The notes below the pieces were generated by a model. That model was given only the letters and a program-made list of their open reading frames with translations. It was not told the DNA's origin and ran no database searches. A stretch of 64,000 bases of DNA from positions 25,605,899 through 25,669,898 of the forward strand of contig OZ316891.1 in NCBI GenBank assembly GCA_973895155.1, in the 5' to 3' direction. The translations under genes were made by a program, and so were the position numbers. Numbering within the stretch: the first letter of the stretch is position 1; every line of letters begins with the position of its first letter. Positions 1 to 64,000 of the stretch are shown here, one piece after another. Source of the stretch: Marsupella aquatica. Lineage: Eukaryota > Plantae > Marchantiophyta.

Positions 1-896
1 AACATCCCAACCTGGATCCATGAGAGATGCAAGTAGATCTTCTGAGACTGGTTTAAAAACATAAAATGTCTTGGTTTGTCGCATTCCAATGTCCACTTGG
101 ACATGAAATAGATCGACCATGATGTGGAATGGCATGAACCAGTTAATTCTACAAACACGACCACCTGTGCTGGGTTTCATTGCCATATGAAAGTCAGAAA
201 ACAGTCTAGCACAAAAGGACTCAGTAGTACTCATGTCGGGAATTGGCCATGATGGGTCATCAAATGAAGGAAGTGGTATTGGTATAAGTTTCCCAAACTT
301 TCCTTTTCCCAAAGGTGGTACATAAGAAGCATCATAAAATAAAATGCCTGATTCTAGCAACTCCTTATGGGTTCGGGTTCCTCGCATTGCTTCACCAATA
401 ACTCCATGTACCACCACAACCAAATCTAATATAGAATTTGGGTCCTGCCAATCTTCATATTTTGTGGGGTGGAGATCTGTTAGTAGCAAAAAAACAATAA
501 TATCATTAGTAAATATTTGATGCCTACTAATAACTAATGGCAGTTTGCTTAGATAGTTTTATTGCACTGAAAGTAACTTATATATAGGGATCAGAAATTA
601 CACTTACAATTCACCCGGTTGTTGGGTACACCATGTTGACAACGTGACTCCAACTGCAACTGCCGGGGACAATATGCATGTGCAACCAATATAGATTGTA
701 ACACTACTGAATTTGTGGCAAACTTGAACTTCTTTACTTGAGCTATAAAATGTTGTTTAGCCCATGGTCCTCTCTTTGGTGGATTTAAAGTAATCCAAGA
801 GTCGATCTCAATTTTTTTTGGAATCCAAACATGGTCGCTATCCCCTTTAATGTGGATGAGCATTGATTGGATCTCTGAACGAGGCCGCTTTGCCAT
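1..896 (-). CDS. Spliced gene for a BAH-like domain protein, running off the window start (exons 896-608 and 476-<1)
   Basis: ORF 591-896 has a GTAAGT donor at 607 and a CTAACAG acceptor at 477. The phase-1 join gives ...RVN-YLHPTKYEDWQDPNSILDLVVVVH..., open to base 1. The pattern IEIDSWITL / FIAQVKKF / VAHAYCPRQL / NYLHPT..D..I resembles the BAH consensus. Confidence 0.5.
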
Positions 897-3449
897 CGTA
901 GACTCCCTCGCTCCGATGTCTCACAATTCTCTACCCAGATGATCTGCTTCCTTCCGGCTGGACTCTAGAAAGTCGTTCGTCATGAATGGAGCTCCAACGG
1001 CTGGACTCTGGAAAATTGTCCATTATGAATGGAGAGCTCCCATGTCACAAGGGATGAACTGCGATTGAGTAAGGAAGGAGAAGCTTGCACAACGGCATGC
1101 AACAAAGCTCAATACTAATGATTGCACAAGGACATGCGATGAAGCTCAATTCTATCACTGACTGTGCTTTCGATTGGGCATAAAGGAACTTTGATAATTA
1201 ACTTTGAAAATAGAATCCATGACAAGGGAACGGAACAGGGATTGATTGAACGACACACTGGGATCAAAGCAAGTCTGGGCAATAATCCGTCGTAAATGTT
1301 GTCGTTTCGGTACAGTAGGAACAGATCAACACCAAGTCGAGCTTGGAAAATGATTTAACTCAAAAACGCAGGCCCTGCGGTAGCCACGAGGGACGCAGAC
1401 TTAGCGGTAGCCATGAGGGATGCAGACCCTAAATTTTCTGAACCGGAGGTCAAAATAGGAAGCTGCGACGTAATGTTGACAAAAATTGCAATAGGGTGGG
1501 GGCAGAATGGAACGGAACCGTAGCTCAAGTCTGGGTGGGGGCAGAACGGAACCGCAGCTCGACACAAGCAAACTGACAAAGAAACGAGTATGAAAAATGA
1601 ACAAACAGTGCTGCCAGCATCCGCCTTTGCTCAGAGACCCTCAAGACAACCGGTTCCACAGAATGATTGTGAGCCTGAAGTATGTACTGTCATGGGGGGT
1701 TTTCACACACCGTCTCGTCCATGAAGCTCGATAGGTTGACGGATACGACATGAGTAATCAAGAGCCGGCTCAGGATGTCTAGATTCAGAAGCGTAAAGAG
1801 CAGGTATGAGCTATGAAAGTCATCTCATTTCTAATCTTCTTCATCCTGAAACAACCAAAGAAGTAGCCCACCAATTCGAGCAGCTCATTCAATGATTAGC
1901 AGTGAAACTGCAACACATACAGAGGAAGCTAAATGGAAATCCGAGTTGCAATTTACTCGATTGAGCTTCGACAATCGGCAGCAAATTGCAGGTTTCAGTA
2001 CACAAAGGGGAACATCGAGGGCTTTATGTTCTCCTTTGTTGTGGCTCTCTTTCAGTCTCCTTCGCTGCGACGTAACAATGTAAGACCACTTTCCTCCTTC
2101 ATGGCTACATATGAGGGCGGGGCAAATCTTTGTTGCGTCCTGTACGGTCCTCTACGTGACTCTTCGCCTCCTTTCTTTAAAGGCAGAGCGACAATTTTCT
2201 GTTTCAATCAAAAGAAAGTACACGAGTAAGTAATTGGGGCACCCTAGAAGTGACATGGCACACCCACAAATGTACGGAAATTTCAGCCGGGCAGCAGTGG
2301 GCAGATGATTGAAAGTAATTTTGGAAAAGGTCTTTCTTTGTATTGCTTTTGTTTCTAATGCTATACCTCTCACCACGTGGGTCCTAGTTTGATTTCGCCC
2401 AGATTAAGTTAATTTGGTGATGTAACAATTTACATTAATCCAGATGGGTAGGTTGGTCCATATTAATTCCAAATAAAGGCCACTGTTAGTCTGGGATATT
2501 CCTACTTCTGAGATTTGGTACCCTACCACTCCTTTCAAGCAAAACCTCTGTTATAGGCATAAACAGTGTGGAATGGCTCAAAGGAGGCTTGAGTAGGAAA
2601 TGCGTCAGTTTTTTGCTTTCAAGGAGTAGTAATTACATAGTTTTAGTGATTAGCGGAGTTGTTAGGTTTAAGGTAACTTAATAACTAGGGAAGTAGAGTA
2701 GGGAAATAAATTGAGGGAGAGGACATGTTTCTCTAAGAAGTATCAAGAGTTGAGTAAGTTATTTGGTAAGGGCGGAAAAAAATTACGGTAATCGGCAAGT
2801 TGGGCCGAAGGCATGACCGATACTTTTGAGTGATAAGTTTTGCTAAGACTCACCCTATAGGTGCTAGATAGTCCCTAGACCACACATAAAAGTCACAAAG
2901 TCAAGTGGGGTCTTAACCTAGGAGTTGTAAGTATTTTGGCAAAACTTAAAGTTACCAAATAGCGGGTCTCGGGAAAAATAGCTGATGGGAAAAGATAGGG
3001 GTTCCAAGTTGAAAAATAGGTTAAATATGGTCCACTCTATCCCTGGAAACTTGTGGGAGAACTTGGTTACCTTTGGTTACTTTTTGGGAGCATCTCAATT
3101 TTGAGAAGAATTTTGGAAAACATAAGAATTAACCCTCTTTACCTAATTTTAGAAAATTGGTTATAGGGTTTTGTTTAGATCTTAGTAAACCAGGACATAG
3201 TCCTATGTCAAGAGAATCTATGGATCTACTCAAAAGTCCTTTTGGCCTTATGGGTGATTTTTGGCGGTGGGTACAATATGGGCCGGAGAATTATAGTTTT
3301 TCCAAAATAACAAAATCCGACTAAGTGTAAAAACGCTTCGATGAGGCTACCACAAGGCAGGAATAAGTCAAGCACAAGGGCGGCTAGGAGATGGTTGAAT
3401 AGACCAGGCAACCACAAGGTGAAGGAGCTTGAGTAGGAGTGGTAGTTAG

Positions 3450-3765
3450 TTGGACTTTGGTCCTTGGTCCTTGATGGGCTACGTTGGTCCTTGGTCCTTG
3501 GTGGGCTACTTTGGTCCTTGGTCCTTGATGGGTTACGTTGGTCCTTGGTCCTTGGTGGGCTACTTTGGTCCTTGGTCCTTGGTGGGCTACTTTGGTCCTT
3601 GGTCCTTGGTGGGCTACCTTGGTCCTTGGTCCTTGGTGGGCTACTTTGGTCCTTGGTCCTTGGTCCTTGGTGGGCTACCTTGGTCCTTGGTCCTTGATGG
3701 GCTACGTTGGTCCTTGGTCCTTGGTGGGCTACTTTGGTCCTTGGTCCTTGGTGGGCTACCTTGGT
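3450..3765. repeat. Tandem repeat, ~27-bp unit (GGTCCTTGGTCCTTGGTGGGCTACTTT) built from GGTCCTT 7-mers, ~11 copies
   Basis: Directly visible; it generates the repetitive spurious ORFs in 3226-3807. Confidence 0.95.
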
Positions 3766-4074
3766 GTGGTGTGGAAGGAGAATAGTATATAAGGAGGAAG
3801 TTTTCATTTGTTAGGGACCGGGAGTCTCATCTCTTAAGTGGAATCTCTACCTTGCCAAGGTAGGGCTAAGCTTGAGAAGGGAGAGGTGGTCCATGCTTAG
3901 TGTGGAGAATGTATAGTGAACTTTTGTTGTAAAGGTGATGCAATAAAAGGAGACTTGCCAATCTTCATTGTGACCATTAAGTGTGAGTGCATCTGAAGTA
4001 TATGAGAGCAAGAGAAGAGTCCATGCTATGATGTAATCTTGGTCTAAGCTTGAAGGGGATGTGCTAGTACAAAA

Positions 4075-4340
4075 TCAAGGCCAAGGAGGCAAGGTTAAGG
4101 TAGAGCACTACTTTGAGACTTAGAAAGGATTATAGCTTGAGGGTGGAAAGTATTTTGCTTAGTGTGTGGTGTTAACAAGAAGTAAGAACAAGAGGAAGAG
4201 TCCTTAGATAGAGGAGCCTTCTCTAGAGCTCAAAGGGGATGTGTGGACCCAAACCAAGGCCAGGGGGGCAAGGTTGAGGGGTAACACTACTTTGAGGGTC
4301 TTGAGGAGACTTAAGCTTGAAGAGGAAAGTACTTTGGTTC
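4075..4340. repeat. Diverged direct duplication, ~175-bp period
   Basis: The block CAAGG..GGCAAGGTT..CACTACTTTGAG..AGCTTGA..GGAAAGTA occurs at ~4080 and ~4255. Confidence 0.6.
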
Positions 4341-5229
4341 TTGGATGTTTGTGTGAGACTCTTCTCTAAGGTGACAGCTTGGAGCGGAGATCCCCCTTGC
4401 TGATCCTTGGAGTAGAGGAGAGGGGAAGAGTGTGAGTACAAAAATAGTCAAGGGGACTACCTCTCTAGAAGTGGAGAGTTGAAACTACTTATGTATGGAG
4501 TGATTAGACATGTAGGCACATTTCAGAAGTTTTGTCAATCCTTTGTGACCCTGGTATGATATGGAGCAGGTATTAGGTAGTCTTTTGGGGAGAAAAGCCG
4601 CTTAAGCTCCTTGACAAGTGTTTGACAAACAGACCACAACGCCTCCTGCACTCATTATGAACTGCCCAAATGGAGTGGCCAATGCACACCCTTTTATCCT
4701 CACCACAACTTGAATGGACCTTCTCTCAACATCCATTGCTCATGATCAACACTCTCATCTGCAAAGACAATATCCTGCCCCAATGATAGTCTCAAGCTAA
4801 GTCAATTCCCATGCAATGACACTTCATTTTTCCATTTCATTAAAGCCATCCATACCAATTGCAGGGGGCATTGTCATCCACTGAGGTAGACTAAATAAAC
4901 ACAAAGTAATATTACTAAATAAAATATAGTCATGAGAAACTAGAGTTGGGGTCTAATCTTCTAGAATGGAACCTTTAGGCAGTGATAGGGCCCACCAAAA
5001 TTTATATGGATGCAAAGAATCATGAGATTTCGAGTATGTCAAAATACTTTGTCATCGTTTCTATTCATATTCAAAGAATTGCATGCATATTTCTGAACTT
5101 TATGGTACTAGAATGCCCATTTCATGCAGTGCAATAGCACTCTGAGATACGTCTGACTTTGTCTCTTGGTAAAGAAAGTACAAATGTGCTAAGTCTTCAT
5201 CGGGTGTTCGGCCATGGCTAAGTCTTCGC

Positions 5230-5690
5230 CGGGTGTTCGGCCAATTGCTATTGGGGAGGTTTTTCTTTGACTTGTGTCTCGCACATTTTCCTTGCAGTTT
5301 TGCTCTGCACTATCGGATCATCTCTCTCCACATCAGTTTGCAGTGGGCGTTCCGGGCGGTTGTGAGACAGTTATTGCGGGTATTTGAGCTACCTTGGACC
5401 TCCACCCTGATTGGGTTGTCCTCTAGGTTGATGTCTCTAACGCTTTTAATACGGTTTCTCGGGCAGCCATTTTTCGTGCTTTGAAGGTGGCGGATCCAGA
5501 CATCCAATCCCTGATCCCCTTTGTCCGTTATTTTTATGGACTCAAGGCCCCACTCTTCTATAGTCATCACTCCTCTACAGGAGTGTATACCACTCTTTCT
5601 TCTGCAGAAGGTACACGTGATGGTGACCTCTTGTGTGGGCCTCTTTTTGTCATTGCCCATTTTATAGCTTTACAAGAAGTCGCTGTCGTG
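5230..5690 (+). mobile_element. Fragment of a CRE-like non-LTR retrotransposon, N-terminal half of the reverse transcriptase (degenerate)
   Basis: Translation gives QFAVGVPGGCETVIAGI*ATLDLHPDWVVL*VDVSNAFNTVSRAAIFRALK...FVRYFYG..APLFY...SAEGTRDGDLLCGPLF: the RT motifs D..NAFN and G..QGDPL. Confidence 0.8.
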
Positions 5691-5771
5691 GGGATTCTTT
5701 GTTTAGTAAGTTCCTCCTAAGTATAGCTTAGTAGTATAGGATAGTAGTTTGAATTCTCGCATTATATGTAG

Positions 5772-6282
5772 TCTATAGTGTGCATGCTATAGTGCATGAC
5801 CTACAGTGTGCATGCTACAGTGTACAATCTACAGTGTGCATACTATAGTGTACGGTCTATAGAGTGCATGCTATAGTACATGGTCTATAGTATGCATGAT
5901 ATAGTGTACGATCTATAGTGTGCATGCTACAATGCAAGACCTACAATGTGCATGCTACAATGTACGATCTACAATGTACATGCTACAGTGTACGATCTAC
6001 AGTGTGCATGCTACAGTGTACAATCTACAGTGTGCATGCTATAGTGTACGGTCTATAGAGTGCATGCTATAGTGTACAATCTACAGTGTGCATGCTACAA
6101 TGTATAATCTACAGAGTGCATGCTACAGTACACGGTCTACAGTATGCATGCTACAGTGTACAATCTACAGTGTGCATGCTACAATGCAAGACCTATAGTG
6201 TGCATGCTACAGTGTACAATCTACAGTATGCATGCTATAGTGTACAATCTATAGTGTGCATGCTACTGTGTACGATCTACAG
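5772..6282. repeat. Minisatellite, 28-bp unit (CTACAGTGTGCATG-CTACAGTGTACAAT; two related 14-mers), ~18 copies
   Basis: Directly visible. Confidence 0.95.
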
Positions 6283-6499
6283 TTGCTCCACTCACGTAAC
6301 TACAGTACTAGCACACTTACTTGCCTTGGGATGTGTGACACATGGCTTTCATCCGTGTGCCATGCTTGATCCGTGTGCTTGAGGTGTGAGCACTATAAAT
6401 AAAGAGGAGAGGGGCTCTCTTCCCTCACTCTATATTTTTTTCATCAACTGAGTTGTGAAGCCTTAAGAATCCATTGGACTTGATGACCTCCTCTATAAA

Positions 6500-6770
6500 T
6501 ATAACCCTTATGAAGTAGACCCACTCATACACGCTTGCTTAGAGCTTTGGCTTGGCCAGAGATATTTTGTATGAGTTGGACCTTCAAGTGTTATCATTTG
6601 ATAGGAGATGGTTATTAAGTCCTAAAGAGATGCAAAGTGCTCAACAATACCTTAACATCATATGCTCCTTTTGGGTAAAACCCTTATGAAGTAGACCTAC
6701 GCATGCACGCTGGCTTGGAGCTTAGCTCAGTCAGTGGTAATTTGTATGCGTTGGACCTTCAGATAGTATT
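6500..6770. repeat. Diverged direct duplication, ~176-bp period
   Basis: ACCCTTATGAAGTAGACC..GCTT..TTGTATG.GTTGGACCTTCA occurs at ~6504 and ~6680. Confidence 0.7.
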
Positions 6771-6886
6771 TTCATTCAAAAGAAGATAAACTTATTAAGA
6801 TGAACATCTGCATGTATATACTTAGAGTTAACTCAATGCACAATATTTGTTTGAAATGAATGATCTTTTCGTTGAATGATTCTAAA

Positions 6887-6918
6887 CACAGTGACGGACC
6901 AAACGAGAAGTGTGACCA
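6887..6918 (+). repeat. Left terminal inverted repeat
   Basis: CACAGTGACGGACCAAACGAGAAGTGTGACCA, followed by an inverted subterminal TACTTCTCGTTT copy. Confidence 0.88.
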
Positions 6919-7228
6919 TACTTCTCGTTTTGCCCGCGGCGAAAAAAATTTCTAAGGCAAAAAAGTCTTGGATACGGAATTAGTATTCCCCCTAAAAACT
7001 AGTTTTTTGGTTTCAAAAATGGGAAAAATCGAAGTGAATACGAAGATGGGATACGGCGTATCCCATCTTGGATCCAACCGCGGAATTCCCCCCCAAAAAA
7101 AAATGCAGTAAAAGTGCCGATATTGTTTTACCTGTTAAGAATATTCCCATACGAGTCTTCTCAACGGTAACATTTAACCGACTGCGCTGCAATTGCAGTC
7201 AAATACTAACCACGGTCAGGGAAAAAAC

Positions 7229-7236
7229 TATAAATA
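7229..7236 (+). promoter_or_regulatory. Putative TATA box of the first cargo transcript
   Basis: TATAAATA, then a CT-rich leader and a CAG|GTGAG donor at 7356. Confidence 0.45.
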
Positions 7237-7384
7237 GGAGATCCCCGCTTGAAAATTTTCCGCTCATTTCTTCTCGCTCTCTATCCTCTTCCTCTCGACG
7301 AATGCCCACCGTCTATACAAACTCGTATTCCCTAAAAATCAGATTTGACTAACAGGTGAGAATCTTCATGCAAATGGCAAGGAC

Positions 7385-7860
7385 GAATCCCAAATGGGAT
7401 ACGGCGTATCCCGTTTGGGATTCAACCTTCAAATATCCAGTTTTTGTTTCTGTTTAGTTAAAAAAGGAGGTTGGATGCAAAGTGGGATACGAGGTATCCC
7501 ATATCGCATCCAACCTCCGAATATGAAGTATCTTAGCCTCCAAATGTCAAAACCTCAACGTTGAATGCGAAATGGGATACGGCGTATCCCGTTTGGGATT
7601 CACCCTTCAAATGTCCAGTTTTGATTTCTCTTTAGCTGGAAAAGGAGGTTGGATGCAAAGTGGGATACGGGGTATCCCATATCGCATCCAACCTCCGAAT
7701 AATAAGTATCTTAGTCTCCAAATGTCAAAACCTCAACGTTGAATGCGAAATGGGATACGGCGTATCCCGTTTGGGATTCAACCTTCAAATGTCCAGATTT
7801 GGTTTCTCTTTAGCTAAAAAAGGAGGTTGGATGCAAAGTGGGATACGACGTATCCCATGT
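7385..7860. repeat. Palindrome array 1: ~178-bp tandem unit with two palindromes each (6 palindromes, ~89-bp spacing), inside predicted intron 7356-7922
   Basis: Alternating GAATGCGAAATGGGATACGGCGTATCCCGTTTGGGATTC and GGATGCAAAGTGGGATACGnGGTATCCCATATCGCATCC; a further single copy at 7043-7069. Confidence 0.92.
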
Positions 7861-8019
7861 GGTATCTCCCTAGAGTTTTCTTGGCATGGGAAAAATCTTA
7901 TGGATTGCTGATTGTTTCGCAGGCGAAGTTCAACTAAACATGCACTGAAGCTCTTGCTGCCTTTCAGTGACTCAAGCTTTTGCTTTCCTGGAAAAACAAC
8001 GTTTTCTCTTGTGAGTCTA

Positions 8020-8346
8020 ATGGCGGTCCAGAATCAAGACCGTGAGAAACGTGCTCGTCGATTGTATAAGCGATTAGTTGCACTCAAAGTTCTCCGTCCT
8101 GGATTAGGAGCGCTATGGACGGGAGGCGTGGATCCACATGATAGTTTGAATCCACTCCAAATAGAGTTTTGTGAAAAAAATGAAGACGGAGTTTCGATTC
8201 GGTCGAGGATATGTTTGAGTGGTTGTCTGCACTCTGTTAATTCTTCTTGTAATTATTGTCGTGATGCCCGAAACAAATATCATCGATTAGCATATTTGTG
8301 TTGTCGGATTTGGAACGAAGATCCTTGGGTTAACTTATTGCGTTGA
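8020..8346 (+). CDS. Small basic Cys/His-rich transposon protein of unknown function (~108 aa)
   Basis: ATG at 8020 follows the acceptor at 7922; MAVQNQDREKRARRLYKRL...CLSGCLHSVNSSCNYCRD..YHRLAYLCC. ORF is intact. Confidence 0.5.
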   Translation: MAVQNQDREKRARRLYKRLVALKVLRPGLGALWTGGVDPHDSLNPLQIEFCEKNEDGVSIRSRICLSGCLHSVNSSCNYCRDARNKYHRLAYLCCRIWNEDPWVNLLR

Positions 8347-8561
8347 ATCTTCTTGATTAGTGTGTAAGTGTTTAGGTGAACGTTCTTGGGTCAAAACTTT
8401 TTTGAATATATTTTTCTTTTGATCAAAGAAATAAAATCAGTTTTTCCATCATTATTTTGTAGGTTGCAGAGAAAGTGCTCACCATCTCATTTATTACTCC
8501 AGGTATCCACCCTTGTTTTGGAATGGCCGTCACTGAGAACCCTGTCTTTACAAGGTTAGCG

Positions 8562-9092
8562 ATGTCATTCGACATAGAGAAGAAACAAATTCAGTAGAAA
8601 AGTGGCCAAAGGGAATTCAAATTGCTTTTGGATGGACTTCCTGATGAGATTGTTGAAACGTTCATTTGGCCCATTTTGAAAGTTTGTTGTATAGAGGATG
8701 AATTTGATTCCTCCAAGAACCAAGCTGATGAAAGATTGATGCAATTAAAAACAATGGTGTGGCTTGGATGCACCTCCAAGAAATGGAACCAGCTCGTAAT
8801 TTGTACACGAGTTTGGGGTACTCTTAGACTAGCAAGAAGCCAGTTTGAGGAAGTAAATGAAATGCTAACAAACATTCCCAATGGAAAACCCCTTCAGAAT
8901 GTTCATATTGAAGCTTTTGTTAGGATGGAAACACCGAATCTTCCTCCAATCGATTTCTTAGGTTTATTTTCAAGGTCTGACCTAAATTGATTTCAAGAAG
9001 ACTGGCACAATCTTGAGAAAGATGAGCAAGCAAGGCTCTTGGAAATGTATGGGGAAGCTTAGAGCTTTATTTTGTGGCACAATTCCGGATGA
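8562..9092 (+). pseudogene. F-box-like protein, interrupted by in-frame stops
   Basis: LLDGLPDEIVETFIWPIL...LGCTSKKWNQLV...VW matches the F-box pattern (LP.E+...I; ..V(S/C)K.W..L....+W). Stops at ~8595, 8988 and ~9060. Confidence 0.6.
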
Positions 9093-9227
9093 ATAAAGAG
9101 TTTTGTGATTCTACCCTTACATCAACCCCATTTGCTAAGCGTAAAATCTATTTGGTTTAATCCAAGGACATGGGGATATGCCTAATCTAAATCTAGTCAG
9201 AAACAAAGTCCTATCAAGCAAAAAAAG

Positions 9228-9235
9228 TATAAATA
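9228..9235 (+). promoter_or_regulatory. Putative TATA box of the ParB-MTase-Ulp1 transcript
   Basis: TATAAATA, then a pyrimidine-rich leader and a CAG|GTAAA donor at 9442. Confidence 0.45.
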
Positions 9236-9483
9236 GACCTCCGGACTCCAACCCTTCGCTTTTGAATTCACCTTATCGCCTGTGTCCTTGGATTAAACCA
9301 AATAGATTATCGCCTTATCGCCTGGTCAGAAAGTGCACGCTCATTTCTTTTCCTTCTCAACTCCGTTTGCCTTTGCGTTTTTCTCGGGCCGCAACATCTC
9401 TATAGCTTTTTGTATTTGCTCGAATCGAAACAAAAAAACAGGTAAAACCTCAAGAAACTCTCCCCTCCTTGGCGCACTTCATT

Positions 9484-9998
9484 GTTGAATCCTGAGTGGG
9501 ATACGTCGTATCCTCATTTGCATTCAACTCTATTCTTTGCACTTCTATTCGAAGAACAAAACTTTTCAATGTTGAATACGAGATGGGATACCGCGTATCC
9601 CATCTCGCATCCAACACCCTCTTTTTAGTATTCCATCGGAACCTCCTGGCTGTTTGTTGACTTTGAATACGAAATGGGATACCGCGTATCCCATTTTGGA
9701 TTCAACTACATCTCTCTGGTCTTTTATTGCAAAGTACTAGAAATTCCTGATGTTTAGGGTTTAGCGCCTTTGCGGAGGATCATTGCAAAAATAGCCGCAT
9801 TGGATGATGTTGGATACAAACCGGGATACCCCGTATCCCATTTCGCATTCAACTCCCTATTTTTTGTTCTTTGCATTAGACTAGGCAATTGTTGATGTTG
9901 GATGCAAAGTGGGATACCTCGTATCCCATTTCGCATTCAACTCCCTATTTTTTGTTCTTTGCATCGGACTCGAGGCAATTGTTGATGTTGGATGCAAT
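9484..9998. repeat. Palindrome array 2 (5 palindromes plus a truncated sixth)
   Basis: GTTGAATnCGAnATGGGATACnnCGTATCCCATnTCGCATTCAAC-type copies at ~9490, 9572, 9665, 9810 and 9898; the next copy breaks off at TTGGATGCAA (~9998). Confidence 0.9.
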
Positions 9999-9999
9999 A

Positions 10000-12900
10000 A
10001 GAAACTGGATCGACGTGACATCCAAAAGGTTAGCGCGCACCATCTGCACCCGGAAGTGTTGTCTCATCTTTGGTCCCAACAATTTTATAGACACCATCTC
10101 AGATTCCTTCAACTTTGTTAGGTGGGCCTTCTCTATCATCTAGGGGTGCTGTGAAAGAAAAGAAAAACAATTCAACAGATATCACCACAGCTTTGCAACG
10201 GGAAGAGACACTTATGGTTCGTGAAGAAGTGTCTCGGTTGATGGAGACCAAGAGCGTTCAGAAGACAACTGTTATTCTGAAAACAACTAACCTGCTTCTT
10301 GTTGACGATATTGACGACAAGAACTCAACATTGGTTTGAACAGTAGATCGGTTGCATGTGGAGAACATCAAGACTTTGATGAAAATGAATCCAACAAATT
10401 TCACCACGCCATTTGTCTTGTTTGTGATCCCCGAAGACTGCCCGATAGTGACAGACTGGGACCCAAAAAAGGCAACGAGCTGGAGATATCAAGTGATTGG
10501 AGGTAATCACGGTGCTCGAGCTAAGAGAGAATTGTATCAGGCTTATGGGAGAGAGATCTTCAATGAACTCCAAGCTTGGGTGTATGCTGGTCTCACAAGG
10601 GAGGACATTCAGAAACTTAGCATCCAACATAATATTGATCAGTAGTACAGGAAAAAAATGAACAACATTGATCAAATCCGAACAATGCATAAGATTTTCC
10701 TTGCCAGAGGTATGGCAAAAACCAAGGAGACTAGAGAAGCGTGTGCGATGGAGGTTTGCCTCGACGGGTTTTTTCCGGGGGACGCCACAAGCCTAAAGAA
10801 GCATGAACCTCTCTTCCAAATTGCGTTTAGGTCGGGTAAGGTCTAGGAACTCCAAGACCAGATCTTTGAGATGTGGAACAAGTTGGAGATCAAAGGGTAG
10901 AATAAGCAGAAGTCACCGATCAAGAAACTCAAGAAAAAAGGAAAAGTGCAGTTGATTCCAAAAGCTTTGAATAAGCTTGCAGGGGGCCTTACCCTGACAC
11001 CTTGGAGAGCAATCCAAGGAATTGAACACGACTAATTTTTGGAGTCCCTTCTTCTACGAGTGAAGGACCGGATGATCTCTTTGGAGCAGATGGCAAAAGA
11101 AGCCAAGAGTTACAAGAAACTTGTGAAAATCAACACGCTTTTTGTTCAGTTATCAGGGCAGCCAGACTGGGCAACTTGCAAACAAATGTTTCCAAAAGAA
11201 ACAGAATCTGCCGAGCTCGAAAGATGGAGTGGGAAGTTGTCTGATGTGGTATGTTCTCCCCTTCCATTGATTGGACTTTTCTTGGATTCACTTGTGTTTA
11301 TTTGACGTTTGTGATGTTTCAATGAGGTTTTTGCTTGGTCAAATGCAAAGTGGGATACGGCGTATCCCATCTCGGATTCACTTGTGTTTATTTGACGTTT
11401 GTGATGTTTCAATGAGGTTTTTGCTTGGTCGAATGCAAAGTTGGATACGCGATATCCCATCTCAGATTCACTTGTGGTTATTTGACGTTGGTGATGTATC
11501 AATGTGGTTTTTGCTTGGTCGAATGCGAAGTGGGATACGCGGTATCCCATCTCGGATTCCCTTGTGGTTATTTGACGTTGGTGATGTTTCAATGTGGTTT
11601 TGCTTGGTCGAATGCGAAGTGGGATACGCGTATCCCATCTTGGATTCACTTGTGTTTATTTGATGTTGGTGATGTTTCAATGTTGTTTTTGCTTGGTTGA
11701 ATGCGAAGTGGGATACGGGGTATCCCATCATGGATTCAATTGTGGTTATTTGACGTTGGTGATGTTTGAATGGGGTTTTTGCTTGGTTGAATGTGAAGTG
11801 GGATACGGCGTATCCCATGTCGCATTTGTCGTCCAGATTTGATTGTTTGAATGCCCAAATAGTTCTCCCCATTGTCTTTTCTCTGGATTCTTTTAACAAG
11901 TTTGCGTTTGCAGTTGAAAGCTTTTTTGAAGAAGAAGAACAAGGATGCAATTGGTGCCAATGCGGTTGAGAAGCCTTCGGAGGAGCTGACTTTGAGTGTT
12001 ATTCCCCCGGGGTTTAAGAATTATGTTCAAGAAGCGATTGCGAACTACAACCGTCGTCGTGGGATTGAAACAGTTGAAGCAAAGTCGAGTGACCATCGAT
12101 GGCGCTGATAGAAATTTCATCAGATATACATTGCATTGTGGAGATGTTAGGGCGTTGGATAAGTTTGTAGAGAAAAGGAATTACACACTTGCAATTGCAG
12201 ACATTCCCTATGGATTCAATGCGTCTGGCTCCGAAAATGATGAGGTCCCATTTTCAGAGAGTGATATTGTGGATATGGTGAAGTGTTTTGCCAAGGTGAC
12301 AAGTTCAAAGATGTGGAGGTTTGTTGTGATTCACTTTTTGCAGCACACTTGGTCTATGATGAATGCCCTGGGAAAACTTGTAATGCAGGTGTAGAGGCTG
12401 GAATTTGGAAGAAGCCAAATGTACATGCTCATCCTTCGGGGAATCGATTGGCTTGGGCTTTTGAAAACTGGTCAATCGGATATTATCACGAGAGTGGTAT
12501 TAGGACCAGAGACATGTACAATTTTGAACATGATGAGAAAAGGGTAAACATCATAAAAGTCCCTTGTGTTACAAAGAAATGTGTAACACCATTGGGGGAA
12601 ATAGTGAACCCTTACCAGAAGCCGATAGCTCTAGCAGATTGGTTCATTCAACATTTTAGTGAAGCAGGGGATTGGGTTGCTGATTTATGTGCGGGGAGTG
12701 GTTTGACCTCATGCGCTGCCTTGTTAGGGAAACGTCCGGTGACAGCCGTGGAGCTCAGTTCAAGCCAGGTGGATTGTATCCGGACCCGACTTGTCACGCT
12801 GGATGAATCGTGGGACTTGAATGATGAAGCAACAGAGGAGGGTACAAGACCCATGAGCTTCGAGGTTCAACCACCTATTGGTGGTACTACGAGCACCCTG

Positions 12901-13992
12901 ACCACTGGAACTTGCATCATTACAACCGCGGAGGAGAACGACAATGATGAGGATGAAGAGAATGAAGTGGAATATGAAGCTCCGACACTTGATCTTGGCT
13001 CATTCTTTGAGGTGTAGACTTTAGTTTCATTAGTTCTCTCATGTTGTATCTATTGATCCAAACTTGTGAAATATTGAGGAAGATTATGATTGGACTATGT
13101 TCTTATTTCACAAAGTAATGTCTTTGCAGGAACCAAAGGAGGATTTTTTATTGAAACATGTTCTGCATAGATTCTCACACAATCCTTCTAGTGGGTTTCT
13201 TTTGGACAATAAAATATTGAGCCAACTTGAACCCGGTCAATATTTGGGTGATGAAATAATAGAATTTTATCCATAATTAATAACCGAGGAACATGGAGAT
13301 CTGGCTTCCTCAGTAAACACATTATCCTCTTTTTTTTACCCTTGGCTTGTTTCAAGGATTGAAACAGAACCAGCTGAGATCTTGTTGGAATCAATTCAAA
13401 AGATGCGGAATTATTACAAGCCACCATTTTCCCAAATTGAGGTCATTCTCATGCCAATTCACATGAACATGCACTGGAGTCTGGTTGTAATATGTTTGGA
13501 TCGGATTGAATCTTCGATCAAAATGTATCATCTAGACTCTCTTGCCGGTCTACACTCAACCCATGTAATTGGATCAATACTGAGCAGGTATGTATATATT
13601 CTATTACATTTTTTCCATTTTAAATTATTTATGTGGTATATAAATATAAACACTTTGGACTAAGAACTTGAATGATAATTTGCAGATATTTTACAATGGA
13701 ATGGGAATTATTTTTTGGAAAAGTTCCAATGGGAGTTGTGGAGATATACAATCCAATGGTAAGGATTTGAAAAGTTATTTCAACTTTTATTTAGTTCAAT
13801 TATTAAACACTTTGGACTAACTTTAAGATTCTTTCTCAGGTACCTCAACAACCAAACAATTCAGATTGTGGTCTATTTGTTCTTCAAAATATGGACAAAA
13901 TCAGAATTCAATGGCATATTACACAATGCCTTGATGCACAGTCTTTATTTACTGAAAATGGTACAATTGTAAAAGAGCATGTAACCTTATAA
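10000..13992 (+). pseudogene. Spliced ParB/Srx-like + beta-class N6-adenine/N4-cytosine DNA methyltransferase + acidic linker + Ulp1/C48 SUMO-protease fusion
   Basis: ORFs 10115, 10352, 10658 and 11039 share one frame (LV*TVDRLHVENIK..., YQVIGGNHGARA). Intron 11249-11913 is phase 0. MTase motifs LHCGDV, ADIPYG, WKKPN, NPYQKP and DLCAGSGLT..VE (two frameshifts). Phase-0 intron 13012-13129 joins SFFE to EPKE..LEPGQYLGDEIIEFY. Ulp1 motifs HWSLVV, LDSL and QPNNSDCG span introns 13588-13685 and 13759-13839. Confidence 0.8.
11285..11830. repeat. Palindrome array 3: six ~90-bp tandem units inside intron 11249-11913
   Basis: Unit GGATTCACTTGTG.TTATTTGACGTT.GTGATGTTTCAATG.GGTTTTTGCTTGGTCGAATGC.AAGTGGGATACGnnGTATCCCATCTC. 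Confidence 0.95.
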
Positions 13993-14012
13993 AATTCATT
14001 CGAGATCAAATT

Positions 14013-17000
14013 CTAAAATTGATGCATGTACCTGTTTAAGGACATCAATCTCAATCCTCTGAGTGTGCAGAGCCTCTCTAATATAGCAGACTCTATAATT
14101 TTTTTAGTTTTTGCTGCTATTTGATTAGTACTTAAAAACACAAAGTTGTATGTATACACCGCTGTTGATGATAAAAGTAGTTCATCTTGGAGAAGTTGAT
14201 TAGATATATTATCTTTCTCTGGAAAATATTTCCCATCAATAGCAGACTTAGCACTTGCCTCAGTTGTGTACCATGTGATTTTGATCCTCTTAGGAATGTC
14301 TGCAGTTCTTGTCAAAATCTTTGACACCTTTGCCATCCAAAACAACTTGCCTTCTGGATCCTTGTGGGCCGCTACACATATCATGGACCACTTATTGTTA
14401 ACTTCCATATCTCTGAAATCTCCAAATTCAGCTTGCTTTCGTCAAGGTCCGGAGTACATAATTCTCTGTGGTCCAGCAACTTTGTCAACCAAAGTTGGAT
14501 CAACACCTTCTTCAACAAGTTCATTTCTCACCCTTCGAAGTGTTGCACCTTGATTTTGTTGCGGCCAAACCCACTCAAATAACCACTCACCTTCCTCTAG
14601 GTGGTTTTTGATAATATCTTTTTGTTTCTCAAAAAAACTCATCCACCAAAGTTTGTCTTCATTGTCAACGTAATTGAAACCTTCCTAAATAGCTTTTTCA
14701 TATTTCACGAGAGTAGTTAACGCACCATCTATATTGGAAGAATCATGGACATCATCCCTCTCAACACCTTTTGCTGACTTCAGTGACATTTGTGCAGCAA
14801 CCCACATTCTTGAAGTTGGAATGTAATTGACAAACGTCACTGCATCTCCCCAATCCTGGGTTGTGGAAAGATGTTTCCCGTGAAATGTTGTCTCTTTGTT
14901 TCCATCCTCCATGACTCGTTTGAATCTGAATTGTCTTTGAAAAGTTATGAGATTGAGATCTCACAAGACTCTACCTGAGACTCCCTTCTCATTTGGCTGG
15001 TCGGTTTCATCGACAAATTTTCGAAAATTGGCTACTTCATCCACAAATATGATCAAAGCTTCAGGTGAATATGCTCGTCGAATAAATCCTCAAGAGTCTC
15101 CAAGCGAAATGCTTTGTGCTTGTTTAACCTAGATGAAAATTTACTAAACATCTGATCTATCTGGTCATGTGTATGACCGACCAACAAGAAACCCACTTTA
15201 ATCTTGTCAAAAATCTTCAAATCTATTAACATGTGAAGATAAGCCATCAAGAATTTATTCTTGTTTTCCCTAGTGGTATTATCTAATTGAAGATATAACA
15301 CTCTTGGTAATGTCCCATCCCATGTATTCAATACATTTTGAATAACATGTATGGTCAAGTTTGCATCATTATGGATATTGGGATATGTCAAAAATACTTT
15401 TGCTGCAAGGTTCCTGTTGAAGATGAGACAACCTACAACATGTATTGGAATGAAATATTTTTCATCCATATTCTTCGGACAACGAAGAAAATGTGGTAGC
15501 TCTGTTTTCTTTTGATCCATACCATCTATACAAATACCCAAATACTTGTTGGGTTCATCATAGCATTTGTTACGATGTTTGGCTAACTTCATCCTTTCCA
15601 ATGATTGTACTTTTCGATGCTCCATAAGGCATTGATGTACTTTCCTGAAATGATACAATAACAATGAATCAAAAATCAATAACTAAGGATAAACTTTGAC
15701 AAATATTGAAGTACATGTCATCAATTAAAGTTTAAAGGTTGTAGTTAGTGGTGCTTACTTTTATCCTCTTTAGTTGTTGCTTTGTCCCGAAGAGCCTTGA
15801 ATTCAGTACAAGGACCACAAGTAGAAAATCGACTTCTTTTAGGTATTCGTACATTTGGAAACTTTTTTTTCCAAACACGCAAAAAATAAGAATATGTAAC
15901 TTGTTGTTCTTCTCGCAACATTGTTTCAACTTCAAAGATTCCATGTATCTCTTGCTTTGTCCAATTGTTTGGCAAGTGATGAATCTCTTTATGGGGAAGA
16001 CTATCCATATTTTTTTGGAAATTTTTTTCAACCATTCCACCAGGTTTAGAAATGAAGGTGATTTTTCCTTACAAAAGGTATCTCGTTCAATCCTTGTAAA
16101 CATGTTTGCATGGATTGTTGCCAATCTATTATTACCTAAAGAATATAGTTTCTTGAATCCTCCTCTACATATAGGTTGTCCATTTACACTATATCCACGA
16201 GAAGTACTACTACTGTTCATGATATAACCCCGTAGCAAAATATTTTTCTGCAAGTGTTTAAGATCAAAATAATACTTACGTTATTTTGAGCATTCCTCTA
16301 GACCTAGAGACCTCAAGCAAAACTTGTCATAACAGGGATACTTAAACATATCTTTAATTTTGCGTTTTTTTAGATTTGCAATGGTAAGTCTATCTTTTCT
16401 AATCATCTGATCTCTGATTTTTTTGCTGGGTCTTGTCACCTCTACTCTATCCTGAATAGTGCCGGGAGAACTTACCCCCCCACTATTTTCTAGTGAATTA
16501 GAATTCAAAACAAAAAGATCTTCTGTAGAGTTGTTTCCACTCTCCACATTTTCTGTAACTGTTTCATGAACAATCTCACATCCCAAGATCTCTTCAACAA
16601 CATTTGAGATTATAGCAATCTCTCTGTCATTTGCAACTGCCTCTGATCTCTCTTCAGAGTCTTTAGAAAATGTAATAGGTGTTCGGAGATTTCTAGTTTG
16701 AAATCTTCTAATGATATTCACATCATCAGTCGTAGTACTGCCCACTTGTCTCTGAGACTGTAATCCCAGCCTAGGTGATTGTTCTCGACTTGAGGGCTCA
16801 TCTTGACCATTGAATAATCTTTGGACAAGTTTCAATTTAGCATGTACCCTTGAATTTTCGGGCCCTCTCTCCGGCAGCTCACTTTGCAACAATCTCCGAG
16901 GAATTTTCTGGACACTAGATCTCTTCCCTCTTTTGTTCTGCACTTGCCGTCCAATGGAAGATCCAAAAACCTCACACTGCATCCTCGCCAAAGGGCTTCG

Positions 17001-17914
17001 AAGCCCCATGTTGTTAGTTTGACCATTTGGTGAAATAACCGATGGGAATACCGATTGGGATCCATAGATCCCAACTCGTATTCGTCCTTCGGGACTTCGA
17101 AGTGAAAACTTTCCCACTTGCTGTTCTGCATCATGACGTGGCAATTTTCTATTGCGCAATACAAACTGGGATCCACGTATCCCATTTCGCATTCCACCAT
17201 TGGAACTCGGGTTGGAAGTCCGCAAGACCGGTGACTCGGGCACAAGATTCTGCAAAATACCACGAGGGAATACTAAGTGGGATCCATGGATCCCACTTCG
17301 TATTTGACCCATGGAATTTGGTACTGAAAGAGACGAAATAGGCAATTCGCGTTCACCGTTTCTCAACATTTGAGTAGGGAATGGATCCCACTTGGTATTT
17401 GACCCACCAAATTTGGCTCCGAGGCTACCCCTCCCTGCAATTCCGGCACATTTGGACTCCTCATTCGCTCAAACTGTGATTGAACACTGGACACAGCTAT
17501 CTTCACTCCCGGAGAACGAGACATTGGAAAAACCAACGGAGATCTTCGGGCGAGCCTACATGGTAACGTTGTTCTTGGCATTAAAAACCGGGGCCTTCGT
17601 CTTCAAAGATCTGTCGGGGTTCACGGAGAACCAGGTGTCTTTGTCGTAGGAACTACATTAGGCTTCTTTACAAGTAGACGTCGTTTAAGAGGTTTACTTG
17701 GAGAGACATAGTATGAAATTGGAGCACCCACAACACTCCTACAAGACTCTGAATCGGACTCTGATTTCTCAGATTTTGAGGAAAATGAAATCTCTGGCAC
17801 TACTCTCTGTGAGGCTGGTAATTCATTCATCAAACAAGATGGAATAAATTTTTGAACAACATCTGGCGAAGATGCATCTGAACTATAAATTGACTCATCA
17901 CTTGAAGACGCCAT
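14013..17914 (-). pseudogene. DDD/E-type transposase (DUF7869/Sola-like) with frameshifts and introns
   Basis: GICIDGMDQKKT, LQLDNTTRENKN and FLLVGHTHDQIDQMFS catalytic-type motifs; upstream Cys motifs (PC..KFCL, PICRGGFKKLY, FSTCGPC). Serine-rich N-terminus from ATG 17914, with TATAAAA at ~18070. The superfamily name is uncertain. Confidence 0.8.
17040..17410. repeat. Four ~110-bp-spaced variants of the palindrome (GGGATCCnnnGATCCC type) within the transposase 5' ORFs
   Basis: Copies at ~17056, 17168, 17278 and 17380; further variants at ~18268, 18330, 18418 and 18654. Confidence 0.75.
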
Positions 17915-18984
17915 AGATAATCAAACAAGGGTTGTATAGGAGTACGTATTCCTATCCAACAGAGATACTTCAGATTACAGTATCCTATGAAAACAACTAC
18001 TCAATAGTGAACGAACCTCAAAGTAATCGCGAGAAATGAAGATGAAAAACAAATGCGAGCTCTTCCTTTTATAGTTTTTGGGGGCATTGTACACGTGGCA
18101 TTCCCTGATTGGTCCGTACGAGGGTTTTTTCAAGTGAGAGTTTGTCTTTTCCAGGACTGTTGAAATTTAAATTGTAGATTTTTGAGGAAGTCGTCGTGGA
18201 TCCGAGTTGGTCTTCAAACTGGAATATCAAGGTATGCAATGCAAAAACTTCAAAATGTAGAGGTTCATGGATCCCATCTAGTATTCATCCTCCTGTTTTC
18301 CCGATGAGTTTTTGGACTTGCAAAAAAAATGGGATCCATGGATCTTAGTTGGTTTTCATGTCGAAAGATCTCCTGATGCAAAGTTGCAGGTGGAAAACAT
18401 TGAGGTTGAATACGAGAGTGGATACTTGGGTCCCGTCTCGTATTCTCATGGTTATGGGCTAAAAAAATTCCGAACATGTCATCGGGTTAACTTAACTAAC
18501 TGTGTGGGTCAACTATAGTCCACGGTTAGTTTTTCGCAGTTTTCCGGGTTACCGTAGTTAAAAATTCAAATATTTTTAACCCGAGGTTAAATGGAAGCGT
18601 CAAGAGAACGATTTGGTGCGGTTTTTGTCCACGTTCAACAGTTGAATCCGAAATGGGATACGTCGTATCCCATTTTCAGTTTGCCATTTTGAAGGCGAAA
18701 ATGAAATCTTGTGTTTTCTTCATTTTGTTTGACTCTCGAATTTAGCTTTTAGAGGATCACGTGAAAAACATTGTTTTTCTAGGTTTTGGAATTTGCCCTT
18801 TTTTTAGATGAAGTGTATCGGAATTCTGGATTGTAACAATTCTTTGTTTTTGTGTCAACAGTATCTTGATTTGAAATCCGATGTTGGATGCAATTTTGGA
18901 TTCATCCTCAAAATAGCGTTTTTGATCTTAATTTTAGTGATTTTTTGCCGTTTTTGCGAAATCAAAAACACACTTCTCGTTTGG

Positions 18985-19016
18985 TGGTCATACTTCTCAT
19001 TTGGTCCGTCATTGTG
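18985..19016 (-). repeat. Right terminal inverted repeat
   Basis: TGGTCATACTTCTCATTTGGTCCGTCATTGTG, preceded by a second CACTTCTCGTTTGG subterminal copy. Confidence 0.88.
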
Positions 19017-19554
19017 TTTCTATATCTTGTCATTAGAATGAATATTAGTTGGATAGAATATTTGATAGTATGATAATGCCCAGACCAGTACCTGTTCTTC
19101 CTCTCCCTAATCCTTTCCTTATTAGAATTCATGTACTCCAAAAAGAGATCATGCGTCAGCATATGACTTTTCACTTTGGAGAAACATTTGCAACTGCGGT
19201 GTTAAATTCAATAGAGCCGATTGTATACCCTTATGTAGTTTATGGGCAAGATTGGGCTTGCACAATTTTTATCTTGTATTGAGATGGATCTCAACAAACC
19301 TCCCTCCGATGAACCTCCCGTTTCTTTTTCATTGGGAGATATTTGTTTTGTAACTCGACCCAAGGTAGCTGCCAAGAAGGCAATAGTCCGTAGGTATGGA
19401 GAAAAAGGTTATGATGTTGTGCTTTCATCCACAGAACCATTCATTGTGGTGTCTGCTACCCAGTCTAGAATAATAATCATGATCTTAACTTAAGTTCTCT
19501 CTTGACACTAGCAGCCATAGGCCCGGTGCTTCCTCAAGAATCACATTTTCCCCC

Positions 19555-21470
19555 AGACACCGCCATGGCCCACCCCCAGTGTATCTTCCCCTCCCTTTCA
19601 GATGACACCCACATCATTGGTCCTCCTGCCGCGGTTACTTTTGCCCTCGCCACTCTTTCCACCCATTTGATGGGCCTTGGTTTACGAGTTCAGCCTATAA
19701 AGAGTCATGCATGGAGTCCAGCTGGGTTACCCTCTGATCTTGCGCTTCCCCCAGGGTTCTTACGTCCAGCCGCTGGTCTTCGGGTCCTTGGCTCCCCAGT
19801 CGGTACCGCCTCCTTTTGCTCATCTTTCATCGTTGACTCTTTACAGGCTGCCTTAGCCCCTACTCCTATGCTCCCTAAGTTAGCAGATTCTCAGGTAGCA
19901 TTTGGGATGTTGTTGAGGTGCATCCACCCTCGTGCGTCTTATCTGGCTAGGACACATCTCCCTACCGAGGATCTTTGTCTCCACCTTCAAGCATTTGATG
20001 TCTCCATTCGTGAGACTTTGGCCTCTCTTTTAGGGCCGGGTGCGTTGCTCTCATCTTCATGGCTTCATCGATAATTTGGTCTTCCTATTTTGCAGGGTGG
20101 TTTTGGGCTTACTTCCATTGAGAGCCTTGCACCTTTGGCCTTTTTGGGTGCGTGGGCGACGGCCTTCTCATTGTTGGCCGATCGTTTCCTTATTGCGGAT
20201 TGCCCTTTTCTACTTTCATCTCTCATGGAGGTAGAGGAGGGTTCCCTCCCATTTCAGGTTCATTTGCGCGCAGCGCGGTCATCATTACCAGATCCCGTTC
20301 GCATTGCGTTACCTTCTTTTCAGGAGTTTTTATCCTTGGATCCCGTCTATCTTCAGGCAGACCTCGGTGGGCGTATGCAGCTTTCACCCTTTCCAGCATC
20401 CTCTCCGAGGCACCTGATACGGACCGAGCTCAGATTCTTTCTTCCAAAGGGAACGACGCAGGAGGATGACTTCAGGCCAATCCTGTCATTCCTCATTTGC
20501 GGATGTCTTCAACGGAGTTCTCCACAACCATGCATCTTTGTATGGGGCTGCCCTACCCACTTCTTGCAGGTTTACCTCCTTCTTGGACTTGTGGGAAGCC
20601 TTGTGATGCCACAGGTGTCCATCTTCTTTGGTGCAGTTTGGGAGGTGAAACCATTATTGTTCACGATGTTGTGCGAGATGCGACTGCTCAGGTTCTCTCT
20701 GGCTCTTTGGTATGCGTGAGGCGGGAGGTGCTTCTCGAGTTACCTGGTCCTCCATCACAGCGGTTACGGGTGGATCTTACCATGGTCCATGAGGGTCAAC
20801 GTACTTTGGCAGATGTAGTGGTGGCAAACCCATTGCGCCAAGACATCATTGGGACAGCGGCAACAACGGCAGGGGCAGCAGCATCACGTGTGGCAACAAC
20901 GAAGGAGGCCAAATATGCTGCACAAGCTTCATCCGACAACTTCCTCCCCCTTGCTCTGGAGCTATTTGGGCGTCTTCATCCTCAGTTTGATGAGCTTCTT
21001 CGGCAAGCTGCCCGGGATGTTCATGGCCGAATGGGTCCCACCGGACCCCCGCTTTCTGTTTTGACCACGAACTTTTGCCAACGCATTTCAGTCACCTTAC
21101 AGCGTGCTCAAGCTTGGGCCATCTATCGTCGATCTCTTATAGTGGGTGCTAGTGTGCCTCCGCAGCAGCTAGCTCCCCTAAAGGATGTTCCAATCCCACT
21201 TGCCGATCTAGTTTTGACCCTTGATGTGGACCATTAGCTTTTTGCCACATTTGCTAGGAATGATGAGGACCTCGGTCCGTTTGGGTTAGTTTTAGTCTCT
21301 CTTTCTTGGTTTTTAGGGGTTCCCTATTGCTCATTTCTTACTTTTAGTTACTCTTTCTTGGTGTTTAGTGGTTCCCTTTTGCTCACTTCTTTTATGTTTG
21401 GTTTTGTCCACTTGGACCCTCTTTTGTTTGTTCATTTGTACTCTGTCTGGTCCCTTCGTATAGAAAAAGT
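19555..21470 (+). mobile_element. CRE-like non-LTR retrotransposon, 3' part (RT C-terminus, CCHC finger, restriction-like endonuclease), frameshifted
   Basis: PSLSDDTHIIG (YxDD-like), LRVLGSPVG, GGFGL, CGKPCDATGVHLLWC, HDVVRD, RVDL..TLADVVV, KEAKY, FLPLALELFG; T-rich 3' UTR. Confidence 0.85.
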
Positions 21471-24400
21471 GTGTATATTTCCCATTTGCATGACTTGTGA
21501 TTTCAATGTGATGAAAGAGAAAGGATAAACAGTATGCAAAAACTTGACGCTTGGTAACTAGAGTAAAATGTGAACTTGCACGGTTTGTCTTCTAGTGTGA
21601 CAAAAAAAAGGATTAAACAGTATAAACAGAGTTGCCTCTTGGCAAAGAAAGTAAAATGTGAACATGCATGGTTTGTCTTCCAGGGTGAACAAAGAGAAAG
21701 TAAACAAAATAACAATACTTGTCTTTTGCTGAAGACGAAAGTAAGAGGTGAACTTGCACTGTTCGAGCCTGAATGTTCATTTCTTGAATGAAATAGATGA
21801 TGACAAAAATTATCATGCACCATCATTTTGAGATACATGTTCTCATATTCTCAATACACATGCATTTGGTGGGGCTCTACAATTATGGTCTAGATGCTTC
21901 ACTCTAGAAGCCTAGACCAGAAGTTAACAGTACGATAATAAAAGAGAAAAGATAAATGGAATTTTTTTGTATAATAATACCCCAAAAGGTGTTACTAGGA
22001 CCTTTTGACTGGTCCTACCAAGTAACACAATTCATTTTGGGGTCCCATGAAACAAATTTCTATGGGTATAAAAACATTTCTAACATTAAAGTATATGAAC
22101 TCAAATAACATAATTCATTTTGGGGTCCCATCAAGTGTAAATCTCTCAGTACTCGCATGGAAAAACCTTTCTTACATTAAAGTAAATTAACTCTTGTTCC
22201 CTGAACAAAATGGGCAATAATAACTCCTTATAACTTGGGCAACCTGGGCTTAGTCTTTTGTAATTATATTCGAAAATTGCTAACAGCAATTAAAGACAAG
22301 TGACATTGTACGCTAGTGGCAGGCACGCTAGTGGCTGGCAGGTTCTCATGCTTGTGAGCATAATTCTGGTCCCCACATAAAGGCGCGGTCGAAACATTTG
22401 TTTTCAAATGTTAGGGCGCGGTGGCGCGGGGCGATGCCACTGACGAACCAACCTTCCCAGTTTCCCAGTCTGACGTTTTGCCTACTATTTGAAATCCCGA
22501 AGACCGATTTGGGTTTCTATATACACTCGAGTGCTACGGTGGATTTTAACGAAGGTCGGTTGAGTGTTTTCATGACAGATTTTGTGCCATTGTCATACTC
22601 TCTCGACGCGGAAAGAGCGAACGAGCTTAGCCACAATCGACTGTGAGAGTCGATTTCTGGACTGTTGGTGACGAATGGTTTTCTTGAGGAAAGGTCGATT
22701 TCCGCGATTTCCGAAAATTTGATCACCGAGAATCGTCGATCGCAGAGGTGCATTTGTCCACCGCAACCGATCTTGAGAACCTGAACCATGTGGCCAAGCG
22801 GCTACCGAATTGCTCCGGTGGAGTAAGAGCGAAGAGGGAGGGGACCGAACAGAAATCAATTGACTTGGGGCTACATTTGGCGCCACCGGTTCCTATGGTC
22901 AGTTTGCTCGCCTGTACGAGAATGCTTCACCTAAATTTCTCTGATATTACTCGTACAGCAAATCGTTGGTCAAGGGTCCAGACGAAGAGAGAGCGAACAG
23001 AAAATGAATCAGCAGCAGTTGATCGTAACAAAAATCAGTCCTAGATCGAGGGGAATGGACGCGGAGTTTCAGACGGAGAGAGGGAAAAGAATAGAGACTA
23101 TCCTAGCCTGGTGACCTGTGGCGGAAAGGTGCTTGCAAATTCAGTGATACTAATGTACCAAGAAATGGCAATCGAAAAACTAAGTTTAACTAACAGCTGT
23201 GGACCATATCAATAACGCGGACGGTCACGACCAATAGAACGGAAAAATCACGTCACGGCCGACTGTAAAAGAATCACGAATTTGATAATCAAGCACCATG
23301 GAAGCCTGGTCTGCATGTAAGTCCTGGCTGACACGATCAATCAAGAAAGATCGCCGATCAGGCTCTTGCTCGCTGTGGAGTTCTGATCAGCGCAAGTGAC
23401 GCAAGGATGACAAATTTGACGTCGGGATGAAAGGCAGCTCTCAGTTCCAGCGGTTGACAGGGCAACGGAGATGAGTAGTTAATCGACAAGACGCCAAAGG
23501 AGGGCGCACAAAACAGAAGTGTGCGCAAAGAATCAGTTGGCAAGAGAGAAACCTATCACGACATCTGCCACAATCAGCACAAGAATGACCGCAAGCTAGG
23601 TGACGACAGAGAGATGAACATGTCTGGACATGCGTTGCAAACACCGTCAGAAAGATGAAGAAGCAGACCACAGTGAGAACGAGAATGCCACTGCAATGTC
23701 TATCGTTGCCAATTGCGACATCTAGAAAGTCGACATGTAACGAAAGAAGAAGCAAGAAGAGAGATGGAAGGAGCGAGGACGAAGATAAGTGCGGCGTAAA
23801 ACACAATCTGTTCACTGTGCCAGGGCCGATCAGAGGACACAAATGCAATACTGGACCCCTTCGTATGCTACCAGATTGTATATAATGGAAAACTCGTTAT
23901 TAGAATAGCCTTCAAACGGAGAAGATTAGGGTGGACTCGTTTGCTTGATTTTGAAGACTCCGTTTGATTTTCTATTAACTCTTATAGTGAGATGATTTTT
24001 CTATTCGCAGCCTTGTTGAAAACATTGCACTGAAGCAATTGCATGCCCTCAAAATCAACCAAGCGGAGTCCACAGGAATACAGTGGCCATCGTATCTTAG
24101 TGCAGCAGTTCTTTCGGAATCTTCCGTTCTTAGTCAAATTCCCTCAGTTGTTCTTATCAATTAGATATTCTCTTTCCGGAGGGGTCATGGACTTCTACCT
24201 CTATCTTTGCTCCGAGGCCATCCCACTCCCGTACGCTGCCGTCGGGGGGATTTATCATTACTCTACAACTAAATTATGATAGAGTCCTTACAGCGAAGTG
24301 GTTTAGAGAGTCGAAGGGACACAATGGTTCCAAGCAATGTGGACTCGTCCGCGGCGATCGAATCTAGGATCCCCATGCTGCAGGAGAAAAGGGGTCGATG

Positions 24401-24901
24401 GCAAGCCGCTGTCGAGAGCTTATTGGTTGGAGGTTTCGGACACATTAAAGAAAGGCGTTGGCTGTTCGGTACGTATTGGCTCCAAATCATGCTGGCGGGG
24501 CAATCAACTTATCCGCCATTTACTCCGCCTTGCGGGCCCCCCACTCTGGGACGGAAAGATAGCGGTAAAGACGGAAAAGAAAATATTGCTGTTGCGGTAC
24601 GATTGGTTTCTGACTCTCGGGAAAACGTTTCCCGAAACAAACGCCTAAAGATGAGTGAAAGATGAGAACAAGAGTCCAATGCTGTAGTCATCCGACCTCT
24701 CCTCCGTCATGGTGTATGGGATTCTCGAGCTCGTACAAGGTTTTCTCTTCCTATAAGATTGGAAACCGCGGAGGTAAACGTCACACCGCTTTCCTGCTCA
24801 GTAGTAGTGTACATCTGAGTTGAGACTGAAGGCGATATCTAGACGGAGGCAGTCCCGCGTTGCATGCAAGAAACCCTGTGGACGGTCTACACTTGTTCGC
24901 C

Positions 24902-27900
24902 ATGTCTTCCCTTGCATTTTTCGAGAACTTGGACATCGGGGAGGTGACCAAGGAGGTCATCGCGGAGTACATCTGGTTAGCAGTTCTTTCGAACCATATC
25001 CTCTCGAGAAATTGCTCTGCTTGCATGCCGTATGGGTTAAACGAAATAGATCAAATTGACTGTATGTTGCACTTCACGATTGCGAAAGATTGAGCACAGA
25101 TTGGGCAATGAACTGATTAAAAAGAAACACTTGTAACTCGAATTGCGAAGTAGGGCCATACAGCATAGATACTGAAGCTAGAAGTGGAATGAATTTAACG
25201 TAATATGTTCACAACAGAGTAGTGCTGAGGACTGCGAGCGGCGTCGAAATGCTCATTTGAGGTGCAGGATATTGTGGATTGAGACGTTGCATCTCAACGT
25301 GTGTGTCAGAATCATGGATGTACGAACTCGTTGGAAAACCTCCGCTAACTTTGAACGTGACATAACTCTTCTTCCAGGTTGGGAGGAAAGGGTTCCGATC
25401 TGCGCAGCAAAGCGAGGGTAATGTCTGCAGCTCAATGGATCAAATTGATTGTCCCTAGTGTAGTGTTAAGTTGAATGTTTATTTCGTATCGCAGCGGTGA
25501 TTCTGCTCTACTCCTGATGGCATTCGAATGAACTCAACAAATTGTCCGTAATCTTCCCTATTCATTACACAGTGTCTGCCTAGAGCGTGCAATGAAGCCT
25601 GTTGGAGCAGGCAGCTCCCCTGAGTTTTTGAAGGACACTTTGCTCCTCCGTCATCAGAAATGCGTAATTACGAAGTGTTTTTGTCACTATGGGTGTTACT
25701 GATGCATCTCCCGGCAATGATTTGAAATGGGAATTATTTGTGCAGACACTGCCCGGTCACGTAAGCAGTCCAAAGGAACTTCCCAAGTGGAACTACGATG
25801 GATCCAGCACAGGGCAAGCGCCAGGTTCCGATAGTGAAGTTATCTTGTAGTAAGTTCGACACTTTGTCTTGAGTAGCCTTCCTATTGCTTGTCGAGTGTA
25901 CCATTGGGCAGACCTTGCCCCTGTTCTTTGTGCCTCGGCAGAGTAAGAAACAGATCCTCGTTCTCTAATGTGTACTCCTCAATTTCAAGAGTTACCTTAT
26001 CAGATATGCATCATTCTGACGAAATGTTATGGTTTGACAGTCCTCAGGCTATCTACAGGGATCCCTTCAGACGTGGGAATCACATCCTGGTAATGTGCTC
26101 TTGGCGACTGATGACCTCAATAATCTAAATCCAGTTCTGCTTTTGTGTTCGTATCAGCTGAAATTGGGCGTCTACTTATGTCACACCGGAGCACTGATTG
26201 TGACACTGCGCAATTCTTTCGTGCCAGGTTATCTGTGATACTTACACACCCCAAGGTGATCCGATCCCGTCCAACAGTCGAGCTAAGGCGATGAAGGTTT
26301 TCAGCAAGAAAGAAGTCATAGATGAAGTGCCATGGTAGGCTCATTATTCAAATTCTTCATGAGATGAATCTTGATCGGATTTTCCGAGCCAGGCTGAAGT
26401 ATCTTTGCTACCTAGAAGTGCTTAACATGTCTCTATCATTGACGACATGTCTTTCCGAGCTCCACTGCTGCCCCAAGTTGTGAAATAACCGCAGTTAGCA
26501 TGTTGGTACTCTCCAACTTGCAGGTATGGAATCGAGCAGGAGTACACCCTTTTGCAGAGCAAGGTGAACTGGCCGATGGGTTGGCCTCTCGGAGGATACC
26601 CTGCACCTCAGGTGAATTACTTGTCTTCATGGTTTTCTCTTTGTGGTCTTCCGCTTTGGCTGTGTATTTGATGAGTTTGCTTCAGTTTGGTCAACAAAAA
26701 CAAATCGATCTTCGCAGGGTCCCTATTATTGTGGAATTGGAGCAGACAAAGCTTGGGGTCGAGACATCGTGAACGCTCACTACAAGGCTTGTCTTTGGGC
26801 TGGAGTTAAGATTGGTGGCATTAACGGAGAGGTTATGCCTGGCCAGGTGAGGCTTCTATTGCCTTGAGCATCCGAAACGGAGAACGATGTCCCGACCACT
26901 TCTTCATTTGTGCGTGGTTGTGTACAGATTTTGACTGACCGACCTCGGTGTGGATCGTCTTCTCAAAGGGATCCGTTTAGATACTCTTGCTTAATGATGC
27001 GTACCACATTTTGTCCTCTGCGCAACTATGTTGACCTTCGTGCGCTTGCTTGAGATACAGTGGGAGTTCCAAGTAGGGCCTTGCGTTGGAATTGAAGCTG
27101 CAGATCAGTTAACCATTGCCCGCTATATCTTGGAGGTAAAACCGTGGTTTCATCATTCATTACTCTGTTTTACTTCAGCTACCGTCCCTCTCGGCGATAG
27201 AATACACATAGCAATTAAGTCTTTCACTGTGAAGCCATCAATTGACCAGTCTGTGATTCTTGGCTTCTGTGCAGCGCCTTACTGAGATTGCTAACGTCGT
27301 TGTTTCGTTCGAGCCCAAGCCAATTGAGACGGTAATTTTAAAATTCCGCTAAATCGACTTCTTCTCACATTCTGCTTCTAAATAATGCAATGTTGCCACT
27401 AATACACTTCGAGGTATTAGATAAGTTCAGCATTTTTGTATCATTGACAGGTTTCTATATCTACGACTGTGTAACGAGATGCGATCAACTCATGTTCGTT
27501 TTGCCTTAATTGTAAATGTGGATAGGGTGATTGGAACGGTGCCGGTGCGCACACCAACTACAGGTGAGCCCAGCGAGAGACTGTCTGCGTTTCAGCTGTC
27601 ACATGTTACAGTAACCTGGAAGCCTTTGTGAGAGCTCAATGTGGGTGCACCTTGAACTTGATAGGATGCATATATTACTTTCGCGTTGCGGCTCTAAAAG
27701 ATGTTAAATATATGGTTGTCAACAGTACAAAATCCATGCGAGCAGAGGGAGGGTATGAAAAAATCAAAGCAGCGATTGAAAAGCTCGGGATGAGACATAA
27801 GGAACACATTGCTGCTTATGGTGAAGGCAATGAGAAGAGGTTAACTGGGAAGCACGAAACGGCCTCCATGGATAAATTCTCCTGGGTAAGAGTCTCTCAT

Positions 27901-28797
27901 AATTTTTGTCACCGGTGCATCATTCTGACCCAATCATGTCACTCCTTTGCTACAAATGCTTTTGACGACAAAAGAAATTCATTCTCCGTTTCAAAGGTTC
28001 ATTCATCTAGAACGAAAGGTAGTTTGGATCAACTCATCATGCAATGCAGCTTCGTCGGACATCATATGAAGTTTCAACTTGGTTGAGTTTTAGTTATAAT
28101 CTCTTGCATCGAGAATTCCCTTCAAGACGGTTATGATTGATTCAACAGTACTAGTACGATTGTGAAATTGGTCTACCGAGAGCCTCGCTAATTGCCATAT
28201 TCCGGAACAGGGAGTGGCCGACCGTGGAGCATCCGTTCGTGTTGGGAGAGACACCGAAAAGGAAAACAAAGGTCAGCATTTGTGATGTTCTTTCCAACAT
28301 GGCTTTCTTTGTCAATCTTTCCCCTTTTGATAGCTGTTGTTGTGTTCGGCTTAAGTTTATACATTTTTTATTAGAAAGCTCCTTTACAGGACACAACAGC
28401 TTTACCTTCATGTAGCTGAACCTAAGCGACTACAATTGTGTGGGTGGTTGTGTGCTAAGCATACAAATGAGATGCTGACTGACGCTATGAATCTCATTTA
28501 GGTTACTTCGAGGATAGACGACCGTCAGCAAACATGGACCCCTACATTGTCACGTCGATGATTGCAGAAACCACTATATTATGGAAGCCGCTAGGTAAGG
28601 AGTGGTTGATCTCGGAGATCACGAAGTATGCTACCTTTGACTCTCACTTTGGCTTAAAATGCTATGGGCATCAATATCTTCGAATAACAATTAATGATAG
28701 CTTGATGCATCGATGCCAAACGCGAAGGTGTTGCAAATTTGGATCGAAATGACAACATCATGGTTCTTATCATGCTACTGATGCTGCAGATAATTGA
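24902..28797 (+). CDS. GLN1: Cytosolic glutamine synthetase (GS1), ~14 exons
   Basis: Exons give [107 protein letters not shown]; no transit peptide. Confidence 0.95.
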
Positions 28798-29287
28798 GGA
28801 GTAACCATCGATCTACGATTGAGTCGAAAACACAGTTTCGATAACACGAACAGACCTTTTTGGCTACTCAAGACGCAAAGCTTTCCGGACCATTTTCACT
28901 CCGTTACCGTGTGGTGAACATAATTGTGAGTTTTTCCAAACCCCAAGCTTGTGGGGGTTCATAGAAATGCACAGCAGACGGGTAGTTTTGCTATGATTGC
29001 AGCTATAGATATGAAGGGTGTTGGTGCCTCAAGGATATTCCTAGTTGGCGGGTGTGCTTAAAATAAAACAGAATAGGGATTTTGTACCACCTCTCTCAGC
29101 ACAATGATCCTGGATGAACCAACTTGTGAGCAATTTAAGCATTCTACTCTGAACCACGTGCAGACGTGAAACTTGCATTATGCAAACTTTGGAGAGCAAA
29201 GCCTGGAAAATTAGAGTGAAGCTGCACTAAATCTACTTAAATTTCCTACCTAAGACACTTTTCCTATCCGCGAGTTCGTACTGATCG

Positions 29288-29597
29288 TTAAATTCCGAAA
29301 GGCAATTTTTCATATATAATTCCACAGTTCGTGGTCGTTCTTTTGGCCAAAGCTCATGGCAGTGTGTTTCCAAACTGAGGAACGAATTTAGATCTGGGGT
29401 ATAGAATAAGTTTGAACTGACGTTCGAGAAATCTGTAGGACCATTAAATTCCGAAAGGCAATTTTTCTTATATAATTCCACAGTTTGTGGTCGTTCTTTT
29501 TGGCCAAAGCTCATGGCAGTGTGTTTCCAAACTGAGGAACGAATTCAGTTCTGGGGTATAGATTAACTTTGAACTGACGTTCGGAAATCTGTAGGAC
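29288..29597. repeat. Tandem duplication, two ~156-bp copies
   Basis: TTAAATTCCGAAAGGCAATTTTT...GAACTGACGTTCG at 29288 and 29444. Confidence 0.9.
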
Positions 29598-29867
29598 TTT
29601 TCCAAATTTTGGGCCTCGAGACTAATAGTGTTGGACTTTTACATCCACAACATGGTATGCAAAAGCGCACATCCACTATAACTAACATTTGTTGTCCCCA
29701 ACCTTTGTCTATGCAGCTGCAAAAGCACTAGTCACCATTAATTAAAGAAGAGCAGGACGTCCAATATTGCTTTGCTTAATCAGTTCTAATCCATAAAGGC
29801 ATCAAAACTGTTCAAATGAAAATTCATACGAGGGCGAATAGTCTGGATGTACTTTCATCCTAAGTAT

Positions 29868-32800
29868 CTACCTGCCTTGAATGAGGCCACTGCAAACTTT
29901 TCCGTTCCCTCCAAGGGTAGCTTCCCATTTAATAGAAGCAAGCAGTATGTTGGTGAGCGTCAGAACTATTAGATTCATATCTGGTCGATCTTGGGGATCC
30001 TCCTCGACACATTTTCGTCCCAATGTAGCCATCTGCAACAAAGAAGGCTATCACTCTGACTGCATACTCGGCGAGAGATGGGGAACATAATTTTAGCAAC
30101 AGAAAAATCGTGAGAAATCATTCCCAAAATGCCTATGGGAGGAATGTACTCAGTAAAAGCATGAGGAAACTATTATAGTCGAAAAATGGCAGCACTTCGG
30201 TTCAGAAATCTGGCACGCGGTTGCGATGTAAACAGTTAGCTTTTCAATGCTTATTTTAGCCAAAGAGTTACCCTGAGGACGGAGTCGAATGGATAAATAT
30301 CTCGTAGAAGGGGATCCATGATTTCTTTGAGCTTATCTTGGCTGGTGGTCACATCGTCGCCCAAAGCTGATAACATCTGCAACACCAGTGTCAGTTGTTG
30401 AATACTTTTACAAAGGATACGGGATAAGTCGCCTAGAGTTGCGGGCACCTGAGCTCATGGAAGGGAGTAATCTGTTCATCTATTAAAATCAGGAAGAAAC
30501 AGAGAGGATTCTAGAGGCCCTTGATGCAAAAACCTAGAAAGCTTGTTCGCAAGTCTAAAAATTCAGGTTCACCCTCAAGCTAAATTAGAATGAAAATCTA
30601 GAGAACTTGATTTGGAACAGCCATTGGTTAAAAAGCAGACCCAAAATCATTCCTATTTCTCTCTCAAAATGAATAAGTTTCTGAAGAGTTCACTAATGTC
30701 ATGGTGTACTTACAAGAGAGATGAGGGACCGTCTTTCAGATCCTGTCGTTTTATCGACTATAATGGCTCCTTTACCAGTTATGAGTTCAAATAGCACAAC
30801 TCCAAAAGCATACACATCAGTTTTCGTAGTTGCTTGGCTGGCCCGGGCACACCTGAAAGGTATCATGTTTCCGATGTCAAAAGATATGCTTTACACCAAC
30901 CTTTTAGATTTGAGTTAATACTGTCGATCTGAGGGCATGAAGCCCAAATTACTTCTGCCGAATTTTCAGGGATGGAAATTGTACAGAACTGCTCAGGCTT
31001 TAAGAGGGGGACGTCACACACGTACTCTGGAGCAAGGTAGCCAAGGGTCCCAAATGCTCCTGCTCGCGCTAGAAGACCCTGTTTGGGCTGTTCAGCAAGC
31101 GTTGTCAAACCAAAATCCGCAACCTGATGGTCAATCCACAAGAACGAGGAGAATTAGTGTTTGCCACATTCAACTGAAGGTGGTGATGTTGTGCTCGACA
31201 AAGACTAGAGAAGTTCACCCCAGTATTGGCGAAAAGAGGAAGAGAACAGGGGACGATATACTTTAGCTCTGAAGGAAACATCGAGTAGAATGTTGCCGAT
31301 GTTCACATCACGATGAACATAATGACCTGTAGAGTGATCGTGTATGCAGGCAAGGCCTCTAGCAGCATCCAATGCAATTTGAACACGAGCACTCCATGCA
31401 AGAGGTGCAAACCCTGGAAAACGATTACGAGCAGGGTACTGAAACTCGTGAATGATGATTCATGAGCTGCAATGCATCGTTAATTTACATGACGATCATA
31501 AGGCTGTAGAGTAAACCTAGTTTTAGGTTCGACTTTTTTATGGAAGACTTAATCCTCAAGAGAACCACCAGGATTTTCTTCTCTCCTCGCTCTTCATTTT
31601 ACCATGTTCATTTCCTTCTATAGAGTGGAACACTATCAATTTTAATTATCAACCAGTACCAGACGAAATTCAGTTCTGGGTTTCCCCTTTCCTGCCCTTA
31701 ACAATAAACTCCTACCCCAACCGCTTTGCGGCACAACTGTAATAGGAAACACAGCTTGCTCTTACTTGGCCTCATCAGCGCAGTTACCCTTGTCTTTGAG
31801 TTCAACGCAGTCTCAACTAAGTTCCCATTCAGCTCTCTACAGCTTTTCTTCATTTTCCAGAATCAGCGACAAATGTTTCACTTAAATGGTTTTTTGCGCC
31901 TCAGTTTAATCCATCCGCTAAGAAATGTGAATTCCTACTGCTTTTGCCAACTCTCCCGAGACAGACAGCAATCTACGCGCTCAAAATATGCCACGTTATA
32001 TAGACCTAAGGAGTTCAGGTTGTCTGGAAAACAGAACCTAATGTCAACAGTGAGAGCTACTGCCTGAATAGTGCAAATCCAGAACGTTACGATAGAAGGA
32101 CATGCTTTTAGACAGCCTGATGGTTTCTTCAATTGTCAACGAAAAGATTTCAGACTTCTCAAACCTTTCAGATGTGGATTTTGAAGTCTGTCCTTGACTG
32201 CTCGATTCTTTGCGTATTCATATACCAGGAGAAGACCATCCTCAGCAATGGAGTAGCCAATCAGCTCCACCAAGTTGCTATGATGCACCTTACATACGGT
32301 CTTCAACTGTGCAAAAACATTTGTTTTCGTGGCCTTGATTTTCTTAACTGCAACTTCCTGGGGCCAGGAATATGGACATCATTCAGATCAACTGACAGAG
32401 AACACAAGATATGAGCTTTTCTGGAGCCTGAAGAACCTTGGTATAGTACTGAAATTTTATCTCATCCGTATGGGTTATCAAGTAGCAACTGACAGCAGTC
32501 GACCAGCGGTTGCTAACAATGATAGCTACAGAGTTTAGGGTTTGTGTCGAACTTATAGTAGAGCCAGAAACTGGTATTCAACGAAAATTGCCAAATACTT
32601 AGAACTTGCTGTGTCCCTGGGTTTTAAGAGAATAATACAAATTACGCTGTGATGACAGATGTATAGCATCTTTGACCTGCGGAACAGTAAAGAGTATTGC
32701 GGATCCCAAACCTGCCCACGTAGAAGACCAAAATAGGTAGGTCCATATGCACCTATCCCAATTCGATTTGCATCTTGAAAATTCATTGTCGCTGTTATAA

Positions 32801-35028
32801 TTTCATCATAATCAAAGACTTTGGGATTGTCCTTGCCACTTACACCATTCTTCATATCTGGAATTGAGAGTAACGTGTCAAACAGGCAAACCAAGCAGAC
32901 CTCAAAGAAAAACTATGTTCATCATGCTCTATACTTAAAGTTCTTTCGAAAACTAGTATTATAGCCAAGTAACTGATTTCCTAAATGCCAAGGACAGCAA
33001 GATTTGGTTGAGATGATTTAAGTATTCAACACAACGGTGGAGTTTATTGATTCAAGAGAATAAGTCTACAGCAAAGTTGGATGAGTTGCACCGTTGCTTT
33101 TTAATATGCCGTTTCGGTGGGCAATGCTCCGAGGTCTTCACACGATTAATTAATTACCCTCACATTCAATTTGAGGATTCATTTTACAGCAAGGTAGAGA
33201 GCAGCAACCTCTCACGCGTAACGAGTGGTCAAGCACCCAATCAGAAAATTTGAATCGGGAGGTACATGTTGCAGATAGATAACCGTAAAGTTTGAAACAG
33301 TATGAGATGTGCACATAATTCTTACCATTGAGTGATAACGAAGAAACAGGATGCTTGCCGTAGAAACTGCTCTCGTCATAGCTCCAAGGGCCACATTGAA
33401 CCAGACTCTCCCGTGTACTCCACGACCTTTGAGAGAGGGCCCTACTAGAGGACGCTCGATCATCATAGGAGCTGCTACTTGGAGATCGAGGATCTAAAAG
33501 CCGCTTCCTGTTTTTGTAGCAAAATAGTTTCCTATTCTGGAGAAAAAATATGAGAGAAGCGACGGCAGCAATAAATAGCAAGGCAGCCAGCACGATGCCC
33601 ACGATGCTCCCGAAACCGATGCTAGTACTTGCGCCTGGAAGATCTGCGGATGCATGATCCGAGAAGATATACAAAACAAAAGTGAGCTATGAACCATTCT
33701 CTACTCAGTGATCCGGCCAGTTCGGTCGGTGGTCTACAAAAACATGTCCATTTTACTTTAGATTCTCAAGTGACAAGTTATGAGTTTTCCCCCACATCAA
33801 GATGTAAAGACTTTCCGCAAAACATAACACCGCAAGTCCCCGCACAAGTCGCCACAGATAAGAGTTTCCGACCATAGCCTGATAGACTCATCGTAGTTGT
33901 CTCATCAATTGGTTCTATAATAAATATCTGCGGAAGGGGAGCATATCTTACCAGGTGCAACATGAGGTGGAACAACAACGGGTTTAAGTGCTGCACAGTA
34001 CAGGCCAATAATACCATCGTTAAAAGAACTGAGGTGATGGTGTGTCGCCATTCCAGCCCCTTTCGGGATAGCCGTTAAAACTACTTTTCAAGACATTTTT
34101 TCCACCTAGACCTATGACATATATTCAGCGCTTACACTGACTGATCCAGGGAAGTACTTCGAGTGACATGATAGGGCCTAAAGAGATTATCGTCGAATGC
34201 CAAACTTGACGACTCTGACATAATATCTGTAGTTATATCGGTAACAATTCATTATATTATCCCATTAAGGACGCCATCCACGACCTGCAACCATTCTTCT
34301 TAACGTCGTCTACATCAATAACATCATGATAGCATAAACTATTGTACTGGTTGAATCCGGATAGGTGTACCTTCCGAAAAGCTGAGAGAAAACCTCGTTA
34401 CAATCCGGTACCAATGTTACTTACCAGAATCATGGATAGGAATATAGTATGGCGTTTGGCTCGCTAGATAATCTTGCTCCATTATACCATTGATGTTCAT
34501 TATTGTCGCCGTAGAGGTGTTGAAACGAATTGCCAGGCGCTCCAGCGTATCGTCATGCTGGATCACGTATGTTAATAGAGGCTGTCCCAGGGAAGCGAGG
34601 CATCCACAGTACAGATCTACTTGCAAAAGCTGGCCATCCGTAAGGCTTTGTTGCATATTTGTTATGCGGGCCAGATATTCATACGGTCCCGTGGCTATAG
34701 AAACTTCCGTGTCTCCAGCAGTTACCCTATAGGCTGCCTCCGCCAAGTAGGTGAAGCTATCCGCACACAAACATTGGAGGGAAACTATCACTACACCAGT
34801 TTCAAAGTTGGTATCCTCTCGCGTAATTGCATCCTGCGAAACGGAGAACAGAGTTGCCACAGAAGCCAGAGTATCCGAATCACGACGCGTATAATATAGG
34901 TATGCCGGACAGGAGCTCCCCACTGCGCTGCAAGTCATGGGACCCTTCAGCTGGCATGAAACGTTTGAAACGTCCCTTAACAACATGACTGTGACTACGA
35001 GTAGACATATCGAGGAAGAGGCGGCCAT
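29868..35028 (-). CDS. LysM receptor-like kinase, LYK3-like
   Basis: Signal peptide; CxC-separated LysM ectodomain ([17 protein letters not shown]); [17 protein letters not shown]; kinase [32 protein letters not shown]; C-terminus [19 protein letters not shown] resembles LYK3. Confidence 0.9.
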
Positions 35029-37600
35029 TTCACTTCGCTAGCTGCAGATTGGCCTGCTCGTCATTTATTTATTATGCCTCAGAGAATGTCAGCATTGTTC
35101 GTTCGGCAGCTTTGAGAAATTCCCGTTTAGGACAATTTTGGCATCAGAATCAATCAGTACCCGACGTCTCTTAAGACGCGGCTGTCACATCCAACGCGTC
35201 CATAGAAAATTCTGCCAGAGCTGTCCACTTTCGTCCCTGTACCGTAGCATCGATTCGAGCCTTCACGTCAATAACAATCGCGGAACTGTTCGTCCACCGT
35301 CTGAGGTTCTGGAGTGAGGGGGAAAGGAGAGATCGAAACAGACTGGAGGCAGACAGAAAAATTCAGGAGGATGTTCCTGCCAATCAGGGATCTATCCATT
35401 GCTTTTTTCGTCGACCAGAACAGCCGCTCAAGGTCTTTCACTCCAATGCAAGGAAACTAAGGTAATCCATCGCCAACGCAAGAATTTGAATCTCACTCGA
35501 GACAGACAGACACAGGAAGCCTCTGAACGCAGGAAACCCGGCGGGAACCCCCAGACTGCACCGCATCCCTCTGCATGGAAAGGTCGACGTGATGCCAAAA
35601 TCTGGGGGACGGTCTTCTGTTGACCTCACTGGTGACGAGAAACTGTATATATAATGCTGTGGTAGGAAGCAGCTCGCGTGCAGTCATCCACATAGCTTCG
35701 ATTGGCTGCAAAGCCTTCTTTCGTCCCGACCAATTCCCACTCCGGAGTCCGAAGAGGGCGTGCATGTTAGATGCATGAGCTTGGCGCACACCAGCAAAGC
35801 ATTGGTCAGGCCATCATGAGTCGTTTCTCTTTCCTCGTTATTGAATCCACAATCATTAATTTCTCGCCAATTCAACTGTAATGTGTGTGCCCTCTCGACA
35901 AAAACGTACAGTACTACAATATCGTTATTGGTATGTTTATTGCTGTGCGCTTCCATTACTCCCTAGTTGCGCATCAGCAGAAATCAGATAGGGGAGACGA
36001 ATACTGTAGATCATTGTACCGTAGCGACAGACATCTGCGCGAGATCGACACGCATTGATTTCTTTCGTTGCCATCCGTGAAGGTCCCCGGCCAGACGATT
36101 CGAAATTCATCATGACTGGAATAGTCTCGTCAGTCGTCACGACAGCACTGCACTGCACGGCATGCTCTGCCTCTTATCCACCCTCGTCGAAGTTCTGACT
36201 CCTACGTACTGTCTTGTTCACCTAATATCGAACGGACCTTTTTTTTCAAATTGCCTCGATGGCTGGAATTCTCGACCATCAATCTGTAATAGGTAGTGTA
36301 TGTTCCCTCGCGACACAAAAGCAGGGAACTTCCATGACCATACGACCATTACTGGTCAATTTCTCATCACGAGAATGTGATCAGGGGAATGATTGTACCT
36401 TCGTGACAAACAGCATCGGTCTCGGTGTACCGGTCGAGCACGCATTGATTTCGTTCGATGGCACTTGTCTACCTTAGGGTCTGACGACGCGAAGTAGATG
36501 ACTGTAGACCTTCGATGTCACAGGAAAATCTTTAGGGCTGACGACATGAAATTGATCTACTGACATACATTTCATCGATCACGCATTGATTTCTCGATGT
36601 CATCCGTCATCGGTGAATGAATTTCCCCGTCTGAGGACTACTGGAAAGAGGAAAGAGGAAAGAGGAAAGAGGAAATTGGGTCCGTCATGAATGAAAACGG
36701 AAAAAGCTCGTCAGTCATCATTACAGTACTCTTCCCTCTTTTCAGAATGCGCTTCCGTGGAGTTATCGTGAGGGGTTAGGAGTACGCACCTCCCACCCCT
36801 GTTTTAGAGTTCTCACTCGTATTCTCAATATAAGGTAACCAGGCCCGTGACCAATGAGGTTTGGTCACAAAAGCTGAATTCTTGCAAATGCTTCTCTTTA
36901 ATATTGTATTTTGTAAAATCTTATGCACAGAGATTATATGCACAGAAAAAAAAAGGAGGCATTTTCGGGCCCCCTCACAAAGCTGAACTGAAAGTTCAGC
37001 CAATGAGGGTCTGGTTTGGGATTAATAACCTGTAATAGTGAGACCAGAAAGTGAAGTTAATTAATTTGACTGGCTGTAGTTGGGAAATTTTTCTCAGCTT
37101 TGGAGCCAGGTTCAAGCTAGAACCCTTGCCCAGACCTCCACTACAGTACACATTGGATAGGAAAGTTACTTTCAGGCAAGAAATTATGGGAAATAGCAAG
37201 TATCTCCCAATATGATTACACATCAGCAACCTACATTCAGTGTACAGAAATTACAACACACTCCATTTATTTTCTAGAGCCCAAAAACTTGTGTCCAGGT
37301 AATTGCACATCAAAGTGTGACAATATATGGTGTAAGATGCCACTTCATACCATAATAAACCCAAATATGTTGTTTAAATATTATCTGGCTATGGGATTTT
37401 GATGTGCAATTAACAGGAAACCAAAAACTTTGGTAGAGGTACCATCTAGTGCTAGGGGGTTACAAACTAGTACTAGTGTTGGTGAGTAAATTCTGTATGG
37501 AATACAGGCTATGGGTTGGTAGCCATTTTTACTCAAGGCTCCTATTCTCATAATGTGGTGCTTGCAAATGTGCAGCCAGGTAATAGTTTTTTGGACAGAA

Positions 37601-37904
37601 CCAGTTGGTTGTGGTCAGTTGGCCAGGGGATGAGCCTAGAACTGAGAGGTCCCAGGTTCGATCCCCCCTCCACATGCAAGGGTTGTGGAGGGTGAGTCTC
37701 TGTGTGGGTGGGGTGTAGTGGTGGTAGTATTGGTCTCTCTTCCGCCCTGGCTGGTCCGCTTTGGGCTCTGGTCCAACCCTCTCTCCCTCCTGGTCCTGGG
37801 TATGGCCCCCCTTGTGGGCTACCCTACAGAGGTGCATGCTCCGGAGTTGATCATCTATCCTCTGTTGGATGGGCCAGCTTTTGGTTTCAAGGCAACAAAA
37901 AAAA
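37601..37904 (+). mobile_element. tRNA-derived SINE
   Basis: A-box-like TGGTCAGTTGG (37612) and B-box GGTTCGATCCC (37655); ~300 bp ending in an A-tail; flanked by a degenerate TSD (AGTTTTTTGGACAG / AGTGTTTGGACAG). Confidence 0.7.
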
Positions 37905-38717
37905 GTGTTTGGACAGGATGTTTAGGGACAGGGCAGGGTTCTAGACTGTAACCTGCTACCTGGATGTTCAAAAAAGATCCCGGGTTGCCACTGGGTGCAG
38001 TGTTACAGCCTAGTAATCCTATACATCATTCCACACCCTCCATCAGGGCCTGGCAGGCTATGGACTCCGGAGCGGGAATTGGTCAAGACGAAAGAAGGCT
38101 TTGCAGCCAATCTAGCCCGGTTTCTATTCGTTGCATCCTTCCCTGGTATCCCGACAATTTTTCTTAGGATAGGTCACAAAGGGAAATGCAGAATGGCATT
38201 TTTGGGGAGCAGCAAAAAGTTTTGCATGGCAAACTGTACCTAAACTTGTGCTTGGATAGGACACCAATTTCCCTTTTCCTCTGTACTCTGCACACTACGT
38301 GCTCCAACCACAGTGTGTTTTGTGAGAAGAGCATGCCCAATACATGACAATCGCTGGTGCATGACATTTTTTGTGTGGGAGGGCTAAATGGTCCTGGAGG
38401 CACAAAAACAGGCGCTTACAAGCCTGAGCTCTCAAACCAGAGCAGATGCTCTTGTGTCCACGTTGCATGTACATGGATGGCCTTGTAAACACACTACCTC
38501 ATTTTCACTCTAATTACCCTGTTTATCATATTCGGTGTACTACAGAAATGGTGTGACACTGTAAATAGTGAGTAACAGTAATATGTGAGTAAAGAGTTTT
38601 GGAGCCCAAAGAACACTAATCATAACATAATAGTGAATAGTGAATCTAATCAGGATTCCTATGAAAACACTCAAAGGAAAACTATGTTAATACAGAGGTA
38701 TTGTTAGTAAGACTGTT

Positions 38718-41004
38718 AAGACATACAAGGCTTGAAACTCATCAACGACAATAGGCTTTGTCATCAACTCTTCACTGATGAGACCGGTTTGTTCCTAGCT
38801 GCCACAGAGAAGGAATTCCAGACAGCAAGGGGAATTGTCCAACAGGACGAGAACATCTCCGACGCCCTCTTAAATGTGCATAAATCTAAAATCATTCCTG
38901 TCTATCTCTCGGAGGGAGTTTATCCCGAGTGGCTACAGAATACTGGATGCAGGATTGCCAAGGCCAGGAAGGTCACTGAGTACCTGGGGTGTCCTATTGG
39001 CTATAAGGTGCGACCCTCCCATGAAGCTACTTTTTTGGTCGGGAAACTAAGAAGTCGCTTGTGCCACTGGACTAACAGGAGCCTCACCATGGCTGGGAGG
39101 TCTATTTTGCTGGAGCATGTTTTGCGGTCAATTCCTACCTATCACCTGATGTCATTGGCGTTGTACAAAACCGGATACCAAGAGATGGAAAAAGTTTGTC
39201 GTCATTTTCTGTGGGGATCCAAGAAGGGGTTTGAGAACATCACTGGCCACAAGAAAGCTCTCATAGCCTGGAAGGTCATCGTCTCACCCAAAGGGGACGG
39301 GGGATTGGGAATTCAACCTTTTGGCGAGCAAGCTCAAACGCTGAAGACGAGGCACATCTTTAAACTTATTGTTGGTTTGGACCATGATTGGCTGAGAATG
39401 GCACAAGAAATCATTACAAAGGGGCTAAAATTCAAGTACAGGGAAGAAAGAGAGAAGAGGTTGGACTGCCACTGAAGCACTACTATTGAGTGATGAATTG
39501 TTGATCAAAGGTTTGCATACTTTGAAGAGCCTGGTCCAGGGATGGGTGGCCAAGAGACAATAGCTCAAATTAACTTTGGGGAAGGCAAGTTACCATCTCA
39601 CCTCTCCATTGAGCAGACGGTGGTCTTGTACATCTGCAACGTGCATGGCTCTACTCAACCGGGGTTGGACCTGAGGAGATTCCTGGCTAATCGCAACATC
39701 AAGAAACTCCTTGATCTCCAGACTCAGGAGGAGATCCAGTACCAGATTCGGAGCACACGGATTGGGAATGCAGAGTTCAGTACCTTTTACAACAAACTGA
39801 AACAAAATAGTGGAATTACTAATGAGGAGTTGCATGAATGTGGGGGTTGGCAGTGGGATTGGAAGGGGAAAACTAGGGGTTGGATTTTGCTAACAGGACT
39901 TGAGGCCAAAGCCACACTCCAGAGCTGCCTGATGTCACTAAGCTAAACCGACGATGGGGGCAAACCAATGCCCCACAAGGTTGGAAGCAGACTTGGAAGA
40001 AACTTTGGGGTGGCTGGTCTTTCCCTAAGGTGAGATTTTCCATGTGGCGCCTTTTGAATCCGTGTTTCTTTACCTACGGCCAGGCGAGCCACTGGGGTGT
40101 GTGTGATGGCATTTGTGCTAGGTGCAAAAACCAGTTTGAGCACACGGAGCACATGTTCTTCAGCTGCAGATCTATCACCACAAGATGGAATGAGATGCAA
40201 AGATTGTTGCAACATACTACCACTTTGAAGATACCTCAAGGTTCCCTGTATGAAGCTATTGTTGCTGCCATTCAGGTGCACAAGAGGAAACCCAGCCCGC
40301 TGGTTCTGATCATGGAGATGTGCTCCAATATTTGGAACGAGAGAAATGCCGCTGTTTTTTCTCAATTTCTGGGGCGCCTTCCCGGTTGGGTTGTTTTACG
40401 TCAAACTGAAACCCATCTCCAAACTATGATTGACATAATTTGCCACTCTGAGAGGAAATGGAAACAACTACAACTTGCAATCTGCCAACTCTAGGTTTTT
40501 CTTAAGCCTTGGGAGAAAATTGACAGCCCTCTAGCCCTGAATTTTGATGATGCAAATGGCTGACAAACATCCCAGCACTATGAGGTGGCCTGACCTTAGA
40601 CAGGACAGAAGTACTACCCACTACACTAAGGTTACTAATCATGGGAGTATCCCTTTGGACCTGAAGAGTTGGGACCAACCTAGTGATAGGAACAGGAACA
40701 AGGCGGATAACAAGTGTAGGAGGGTTATGATTGATAACTCTAGACAGCCCAAGGTTTTTTTGGAATTTATGCCTCTTGGTAGAAGTAAACAGAATAGGGA
40801 TAAGTCTGTTTGGAACACCAATAGGGGCACCATTTGGTGGGTTCTTAGGGTTCCTTGGCCTGATTAGTGGTTTGGGTGTTTTTCTTTGGGTTCTTTGGCC
40901 CCCGGGTGTTGGGGCCCCTCTTTGTGTTCTTTGCTTGGGTGGCTTTTGTCCCCTTGCCTGGTATTGATGGGTTTTCACGCCCCCCTTTTCTCAAAGAGAA
41001 AAAA
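38718..41004 (+). mobile_element. 5'-truncated L1/Tx1-type LINE (RT C-terminus and zf-RVT), frameshifted
   Basis: HQLFTDET (FADD-like), LLNVHKS, YLGCPIG, SIPTYHL, GGLGI, CARCKNQFEHTEHMFFSC, IWNERN; A-tail; 12-bp TSD AGTAAGACTGTT at 38706-38717 and 41005-41016. Confidence 0.92.
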
Positions 41005-41074
41005 AGTAAGACTGTTTCAGGTGCGGGTTCAAGTTTTTACTAGCTACATTCAAAAGCTACTCCCTGGGCGCATT

Positions 41075-42000
41075 GTCTAGTCAGAGTGAAGACTCTAGAC
41101 TGTGACTCTAAGTGAGGGCTACAGTGAAAGTGAGATATGTTAAAAAAAACACATATGGGGGCAAAGATGATGGGGGCAGAGATGAACACTAAATAGTATA
41201 TAACCCTTTTTTTTACAAACTTGTTTACCTCCTTCTCTCTATTTACTTCAAATAGAGAGAGTAATCAGACTAGTCTCCATGTTTTAGTTCTAGAGATTGC
41301 AACAACTTTGTGTAATATCTGAGAGAAATGTGACTTTCTGATAGGGAAGAGCTACAGTGGGCACAATCTTACTACTAATTTGTAAACAGAAGCTACAATT
41401 GGGGTCTAGTCTTCTACTTACTTCAAATAGAGAGTAATAAATAATTAGGCTAGTCTCCATAACAAACTTTTTACTTCTGGAGATTGCAACAACTTCGTGT
41501 AATTCCTGAGAGAAATGTGAATTTCTGAGAGGGTAGACAAAATATTCCTAATAATTTGCAAACAACACTTATAATTGAGGTCTAGGCTTGTAGAATGAAA
41601 CCTCTAGACTGTAACTCTAGGGTCCCACCAAATGTATGTGAATGAAAAGCCCAGCCAGTAATTACAGATCAAAATATGGTAATATACAGTGTGCACTCAT
41701 TGATTCAAATAAAATAATGAGGTTTATCATGGTCTGGAGGGATATAGTACACAGTTTATATCATATTTTGATGTGCACTTATTGGAACCACTGAAAAGGA
41801 TGAAATGTATTTCTCTACTTAGCAAGAATGAGATATATTTCTCTAGACTCTAACTCTAGGGCCCAGCAAATGTATGTGGATGAAGAGGTATTTCTCTAGA
41901 CAGGACCCGCCAAATGTATGTGGATGAAGAGGTGGGATGTATTTCTCTAGACAGGGCCCACCAAATGTATGTGGATGACGAGGATGGGATGTATAAGATA
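41075..42000. repeat. AT-rich dispersed repeat family (CTCTAGACTGT.ACTCTAGGG.CCCACCAAATGTATGTG) with local duplications
   Basis: Copies at ~41090, 41600, 41840, 41893 and 41945; related copies at ~4950, ~21860 (reverse) and ~51970. 41240-41390 is duplicated at 41415-41560. Confidence 0.55.
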
Positions 42001-42908
42001 ATCATCATGCTAATTTGCTAATTCTTGTCACTAGCCTGAATGCACATCCTTTGAATGTTAATAGGAATGACGACTCATTCTTTTCATTTGCAAATTTTGG
42101 TGTGGCCCTAGTCACTGTTTAGAGGCCACTGTTTAGAGGCTTCACTACTCTAGCTTTATTAGAAACATGAAAGGGGGGCATTCATGCTCGTGGGTATCTG
42201 CAGTTGAGAGTGCAAAAGTCCAACAAAAGGAGCATAACATTATCGATCCAGTCTCCTTCCGTGGGTCTGCTGGGTGACAATTCAGTAGGTGTGGCTCCTG
42301 CGTCGTCGACCCATCTATCCTTACCTTTCGGTACGCAGTAACCCACCATTCTCGTCTTATCTTATCTCGTCCCCAAAGACATGAAAAAAACTTGTTATCT
42401 AAACTGTACTGCTCTCTCTCTGTCTGTCCGACCGAATCCTAGACTCTATGGTGATCAGCAGCACGATCTGGATTTCTATGGATGGAGTACGTTGCTCGAA
42501 CTGACATCTGATTCTGTTCCATCGCATCTGATTCTGTTCCATCGCTTCGAAGAAACATATGATACCTTCATTGTTCGAACGCTGACGAGCCAATTCGCCC
42601 CGCTCCTGACTCTTAATCAATGCTCACTCCTAGCTCTTTTCTAGCTGAAGAGCTAGAAATGAGCTTTTCAGCTACGGTCGTGCCTTCGGAAAGAGTGGCT
42701 TATCATCTAGAGTAGAGTTGCGTAGACCATTGAGTGTCTTTGTGCCTCGAAGATTTCACAGAATTCCATTCCAATTATTGAGTCTCTCCGTATGTCTCGG
42801 CATTTTGATTGTCGACGATTATGTTCTTTCGGCTTCTCCAGCAGCGAAGGGAAAGAGTGAGGAGAAGAAGGAGGACGAATTGATTCAGAGACAGACAGAC
42901 AGTCGAGA

Positions 42909-45004
42909 ATGGTAGACGACCAGTTCGAACGCGCGTTGGAATCACTCAAGAGGGGGAGATGTGTTGCGGTCCTCGATGCGGAGTCTAGAGAGGCCGAGAC
43001 CGATCTCTTCTTCCCTGCAGAGTCACTCTTGCCTCAGAATCTCCGGTTGTTACGCACTGCGGCGGGAGGGGAGCTGTACATTGCCATCGGGCACGATGTG
43101 GCCGCTGCATTCGGCTTGCCATTCATCGGCGAGGTGCTGGCGGAGAGCCAGCTCGGTGAGAGCTATCCCGTCCTGCAGCACATGAGCAAGGAGCGGCTGA
43201 AAATGTGCCAAGGCTCGTGCTCCGTGGGGCTGTCTCTCGATCACAGGAGCCTGAAAACGGGTGCTCCGGATGTGGAGAGGAGCTACACTTGTCGGAGATT
43301 GGCGGAGCTCTACAAAGAGGTAGTTAAGGGCGGCGTTGCAGTTGACGAGGCGGGGAGATTGTTCGGGAAGGAGTTCCACACTCCTGGTCACATCTTCATG
43401 TGCGTGGAAAATGGCAAAGGGCTGCAAGTGCGCACCGGGCACACCGAGCTCTCTGTAGCTCTGGCGCGAGCTGCTGGCATTGTACCTATCATGGTATTGT
43501 ATTCTCTCTCCCTCCCTTCATGACCCTGTCGATCACCCATTCACACCTGAATCAGTCACACAGCGAGGGTCCTTTCTAGTGATCAAAATTTTGGTTGTCA
43601 GCATTTGCTCTATCGTTTAGCTATTAGTTACTTTTACTCTCTTGAGTTCACTTCCCATTTTCTGTGGTTTGTAACTCCATACGGAAATCTTGGTACGGTC
43701 AACTGTCGTGCATTCATTCAACATAAATGTTGACACGGTGAACATTGCATTTTAGTTATTCTATTAAATCTGGTCATTGCTGAATTTGTCATGGTCTTTC
43801 TCTTTCCCTTCCTCTGAGGTCAATCAAACCTGAACCATTCGCGGATTCGCCTAATAAGTATTTTTAGTAATTCAAAAAATCTCTCTTGTACATTTGCTCG
43901 CTCATGAATGATGATGAATTTGTCAGCTCTGCATTCTAGTCATGCTTGTTCCAGTAGTTAAAGTACCAGTCTTTGGGACTCAGTCATGCCATATCATTTA
44001 GCTCCCTGTGACAGTTATTAGTGGTGCACATTAGTGGCATTGTGTCCTTGTGGCGCTAACTCTTCAACTTCTCCTTTGAGACCTAGACTCTTTCGTACCA
44101 TGTCTCATTGTATGTAAGTAGTTTGAACGAATTCGCGTCCATGAGATCACGAATTCAGCACAGACTCTTGTCGGTTTAGATCTCCATTAATTACTGGCCC
44201 ACTGTCCTGGAAGACCACCTGTCGGCCAGAACTTTGGGACTTAAAGCTCGTCCGCTGGACGTCAGTCTGAGATTATTGTGCATATTTACCTGACCGGCAA
44301 ATGTTCTTGAGCGTCCTGCGAAGGACTGAATTGCAATAGTGTACTCGTTCTTTACTCAGTCCCTCCTTCAAATGCAAGTAAGAGTGTCATAAAAGAAGCC
44401 CAGGATATTCGCCACCATTCATCCTCGTCTTTGGATATCTAACCAGCACGAAGCTTACTTTACTTCCTCCGTATGATCTCTGATCAAGATCTTCTTTGCT
44501 TCATGGCTCTCAAGTGTCTTGTAGCAAGATGAGCTCACCCACCATTTAAATCGGGATTCTTTGACATTCTAGATGTTGATGCTAGGACTGACAATGCACT
44601 ACTGACAGTAGATATTGATGATCATGATGTAACTTTGTAACGTGAATACCCACTTCATATTAAATAGCAGTAGCGCCAGTAGTTATGAGAGACTATATCT
44701 TTCATTCTTTTATATCTTGAGAAAGCTCCTCACTTCTGCTGGAGTAAATTAGGTAGTTTTCCTAATACACTGAATCTAAGTGTAGATGTCATGTACGTAT
44801 AGGACCATCTCAGTTTGACACTCATAGTTAAGTCCTGTTCTCTTGCAGGTTGGATGTGTCATGTTGAGCAATGAAGGGGACAAATATGGTGCATTGGAGT
44901 CTGACTTGGCCAGGTCCTGGACAGCCGCCCATGAAGTTCCTTTTCTTACAGGGCAGGTGGTTACAGATAAGCTCAAAGTAGAAACGAGCAACGGTTATAC
45001 TTAA
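42909..45004 (+). CDS. ribB: Stand-alone 3,4-dihydroxy-2-butanone-4-phosphate synthase (RibB)-like protein, archaeal type; exons 42909-43493 and 44849-45004
   Basis: ALESLKRG..VAVLDAESREAETD, AGG, GLPF, DHR...TG...ER, FGKEFHTPGH, RTGHTELSVALARAAG. A phase-0 GT-AG intron joins VGCVML..HEVPFLTG. Confidence 0.85.
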
Positions 45005-46368
45005 TTTAATCGCCACTCTCGTTTTCATTCGTCTCAATTGATGTACTGATGAGTTAAATCATCATTAAATCCAACAAGTTTATTGTTGCTGCTTCACTTA
45101 AGCTGTATAACACATTCTTTGAAAGTATTGTTACTACTAAGCACTATGGTGTTTCCAACTTCTCAAACGGAACTACAGTAGTTCCCCCAACTCTGAATCT
45201 GATGTGACGATATTCACAGATGGTGCCCGACCACCTTAGTAGCAGTAAATCTCCTCCCACATGACGTCCTGACTTCATAGCACATTTCCACTATCAACAC
45301 TAACGGTATGAACATTTAGTGTTTTGTTTGGAAATCACCATCGATGATAAATAATGTGTAAGGTTAAGCATTCGCTTCTCCCAAATCAGAGCCCGGGAGC
45401 TTTTAGCCCGAGGTGTTTTTCTTTGGGAGAATGCCATTGTGAAAGTGTACTACCATACGTTAGGCATTTACTTTCCTTCACCATCTCTAAATGTGAGAAT
45501 TAAAAAGTGTTTTCATTGATTACGACAAGTTATGAAGTACTTGGAAAGGACCTCGCCTTACCTCCATTGCTCCAAAATCTAAGGGAAATGCACGTTGCAG
45601 CTATGCTGGACTTCCAACATCCATGCATCCATCCAGAGACCGATACTAACCATAACTTATATTCATTACATTTTACATTCCACCAGGGGCGCCAGCTTGC
45701 CGGATGCTTCTCAGATAAAAGAAACTCCTTTTAAGCTCACCTGCTCCAAATAGTGAAATACCTGGAACTGCCAACCTAGAAATGCCTAAGTCTGGGTTGT
45801 AATTATATTTGTGGTACATCCCATTGCTACACAAGATTTAAAAAACCCAGCAATAGTATATCGAGCCGTTTTGAACCCTGATTAGCCATAAAACGCTTTT
45901 ATGATCGACTGCTCCAGAGCACCTGCGGACAGACAAGAATAAGTTATAAGCAGCAATACAACATCCCTACAAAACAAAGAGGCACGCAAGTGCAGAATCT
46001 ATATTATTTGTCCATAATTCCCACGAGGACAAAGAGCACTGGAAATTCTCAGGTACTATCAAAGGGATTCACGAATACGTGAAACACCCGTTCAACTCAA
46101 TCAAAGTCACATCATGATCATGACTAGTGACAGATTCTGGTAACCTTTACATGTTACTCCTAGTATAGATATATTTTGGGGGCCAGAATGAACTGCCCAA
46201 CTCTGTTCTTCCTTTAACCGCAGGCTCGTAAACCTCGGCGCACAACCACTGCAAGCTACAAACATTTGTGAGGGCTGTAACTATTGTCCTTACCTTCTAA
46301 GGGGTGCATAGCTCCTCCGATGCAGTTCCAGACCCACAAAAAAAAGTGGCCATCTATCTTCATAGAAC

Positions 46369-49300
46369 TCACTCACCAAATACCTGAAACGAGCGAAAAT
46401 AATCTCAGCACAAGCAGTCACCTTTAAACTAAAGCATGATACCATGGCATCAAAGAGCAGTTTTAAGAAGAATTGTGGTATTGAAGACAAATGCAAACTA
46501 AGGCCTCTACAGTCAGTCGACAAAGTCAAAACTCTCTGTAGATATCAACTCCAAGAATGGGTTGAAAACTTACCCAGGGAGTCATAAAGCCCTTGTCATC
46601 TAGCAAGCCCAGATCTCTCAGTCTCCTCTCTGCATAGAATTCCAGCGTTTCACACCGAGCTAAATGGGCCTCAAACCATGCTTGCACTTCTTCCAGAACA
46701 CGCTTCTCACCCAATCTAATCACAACGGCCATTTCTAATCTTGGGTCATCTATTCCTTCCTCGAGCAACCTAACATCCTGCAACAAGAAGAAAAACGTGA
46801 GTTTCAGTCTCCCTTAGATAACAATTTTGTGAAGTGGTGTTCAACACCCTTCCCATACCAAAAACGACTAAATGCATCCCCAACCGACAAGAGATGACAT
46901 ACAGTCATAAAAAATACGCATGAAACCCGAAAGAGTGAAAAGTAACTGGCTACTCCTAAAGGGAAATTTCGACACTTCTTCAAACTAAGGGTGCCCTTGT
47001 AGGCATGATACCTTCCGAGAATGCTCGTCTTATCACTACTTACGTAAGACTATCAAGGATCAGCTTTAGTAGTAAAGCTGTATAGAGGATGCACGTGAAC
47101 GTCGTCAGACATCTCATACTGAATTGCTTTTCAACTTGCCAACTTCTAAGCTTAACTTGCAGCTCTTGAAAGATATAAGGGCTACTATACTGACGATTAC
47201 CTCATCAATGGTTGTGCTATAAGCCGCCAATGCAGCCCTACAACCATCCAATATCGCTGTACATATGGCCTCTTCATTCTCTTTACTCACTGGCAATGAA
47301 ATATGGCCCCAGACGGAGTTCCTAAAGAGAGCCTGACACAAAAGCCAATATCCATCAGAATTCAACTGTCCCGACTCTTTACATTTTCTGAAAGCATTGT
47401 TGTCAGAAGCACCATAATTCTCCTAGCTGCGAGGTGAACTGCGAGGTGAACATCAAAGATCACCCCAACAAAAGCCGTTGAGTGCCATACTACTGGAGTC
47501 AACTACATCTTAATTAGACCTCCGCCGAGTCAACAAACAAGGACCAAGTAGCTGTAAGCACAAAAGAACATGGCACGAACGGAAGGCTGTTTCACTATTT
47601 AACTAATCTTAGTTCAAGCAAGGATCAAATGGTTGCCGAAAGCCATGAATGAATACATGGTTTTTCAGCACATGAGTCCCAATCAGCACATGGGACAGAG
47701 CAAAGACTGCATGCAGGAAATACAAGGTTTTGTAACGAGAGTACCTCTAAGAGAAAAGCATCAGGTCCCTCAATAACCATCAGCCTGAGATAGGTGAGCA
47801 TCTGCTCCGGCGGACCCTGGCCAGAGACCAGATCGAAAGAGACTGATGCACCTAGGCCATTGAGCTCTGCCACATCTACTTTATCATCAAAGAAGCGGTC
47901 TGATTCAGAGATCTCCAACGTTAATGTAAAAGTATCTCTCATAGTACTTTGGACTGCAACCGAAGATCCAGTTCGTTTCTCAACAAAGCCGTAGTCCAGA
48001 GCTAGCTGCCCGTTGCCCTTACTTGCTCCATAGTCCATGAGGATCTGCATTAAACTATGATAAAATTAAATGGGATATCGTGCATGGTTGAGCAGATGGC
48101 CAATAAAATGCATCTATTAAAGCTTTATTTCAAGTCACGCTACCAAAGACGGTATTTGAGTAGCCATACCAAGCAATGCAAGTAAGGGTTAAAATGATAG
48201 AGACTGAAAGTTCTGACACTGAGTGGAATTCCTAAGTTTTCCCTTTTGAAACAGAATTTTGGGTTAAACATTGGGTAACAATTCTGTAACCTTGTGCAAA
48301 TAGAGAATAGTTCGTCTAGTGAAGTTCGTCCACCCAAAGCAACGGAGTGAATGCTACCTGCTCCCCAGCTTGGAAGTTGCTAACGGCTCGAACTATAAGC
48401 AAATCCTTAGAGCCGAAAAAACCTGTTCCTCTCCGCAACTCCCAGCTCGGCGTATCAGTATCAGGTACCTCTCCATGATTCACCTGTTTTAACGACGTCA
48501 AACATTGTTAGATCCCGCGATGGAGATTAGAGATTTAATTTCAACGCGTAATAAAAACAAACAGACAAATGATCCTTTTCAACCCAATCAATCTTATGCC
48601 TTGGTTCAAAATAAATTTGAACTAGTGGACTGAACTGACTTTACTGAGTTTGAAGGGCCCAACTGGGATTTGCGCATGTGATTATCCGAATTGAAGCCCT
48701 CGAGGACCTCACACTAGCCTCACAAAAATCTTCAAAACGTTGTTGTGTTTATCTACAAGTTGAAATCTAGGATTTTACTCTGATGCCTGCCTAAACGTGA
48801 TCATAGCTTAAAATGCAAAACCTTCAACATCCAGATTTGACCAGAGTCTTACAAGATCTGCTAGCGGAACCAACGCCAGGTCGTCCCCAGTAAGTGGCGC
48901 AAACGTACGCGATCGCAGAATCCCAAACGCCCACATGAAGGCTTCGAAAGTGAAATCCTTGACATCGAAGATTTTGTCGTTTGGGGTGATCACTTCGTTT
49001 TGAACTCGATTAAACTCATTCCCCACGTACTCTCTGAAAGACAGGGTGGACCCAAGCAGCTGCGTACCTACTCAACGTGACGAAATAACTACTTTAGCAC
49101 AACTTACATGATAAGTGTGGTAACTCTAATCTAAGGGGCCAAAGGAATGAAATGAAAGTAGGGGTCAAGTGTGGCCAATTAGCGATAGAATGAAGATAAT
49201 ATACACAGGAAAATAACAACTGATTTGATGGGGAAACAATCTAACACTAAGTTTAGTCGTAGAAGGTTCCACATCCATCAGACATGAACCTTAAGCAGAG

Positions 49301-50392
49301 TAATGTTGAAAACCAACGATTACACTCTTTAGTTTATATTTTTATCAATTACGGAAAGAATGGATATGGGCTTGCCAGATTCATCCACCTTGCAGCTCCA
49401 TTAGCTCTTCATCAGACCTGCCAATTCAACGAGCAATAGAAATAAACATCTACCATTTGATCAGACAAAACGAGGCATACGAGATTTTCTTAGGTATATT
49501 TCGACCTTGCCAAATACTCTTCGGTCCATAGCCCCAGAGAATATGAACATTGTGCGCAGCTATTTATATTGAAGTAATGGTAAAGCCGATATCCTCCTAG
49601 CTTATCAAATCTACGAATCGAATTTTCGGTACCTGAAATCTCTCAAACCCCAAAAACAATTCTACAACTTGACCCTCCGTTGTAAGGTCCGCCGACGATC
49701 GAAATAAAAAAACTCATGTCTCGGTAAACGACTCCTCAAGGACATTGCAAATATTGAATCAATCATTGAAGGAGTGATTCAAACTTAAAATAGAGGAAGA
49801 AAATTCAGCTCCAGGGAAACAACTAGTCTTACCAGAAAAGGGTTGAATTTAGAGAATGAGGAAGACTTCCAATGTAGGGAAGCCATTTCGACCCGGGGTT
49901 CGCCCTTTCCCAGATCAGAAACAGTGCAAGCCTCACCCACGGCCTCTGCTTTTCCAGGAACCGCCCGATGGCCGACTGCTTCACCGTCTCGAGACAAATC
50001 CAGTTTCCTCGCGGCACCTGCAGGAGCTCCTCGCCATCCCGAACGTCTCTCTGAGCCACCAATCCAAGCCCTTCCCTCACAAGCGATGGCTTCACAGCAG
50101 CACCAGAGCTCCCCCCACTTCCTGAGACGACTCCTGTCTGCGTCAGCCACGTCCATAACTGATCCACTCTCTGCTCGGTGGACTGATCCACAACAGAGGC
50201 CACTCCTCCCTGCGCGGCAGAATTGATCACCACATTGAGACTCCTGATGCCCCCGCCAATCCTCCTCCTCCTCCTCCCAATGCGCCCATGACCTCTAACC
50301 CTCACACTCTGGAGCAGAGAGCAGCGCGTCGTAGTGCTGCTCCAACGAATAATTGTTGACGGCGATTGCAGCAGCAACAGGGCCCCAGCCAT
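46369..50392 (-). CDS. LSMT-L: Plastid Rubisco-LSMT / aldolase lysine methyltransferase (SET domain)
   Basis: Transit-peptide-like N-terminus; EGLGLVAQRD, WLPYI..LP, WAFGILRSR, LVPLADL|VNH, DYG..K.NGQLALDYGF, DRFFDDKVD, IRLGEKRVL, FYAERRLRDLGL; final exon VFGE*. Confidence 0.92.
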
Positions 50393-51284
50393 TGCTCCTA
50401 CAGCTCGCTGCGCTTTTCTAAAACTCAATTAAAACTGACAAAAACCCTACAGGACGGACCCTCAGGATTCTTGGTCAGAAAAGGGGTGGGGAGGGAAATG
50501 CAGAAATCGGCCGGGACAGAAAGGGATTGCAAGTGCGGTGGTGGGAAACTCTTACTCAGACAGCGCTGCACTTGCTCCGATAAATGAGTCAATCAAGGGA
50601 TTTGATAACACCTCCCTCCTCCATCAATTAGACAGGGGAGTAACAATGCAATTGCAAGCGATTGATTATTGTGGAGCAAGCAAATTCGAAGCGCAATGCA
50701 AGCAATTCAATCATCAGTCAAGGCATTTGACGACCCTTCTCCGTCAATTTGACACGGGCAGTGCAAGGGAAGGGAAGGGAAGGGAAGGGAAGGGACTGGG
50801 ATAGGATGAGCAGTCAGCAGTGATAAGTTGATCGCAACAGAGACCACCCCGCTGTGTTGGAGCAGGGGTTTTGGGGCTGGACAGGCGAGAACGAGGAGGA
50901 GGATCGATTGTTTCGTGGAGAGAAGAGCAACGCACTCTGTTTCGGAACTCTTGATTTGGATAAGGTGCAGCAGGAAAGCCGCGAGAACTCAGCCCACGCC
51001 TCGCGTCACGAAAAGAAGCTTGAATGGAGTATATACAATAGTATATTGTCACTATAGATGTTGAATTTATAATATTTTCATTATTTTATTTATTTATTTT
51101 ACGAAAATGCCACTATTTGCATATATAGTTTCCTTGTTACCTTGGTGAATACTAAATGGTGAAATTTTTATAAATAAATAAGATGTGACAGTATTGTCAA
51201 TTAGAATACCTTTAGTGACAAAGTACTTAAAAGCTTAAAGTATAATATAGCCTGATTACTCTTTCCTTAACACACCTGCCCACA

Positions 51285-51555
51285 TAAGCCCCATCCCTGA
51301 CTCTCTAGTGCTCATTGCCCTCTTGTGGTGCCCATATAGAAATCCTATTCCCTGACTCACTAGTGCTCATTGCTCTCTTGTGGTGCCCATATAGAAGCCC
51401 CATTCCTGACTCTCTAATGCTCATTGCTCTCTTGTGGTGCCCATATAAAAACCCCATTCCCGGCCTCGCTAGTGCTCATTGCTGTCTTGTAGTGCCCACA
51501 TAAAAGCCTCATTCCCTGTGTAGCTACTGTAGTGCTCATTCTTATCTTGTGATGA
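51285..51555. repeat. Tandem repeat, ~56-bp unit, ~5 copies
   Basis: CTAGTGCTCATTGCTCTCTTGTGGTGCCCATATAGAA.CCC.ATTCC repeated. Confidence 0.9.
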
Positions 51556-53235
51556 AGAGTGTATTCACCCTTACCATATTCCTGAACTGTGCACATTATA
51601 GTCAGAGCTACAGGTTACCAATACCTCACATGTGATTGTCGTTCAGAAATGTAGGAAAAATAAACTTACAAAAGAAGAATTGTATCCTGTTTCTTTGCCC
51701 CCATTCCTTTTTTTGGTCTACCCTCTCACTTCTGGTTCCCTAAAGTAGAGCCAGGTCTAGAGGTTTCACTCTAGACACTAGAAGTAGCTTTCTTTGTGTT
51801 TTATTAGTTAGATATATGTATAATAGTTGGACGGAGGACCAAAATGGACCAACCCAACCCACATAGGCTACCTTGAAATGTTCTTTTTGCTCAGACAATC
51901 TATCTATTTATCTATAAGTATATGATTTCAATCAGAAGCTACTCCCTGGGCTCAAGGGCTCGAGGGTGAAGTGTCTAGACTGTGACTAAGGGCACAACTG
52001 AAAGTGAGGGTGCTGACAAATTACAGGCAGAGAATGGCAATAAATAAACGGGAAATAGCCAGGAATTCTTCTATTTTTGCAAGATACTTTTTTGTCCTTG
52101 CCTCTATTTACATTCAAGGACCTGGTAATTAGGCTAGTAAGTATATAATCTCACCCCAAAATTATTTCCTGGGCCTATGCCTCTAGACCTTGACTCTGCA
52201 GCATAACCGAAAGTGGGAGCGCAGGGGGAAAATTATAAATGAGCTTGAATAATAAGGAATCTTTTTGAGGTATTTGCTTGATGGACCCCCAAAATGAAAA
52301 CTGTTACTTGATGGGACCCCTGAGGTTTTGGGTATATTCAGTCATATCCATGTAGCACCTTTGTAAACTTTCAGATTTTGACACGTCATCGAATTGGGGT
52401 AGTTTTCTTGATTTGGGATGAGTATAGTAAAACTGCAGGTCAAACGATAGATTGTAATTAGGTATGGGGTTGTAGAAGGGAGTTCCACTCAAATAATAGA
52501 TTTTAGTGAGGAGGTATGGGACTGTAGAAGGGGTTGTAGAGGAGAAAGATGAGGAGGGTCTGTCTAGACAGGGAGATGTGATTTTGTATTTGAGGAGGGA
52601 GTTAGTGGGGTTGTCCCTGTGTACTGAAGAGGAAATACAAGGGAGGGTGAATACTTGAACATAATCCTTGGTGACACCATACCAGGTGTCCTCTACCATG
52701 GACCACCCTTGAGCCGAAGTACTGTTGTGCTAGTGTTACTGAGACCAAATCCGCAAGCAAAGCGACCAATTGAAGGAGGATCTGCTCAACAGAGACTGAG
52801 CCAAATTATACAACATGGACTAATGGAGTATAGCCTCTCCCTCCCTATTTTTTTATGCAACCCATATCCGAACATACCACTTAGAGATTTTGAGGTAGTT
52901 CAAGCATCCACACAAATTGATCATTTTTGCAACCAAAATTCAGTTTTTATTGGCTGAAGGTTGTGATCGAAAGCCTTCCATATTTGTACAAATGGTCCAA
53001 GTCTTTTCATGCTCATCCGCTCACACTACTGGACTCAGTCCATACCCCCAATGCTCATTACATTACCTCCAGGACTACAGTACAGTTGTTAAGTCCAAAT
53101 TCTAAGCCGGCATCCTAGATGGGTCTGCAGCCAGAACAAAAGAAAGATATTTCCATACCACACTTTTGTGCCTTAAACAAGGTTAGATGTCGAGAGAGAG
53201 AGAGGTTATTATTTTAATGCAACAATATCTCTGTC

Positions 53236-56079
53236 CTACAGCAAAAGGACTCCTGTCATGGATGTGGTTGACCTGCCCCTAATGTACACTCTGCCCATCT
53301 TTTTGTCCACTTGGAGGGCCAATACTCCTCCTCTCTTTGAAGCCTGCACTTGGGACAAGACATACACCAATTTTAAACATCCTAGACCAGCACTTGGGGG
53401 AAACAGTTTGGATGGTCTTAACTTAGAGAAGGCATTGGTCAAGAGCAAGAGATTAGGGCATGTCAAAGCAAGGCCAAGAGAGAGGCAAAACTTTTGAAGT
53501 TCCAAGGGCAAGGGCGGGAAACTTTCTGGCCTTTGAGGTCCCAACCTCAAACTTCATAATAAAGAAAGTGTGTCCCATGTAAGCTTCAGGGGGTAACTAC
53601 AACAGAGGGACACAGTCTTGTGCACTTGTCACGTTGCAGGTAGCAGATCTACTTTTTCCCTATCGTTTCCAAGGGCTGAGGGCCGCAACGTTGAGGAGTG
53701 CTACATTTGAGTTGGCTCTAAGCCCGCATCCTCTGACAGGGGATGAATCAACAAGCTTAAACCATCAAGATATTCTTAAATAAAAAATATATATCTGTCA
53801 AGATAACTTTCTTCTTTGGATTCCACTACTGCATGCCAGGCTGCCCATGTGGTTCCAAATATGGCAACGGGCGTTATGCTGCAGAATGACTCCACCAAAT
53901 CCGAAGGAAAACATTTAAAGGTGGCTAAGGGGCTAAGACACATCCCCCCCCCCCAGACACAGACACACAGAGAAAACGTACCTGGTGAGCTAGTAGGCTA
54001 TCCTTCTCCAGCTTTGTTGACCAATACGGTCCTAGGACACAATGAGCACTTCCACACACAGGATCCTGGGGAATGCAACTGATTGTATTAGAGTTCATAA
54101 CGAAAGGGAAGTTTCCATGTAGGTCATTTGAATTGGACATAAGGGAGTAGTGAATGAGTATGACAAGTTCTCACCGTAGAACCTTAGTGCAAACATGGAC
54201 AATGTAAACGAGATCTCAAAATAGTGAATGGAGAAATAAAACCATTTTAGAAAATTATATAGCAGTTCTATGCTATTGCATATAAAGTCTGGCCTCAGGG
54301 CTCAATTGGATCCATTCGGAATGCCAGAAGAACGAGTAGTATACCTCATTTATGCCCACTTTTGGAAAGAAGCACCTAGACACAAAATCGAACCCTGAAG
54401 CCGTTTTCCCTGGAGCCGTAGCAATCAAGCCAAAACTATCGCAGTTGATCAACTCTTGCCAGTTTGGCTGCAGCTTGGCCACATCCTCACTCGATTCAAG
54501 CTCAACCTTCACATAAGATTCCAGAATGAGCTGGACTGTCAAACGAACCATATCCCAAGATCAGGAACAAAAGAAAGCGGGCCTGAAGGCTAAAATTGTG
54601 TAACACCTGAGAAATTTAACGGATGGACGGAACTTGAGGCAAATAAAAGGGTACTGGATCAAATCTAAAACGAGGCAGAACTGATGAACTGAATGATCAG
54701 CATCTTGCAACACGCATTGGAAGTCAGGTTTTGAGTTTACAATCAGGTAATTATTAGATCCTTTCTCCGCAGCCACCACTGCCACATTGCTCAAAGTGAT
54801 AGGAAGGGCCTCAATGGAAGACGAGACACATGGTGTAGTTGTTATCAAGGGGAAACTCATCTCCACCAGGTCTACTCTGGGGGTCTTTTTCCCCTCATTT
54901 GAAGCAGTCTCAGCATTGCTGTCGTCCGAATCAACGGTACGAATTGATAGAACTCCACTCTTTGTGTGGAAGTATATAATATCCTTCTTACCAACGACCC
55001 CGCTTTGATAGAGCAGATGAGCCGAGGCCAAGGTACCATGTCCACACAGCTTCACCTGAGCACAATTCAGATCAAGTCGTCCTCATTCCTCTCCACACCA
55101 ACTGCTGAATACCTTCTGTTTGTCCAAGAGACTGATACGAATCACAAGTGTTCTCCAAGAAACAACATTATGTTTGGCATTCAGTCCAGAGGAATTTCAA
55201 GACTGCACTTGACTTCCTTCCCACACGATCACAAGCTCCGCTCACTAAGACCAAAGAGAGAACATAGAGCCTATGGCATCTGCTTAAAAAATTAGTGATT
55301 CTTAAGAGTCATCATGATCCTTTGAGAGAAAAGCAAGATCTTAACTACTGCCAGCAAGGTTGCATGGTTTAATAAAGAAGTAGAAAAGAAGAACCCAATG
55401 CTCAAGAATTCACACGCTTGGAATTAAAACATGTGTAAGACCCAGTGACGTAGACTTCCAGAATTAAGCCCCTGAGCGAAAACTGGGTAAGAGATTACCA
55501 AACCATCAAGTTCACATGTCAAAACCCACCTCTTCTACAGGAGTAAACCATCGTAGATGGAAATCATGACTCATAGTCTGAGTTTCGCCCAGTGCATTGG
55601 AACCGTCTCTGCTGTCTATCACGGGCTTCTCTTTCTTGACAAGAAAAGCTGTTTGAGACTGGTTGAACTCGGCTGCGACATCCTGCAACCACTCATCATC
55701 TTTCCATTCTGAGAGCAGAACCACAGCTGCTGGGTGGCCTCTCAAATTGTCCCAAACAAAAGCATCAACCTGCCATGGAAACAAGATGTAAGATCCGAGC
55801 AATTAGTCTGTCTTCCAATACCCTTCCGGTTCTCTACAAAATTGGAACTTACTGCACTGTGACGGTTTTCAAAGTTCAGCTAGAATTTTCATTTTTGGCT
55901 GATTCAAGACGAACTCTGACCAACGGCATGTTTGATGCTAGATCAAATTCATGGCAGCTCAGGGACAACTTCCGAAGTTTACAGAGGCTTACAACGGCGT
56001 ATTCGATGGACTGAGGCGACTTGACTAGAGCTTCCACAGCTCCCGCCAGCGGGCGATTATGGTCCATCCCCACGCCCAT
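53236..56079 (-). CDS. PhzF/PhzC-like (diaminopimelate-epimerase fold) protein, ~6 exons
   Basis: VDAF..GHPAAV, AAEFNQSQTAF, LRWFTP..E|VKLCGHGTLASAH, FHTKSG, DFVSRCFFPKVGINE|DPVCGSAHC.L.PYW, ASKRGG. The start codon is uncertain. Confidence 0.9.
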
Positions 56080-56289
56080 ATTGGCTCTTCGGCTTCGAAT
56101 GTCGCCAAACTCGGAGCAGCCAATGTGCCCAATTAGCTTTGCAGAAGATTCTGAAGGCTGATGAAAACCAGAGAGAGAGTGAATTGCAATCCACAAGCCT
56201 GGTCCAGAAACGCTGTGGCGTCAAAGATGGTTTGTGTTTGCATTGCGAATCAGAAAGACCGAGAAGCAAGCACAGAAGCGATGCAAGAT

Positions 56290-57282
56290 CTGCCTAGCTC
56301 AGAGGAGGTGGGCTCTCTTCACCGTCGTGCTAATCCATTTGTAGGTTGCACGCCCAGACCAGGCTTGGCTAGCATTGCCTTGAAGGGACATCCGTGGACT
56401 TTGGAGACCACTTCAGGACCGGGCTTGACAGGGACTCGTTAATTGAATTTAATCTTTGGTACGTAGCCCAAAATGGAATCGACCATATATGCCTAGCTCA
56501 GAGGAGGTAGGCTCTCTTCACAGTCGTGCTAGTCGATTCGTAGATTGCAAGCCCAGATCAGGCTTGGCTAGCTGTGCCTTGAAAGAACATCTGTGGACTT
56601 TTGAGACCACTGCAGGACCGGGCTTGCAAGGGACTTGTTAATTGATTTTAATCTTTGACACGTAGCCCAAAATGGAATCGACAATATATGCCTAGCTCAG
56701 AGGAGGTAGGTTCTCTTCACCGTCGTGCTAGTCCATTTGTAGATTGCAAGCCCAGACCAGGCTTGGCTATCATTGCCTTGGAGGAACATCTTTGGACTTT
56801 TAAGACCATGCAGGACCGGGCTTGCAAGGGACTTGTTAATTGATTTCAATCTTTGACACGTAGCCCAAAATGGAATCAACCATATCTGGTAACGTTTCTA
56901 ATCTCTGGCTTCATTCTGAATAACTGTTAGCTTGGAATCGAGTACAGAGCTTGTAGTCACCAGATGGGTACTCATCTTGAAGAAACTTTTGACATTTCGG
57001 ACTTTGCATCCATCTGGTAGACCGGGATTGTTTGATCTCGGTGTACATCTTTGGACTTTTAAGACCGCTGCAGGACCGGGCTTGCAAGGGACTTGTTAAT
57101 AGATTTCAATCTTTGACACGTAGCCCAAAATGGAGTCAACCATATATGGTAACGTTTCTAATCTCTGGCTTCAATTCTGAATAACTTTTAGCTTGGACTC
57201 GAGTACAGGGCTTATAGTCACCAGATAGGTACTCATCTTGAAGAAACTTTTGCCATTTCGGACTTTGCATCCATCTGGTAGA
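56290..57282. repeat. Three ~199-bp tandem repeats (56290-56880) plus a further ~235-bp duplication (56785-57020 / 57045-57282)
   Basis: TGCCTAGCTCAGAGGAGGT.GG.TCTCTTCAC starts at ~56291, 56490 and 56688. Confidence 0.92.
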
Positions 57283-58785
57283 TTGTTTCGACAGGCACAG
57301 GAGGTGGTGGTGGCGAAACCTCTATTACTGTACTGCAAAATATTAGGATACACTTAAACTTTCACTAGCCTCAGGTAGAACTAACTTCTCTTGCCTCTAT
57401 TCAAGTTTATCCGCAGTGTGCCTGGTCAGGAGTACCCCAAAGAAAAATTCAACGCTCGATGTCTTGTTTGAAGTCTCGAACGGACAGAACTGAGCTTCTT
57501 AGTCGGTACTGCTTCAGGTGAACATTTGCGTTTTGATATCTAGACGTCCCGAAACCTCGTACAGTTCATGCTCTCCATCATAATTATCACAATTGAAAGA
57601 GACTGGGTCAAATTGGCCTAACTGACTTGATTCGCCGTAATGTGCTCAATAATTGTGGGCTAGGTGAGCAGCTGTCAACGATGCTATCAAAGGGACGACA
57701 TCAGCTATGGAAATATAATATCCTTCCCAAAGCCAGCTTCTCACACATTTGGCAAGGTAGAAATGATGGAATATATGATAACCTTAGAGAATCACTTCAA
57801 ATTTCAGACCAACGGTTCCAGATAACATCACCGATACGCTTCAAGCAGGGAGATCTTCCGCACAGATATAAGATTCCAGAGTGGATGAAATGGATGAGAG
57901 AAAAATAAATATAGGCTAAGATCGTATAAAGATTCATCAGATTATGAACTCTCACTTTGCAATATTAGTAAAGACAGGGATGAAGGCTCGAAATTAGCTT
58001 CCGGTTCGTTTTAACAATCATCAATGTTGAATCAGGCAAAAGCTGTGTCACGTTCCAAACCTGAGGTATAGATTGCTGCATTTCCTGGGTTGAGCACAAA
58101 TTAGTTTTCGAGGCGCGTGGAAACCAACAAGAGCTATTGAAAGCAGGCACGCCACAAGCTGAAATTGGCACAATTTTTACAAGGCAAATGTAGCCTTCTC
58201 TTCCAATGCCAACATTGTATCTTGCCGTAGATATGAACCATAAAAGAACAGATTTTTCACAACTCGCATCATCCTTTGGACCAGGCAATTCATCGCAACC
58301 CACGGTTTGTTCACTATTCCTAATCAAGCTATGGACTCCTTTGCAACATAAAGACGGTCAGTCGAAGCAGCCTAGAAAGAACATTGGAATCAAGAAGGCT
58401 CACAAGTTGTGCATCCACCAGATTCTGCAAAATTACATGCGGTGGTGCAATCTTTGTTGCTTCAACTTGGACACATAATAATTTACCTAAAGGGAAGAGA
58501 AGCAACCACCTGAACCAAGCCTCCCGTTTGGCACAGGGCTATTCTGTATGGGGTGTCGGTCAAAAATTTGTGATGATATCTCAAACTCCATGTACAACAA
58601 TAGTGGCTCGTTGGGGCATGTGCACAGGAACTCTAAAAAATGGCTGACTTGTGCAGGTTCATACCTTTACACAACGTGGTAACACAACAATAGGGGTGAG
58701 GCTGAAGTAATGTGTTTGGTGGCAAAAGTGTCTACTATACAAGACCAAGAACTACCTCTTTTCCTTACGAACAATTGTTTGAGGC

Positions 58786-61700
58786 TCAAAGCTGAGGTGC
58801 TGGAACACCTGGAGAATTAGAAGCACCAGCTAGGGCGTTAACAACCATGACAATCCCTTTGACGGCATTGGGATGGCCCGAAGATCCACCTGGCGCGGTC
58901 TGTGCTGACATAGGAACAGGACGCGTTAAGCGAGGCCCGTCACCTGGATATTGGCTCCTCTGGATGTTCGAGTGCATCATCATCTCTGCCCGTACAGGAT
59001 CCACGTGAAATTGTGAAACTGCACAAAATCCCACATACAAAATCCATCAGGGGATCAACAGTTTTATGCTAACGACTGAACCATACTTATTTCAGACCAT
59101 TCACCATCGGAGGTTATGACAGTGAGCACAAGAAAGCTTTACATTAGGAGCTGCCTATCAAAGTGCCGAGAGGTCTGCTTGGATTCCACTGATGATTACG
59201 CTGTGATATTGGCTGTGATATTTCCGTACCATCTAAGGACACCTCTGACGCATCATGAACAAAGATTTCGAGGATCTATCTACCAACAGTTCTACAACCA
59301 AACGGTTTCAACCACTTCTGGAAATAAATGGTGATCATATACCTCTTCGTTTTCCGACAGCTACAATCCTCCTCAAACAATCTCGAAACTCTGACAGGAT
59401 GACTCGTTCTTGTTCTGCATGGAGGGTTGTACCGTATGGCTTGTGGCCACCAGAATAAGATGCCCCAGAAGGAGAAGGAGGTGCGGTAAACAACGTGTCC
59501 TGCTCATCACACATTAAAGCTAGTGTTCCTGGAGACATGGCTCTTTTCTTGCGTCCATTTTCCACCTCTCCATCGTCTGCACTTCGACTTGCATCGTCTT
59601 CAGTCCTTTCATTGGCTCCGGCAACATCACTCCTGGTGACCTCTGTAACTTTTTCGGCTGCTTCCTCTTCTTTTCCTGTTGCCGTCGTGTTCTCTCTGAC
59701 GGAATTGCCTCCATTGTCCACAACTTTGGCAGTACTTGCTACTGATTGACCCTGATCCGCTGATCCAACAAGTGTACAACGAGTATTAACAAACGAGGCA
59801 AGAAGGTGGAGGAGGATAGATGTCTACCAAACAAACTGAAAGTCAGCAAAAACAGCATAATCAAGCAGGGGGAGAGTTGCGACATTTCTTCATTCTGCAG
59901 ATCACAGCTACAAAGTTGAATTTCCGGAGGATGCTGCATCCATGCAAGAGGTTAAAAAAATTCGGAAACGAAACTTACACGATGCCTCGGGAAACACACC
60001 TGCAAAAGATCTTTCAACTTCATTGGACACAATGACCAGAAGTTTGCACAACTCTTGAATGGCATCGTGTTGGACAACACCCGCCAGCACTGACCTGCGT
60101 ACGCATCAGAGAACACCTTGTTGAGACATCGAATAAAGTTTCTTTCATACTTATAGCATATACTTGCGAAACGACTTTTAAGGGGGAACCTACAGGACCG
60201 CACACGAACGGCATCCTCTATTCAAACACGATCAATCCAAGACCTTCCTGTTGGTTTCATAGAGTACAAAATCCGTTACTCGGCACTGGACTAACTGTGT
60301 GTCACAAGAAGGTGAAAATGCCTGGTGAGTAATCAATCCATACTGCATCAAGCTAAACCAGCCGAGGCATAATTGACCAAGAAATTTGAAAAACCTCAGT
60401 GGTGTTAACAAGCAATGGAGCCTACCTCTGGATCATTTGCACTGCCGGTGCCAGCAATGAATTTCCTTTGACTGTAGGCAGTAATGCTGCAGCAGAAGTT
60501 CCTGCTGTAGGACTGTTTTTAATTGCTGAAGGCTGCCAAACAATAGCGACAGAAGAGCAAACAGACTCCGGTGTAAAATATCTCGTTATCACTATAAGAG
60601 AATTTCACATCCAACCAGATATGGAAGGGTTCTATAAAGTCTGCAAACAGGAAAAGGCTTGGATGCGTTCCACAGCAACGAACCAAAGGCACAGTGTCCA
60701 AGAGTGCTAAACTAAAACCACGGATATTGTACTTGCATTCCTCCCTCCGCCCTCTTCTCCTTTGACAAGGCAATTTCTTAGTTGAGTTGCATCATTCGGC
60801 AAAGTTAATTCTTCAGTAAACAAAAACAAATCTGACGTTCATAAACTTAGTGGTGGTGGAGGAAACGGAAGAGACATGAATCCCACTTTACCGAAGAAAA
60901 TTACTCCAAAACCCAACAACTAGTTCATTAGACGGAAGCTTCGGCTCTACACGAATTCATAATGTGATACTGTGGACTATGCAGCATAAAGCACCTGCAA
61001 CACAGGTGGAGGGGGAGCTCTGCGAGGTGGAGCTTGCTCCTTCAAGCCTTGCTGAGCAACAAATACCAGATCATGTGTCCTCCTCCGTTTCATTGGTGAC
61101 GGAGAAAAGCCTCCTGGTCCTGCAGAGGGTGCCGATGATCCCGGCGTAGCCGAGCCGTTTGTGGTGACATGTACATACGCCAAACCTGCATTGTGATCTC
61201 CATGGAAAAGTGCTCTCCTTTCCTCACTTCCTTCGAAGTTCTTGCAGTCAATACATTTACAGTTATCAGAGCAGAGAATGTTGGCCTGAAAACATTCACA
61301 GTATTTCTTCAAGCATCCCGATTTCTTGCAATGGCATCCTTTGTTGTGCTTCCCTGCAACTGGATGTTCACCAGTATCGTCCTGCAAAAACATTTAATCA
61401 GGGCATTGATACGTGAACGGAAGAGAACAGGTGGAACGGTTGAGAAGTTTTCAATGCAAATGAGCTTTCTCTCAATAACGCTATTCACCGTGCATTCTGG
61501 ACACACGGCTGATACAAGAATAGCCATCCACAATTTTAGCAGTGATTTCATGACGAGACTGATGTAAGCACATTGATGCTGCAAGCACGCTTGATAGTCG
61601 TAATGGTTAACTCATTCATATTATGATCAGATCTAAAGTCACGGTTAGCGATCAAAAACGATTCTTGTTCATAACAGCCGAGTTAGATTATACCCGGCTG

Positions 61701-63630
61701 TCGCCCCGAAGCAACCCACTTGGACTACTAGCAATCTTTGGCCTGAAAGCATTTGGATTCCGCTCTAGTGTTGCTTCAACAGCTTCTTGTCGAACTGACT
61801 CATTCTCCACATTATTACAGCAATTGACACAGTTGCACCCGTCGCAATAGGTACCTGAGGCAAAACACTCACAGTACCTGTCGCATAACGACCCGATGAG
61901 ACGAGCTTAACAACTTACAACAAATAAGGGACGTTTGAAGATTGCAAGTCACGCCACAGCAAGACCTTGCAACCATATCTGGTCATTCAAGAGTGGCACT
62001 CTCAACACACACTGCACGGAGAAATTAGAGAGACATGCCGTTCCGCCAGTACGAACATATTGTGGAAAAGATGAGAATCTCACAACTTCAGGCAACGCGA
62101 GTTTTTACAGTTGCACTGCTTGCACTTCTTTGTCGGAGTCCCACCACCATCCTTCGATTCAAATACAGACCTGGGCCTTGGTCCAGGAGCTCTAGGTGAA
62201 CCATGGTTTTTCCTACAAAATCACAATTAAATGCCTGTTTTCAATTCACAATAAAAATTTCCAGAACTTGCAGATCATTACAGGCATGGTCAAGGAGCCG
62301 TAGAGACACGATGCACGACAGCTATCCCATCAGCGGCCCCCTAAGTAGGAAGGCCAGGTTCGAACCCTTACTGTTTAGACTAAAGGTCATGGTGCTCTTT
62401 GTTTACCTTCAACAATTCCTTCCATCGTGTGCCTTTGCAATGATTGATAAAAAAGGAAAGCATCCTTTTTTACTTATGCGTAAGTGTACGAGATTGATCA
62501 TCCTCATTTGCGCAGCACATAGATAAACTAGTAAACCGTAGCAGACAACCAAAACTGTTACCAGTTAAGCATCCCTCTAGACACTGCCTCTCCAGCTGGA
62601 TGGAACCCGGTCTCAGAAAACTACATGGACACCACTGGAAACTGCCATACTGATGATCCTGAGCACCTGCTAGGTAGCAACTATTGGACATTGAGGGGTG
62701 TTTCAAGACCCTCACTTGCGCTGACTGTAAGAACTCAAAGCAATGATGCGGGACCCATGATGTTCTGGACCCTGATTCTTTAGGACATCTAATGCAGCAG
62801 TCAGAAGGGTGGACTGAAATCCGTCAATTGCAAATGGATCCACAAGCTCAGACGGACTAGACCGTTGACTTGCGGCAATGACAATACTTTCAGGGCCACA
62901 GTGTATGATACCGGGAATAACACCAGGTAGAAGGAGTTTCCAACACCGGACTTGTCACTGGACTGGCAAGTATGGGTGGGTATTCACACAACTAATTCGT
63001 AAAAGGAACTCTTCCGACTATCACACGACAAGGAAAAGATAGCGGCAACTCAGTGGACATGATCAGCCACGGCTTCAACTCTGATTCCTAATTCCTCTAC
63101 ATTTGGGCTAAGCTTGCCTTTGGAGACGGCAAGTATACCACTGCTACTGCACATGCAATCTACATTCAATCTACAAGATTACCACCTTCCATTCAAGCAG
63201 AGAGTGATATTCTGAACCGATGGGTGGACTTCCTACTGCACTCGAACAAATAGCCTGCCTTGTTTCATAATTCCACCTTGACACTCAAAGACAGCGTTGC
63301 TGAAGTATTGATTAGGATACAACAAGAAATAACCAGTGAGTACCTGACAGGCGAGGAGACGGGCGAAGCGGGCCGCGGATTGTACAAGTTGCTCTGCTGA
63401 GAGCGCATAGATGTCTCAGAAGAGGTGGAGGCATTCCCATACATGTAGGTGAAGTCAAGTTGCCTCACAGGCTTTCGCATGGGCTGGTCTCCACCTCCCT
63501 GCTGCGGCGGCGGCCCCGCCCCCCCGGCAAAGCTCATGGAGACTGGTGGTGCCAGAGAGAGGGAAGGCACGGACTGTAACGGATCCATTGCTCCAGCAGT
63601 TGTCTTCATGAGGCCCCGCACTTGATTCAT
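58786..63630 (-). CDS. TCX: TSO1/tesmin-like CXC (CRC/CPP) domain protein
   Basis: [23 protein letters not shown]|[92 protein letters not shown]. Confidence 0.93.
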
Positions 63631-64000
63631 AAGAAGTAGGCTTCACGGTAGATGATTAAATCCTCCACTGGCGAGAGCAAATGACACCAGCAGCTTCCCA
63701 ACGTCTACACTGCGGATCATTGCGAGACTGAATGGCCTCACCCACCCCCAGCAAGACTGCTTGAAATGGAATTCCAGCCGCAATTGCTCAGACAGAGTTT
63801 GTGTTTCCCCTCCCTATTACCCAAAGACGCTAAACTCCGTCATCCGCCCGGGAGCTCTTACAGTGACATAGGGCGCCAAGCCTCCACATCAACCCCCACT
63901 CGGAATAATGCACAGTAGCAAAACACGTCCCTCTTCTTCGTATGCCTCGATTCTTACCTGTCTGTTCGCATAATTCTCCGTCCTCACTCATTGCTTGTCA

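What the first reader, a model, noticed from the sequence alone, without database searches (positions are those of the whole stretch)
6887..19016. Large TIR transposon encoding its own epigenetic toolkit (ParB-DNA amino-methyltransferase-SUMO protease, F-box) plus arrays of a candidate cognate palindrome
Seen: 32-bp TIRs enclose a DUF7869/Sola-like transposase, a convergent ParB-MTase-Ulp1 gene, an F-box-like gene, a Cys-rich ORF and about 25 copies of one long palindrome that I did not see elsewhere in the window. Known: Arabidopsis VANDAL Mutators carry a Ulp1-like gene and VANC anti-silencing factors that bind repeats arrayed in their own non-coding DNA. Bacterial-type amino-MTases are rare in plants, for example the Marchantia N4C MTase. 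Inference: this could be a self-recognising, self-marking transposon system that loads on its own palindromes, writes 6mA/4mC and counters SUMO/ubiquitin-based silencing. I do not recognise this combination as described.
Basis: partly seen in the sequence, partly recalled or inferred. Interest (0 to 1): 0.93.

Follow-up and report, generated by a model that had tools for sequence, protein, structure and literature searches.

The report
Plant transposon carrying ParB-methylase gene
This is a decayed copy of a 12-kb plant jumping-gene family that carries a bacterial-type DNA-binding and DNA-methylating gene plus 24 mirror-image DNA sites, which that protein likely grips and marks to keep the element active; the design was proposed for seaweed transposons in 2025, and this extends it to land plants.

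Summary
A 12,134-bp element (6885-19018) has 34-bp TIRs and a probable 4-bp TSD (TCTA), read from an empty site in public runs. It encodes a DUF7869 DDD transposase and a convergent gene for ParB (Foldseek/VIA: ParB, Noc, KorB) plus a beta-class amino-methyltransferase (DIPY), spliced in frame to Ulp1. It also has an F-box-like ORF (weak support) and 24 palindromes, all non-coding; none was found elsewhere in the window at the same stringency. This copy is broken; related copies lack three checked stops. ParB-methylase beside a DUF7869 transposase recurs in two metagenome contigs and in adjacent Riccia gene tags. Homologues occur in Chara, ferns, Ginkgo and marine animals. Ulp1 is absent from the related loci, so it is an add-on here. 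The core idea is already in print: Ectocarpus Sola1-1_Ec32 (PMC12477816) and Bostrychia Plavaka elements. New here: land-plant members, the Ulp1 fusion, and three families with mutually exclusive palindrome cores on one 18-bp half-site frame, varying with the predicted recognition helix. Binding, methylation and anti-silencing are untested. Verdict: new variant of a known kind.

The parts
6881..6884 (+). left copy of the probable 4-bp target site duplication TCTA
   Evidence: empty-site joint 6879->19018 in runs X3 and X4; sequence. A 2-bp CT reading is not excluded
6885..6918 (+). left TIR, 34 bp, followed by an inverted second copy of its 15-bp inner motif (to 6931)
7048..7856 (.). palindromes: 1 subterminal (7048) and 6 in the predicted first intron after TATA-like box 7228
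8020..8346 (+). Cys-rich ORF, 108 aa, no family
8523..9062 (+). F-box-like ORF with an insertion in the motif; two stops in this copy, of which the one at 8595 is a sense codon in other copies
   Evidence: weak; no hit
9498..9927 (.). 5 palindromes in the predicted first intron after TATA-like box 9227
10091..11248 (+). ParB-like exon (N-terminal ParB/Srx domain, helical DNA-binding region, C-terminal helices); 5 stops in this copy
11249..11913 (+). predicted phase-0 intron holding 6 palindromes in 88-90 bp tandem units
   Evidence: the same intron holds repeats in L001-L005
11914..13011 (+). beta-class amino-methyltransferase exon (DIPY, then DLCAGSG) with acidic tail; two frameshifts in this copy
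13130..13992 (+). Ulp1/C48 protease in three predicted exons (13130-13587, 13686-13758, 13840-13992), in frame with the methylase, His-Asp-Cys present; one stop in this copy
14013..17914 (-). DUF7869 DDD transposase gene (DGMDQ, QLDN, GHTHDQID), Sola1-like, with introns; several stops and frameshifts in this copy
17057..17294 (.). 3 palindromes in the predicted first coding intron of the transposase gene
18331..18671 (.). 3 palindromes upstream of the transposase TATA-like box (18074)
18985..19018 (-). right TIR, 34 bp, preceded by a direct second copy of its inner motif (18969-18983)
19019..19022 (+). right copy of the probable TSD TCTA

Best explanation
A decayed copy of a multi-copy, 12-kb cut-and-paste transposon carries a ParB-methylase-Ulp1 gene whose protein likely binds, as a predicted dimer, the element's own palindromes and likely methylates adenine there, which would keep the element's three promoters open against host silencing. 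Shown: TIRs, empty site, gene content, ParB and methylase folds or profiles, placement of all 24 sites in non-coding DNA, and family-specific cores. Inferred, in falling order of confidence: the ParB helix-turn-helix reads the palindrome (about 0.65); the enzyme writes a mark (about 0.55), 6mA more likely than 4mC because motif IV is DxPY, with the invariant A at half-site position 15 as candidate target; the effect is VANC-like anti-silencing (about 0.45); the spliced Ulp1 removes SUMO from nearby silencing factors (about 0.3). A CTP-gated sliding clamp is not assumed.
For: Cargo is stable: ParB exon, repeat-filled intron and methylase exon keep their order in 5 of the 6 loci fetched; the convergent transposase end follows in the 2 that extend far enough, L002 and L003. 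Riccia sorocarpa R1sor_010796 (ParB plus methylase) and R1sor_010795 (DUF7869) have adjacent tags on a contig of the same length. The model matches ParB N-terminal domain (Z 11.4, rmsd 2.3, 98 aligned) and the two-domain KorB (Z 10.2, rmsd 4.3, 200 aligned); ParB-family proteins bind palindromes (established knowledge; also stated). Three repeat families have mutually exclusive cores but one half-site frame, (G)AAT-N9-GA-NN, 18 bp. The predicted recognition helix is KRD[ST]LS[KT]HDH in L001, L003 and L004, which share a core, and differs in L005 and the window. The TIRs carry a different motif, so the transposase has a separate candidate site. Arrays sit in introns and terminal DNA, where VANC21 binds its motifs. 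Motif IV is D-x-P-Y in 35 of 38 proteins where the pattern was found (the set is weighted towards close relatives).
Against: No binding, methylation or expression data. This copy cannot make the proteins. The last Arg of the ParB GxxR motif (recalled as needed for CTP binding) is kept in 2 of 64 homologues and not in the window. The match to isolated DNA-binding domains is weak (Z 5.0 and 4.4), and Pfam HTH_ParB hit 1 of 38 proteins, below cut-off. The helix-repeat link rests on three families, follows relatedness, and the helix region is barely more divergent than the rest between L005 and L001/L003 (61% against 64-68%). With palindromes masked, the first and third array introns are CpG-depleted like the exons (0.44, 0.56), so there is no footprint of protection from 5mC. 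Animal homologues have DMP in place of DxPY. Some D-motif enzymes make 4mC (recalled: M.BamHI). L005 sites are asymmetric, with the outer motif on one arm only.
Confidence: 0.5

Rival explanations
1. ParB binding and the methyl mark control transposition mechanics, not silencing: they would organise or pair the ends of a long element, time its jumps, or protect it from self-insertion.
For: Sites lie near both ends (7048, 18655) as well as inside. ParB/Noc/KorB are DNA-organising proteins. No CpG footprint of anti-silencing. Dam control of IS10 ends is a recalled precedent.
Against: 20 of 24 sites are more than 700 bp from an end and follow promoters into introns, as VANC sites do. The TIRs have their own motif.
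Confidence: 0.2
2. The transposase, not the ParB protein, binds the palindromes and acts as the sequence-specific activator; the ParB-methylase is a passenger or co-factor.
For: Transposases can activate cognate copies sequence-specifically (abstract only). Transposase and repeats also travel together.
Against: The TIR motif is unrelated to the palindrome. ParB genes sit with inverted-repeat arrays in a different superfamily, Plavaka/EnSpm. L006, a more distant methylase locus with no ParB exon or transposase match in its 2 kb, shows no array.
Confidence: 0.12
3. The ParB part binds the sites but the methylase is a catalytically dead scaffold, and any effect comes from occupancy or from fused modules such as Ulp1.
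For: Animal homologues have a degenerate motif IV. Motif IV is DIPY, not canonical DPPY. Earlier unchecked scan notes could not confirm a methylase in two protist elements.
Against: All 12 full-length close homologues aligned keep D[IV]PY and a motif I of the DLCxGxG type (one has N for D); 110 columns are invariant. Some relatives have DPPY.
Confidence: 0.13
4. The palindromes act as RNA hairpins or are relics of tiny insertions, with no protein reading them as DNA.
For: Most lie in introns. In pooled L001-L004 the spacer positions pair more than permuted arms (138 against 113 of 245).
Against: In the window the spacer positions pair no better than permuted arms (98 against 92.7 of 168, p 0.11). 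L005 arms mismatch next to the centre in every copy. Pooling loci confounds the L001-L004 result. The fixed spacing of two short motifs is kept while sequence turns over. No Rfam match.
Confidence: 0.05

Closest known systems
Sola1-1_Ec32 of Ectocarpus (PMC12477816; passages and supplement rows seen)
   Same: Giant TIR element; ParB-like plus N4/N6 methyltransferase gene on the strand opposite the transposase; termini begin AAC; 4-bp TSD biased to end in A; authors propose self-binding and self-modification
   Different: 21.5 kb with 282-bp TIRs, brown alga. The passages and rows seen mention no Ulp1, F-box or palindrome arrays. Sequence identity to it could not be tested
Plavaka (EnSpm) elements of Bostrychia with PAG2 and PAG3 (10.1101/2025.02.11.637652; passages seen, supplements closed)
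   Same: ParB-like accessory gene next to tandem arrays of inverted repeats; PF01555 methylase in the same element; same proposed logic
   Different: ParB is fused to a 2OG oxygenase and the methylase to SET, in two genes; other transposase superfamily; red algae
VANDAL/VANC and KIU (Ulp1-bearing VANC) of Arabidopsis (PMC5735166, PMC13317346; passages seen)
   Same: Family-specific motifs arrayed by tandem duplication in introns and terminal DNA; an accessory protein fused to Ulp1 in some families
   Different: Mutator superfamily; 9-bp non-palindromic motifs; VANC has no ParB or methylase domain in the passages seen; function is shown there and not here
Bacterial ParB/Noc/KorB with parS-type palindromes
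   Same: Two-domain fold; dyad sites
   Different: 12-22% identity; GxxR Arg mostly replaced; fused to a methylase; no ParA partner seen
Eukaryotic N4C methylases MpDN4MT1 and bdelloid N4CMT (10.1101/2021.02.12.428880, PMC8885841; passages seen)
   Same: Bacterial-type N6_N4 amino-methylase in a eukaryote
   Different: Host genes with SPPY, not transposon cargo; the passages seen describe no ParB fusion; N4CMT is linked to silencing of transposons

Membership tests
Sola (Sola1) DNA transposons | DDD transposase of RNase H fold | tested here: met
   D323, D404, D446 nearly invariant in 52 rows; best folds RNase H, TnsB, Mos1, all E > 0.001
Sola (Sola1) DNA transposons | 4-bp TSD | tested here: inconclusive
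   One empty site fits TCTA (4 bp) or CT (2 bp). AAC termini and a TSD ending in A agree with Sola1-1_Ec32
Sola (Sola1) DNA transposons | Transposase groups with Repbase Sola1 references | not testable with these tools
   No reference set on hand; DUF7869 appears in no paper of the library; the Sola paper was not held
CMCT clade (EnSpm, Chapaev, Transib) | [quoted passage not shown] | tested here: not met
   The empty site places the ends at AAC or AAAC, not CAC; about 40 residues separate the second and third acidic residue, the third is D, and no C(2)C is conserved
ParB/Noc family | ParB/Srx N-terminal fold | tested here: met
   Z 11.4, rmsd 2.3, 98 aligned to 7bm8; 12 Foldseek hits at E <= 0.001, those listed all ParB or Noc, on homologue L005
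ParB/Noc family | Helix-turn-helix DNA-binding domain after the N-terminal domain | tested here: inconclusive
   KorB aligned over both domains (Z 10.2, 200 aligned); isolated domains Z 5.0 and 4.4; HTH_ParB E 8e-4 below cut-off
ParB/Noc family | GxxR CTP-binding motif (recalled) | tested here: not met
   GGNHG in the window; Arg in 2 of 64 homologues
Beta-class amino-methyltransferases (PF01555) | Motif IV before motif I, profile match | tested here: met
   Pfam above cut-off; DIPY then DLCAGSG; nearest solved: M.RsrI, N4CMT, M.MboIIA, E 0.002-0.006
Beta-class amino-methyltransferases (PF01555) | Methyl transfer to A or C in DNA | not testable with these tools
   needs assay or long-read kinetics
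Ulp1/C48 proteases | His-Asp-Cys triad in profile-matched exons | tested here: met
F-box proteins | F-box profile match | tested here: inconclusive
   no Pfam hit; Atlas F-box 0.94, 141 of 256 shared
VANDAL/VANC anti-silencing systems | Mutator transposase with a VANC protein | tested here: not met
   DUF7869 transposase, ParB-methylase cargo
VANDAL/VANC anti-silencing systems | Family-specific motifs arrayed in non-coding DNA | tested here: met
VANDAL/VANC anti-silencing systems | Accessory protein binds the motif and removes 5mC silencing | not testable with these tools
   no chromatin data; CpG content gave no footprint

The most novel reading that the evidence does not exclude
Streptophyte Sola-like transposons have kept, from charophytes to gymnosperms, a ParB-and-parS-like self-recognition code with an active adenine methylase: each family writes 6mA on its own palindromes, helix and site diversify together, and modules such as Ulp1 are spliced on. 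That would be a transposon-made source of sequence-specific 6mA in land plants and a programmable anti-silencing tool.
Probability: 0.3. Interest if true: 0.85.

Novelty: new variant of a known kind. Interest (0 to 1): 0.52.

Why it matters
The 2025 algal papers proposed, without test, that transposon ParB-modifier proteins bind and mark their own elements. This finding supplies matched protein-and-site pairs from three families with mutually exclusive cores, so a swap experiment can decide the question. It also places such genes in Chara, a liverwort, a fern and Ginkgo, where they are annotated as hypothetical host proteins. If the enzyme is active, it would be a defined source of DNA 6mA or 4mC in plants and a second, independent route to VANC-like anti-silencing.

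Tried and rejected
No whole genome was held, so copies could not be collected and TIR-transposase-cargo linkage per copy was not counted. No RNA holder listed; this says nothing on expression. No relatives in viral contigs and no locus returned from prokaryote genomes; both scans use short patterns and do not locate a donor. The CACAGTG start resembles the RAG/Transib heptamer (recalled), but the empty site and the transposase motifs argue against Transib or EnSpm. CpG content as a footprint of anti-silencing: high values come from the palindromes themselves and from promoter or terminal DNA; rejected as evidence. Hairpin selection in the window's palindromes: not above permutation. F-box and Cys-rich ORFs: no match in the 6 loci or the stored proteins (F-box; six-frame); the Cys-rich query was out of frame and was redone only for Pfam. 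Contig depth was used only as a rough sign of multiple copies. The TSD length from further insertion sites and a dimer model of the ParB exon were not obtained, so both stay open. The tree is the quick version, midpoint-rooted, 28 hand-picked rows; no donor or order of events is claimed. Literature searches that found no land-plant description; led to the algal papers. Subscription journals, Iyer 2011 (cited, not seen), Repbase and preprint supplements were not visible and may hold plant examples.
Full report
Observation. The ends match as stated: 29 of 32 bases at 6887/19016, extending to 34 bp with three mismatches. Contigs of two of four public DNA runs join 6879 to 19018, which gives the empty site. 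It fits an element at 6885-19018 with TSD TCTA, or 6884-19019 with TSD CT; ends at the CAC do not fit. The palindrome core occurs 24 times inside and 0 times in the other 52 kb, against 0.17 in shuffles; a looser pattern found one poor site outside, at 21528. All 24 lie outside predicted coding exons, in seven clusters. Counting clusters, the chance of that is about 0.002.

Gene anatomy. Three TATA-like boxes (7228 and 9227 on +, 18074 on -) each precede a predicted intron holding palindromes. The central gene splices in phase from a ParB-like exon through a repeat-filled intron to a methylase exon and on to three Ulp1 exons; splicing is predicted from sequence only. Pfam supports the methylase, Ulp1 and DUF7869. 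A model of the homologous exon from L005 (44% identical, pLDDT 89.5) matches ParB, Noc and KorB. The transposase family keeps three aspartates, and a fern homologue's best folds are RNase H, TnsB and Mos1, though none at E below 0.001. The F-box call is weak. The Cys-rich ORF is unexplained.

State of this copy. It is decayed: five stops in the ParB exon, two frameshifts in the methylase, one stop in Ulp1, two in the F-box-like ORF, several lesions in the transposase. All 30 bins were covered in 4 of 4 runs. Listed element contigs are mostly about ten times deeper than flank contigs that match without difference (for example 214-320 against 16-25 in X3), a rough sign only. The stops at 8595, 10643 and 14963 are sense codons in the contigs; only 40 of 1741 differences were shown, so the other lesions are unchecked. 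One X3 contig spans 12802-13745, linking methylase tail and Ulp1 in other copies. No contig spans a whole element.

Relatives. The methylase search gave 13 proteins at 56-62% identity. Six metagenome loci were fetched. Five show the ParB exon (whole or its 3' part), the repeat-filled intron and the methylase exon in the same order; in L002 and L003 the convergent transposase end follows directly, with no Ulp1. L006 is more distant and has no array. The ParB exon has 146 relatives among cluster representatives. Of 33 of them scanned, 8 pass the N6_N4_Mtase cut-off and one more hits below it. Named ones come from Chara braunii, Riccia sorocarpa, Adiantum nelumboides, Ginkgo biloba, Holothuria, Haliotis, Ptychodera and Actinia (20 looked up). 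A quick tree groups the streptophyte rows at 94% SH-aLRT, short of the starred level. The host is a land plant, probably a bryophyte; this is inferred from these relatives and from a LysM receptor-like gene in the window.

The repeats. The window, L001-L004 and L005 have three cores that do not cross-match, apart from one loose L005-type hit in the element. All share an 18-bp half-site with AAT at positions 2-4 and GA at 14-15, around a 2-3 bp centre; A15 is present in 97-100% of arms. In L005 the outer motif is on one arm only. In the window the spacer bases pair no better than permuted arms, which favours a protein site over a hairpin; pooled L001-L004 do pair above permutation, but pooling confounds this. 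The predicted recognition helix is near-identical in the three loci that share a core and differs in the other two families. With three related groups this is suggestive only.

Mechanism. The simplest reading is that the ParB part binds the dyads near each promoter and brings the methylase, and here Ulp1, to the element's own DNA. DxPY favours 6mA over 4mC (motif rule as stated). The layout copies the VANC logic, so anti-silencing is my first choice, but CpG content gives no footprint, and control of transposition is a live rival. The GxxR arginine is missing in 62 of 64 homologues, so a CTP clamp should not be assumed.

Prior art. Ectocarpus Sola1-1_Ec32 has the same gene pair and orientation, AAC termini and a 4-bp TSD ending in A, and its authors propose self-binding and self-modification. 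Bostrychia Plavaka elements pair a ParB gene with inverted-repeat arrays. Ulp1 in plant transposons is known from KIU/VANDAL, and it also occurs in one predicted protein with DUF7869 in Branchiostoma. Iyer 2016 lists ParB-HTH fusions to a different, chlorophyte Dam-type clade (passages). My ten searches found no land-plant description. Unchecked notes of this scan report similar elements in animals, a moss-like plant and protists; they are leads, not support. Other papers seen as passages: PMC10741241, PMC5751038, PMC12730594; as abstract and outline: 10.64898/2026.08.24.746577.

Verdict. A real, multi-copy, Sola1-like element and a new variant of a recently described kind. Its value lies in the wide plant range, the Ulp1 splice fusion and the matched helix-site sets that make the published hypothesis testable. 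Interest 0.52.

Noticed in passing
window 5427-5720 and 19469-21237: Two halves of a high-copy non-LTR retrotransposon-like frame (motifs recalled, no Pfam hit). Contigs join 5673/5679 to 19562/19567, so a 13.9-kb insertion splits it: an unknown 1.7-kb repeat into which the Sola-like element jumped.
   Followed up: partly
window 5688-6359: Tandem array of 14/28-bp units inside that outer insertion.
   Followed up: no
L001 643-1689 and L005 393-1208: A conserved 200-aa domain (37% identity between the two, no Pfam hit) plus a low-complexity linker; in L001 it appears spliced in frame to the ParB exon through another palindrome-filled intron. The window's family has no match to it.
   Followed up: partly
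P0264 (Branchiostoma lanceolatum): Ulp1 C-terminal part and DUF7869 in one predicted protein, a second pairing of Ulp1 with this transposase type.
   Followed up: no
P0218 model, residues 695-800: The transposase family has a C-terminal beta-rich domain also present in the window (14013-14441); not identified.
   Followed up: no
P0110 and P0054: ParB-like domain joined to a weak Tudor-like hit in four Haliotis species, and to a SAM domain in another protein; possible domesticated forms.
   Followed up: no
window 34417-35037 (-) and 42861-43523 (+): Host genes: LysM receptor-like ectodomain and DHBP synthase.
   Followed up: partly
window 17057-17294 and 18331-18434: Palindromes on the transposase side are a sub-type with a 2-bp centre and mostly GGATCC cores, unlike the 3-bp, GGATAC type elsewhere.
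   Followed up: partly

Follow-up and report, generated by a model that had tools for sequence, protein, structure and literature searches.

ParB clamps and their parS sites are regarded as prokaryotic. In phages, ParB_N domains are fused to N6_N4_Mtase domains at ParB-terminase loci, and eukaryotic methyltransferase clades have been drawn from such loci; a chlorophyte Dam has a helix-turn-helix of the ParB type joined to it, and land plants are credited with few N6A methyltransferases (PMC4738411). We found no case described there in which an enzyme of the beta class is joined to a complete ParB domain and borne by a plant transposon; the article's supplements may list such proteins. MpDN4MT1 and rotifer N4CMT likewise have the beta-class N6_N4_Mtase fold in a eukaryote; both are host genes with an SPPY motif, and ParB is not mentioned for either in the portions of their source texts available, that of the DN4MT1 preprint among them.

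Among the accessory genes of transposons, those for the VANC proteins of VANDAL elements encode binders of family-specific motifs that are tandem-amplified in VANDAL introns and upstream regions (PMC5735166), and some VANC proteins contain a Ulp1 domain (PMC13317346, a review). Fungal DNA transposons with TET/JBP genes carry a base-modifying enzyme for which an anti-silencing role has been proposed (PMC12730594). A description of a ParB-methyltransferase transposon family was not found in the literature searched, which lay mostly outside subscription journals and Repbase Reports. The window analyzed here, a 64,000-nucleotide stretch of the Marsupella aquatica contig OZ316891.1, harbors a DNA transposon with a well-supported predicted fusion of this kind, and the introns and promoter regions of this family are filled by a subfamily-specific, parS-like palindrome of 16–17 bp.

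Structure of the transposon

The element spans 12,134 bp (6885..19018, no strand assigned) and is recognized as a whole, multi-copy DNA transposon by its terminal inverted repeats, target site duplication, and coverage by read contigs. The left 34-bp repeat (6885..6918, + strand) and the right repeat (18985..19018, − strand) match at 31 of 34 bases and are flanked by a 4-bp duplication, TCTA (6881-6884 and 19019-19022). Contigs from each of four public runs, which behave as DNA data, cover the element in 30/30 bins; loose contig ends at both termini (6885 and 19018) and a joint across the empty site (6879->19018) are found in the same runs. The empty site (6850-6884 / 19019-19060) also occurs at high depth in several contigs, which indicates that the element was inserted into another repeated sequence.

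A DUF7869 transposase gene (14013..17468, − strand; Pfam PF25273, E 1.5e-42) is broken in the window and uncertain in its 5′ extent. Asp motifs are located at 15529 and 15286 and GHTHDQID at 15178, and the gene runs convergent with the ParB-methyltransferase gene, ending 20 bp from the Ulp1 stop. Its 3′ part has homologs in three of five related metagenome loci (L002, L003, and L005). The C-terminal domain of ~120 aa (14013-14441, − strand), which has no Pfam match, shares 47–53% identity with L002 and L005 and appears Tudor/SH3-like by eye. The name DUF7869 was not found in papers of the literature searched. We take DUF7869 to be linked to Sola transposons, and the element may belong to a Sola-like superfamily. 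The hallmark of Sola1 is a 4-bp duplication with AWWT preference (PMC3845634); the duplication found here has the same length, but TCTA, known from one insertion only, falls outside AWWT.

A putative third gene (8019..9063, + strand) consists of a Cys/His-rich ORF (7912-8346) followed by an F-box-like ORF (8598-8990), the F-box match being below the Pfam cut-off (E 0.28) and a lead only. Judging from these ORFs, the element possibly carries a third cargo gene with a role in ubiquitin, alongside the SUMO protease. CpG is depleted in the window copy (observed/expected 0.26–0.65), and its decay is rich in transitions; together these suggest that copies do become silenced.

The ParB-methyltransferase gene

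The gene on the + strand begins with a stretch (9228..10090) that holds a putative TATA box, a non-coding first exon (donor 9442), and a 5′ intron, an exon structure that is inferred. A ParB-fold exon (10091..11248), the start codon of which is not fixed, is followed by a phase-0 GT..AG intron (11249..11913) and a methyltransferase exon (11914..13017) that ends in an acidic tail and a TAG at 13015-13017. The first-pass annotation, made from the letters alone, had proposed one spliced ParB/Srx and beta-class amino-methyltransferase polypeptide on a plant DNA transposon, akin to phage fusions, and this proposal holds. The ParB-type motif pair is in place, with GGNHG at 10499; the intron is of the phase-0 GT..AG type by sequence and has the same position in all five metagenome loci (L001–L005), and homolog P0015 reads through it, continuing straight from the ParB exon into the methyltransferase exon. 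Among 14 aligned homologs of the ParB exon (42–83% identity), 10 reach the Val at the donor and 3 end earlier.

The window copy is a pseudogene unable to make protein, as the ParB exon contains five in-frame stops (10337, 10643, 10844, 10898, and 11033), the methyltransferase exon two frameshifts (near 12100 and 12370), and the Ulp1 region one stop (13274). Among the matches listed from the four public runs, neither the stop at 10643 nor that at 13274 is present in other copies, and frame-restoring indels are found there at both frameshifts, so that intact copies probably exist or recently existed. L001 (643-1689) and L003 (393-1208) have an upstream coding exon for a conserved domain of ~200 aa (38% mutual identity) without a Pfam family, and no match to this exon was found in the window.

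Neither Pfam nor PHROG gave a match for the ParB exon, and the 60 best of 606 sequence-profile hits in the PDB do not include ParB; the ParB assignment rests on structure. The fold model of homolog P0005 (ParB exon, pLDDT 69) matches ParB/Noc and the ParB/Srx nucleotide-binding fold, and the exon is predicted to encode a nucleotide-binding-type domain and a putative helical DNA-binding region. By comparison with ParB structures, we take GGNHG to be the ParB CTP motif. Just 2 of the 90 homologs that bear this motif have kept the arginine after its His, and the clade of the window has Gly instead. With the substitutions R103A and R104A, Caulobacter ParB binds CTP less well or not at all (PMC8367383). 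With the key arginine missing, CTPase activity is unproven, and the earlier label of "CTPase" is to be read as the name of a fold, since the arginine-rich CTP motif is not present. The modeled fold of the N-terminal domain, and probably that of the putative helical domain, resembles that of bacterial ParB/Noc/KorB; the differences are GGNH(G/S/T) without an arginine patch, the lack of ParA, and the fused methyltransferase. The top ESM Atlas feature match of P0005 is fungal DUF3723, a conserved Starship cargo (0.96; 10/30 hits). This link is a lead only, as its recognition score (2211) is below the 2300 mark and there is no Pfam DUF3723 match; DUF3723 may be a ParB-fold protein.

In the methyltransferase exon, motif IV (DIPY, 12200) precedes motif I (DLCAGSG, 12682), the beta order that had been noted earlier, and YQKP is located at 12613. 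The exon matches Pfam N6_N4_Mtase (PF01555; E 2.7e-7, 31.2 bits against a cut-off of 26.7). The model of homolog P0035 (pLDDT 79.5) has a permuted Rossmann fold, so that both folds on which the first reading depended are found in homolog models, with CcrM at E 2.7e-12 and rotifer N4CMT at rank 13 in Foldseek. A homodimer prediction for P0035 residues 76-510 scored 0.13 and has no bearing either way. Catalytic motifs in the family are DIPY, DVPY, DFPY, DAPY, DLPY, and DPPY, and SPPY is not among them. The D-x-P-Y motif favors 6mA, and the predicted mark is probably 6mA, with 4mC less likely; the specificity of this domain has switched repeatedly (PMC8885841). Against the PDB, the family profile matches N6A enzymes (E 1e-13 to 1e-11) far better than N4CMT (E 4e-6), and both MpDN4MT1 and N4CMT carry SPPY; these comparisons lend no support to the suggestion that the family is a source or close relative of either.

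Compared with the phage fusions (PMC4738411), the domain order is the same, and several phage models align over 640–780 columns; phage fusions are also the nearest named Atlas clusters for P0035 (0.86–0.87), as leads only. Unlike these, the gene in the window is interrupted by spliceosomal introns, encodes a long helical region with a putative role in DNA binding, and has a eukaryotic cut-and-paste carrier. Local identity to phage and plasmid methyltransferases is only 21–42%, and the ParB part has no sequence match.

Distribution and selection

A search of 1.84 billion representatives returned 146 hits. Among 48 homologs hand-picked from these, mostly longer ones, 11 matched N6_N4_Mtase (E<=0.01) and none matched Ulp1, and both domain profiles were matched by 21 of 180 stored proteins. 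The two domains are found together in one protein in Chara, Riccia, a fern, Ginkgo, and a sea cucumber, and the named members belong to Chara braunii, Riccia sorocarpa, Adiantum, Ginkgo, Holothuria, Ptychodera, Branchiostoma (P0124), and Haliotis. A search for longer methyltransferase relatives gave only 4 proteins, all unfused, which is weak evidence. No relatives were found in an initial metagenome scan or confirmed in pattern-limited scans of viral contigs and prokaryote genomes.

In a tree made by a quick method with midpoint rooting, without prokaryote rows and with 98 of 100 segments kept, the window falls within a plant-named group (65 rows, SH-aLRT 99) and is separate from rows with animal names; owing to this design, neither a donor nor an order of events is readable from it. 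The ParB-methyltransferase is under strong purifying selection across subfamilies (dN 0.06–0.53, silent sites mostly saturated). Animal members, including those of the sea cucumber Holothuria (P0113/P0171), have a degenerate motif IV (LDMP). Haliotis proteins of four abalone species (P0095/P0173-P0175) share >90% identity, with a weak Tudor match at the end and no methyltransferase, which suggests that a ParB-like protein may have been domesticated in abalones.

Palindromic sites in non-coding DNA

The palindrome GGGATAC-N3-GTATCCC occurs at 18 sites within the element and nowhere else in the window, against 0.14 expected. Seven sites, all inside 1 kb of the left end, are located in a left subterminal repeat array (7048..7856, no strand assigned; tandem array 7385-7858), five in the 5′ intron (9498-9927, + strand), five, together with one 16-bp variant, in a 90-bp tandem array within the 11249-11913 intron (+ strand), and one is 350 bp from the right end. 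Tandem duplication multiplies these sites, and the counts are hence not independent. The palindromes had not been mentioned in the first-pass annotation. A second palindrome variant, 16 bp long (GGGATCC-N2-GGATCCC-like), occurs with 111-bp spacing at 17057, 17168, 17279, and 18331, close to where the 5′ part of the transposase gene lies.

The arms are 94–100% conserved and the spacer bases 56–78%, and this combination of conserved arms and free spacer has the appearance of a site for a dimeric protein. Four relatives have the palindrome GCGA(G/T)AC-N2-GT(C/A)TCGC and one has CCGATCCAAACATCGG; these three types are too few for a test of co-evolution with the protein. None of the relatives' 55 sites is in an exon, though exons make up half of the DNA. 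An outer AAT..ATT, 7 nt off the core, is common to the palindrome types and is present at 17 of 18 sites on each side in the window. parS sites are described as 16 bp in length, and the clustering of 16–17-bp palindromes is a further likeness to the bacterial clamp systems, to which the palindromes correspond as candidate sites.

The layout, with family-specific tandem motifs in non-coding parts, is that of VANC/KIU of VANDAL MULEs, which also share the status of an accessory transposon gene and Ulp1-bearing variants. The differences are in the transposase family, in the sites (palindromes here, short direct motifs there), and in the writer enzyme that is fused here. The likeness is one of layout; no VANC-type Pfam match appeared in the window or the 48 homologs scanned.

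Relation of Ulp1 to the gene

Beyond the TAG, a Ulp1/C48 protease is encoded on the + strand in three exons (13130-13587, 13686-13758, and 13840-13992; Pfam Peptidase_C48, E 1.2e-11 from 13130 onward) separated by introns at 13588-13685 and 13759-13839, and the spliced exons give a 227-codon frame with one stop. The catalytic set that had been reported is present (His 13472, Asp 13532, Gln 13846, and Cys 13864). In the related loci, the transposase 3′ end lies ~370 bp or less past the methyltransferase stop, and Ulp1 is absent, in 3/3 cases (L002, L003, and L005), while L001 and L004 end about 300–360 bp beyond this stop. Ulp1 was not found in any of the five loci (best E 1.7), and no longer Ulp1 relatives were found among 239 candidates, which is weak evidence. 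As relatives lack Ulp1 between the methyltransferase stop and the transposase, Ulp1 is, judging from these comparisons, outside the family architecture and an insertion specific to the subfamily of the window.

The main product was first read as a single ParB-methyltransferase-Ulp1 polypeptide; the ParB-methyltransferase part of this model stands, and the Ulp1 part is opposed by several observations. The model depends on a possible intron (13012..13129, + strand; 31% GC) which, as described earlier, is phase 0 and GT..AG, with a canonical acceptor. Only 113 bp without a TATA-like box separate the TAG from the Ulp1 exon, which makes co-transcription likely; in addition, another copy, represented by a 945-bp contig, has kept the Ulp1 catalytic residues and their linkage to the methyltransferase, and VANC-Ulp1 is a precedent. 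On the other hand, the TAG is an ancestral stop, aligned with the methyltransferase stop in 5/5 related loci, which also share the acidic tail; the donor (GAG|GTGTAG) is the sole one of 12 examined without A at +3; and Ulp1 is present in 0/48 homologs. Splicing from 11248 to 13130, with a consensus donor at 11249 and the acceptor at 13129, is likewise phase 0 and in frame. The sequence thus allows three predicted products: the full fusion via the 13012 donor is possible but short of probable, a ParB-Ulp1 isoform that skips the methyltransferase exon is somewhat doubtful, and a separate Ulp1 protein from an ATG at 13097/13118 is a similarly questionable prospect.

Proposed role of the ParB-methyltransferase

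Our preferred reading, which we hold tentatively, is that the accessory ParB-methyltransferase, as a VANC-like self-recognition factor, recognizes the palindromes of the element and methylates the element, probably as 6mA, and thereby prevents silencing. The helical domain of the ParB part would bind the palindromes as a dimer, and the ParB part may spread from them like a clamp. The methyltransferase would write a self-mark on the element, with 6mA the favored modification, which may oppose host 5mC silencing, and the Ulp1 add-on of this subfamily would act locally to strip silencing factors of SUMO. Against this, the transposase could equally be the palindrome binder, the CTP motif is non-canonical, and the window copy itself has clear 5mC-type decay. 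A broader version, which we consider rather unlikely, is that eukaryotic transposons took over ParB-parS as a nucleotide-gated sliding clamp with an adenine methyltransferase that writes a private 6mA self-mark, a system that would be old in streptophytes, also present in marine invertebrates, and perhaps inclusive of DUF3723. Such a clamp would load at element-specific palindromes and carry the methyltransferase, and here the SUMO protease, along the element.

The subterminal sites invite another explanation. Subterminal repeats of CACTA elements are bound for transpososome assembly. Here, the transposase or ParB on the palindromes could assemble a transpososome, and methylation could time transposition or prevent self-insertion. 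The seven sites close to the left end and the one near the right end would fit this, as would the linkage of the gene to the same transposase in all three loci that reach it; however, the inverted repeats themselves are without the palindrome, and 10 of the 18 sites lie at a distance from the ends, within the accessory gene's 5′ region and intron, and we regard a helper of transposition as unlikely. The ParB-methyltransferase could instead be a KorB-like self-repressor that loads at palindromes beside its own and the transposase promoters and damps transcription or transposition, with the methyl mark as a memory of copy number. This is improbable in our estimation, as arrays of 5–20 sites, many of them intronic, fit the VANC layout better than a few operators, and the elements are high-copy. 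It would be highly improbable that the gene is mere passive cargo that does nothing for the element and the palindromes a by-product of tandem repeat turnover; the dead window copy and the inflation of site counts by tandem duplication would agree with this, but not the strong purifying selection across subfamilies, the conserved arms with variable spacers, or the absence of sites in exons.

To our knowledge, the mechanism of VANC anti-silencing is unresolved, and the preferred reading, if true, would provide an enzymatic route to transposon anti-silencing. Whereas TET/JBP transposons carry an eraser dioxygenase without ParB, the enzyme here is a predicted amino-methyl writer. Transposon-borne ParB-methyltransferases (Chara, liverworts, ferns, and Ginkgo) are a concrete candidate source of locus-specific 6mA/4mC in plants. 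As the palindrome differs between subfamilies, specificity is directly testable by protein-site swaps, and the ParB-methyltransferase module could be usable as a site-loaded epigenetic writer.

Other features of the window

Outside the element, the window contains tandem arrays of 27-bp and 28-bp units (3457-3765 and 5772-6283), which are unrelated to the palindromes. LINE-like retrotransposon remnants are located at 19469-21237 and 38720-40494 (+ strand), the second with a zf-RVT match. Among the host genes further along are one for an NFP/LYK LysM receptor, which marks the host as a plant, one for DHBP synthase, and one that is PhzF-like.
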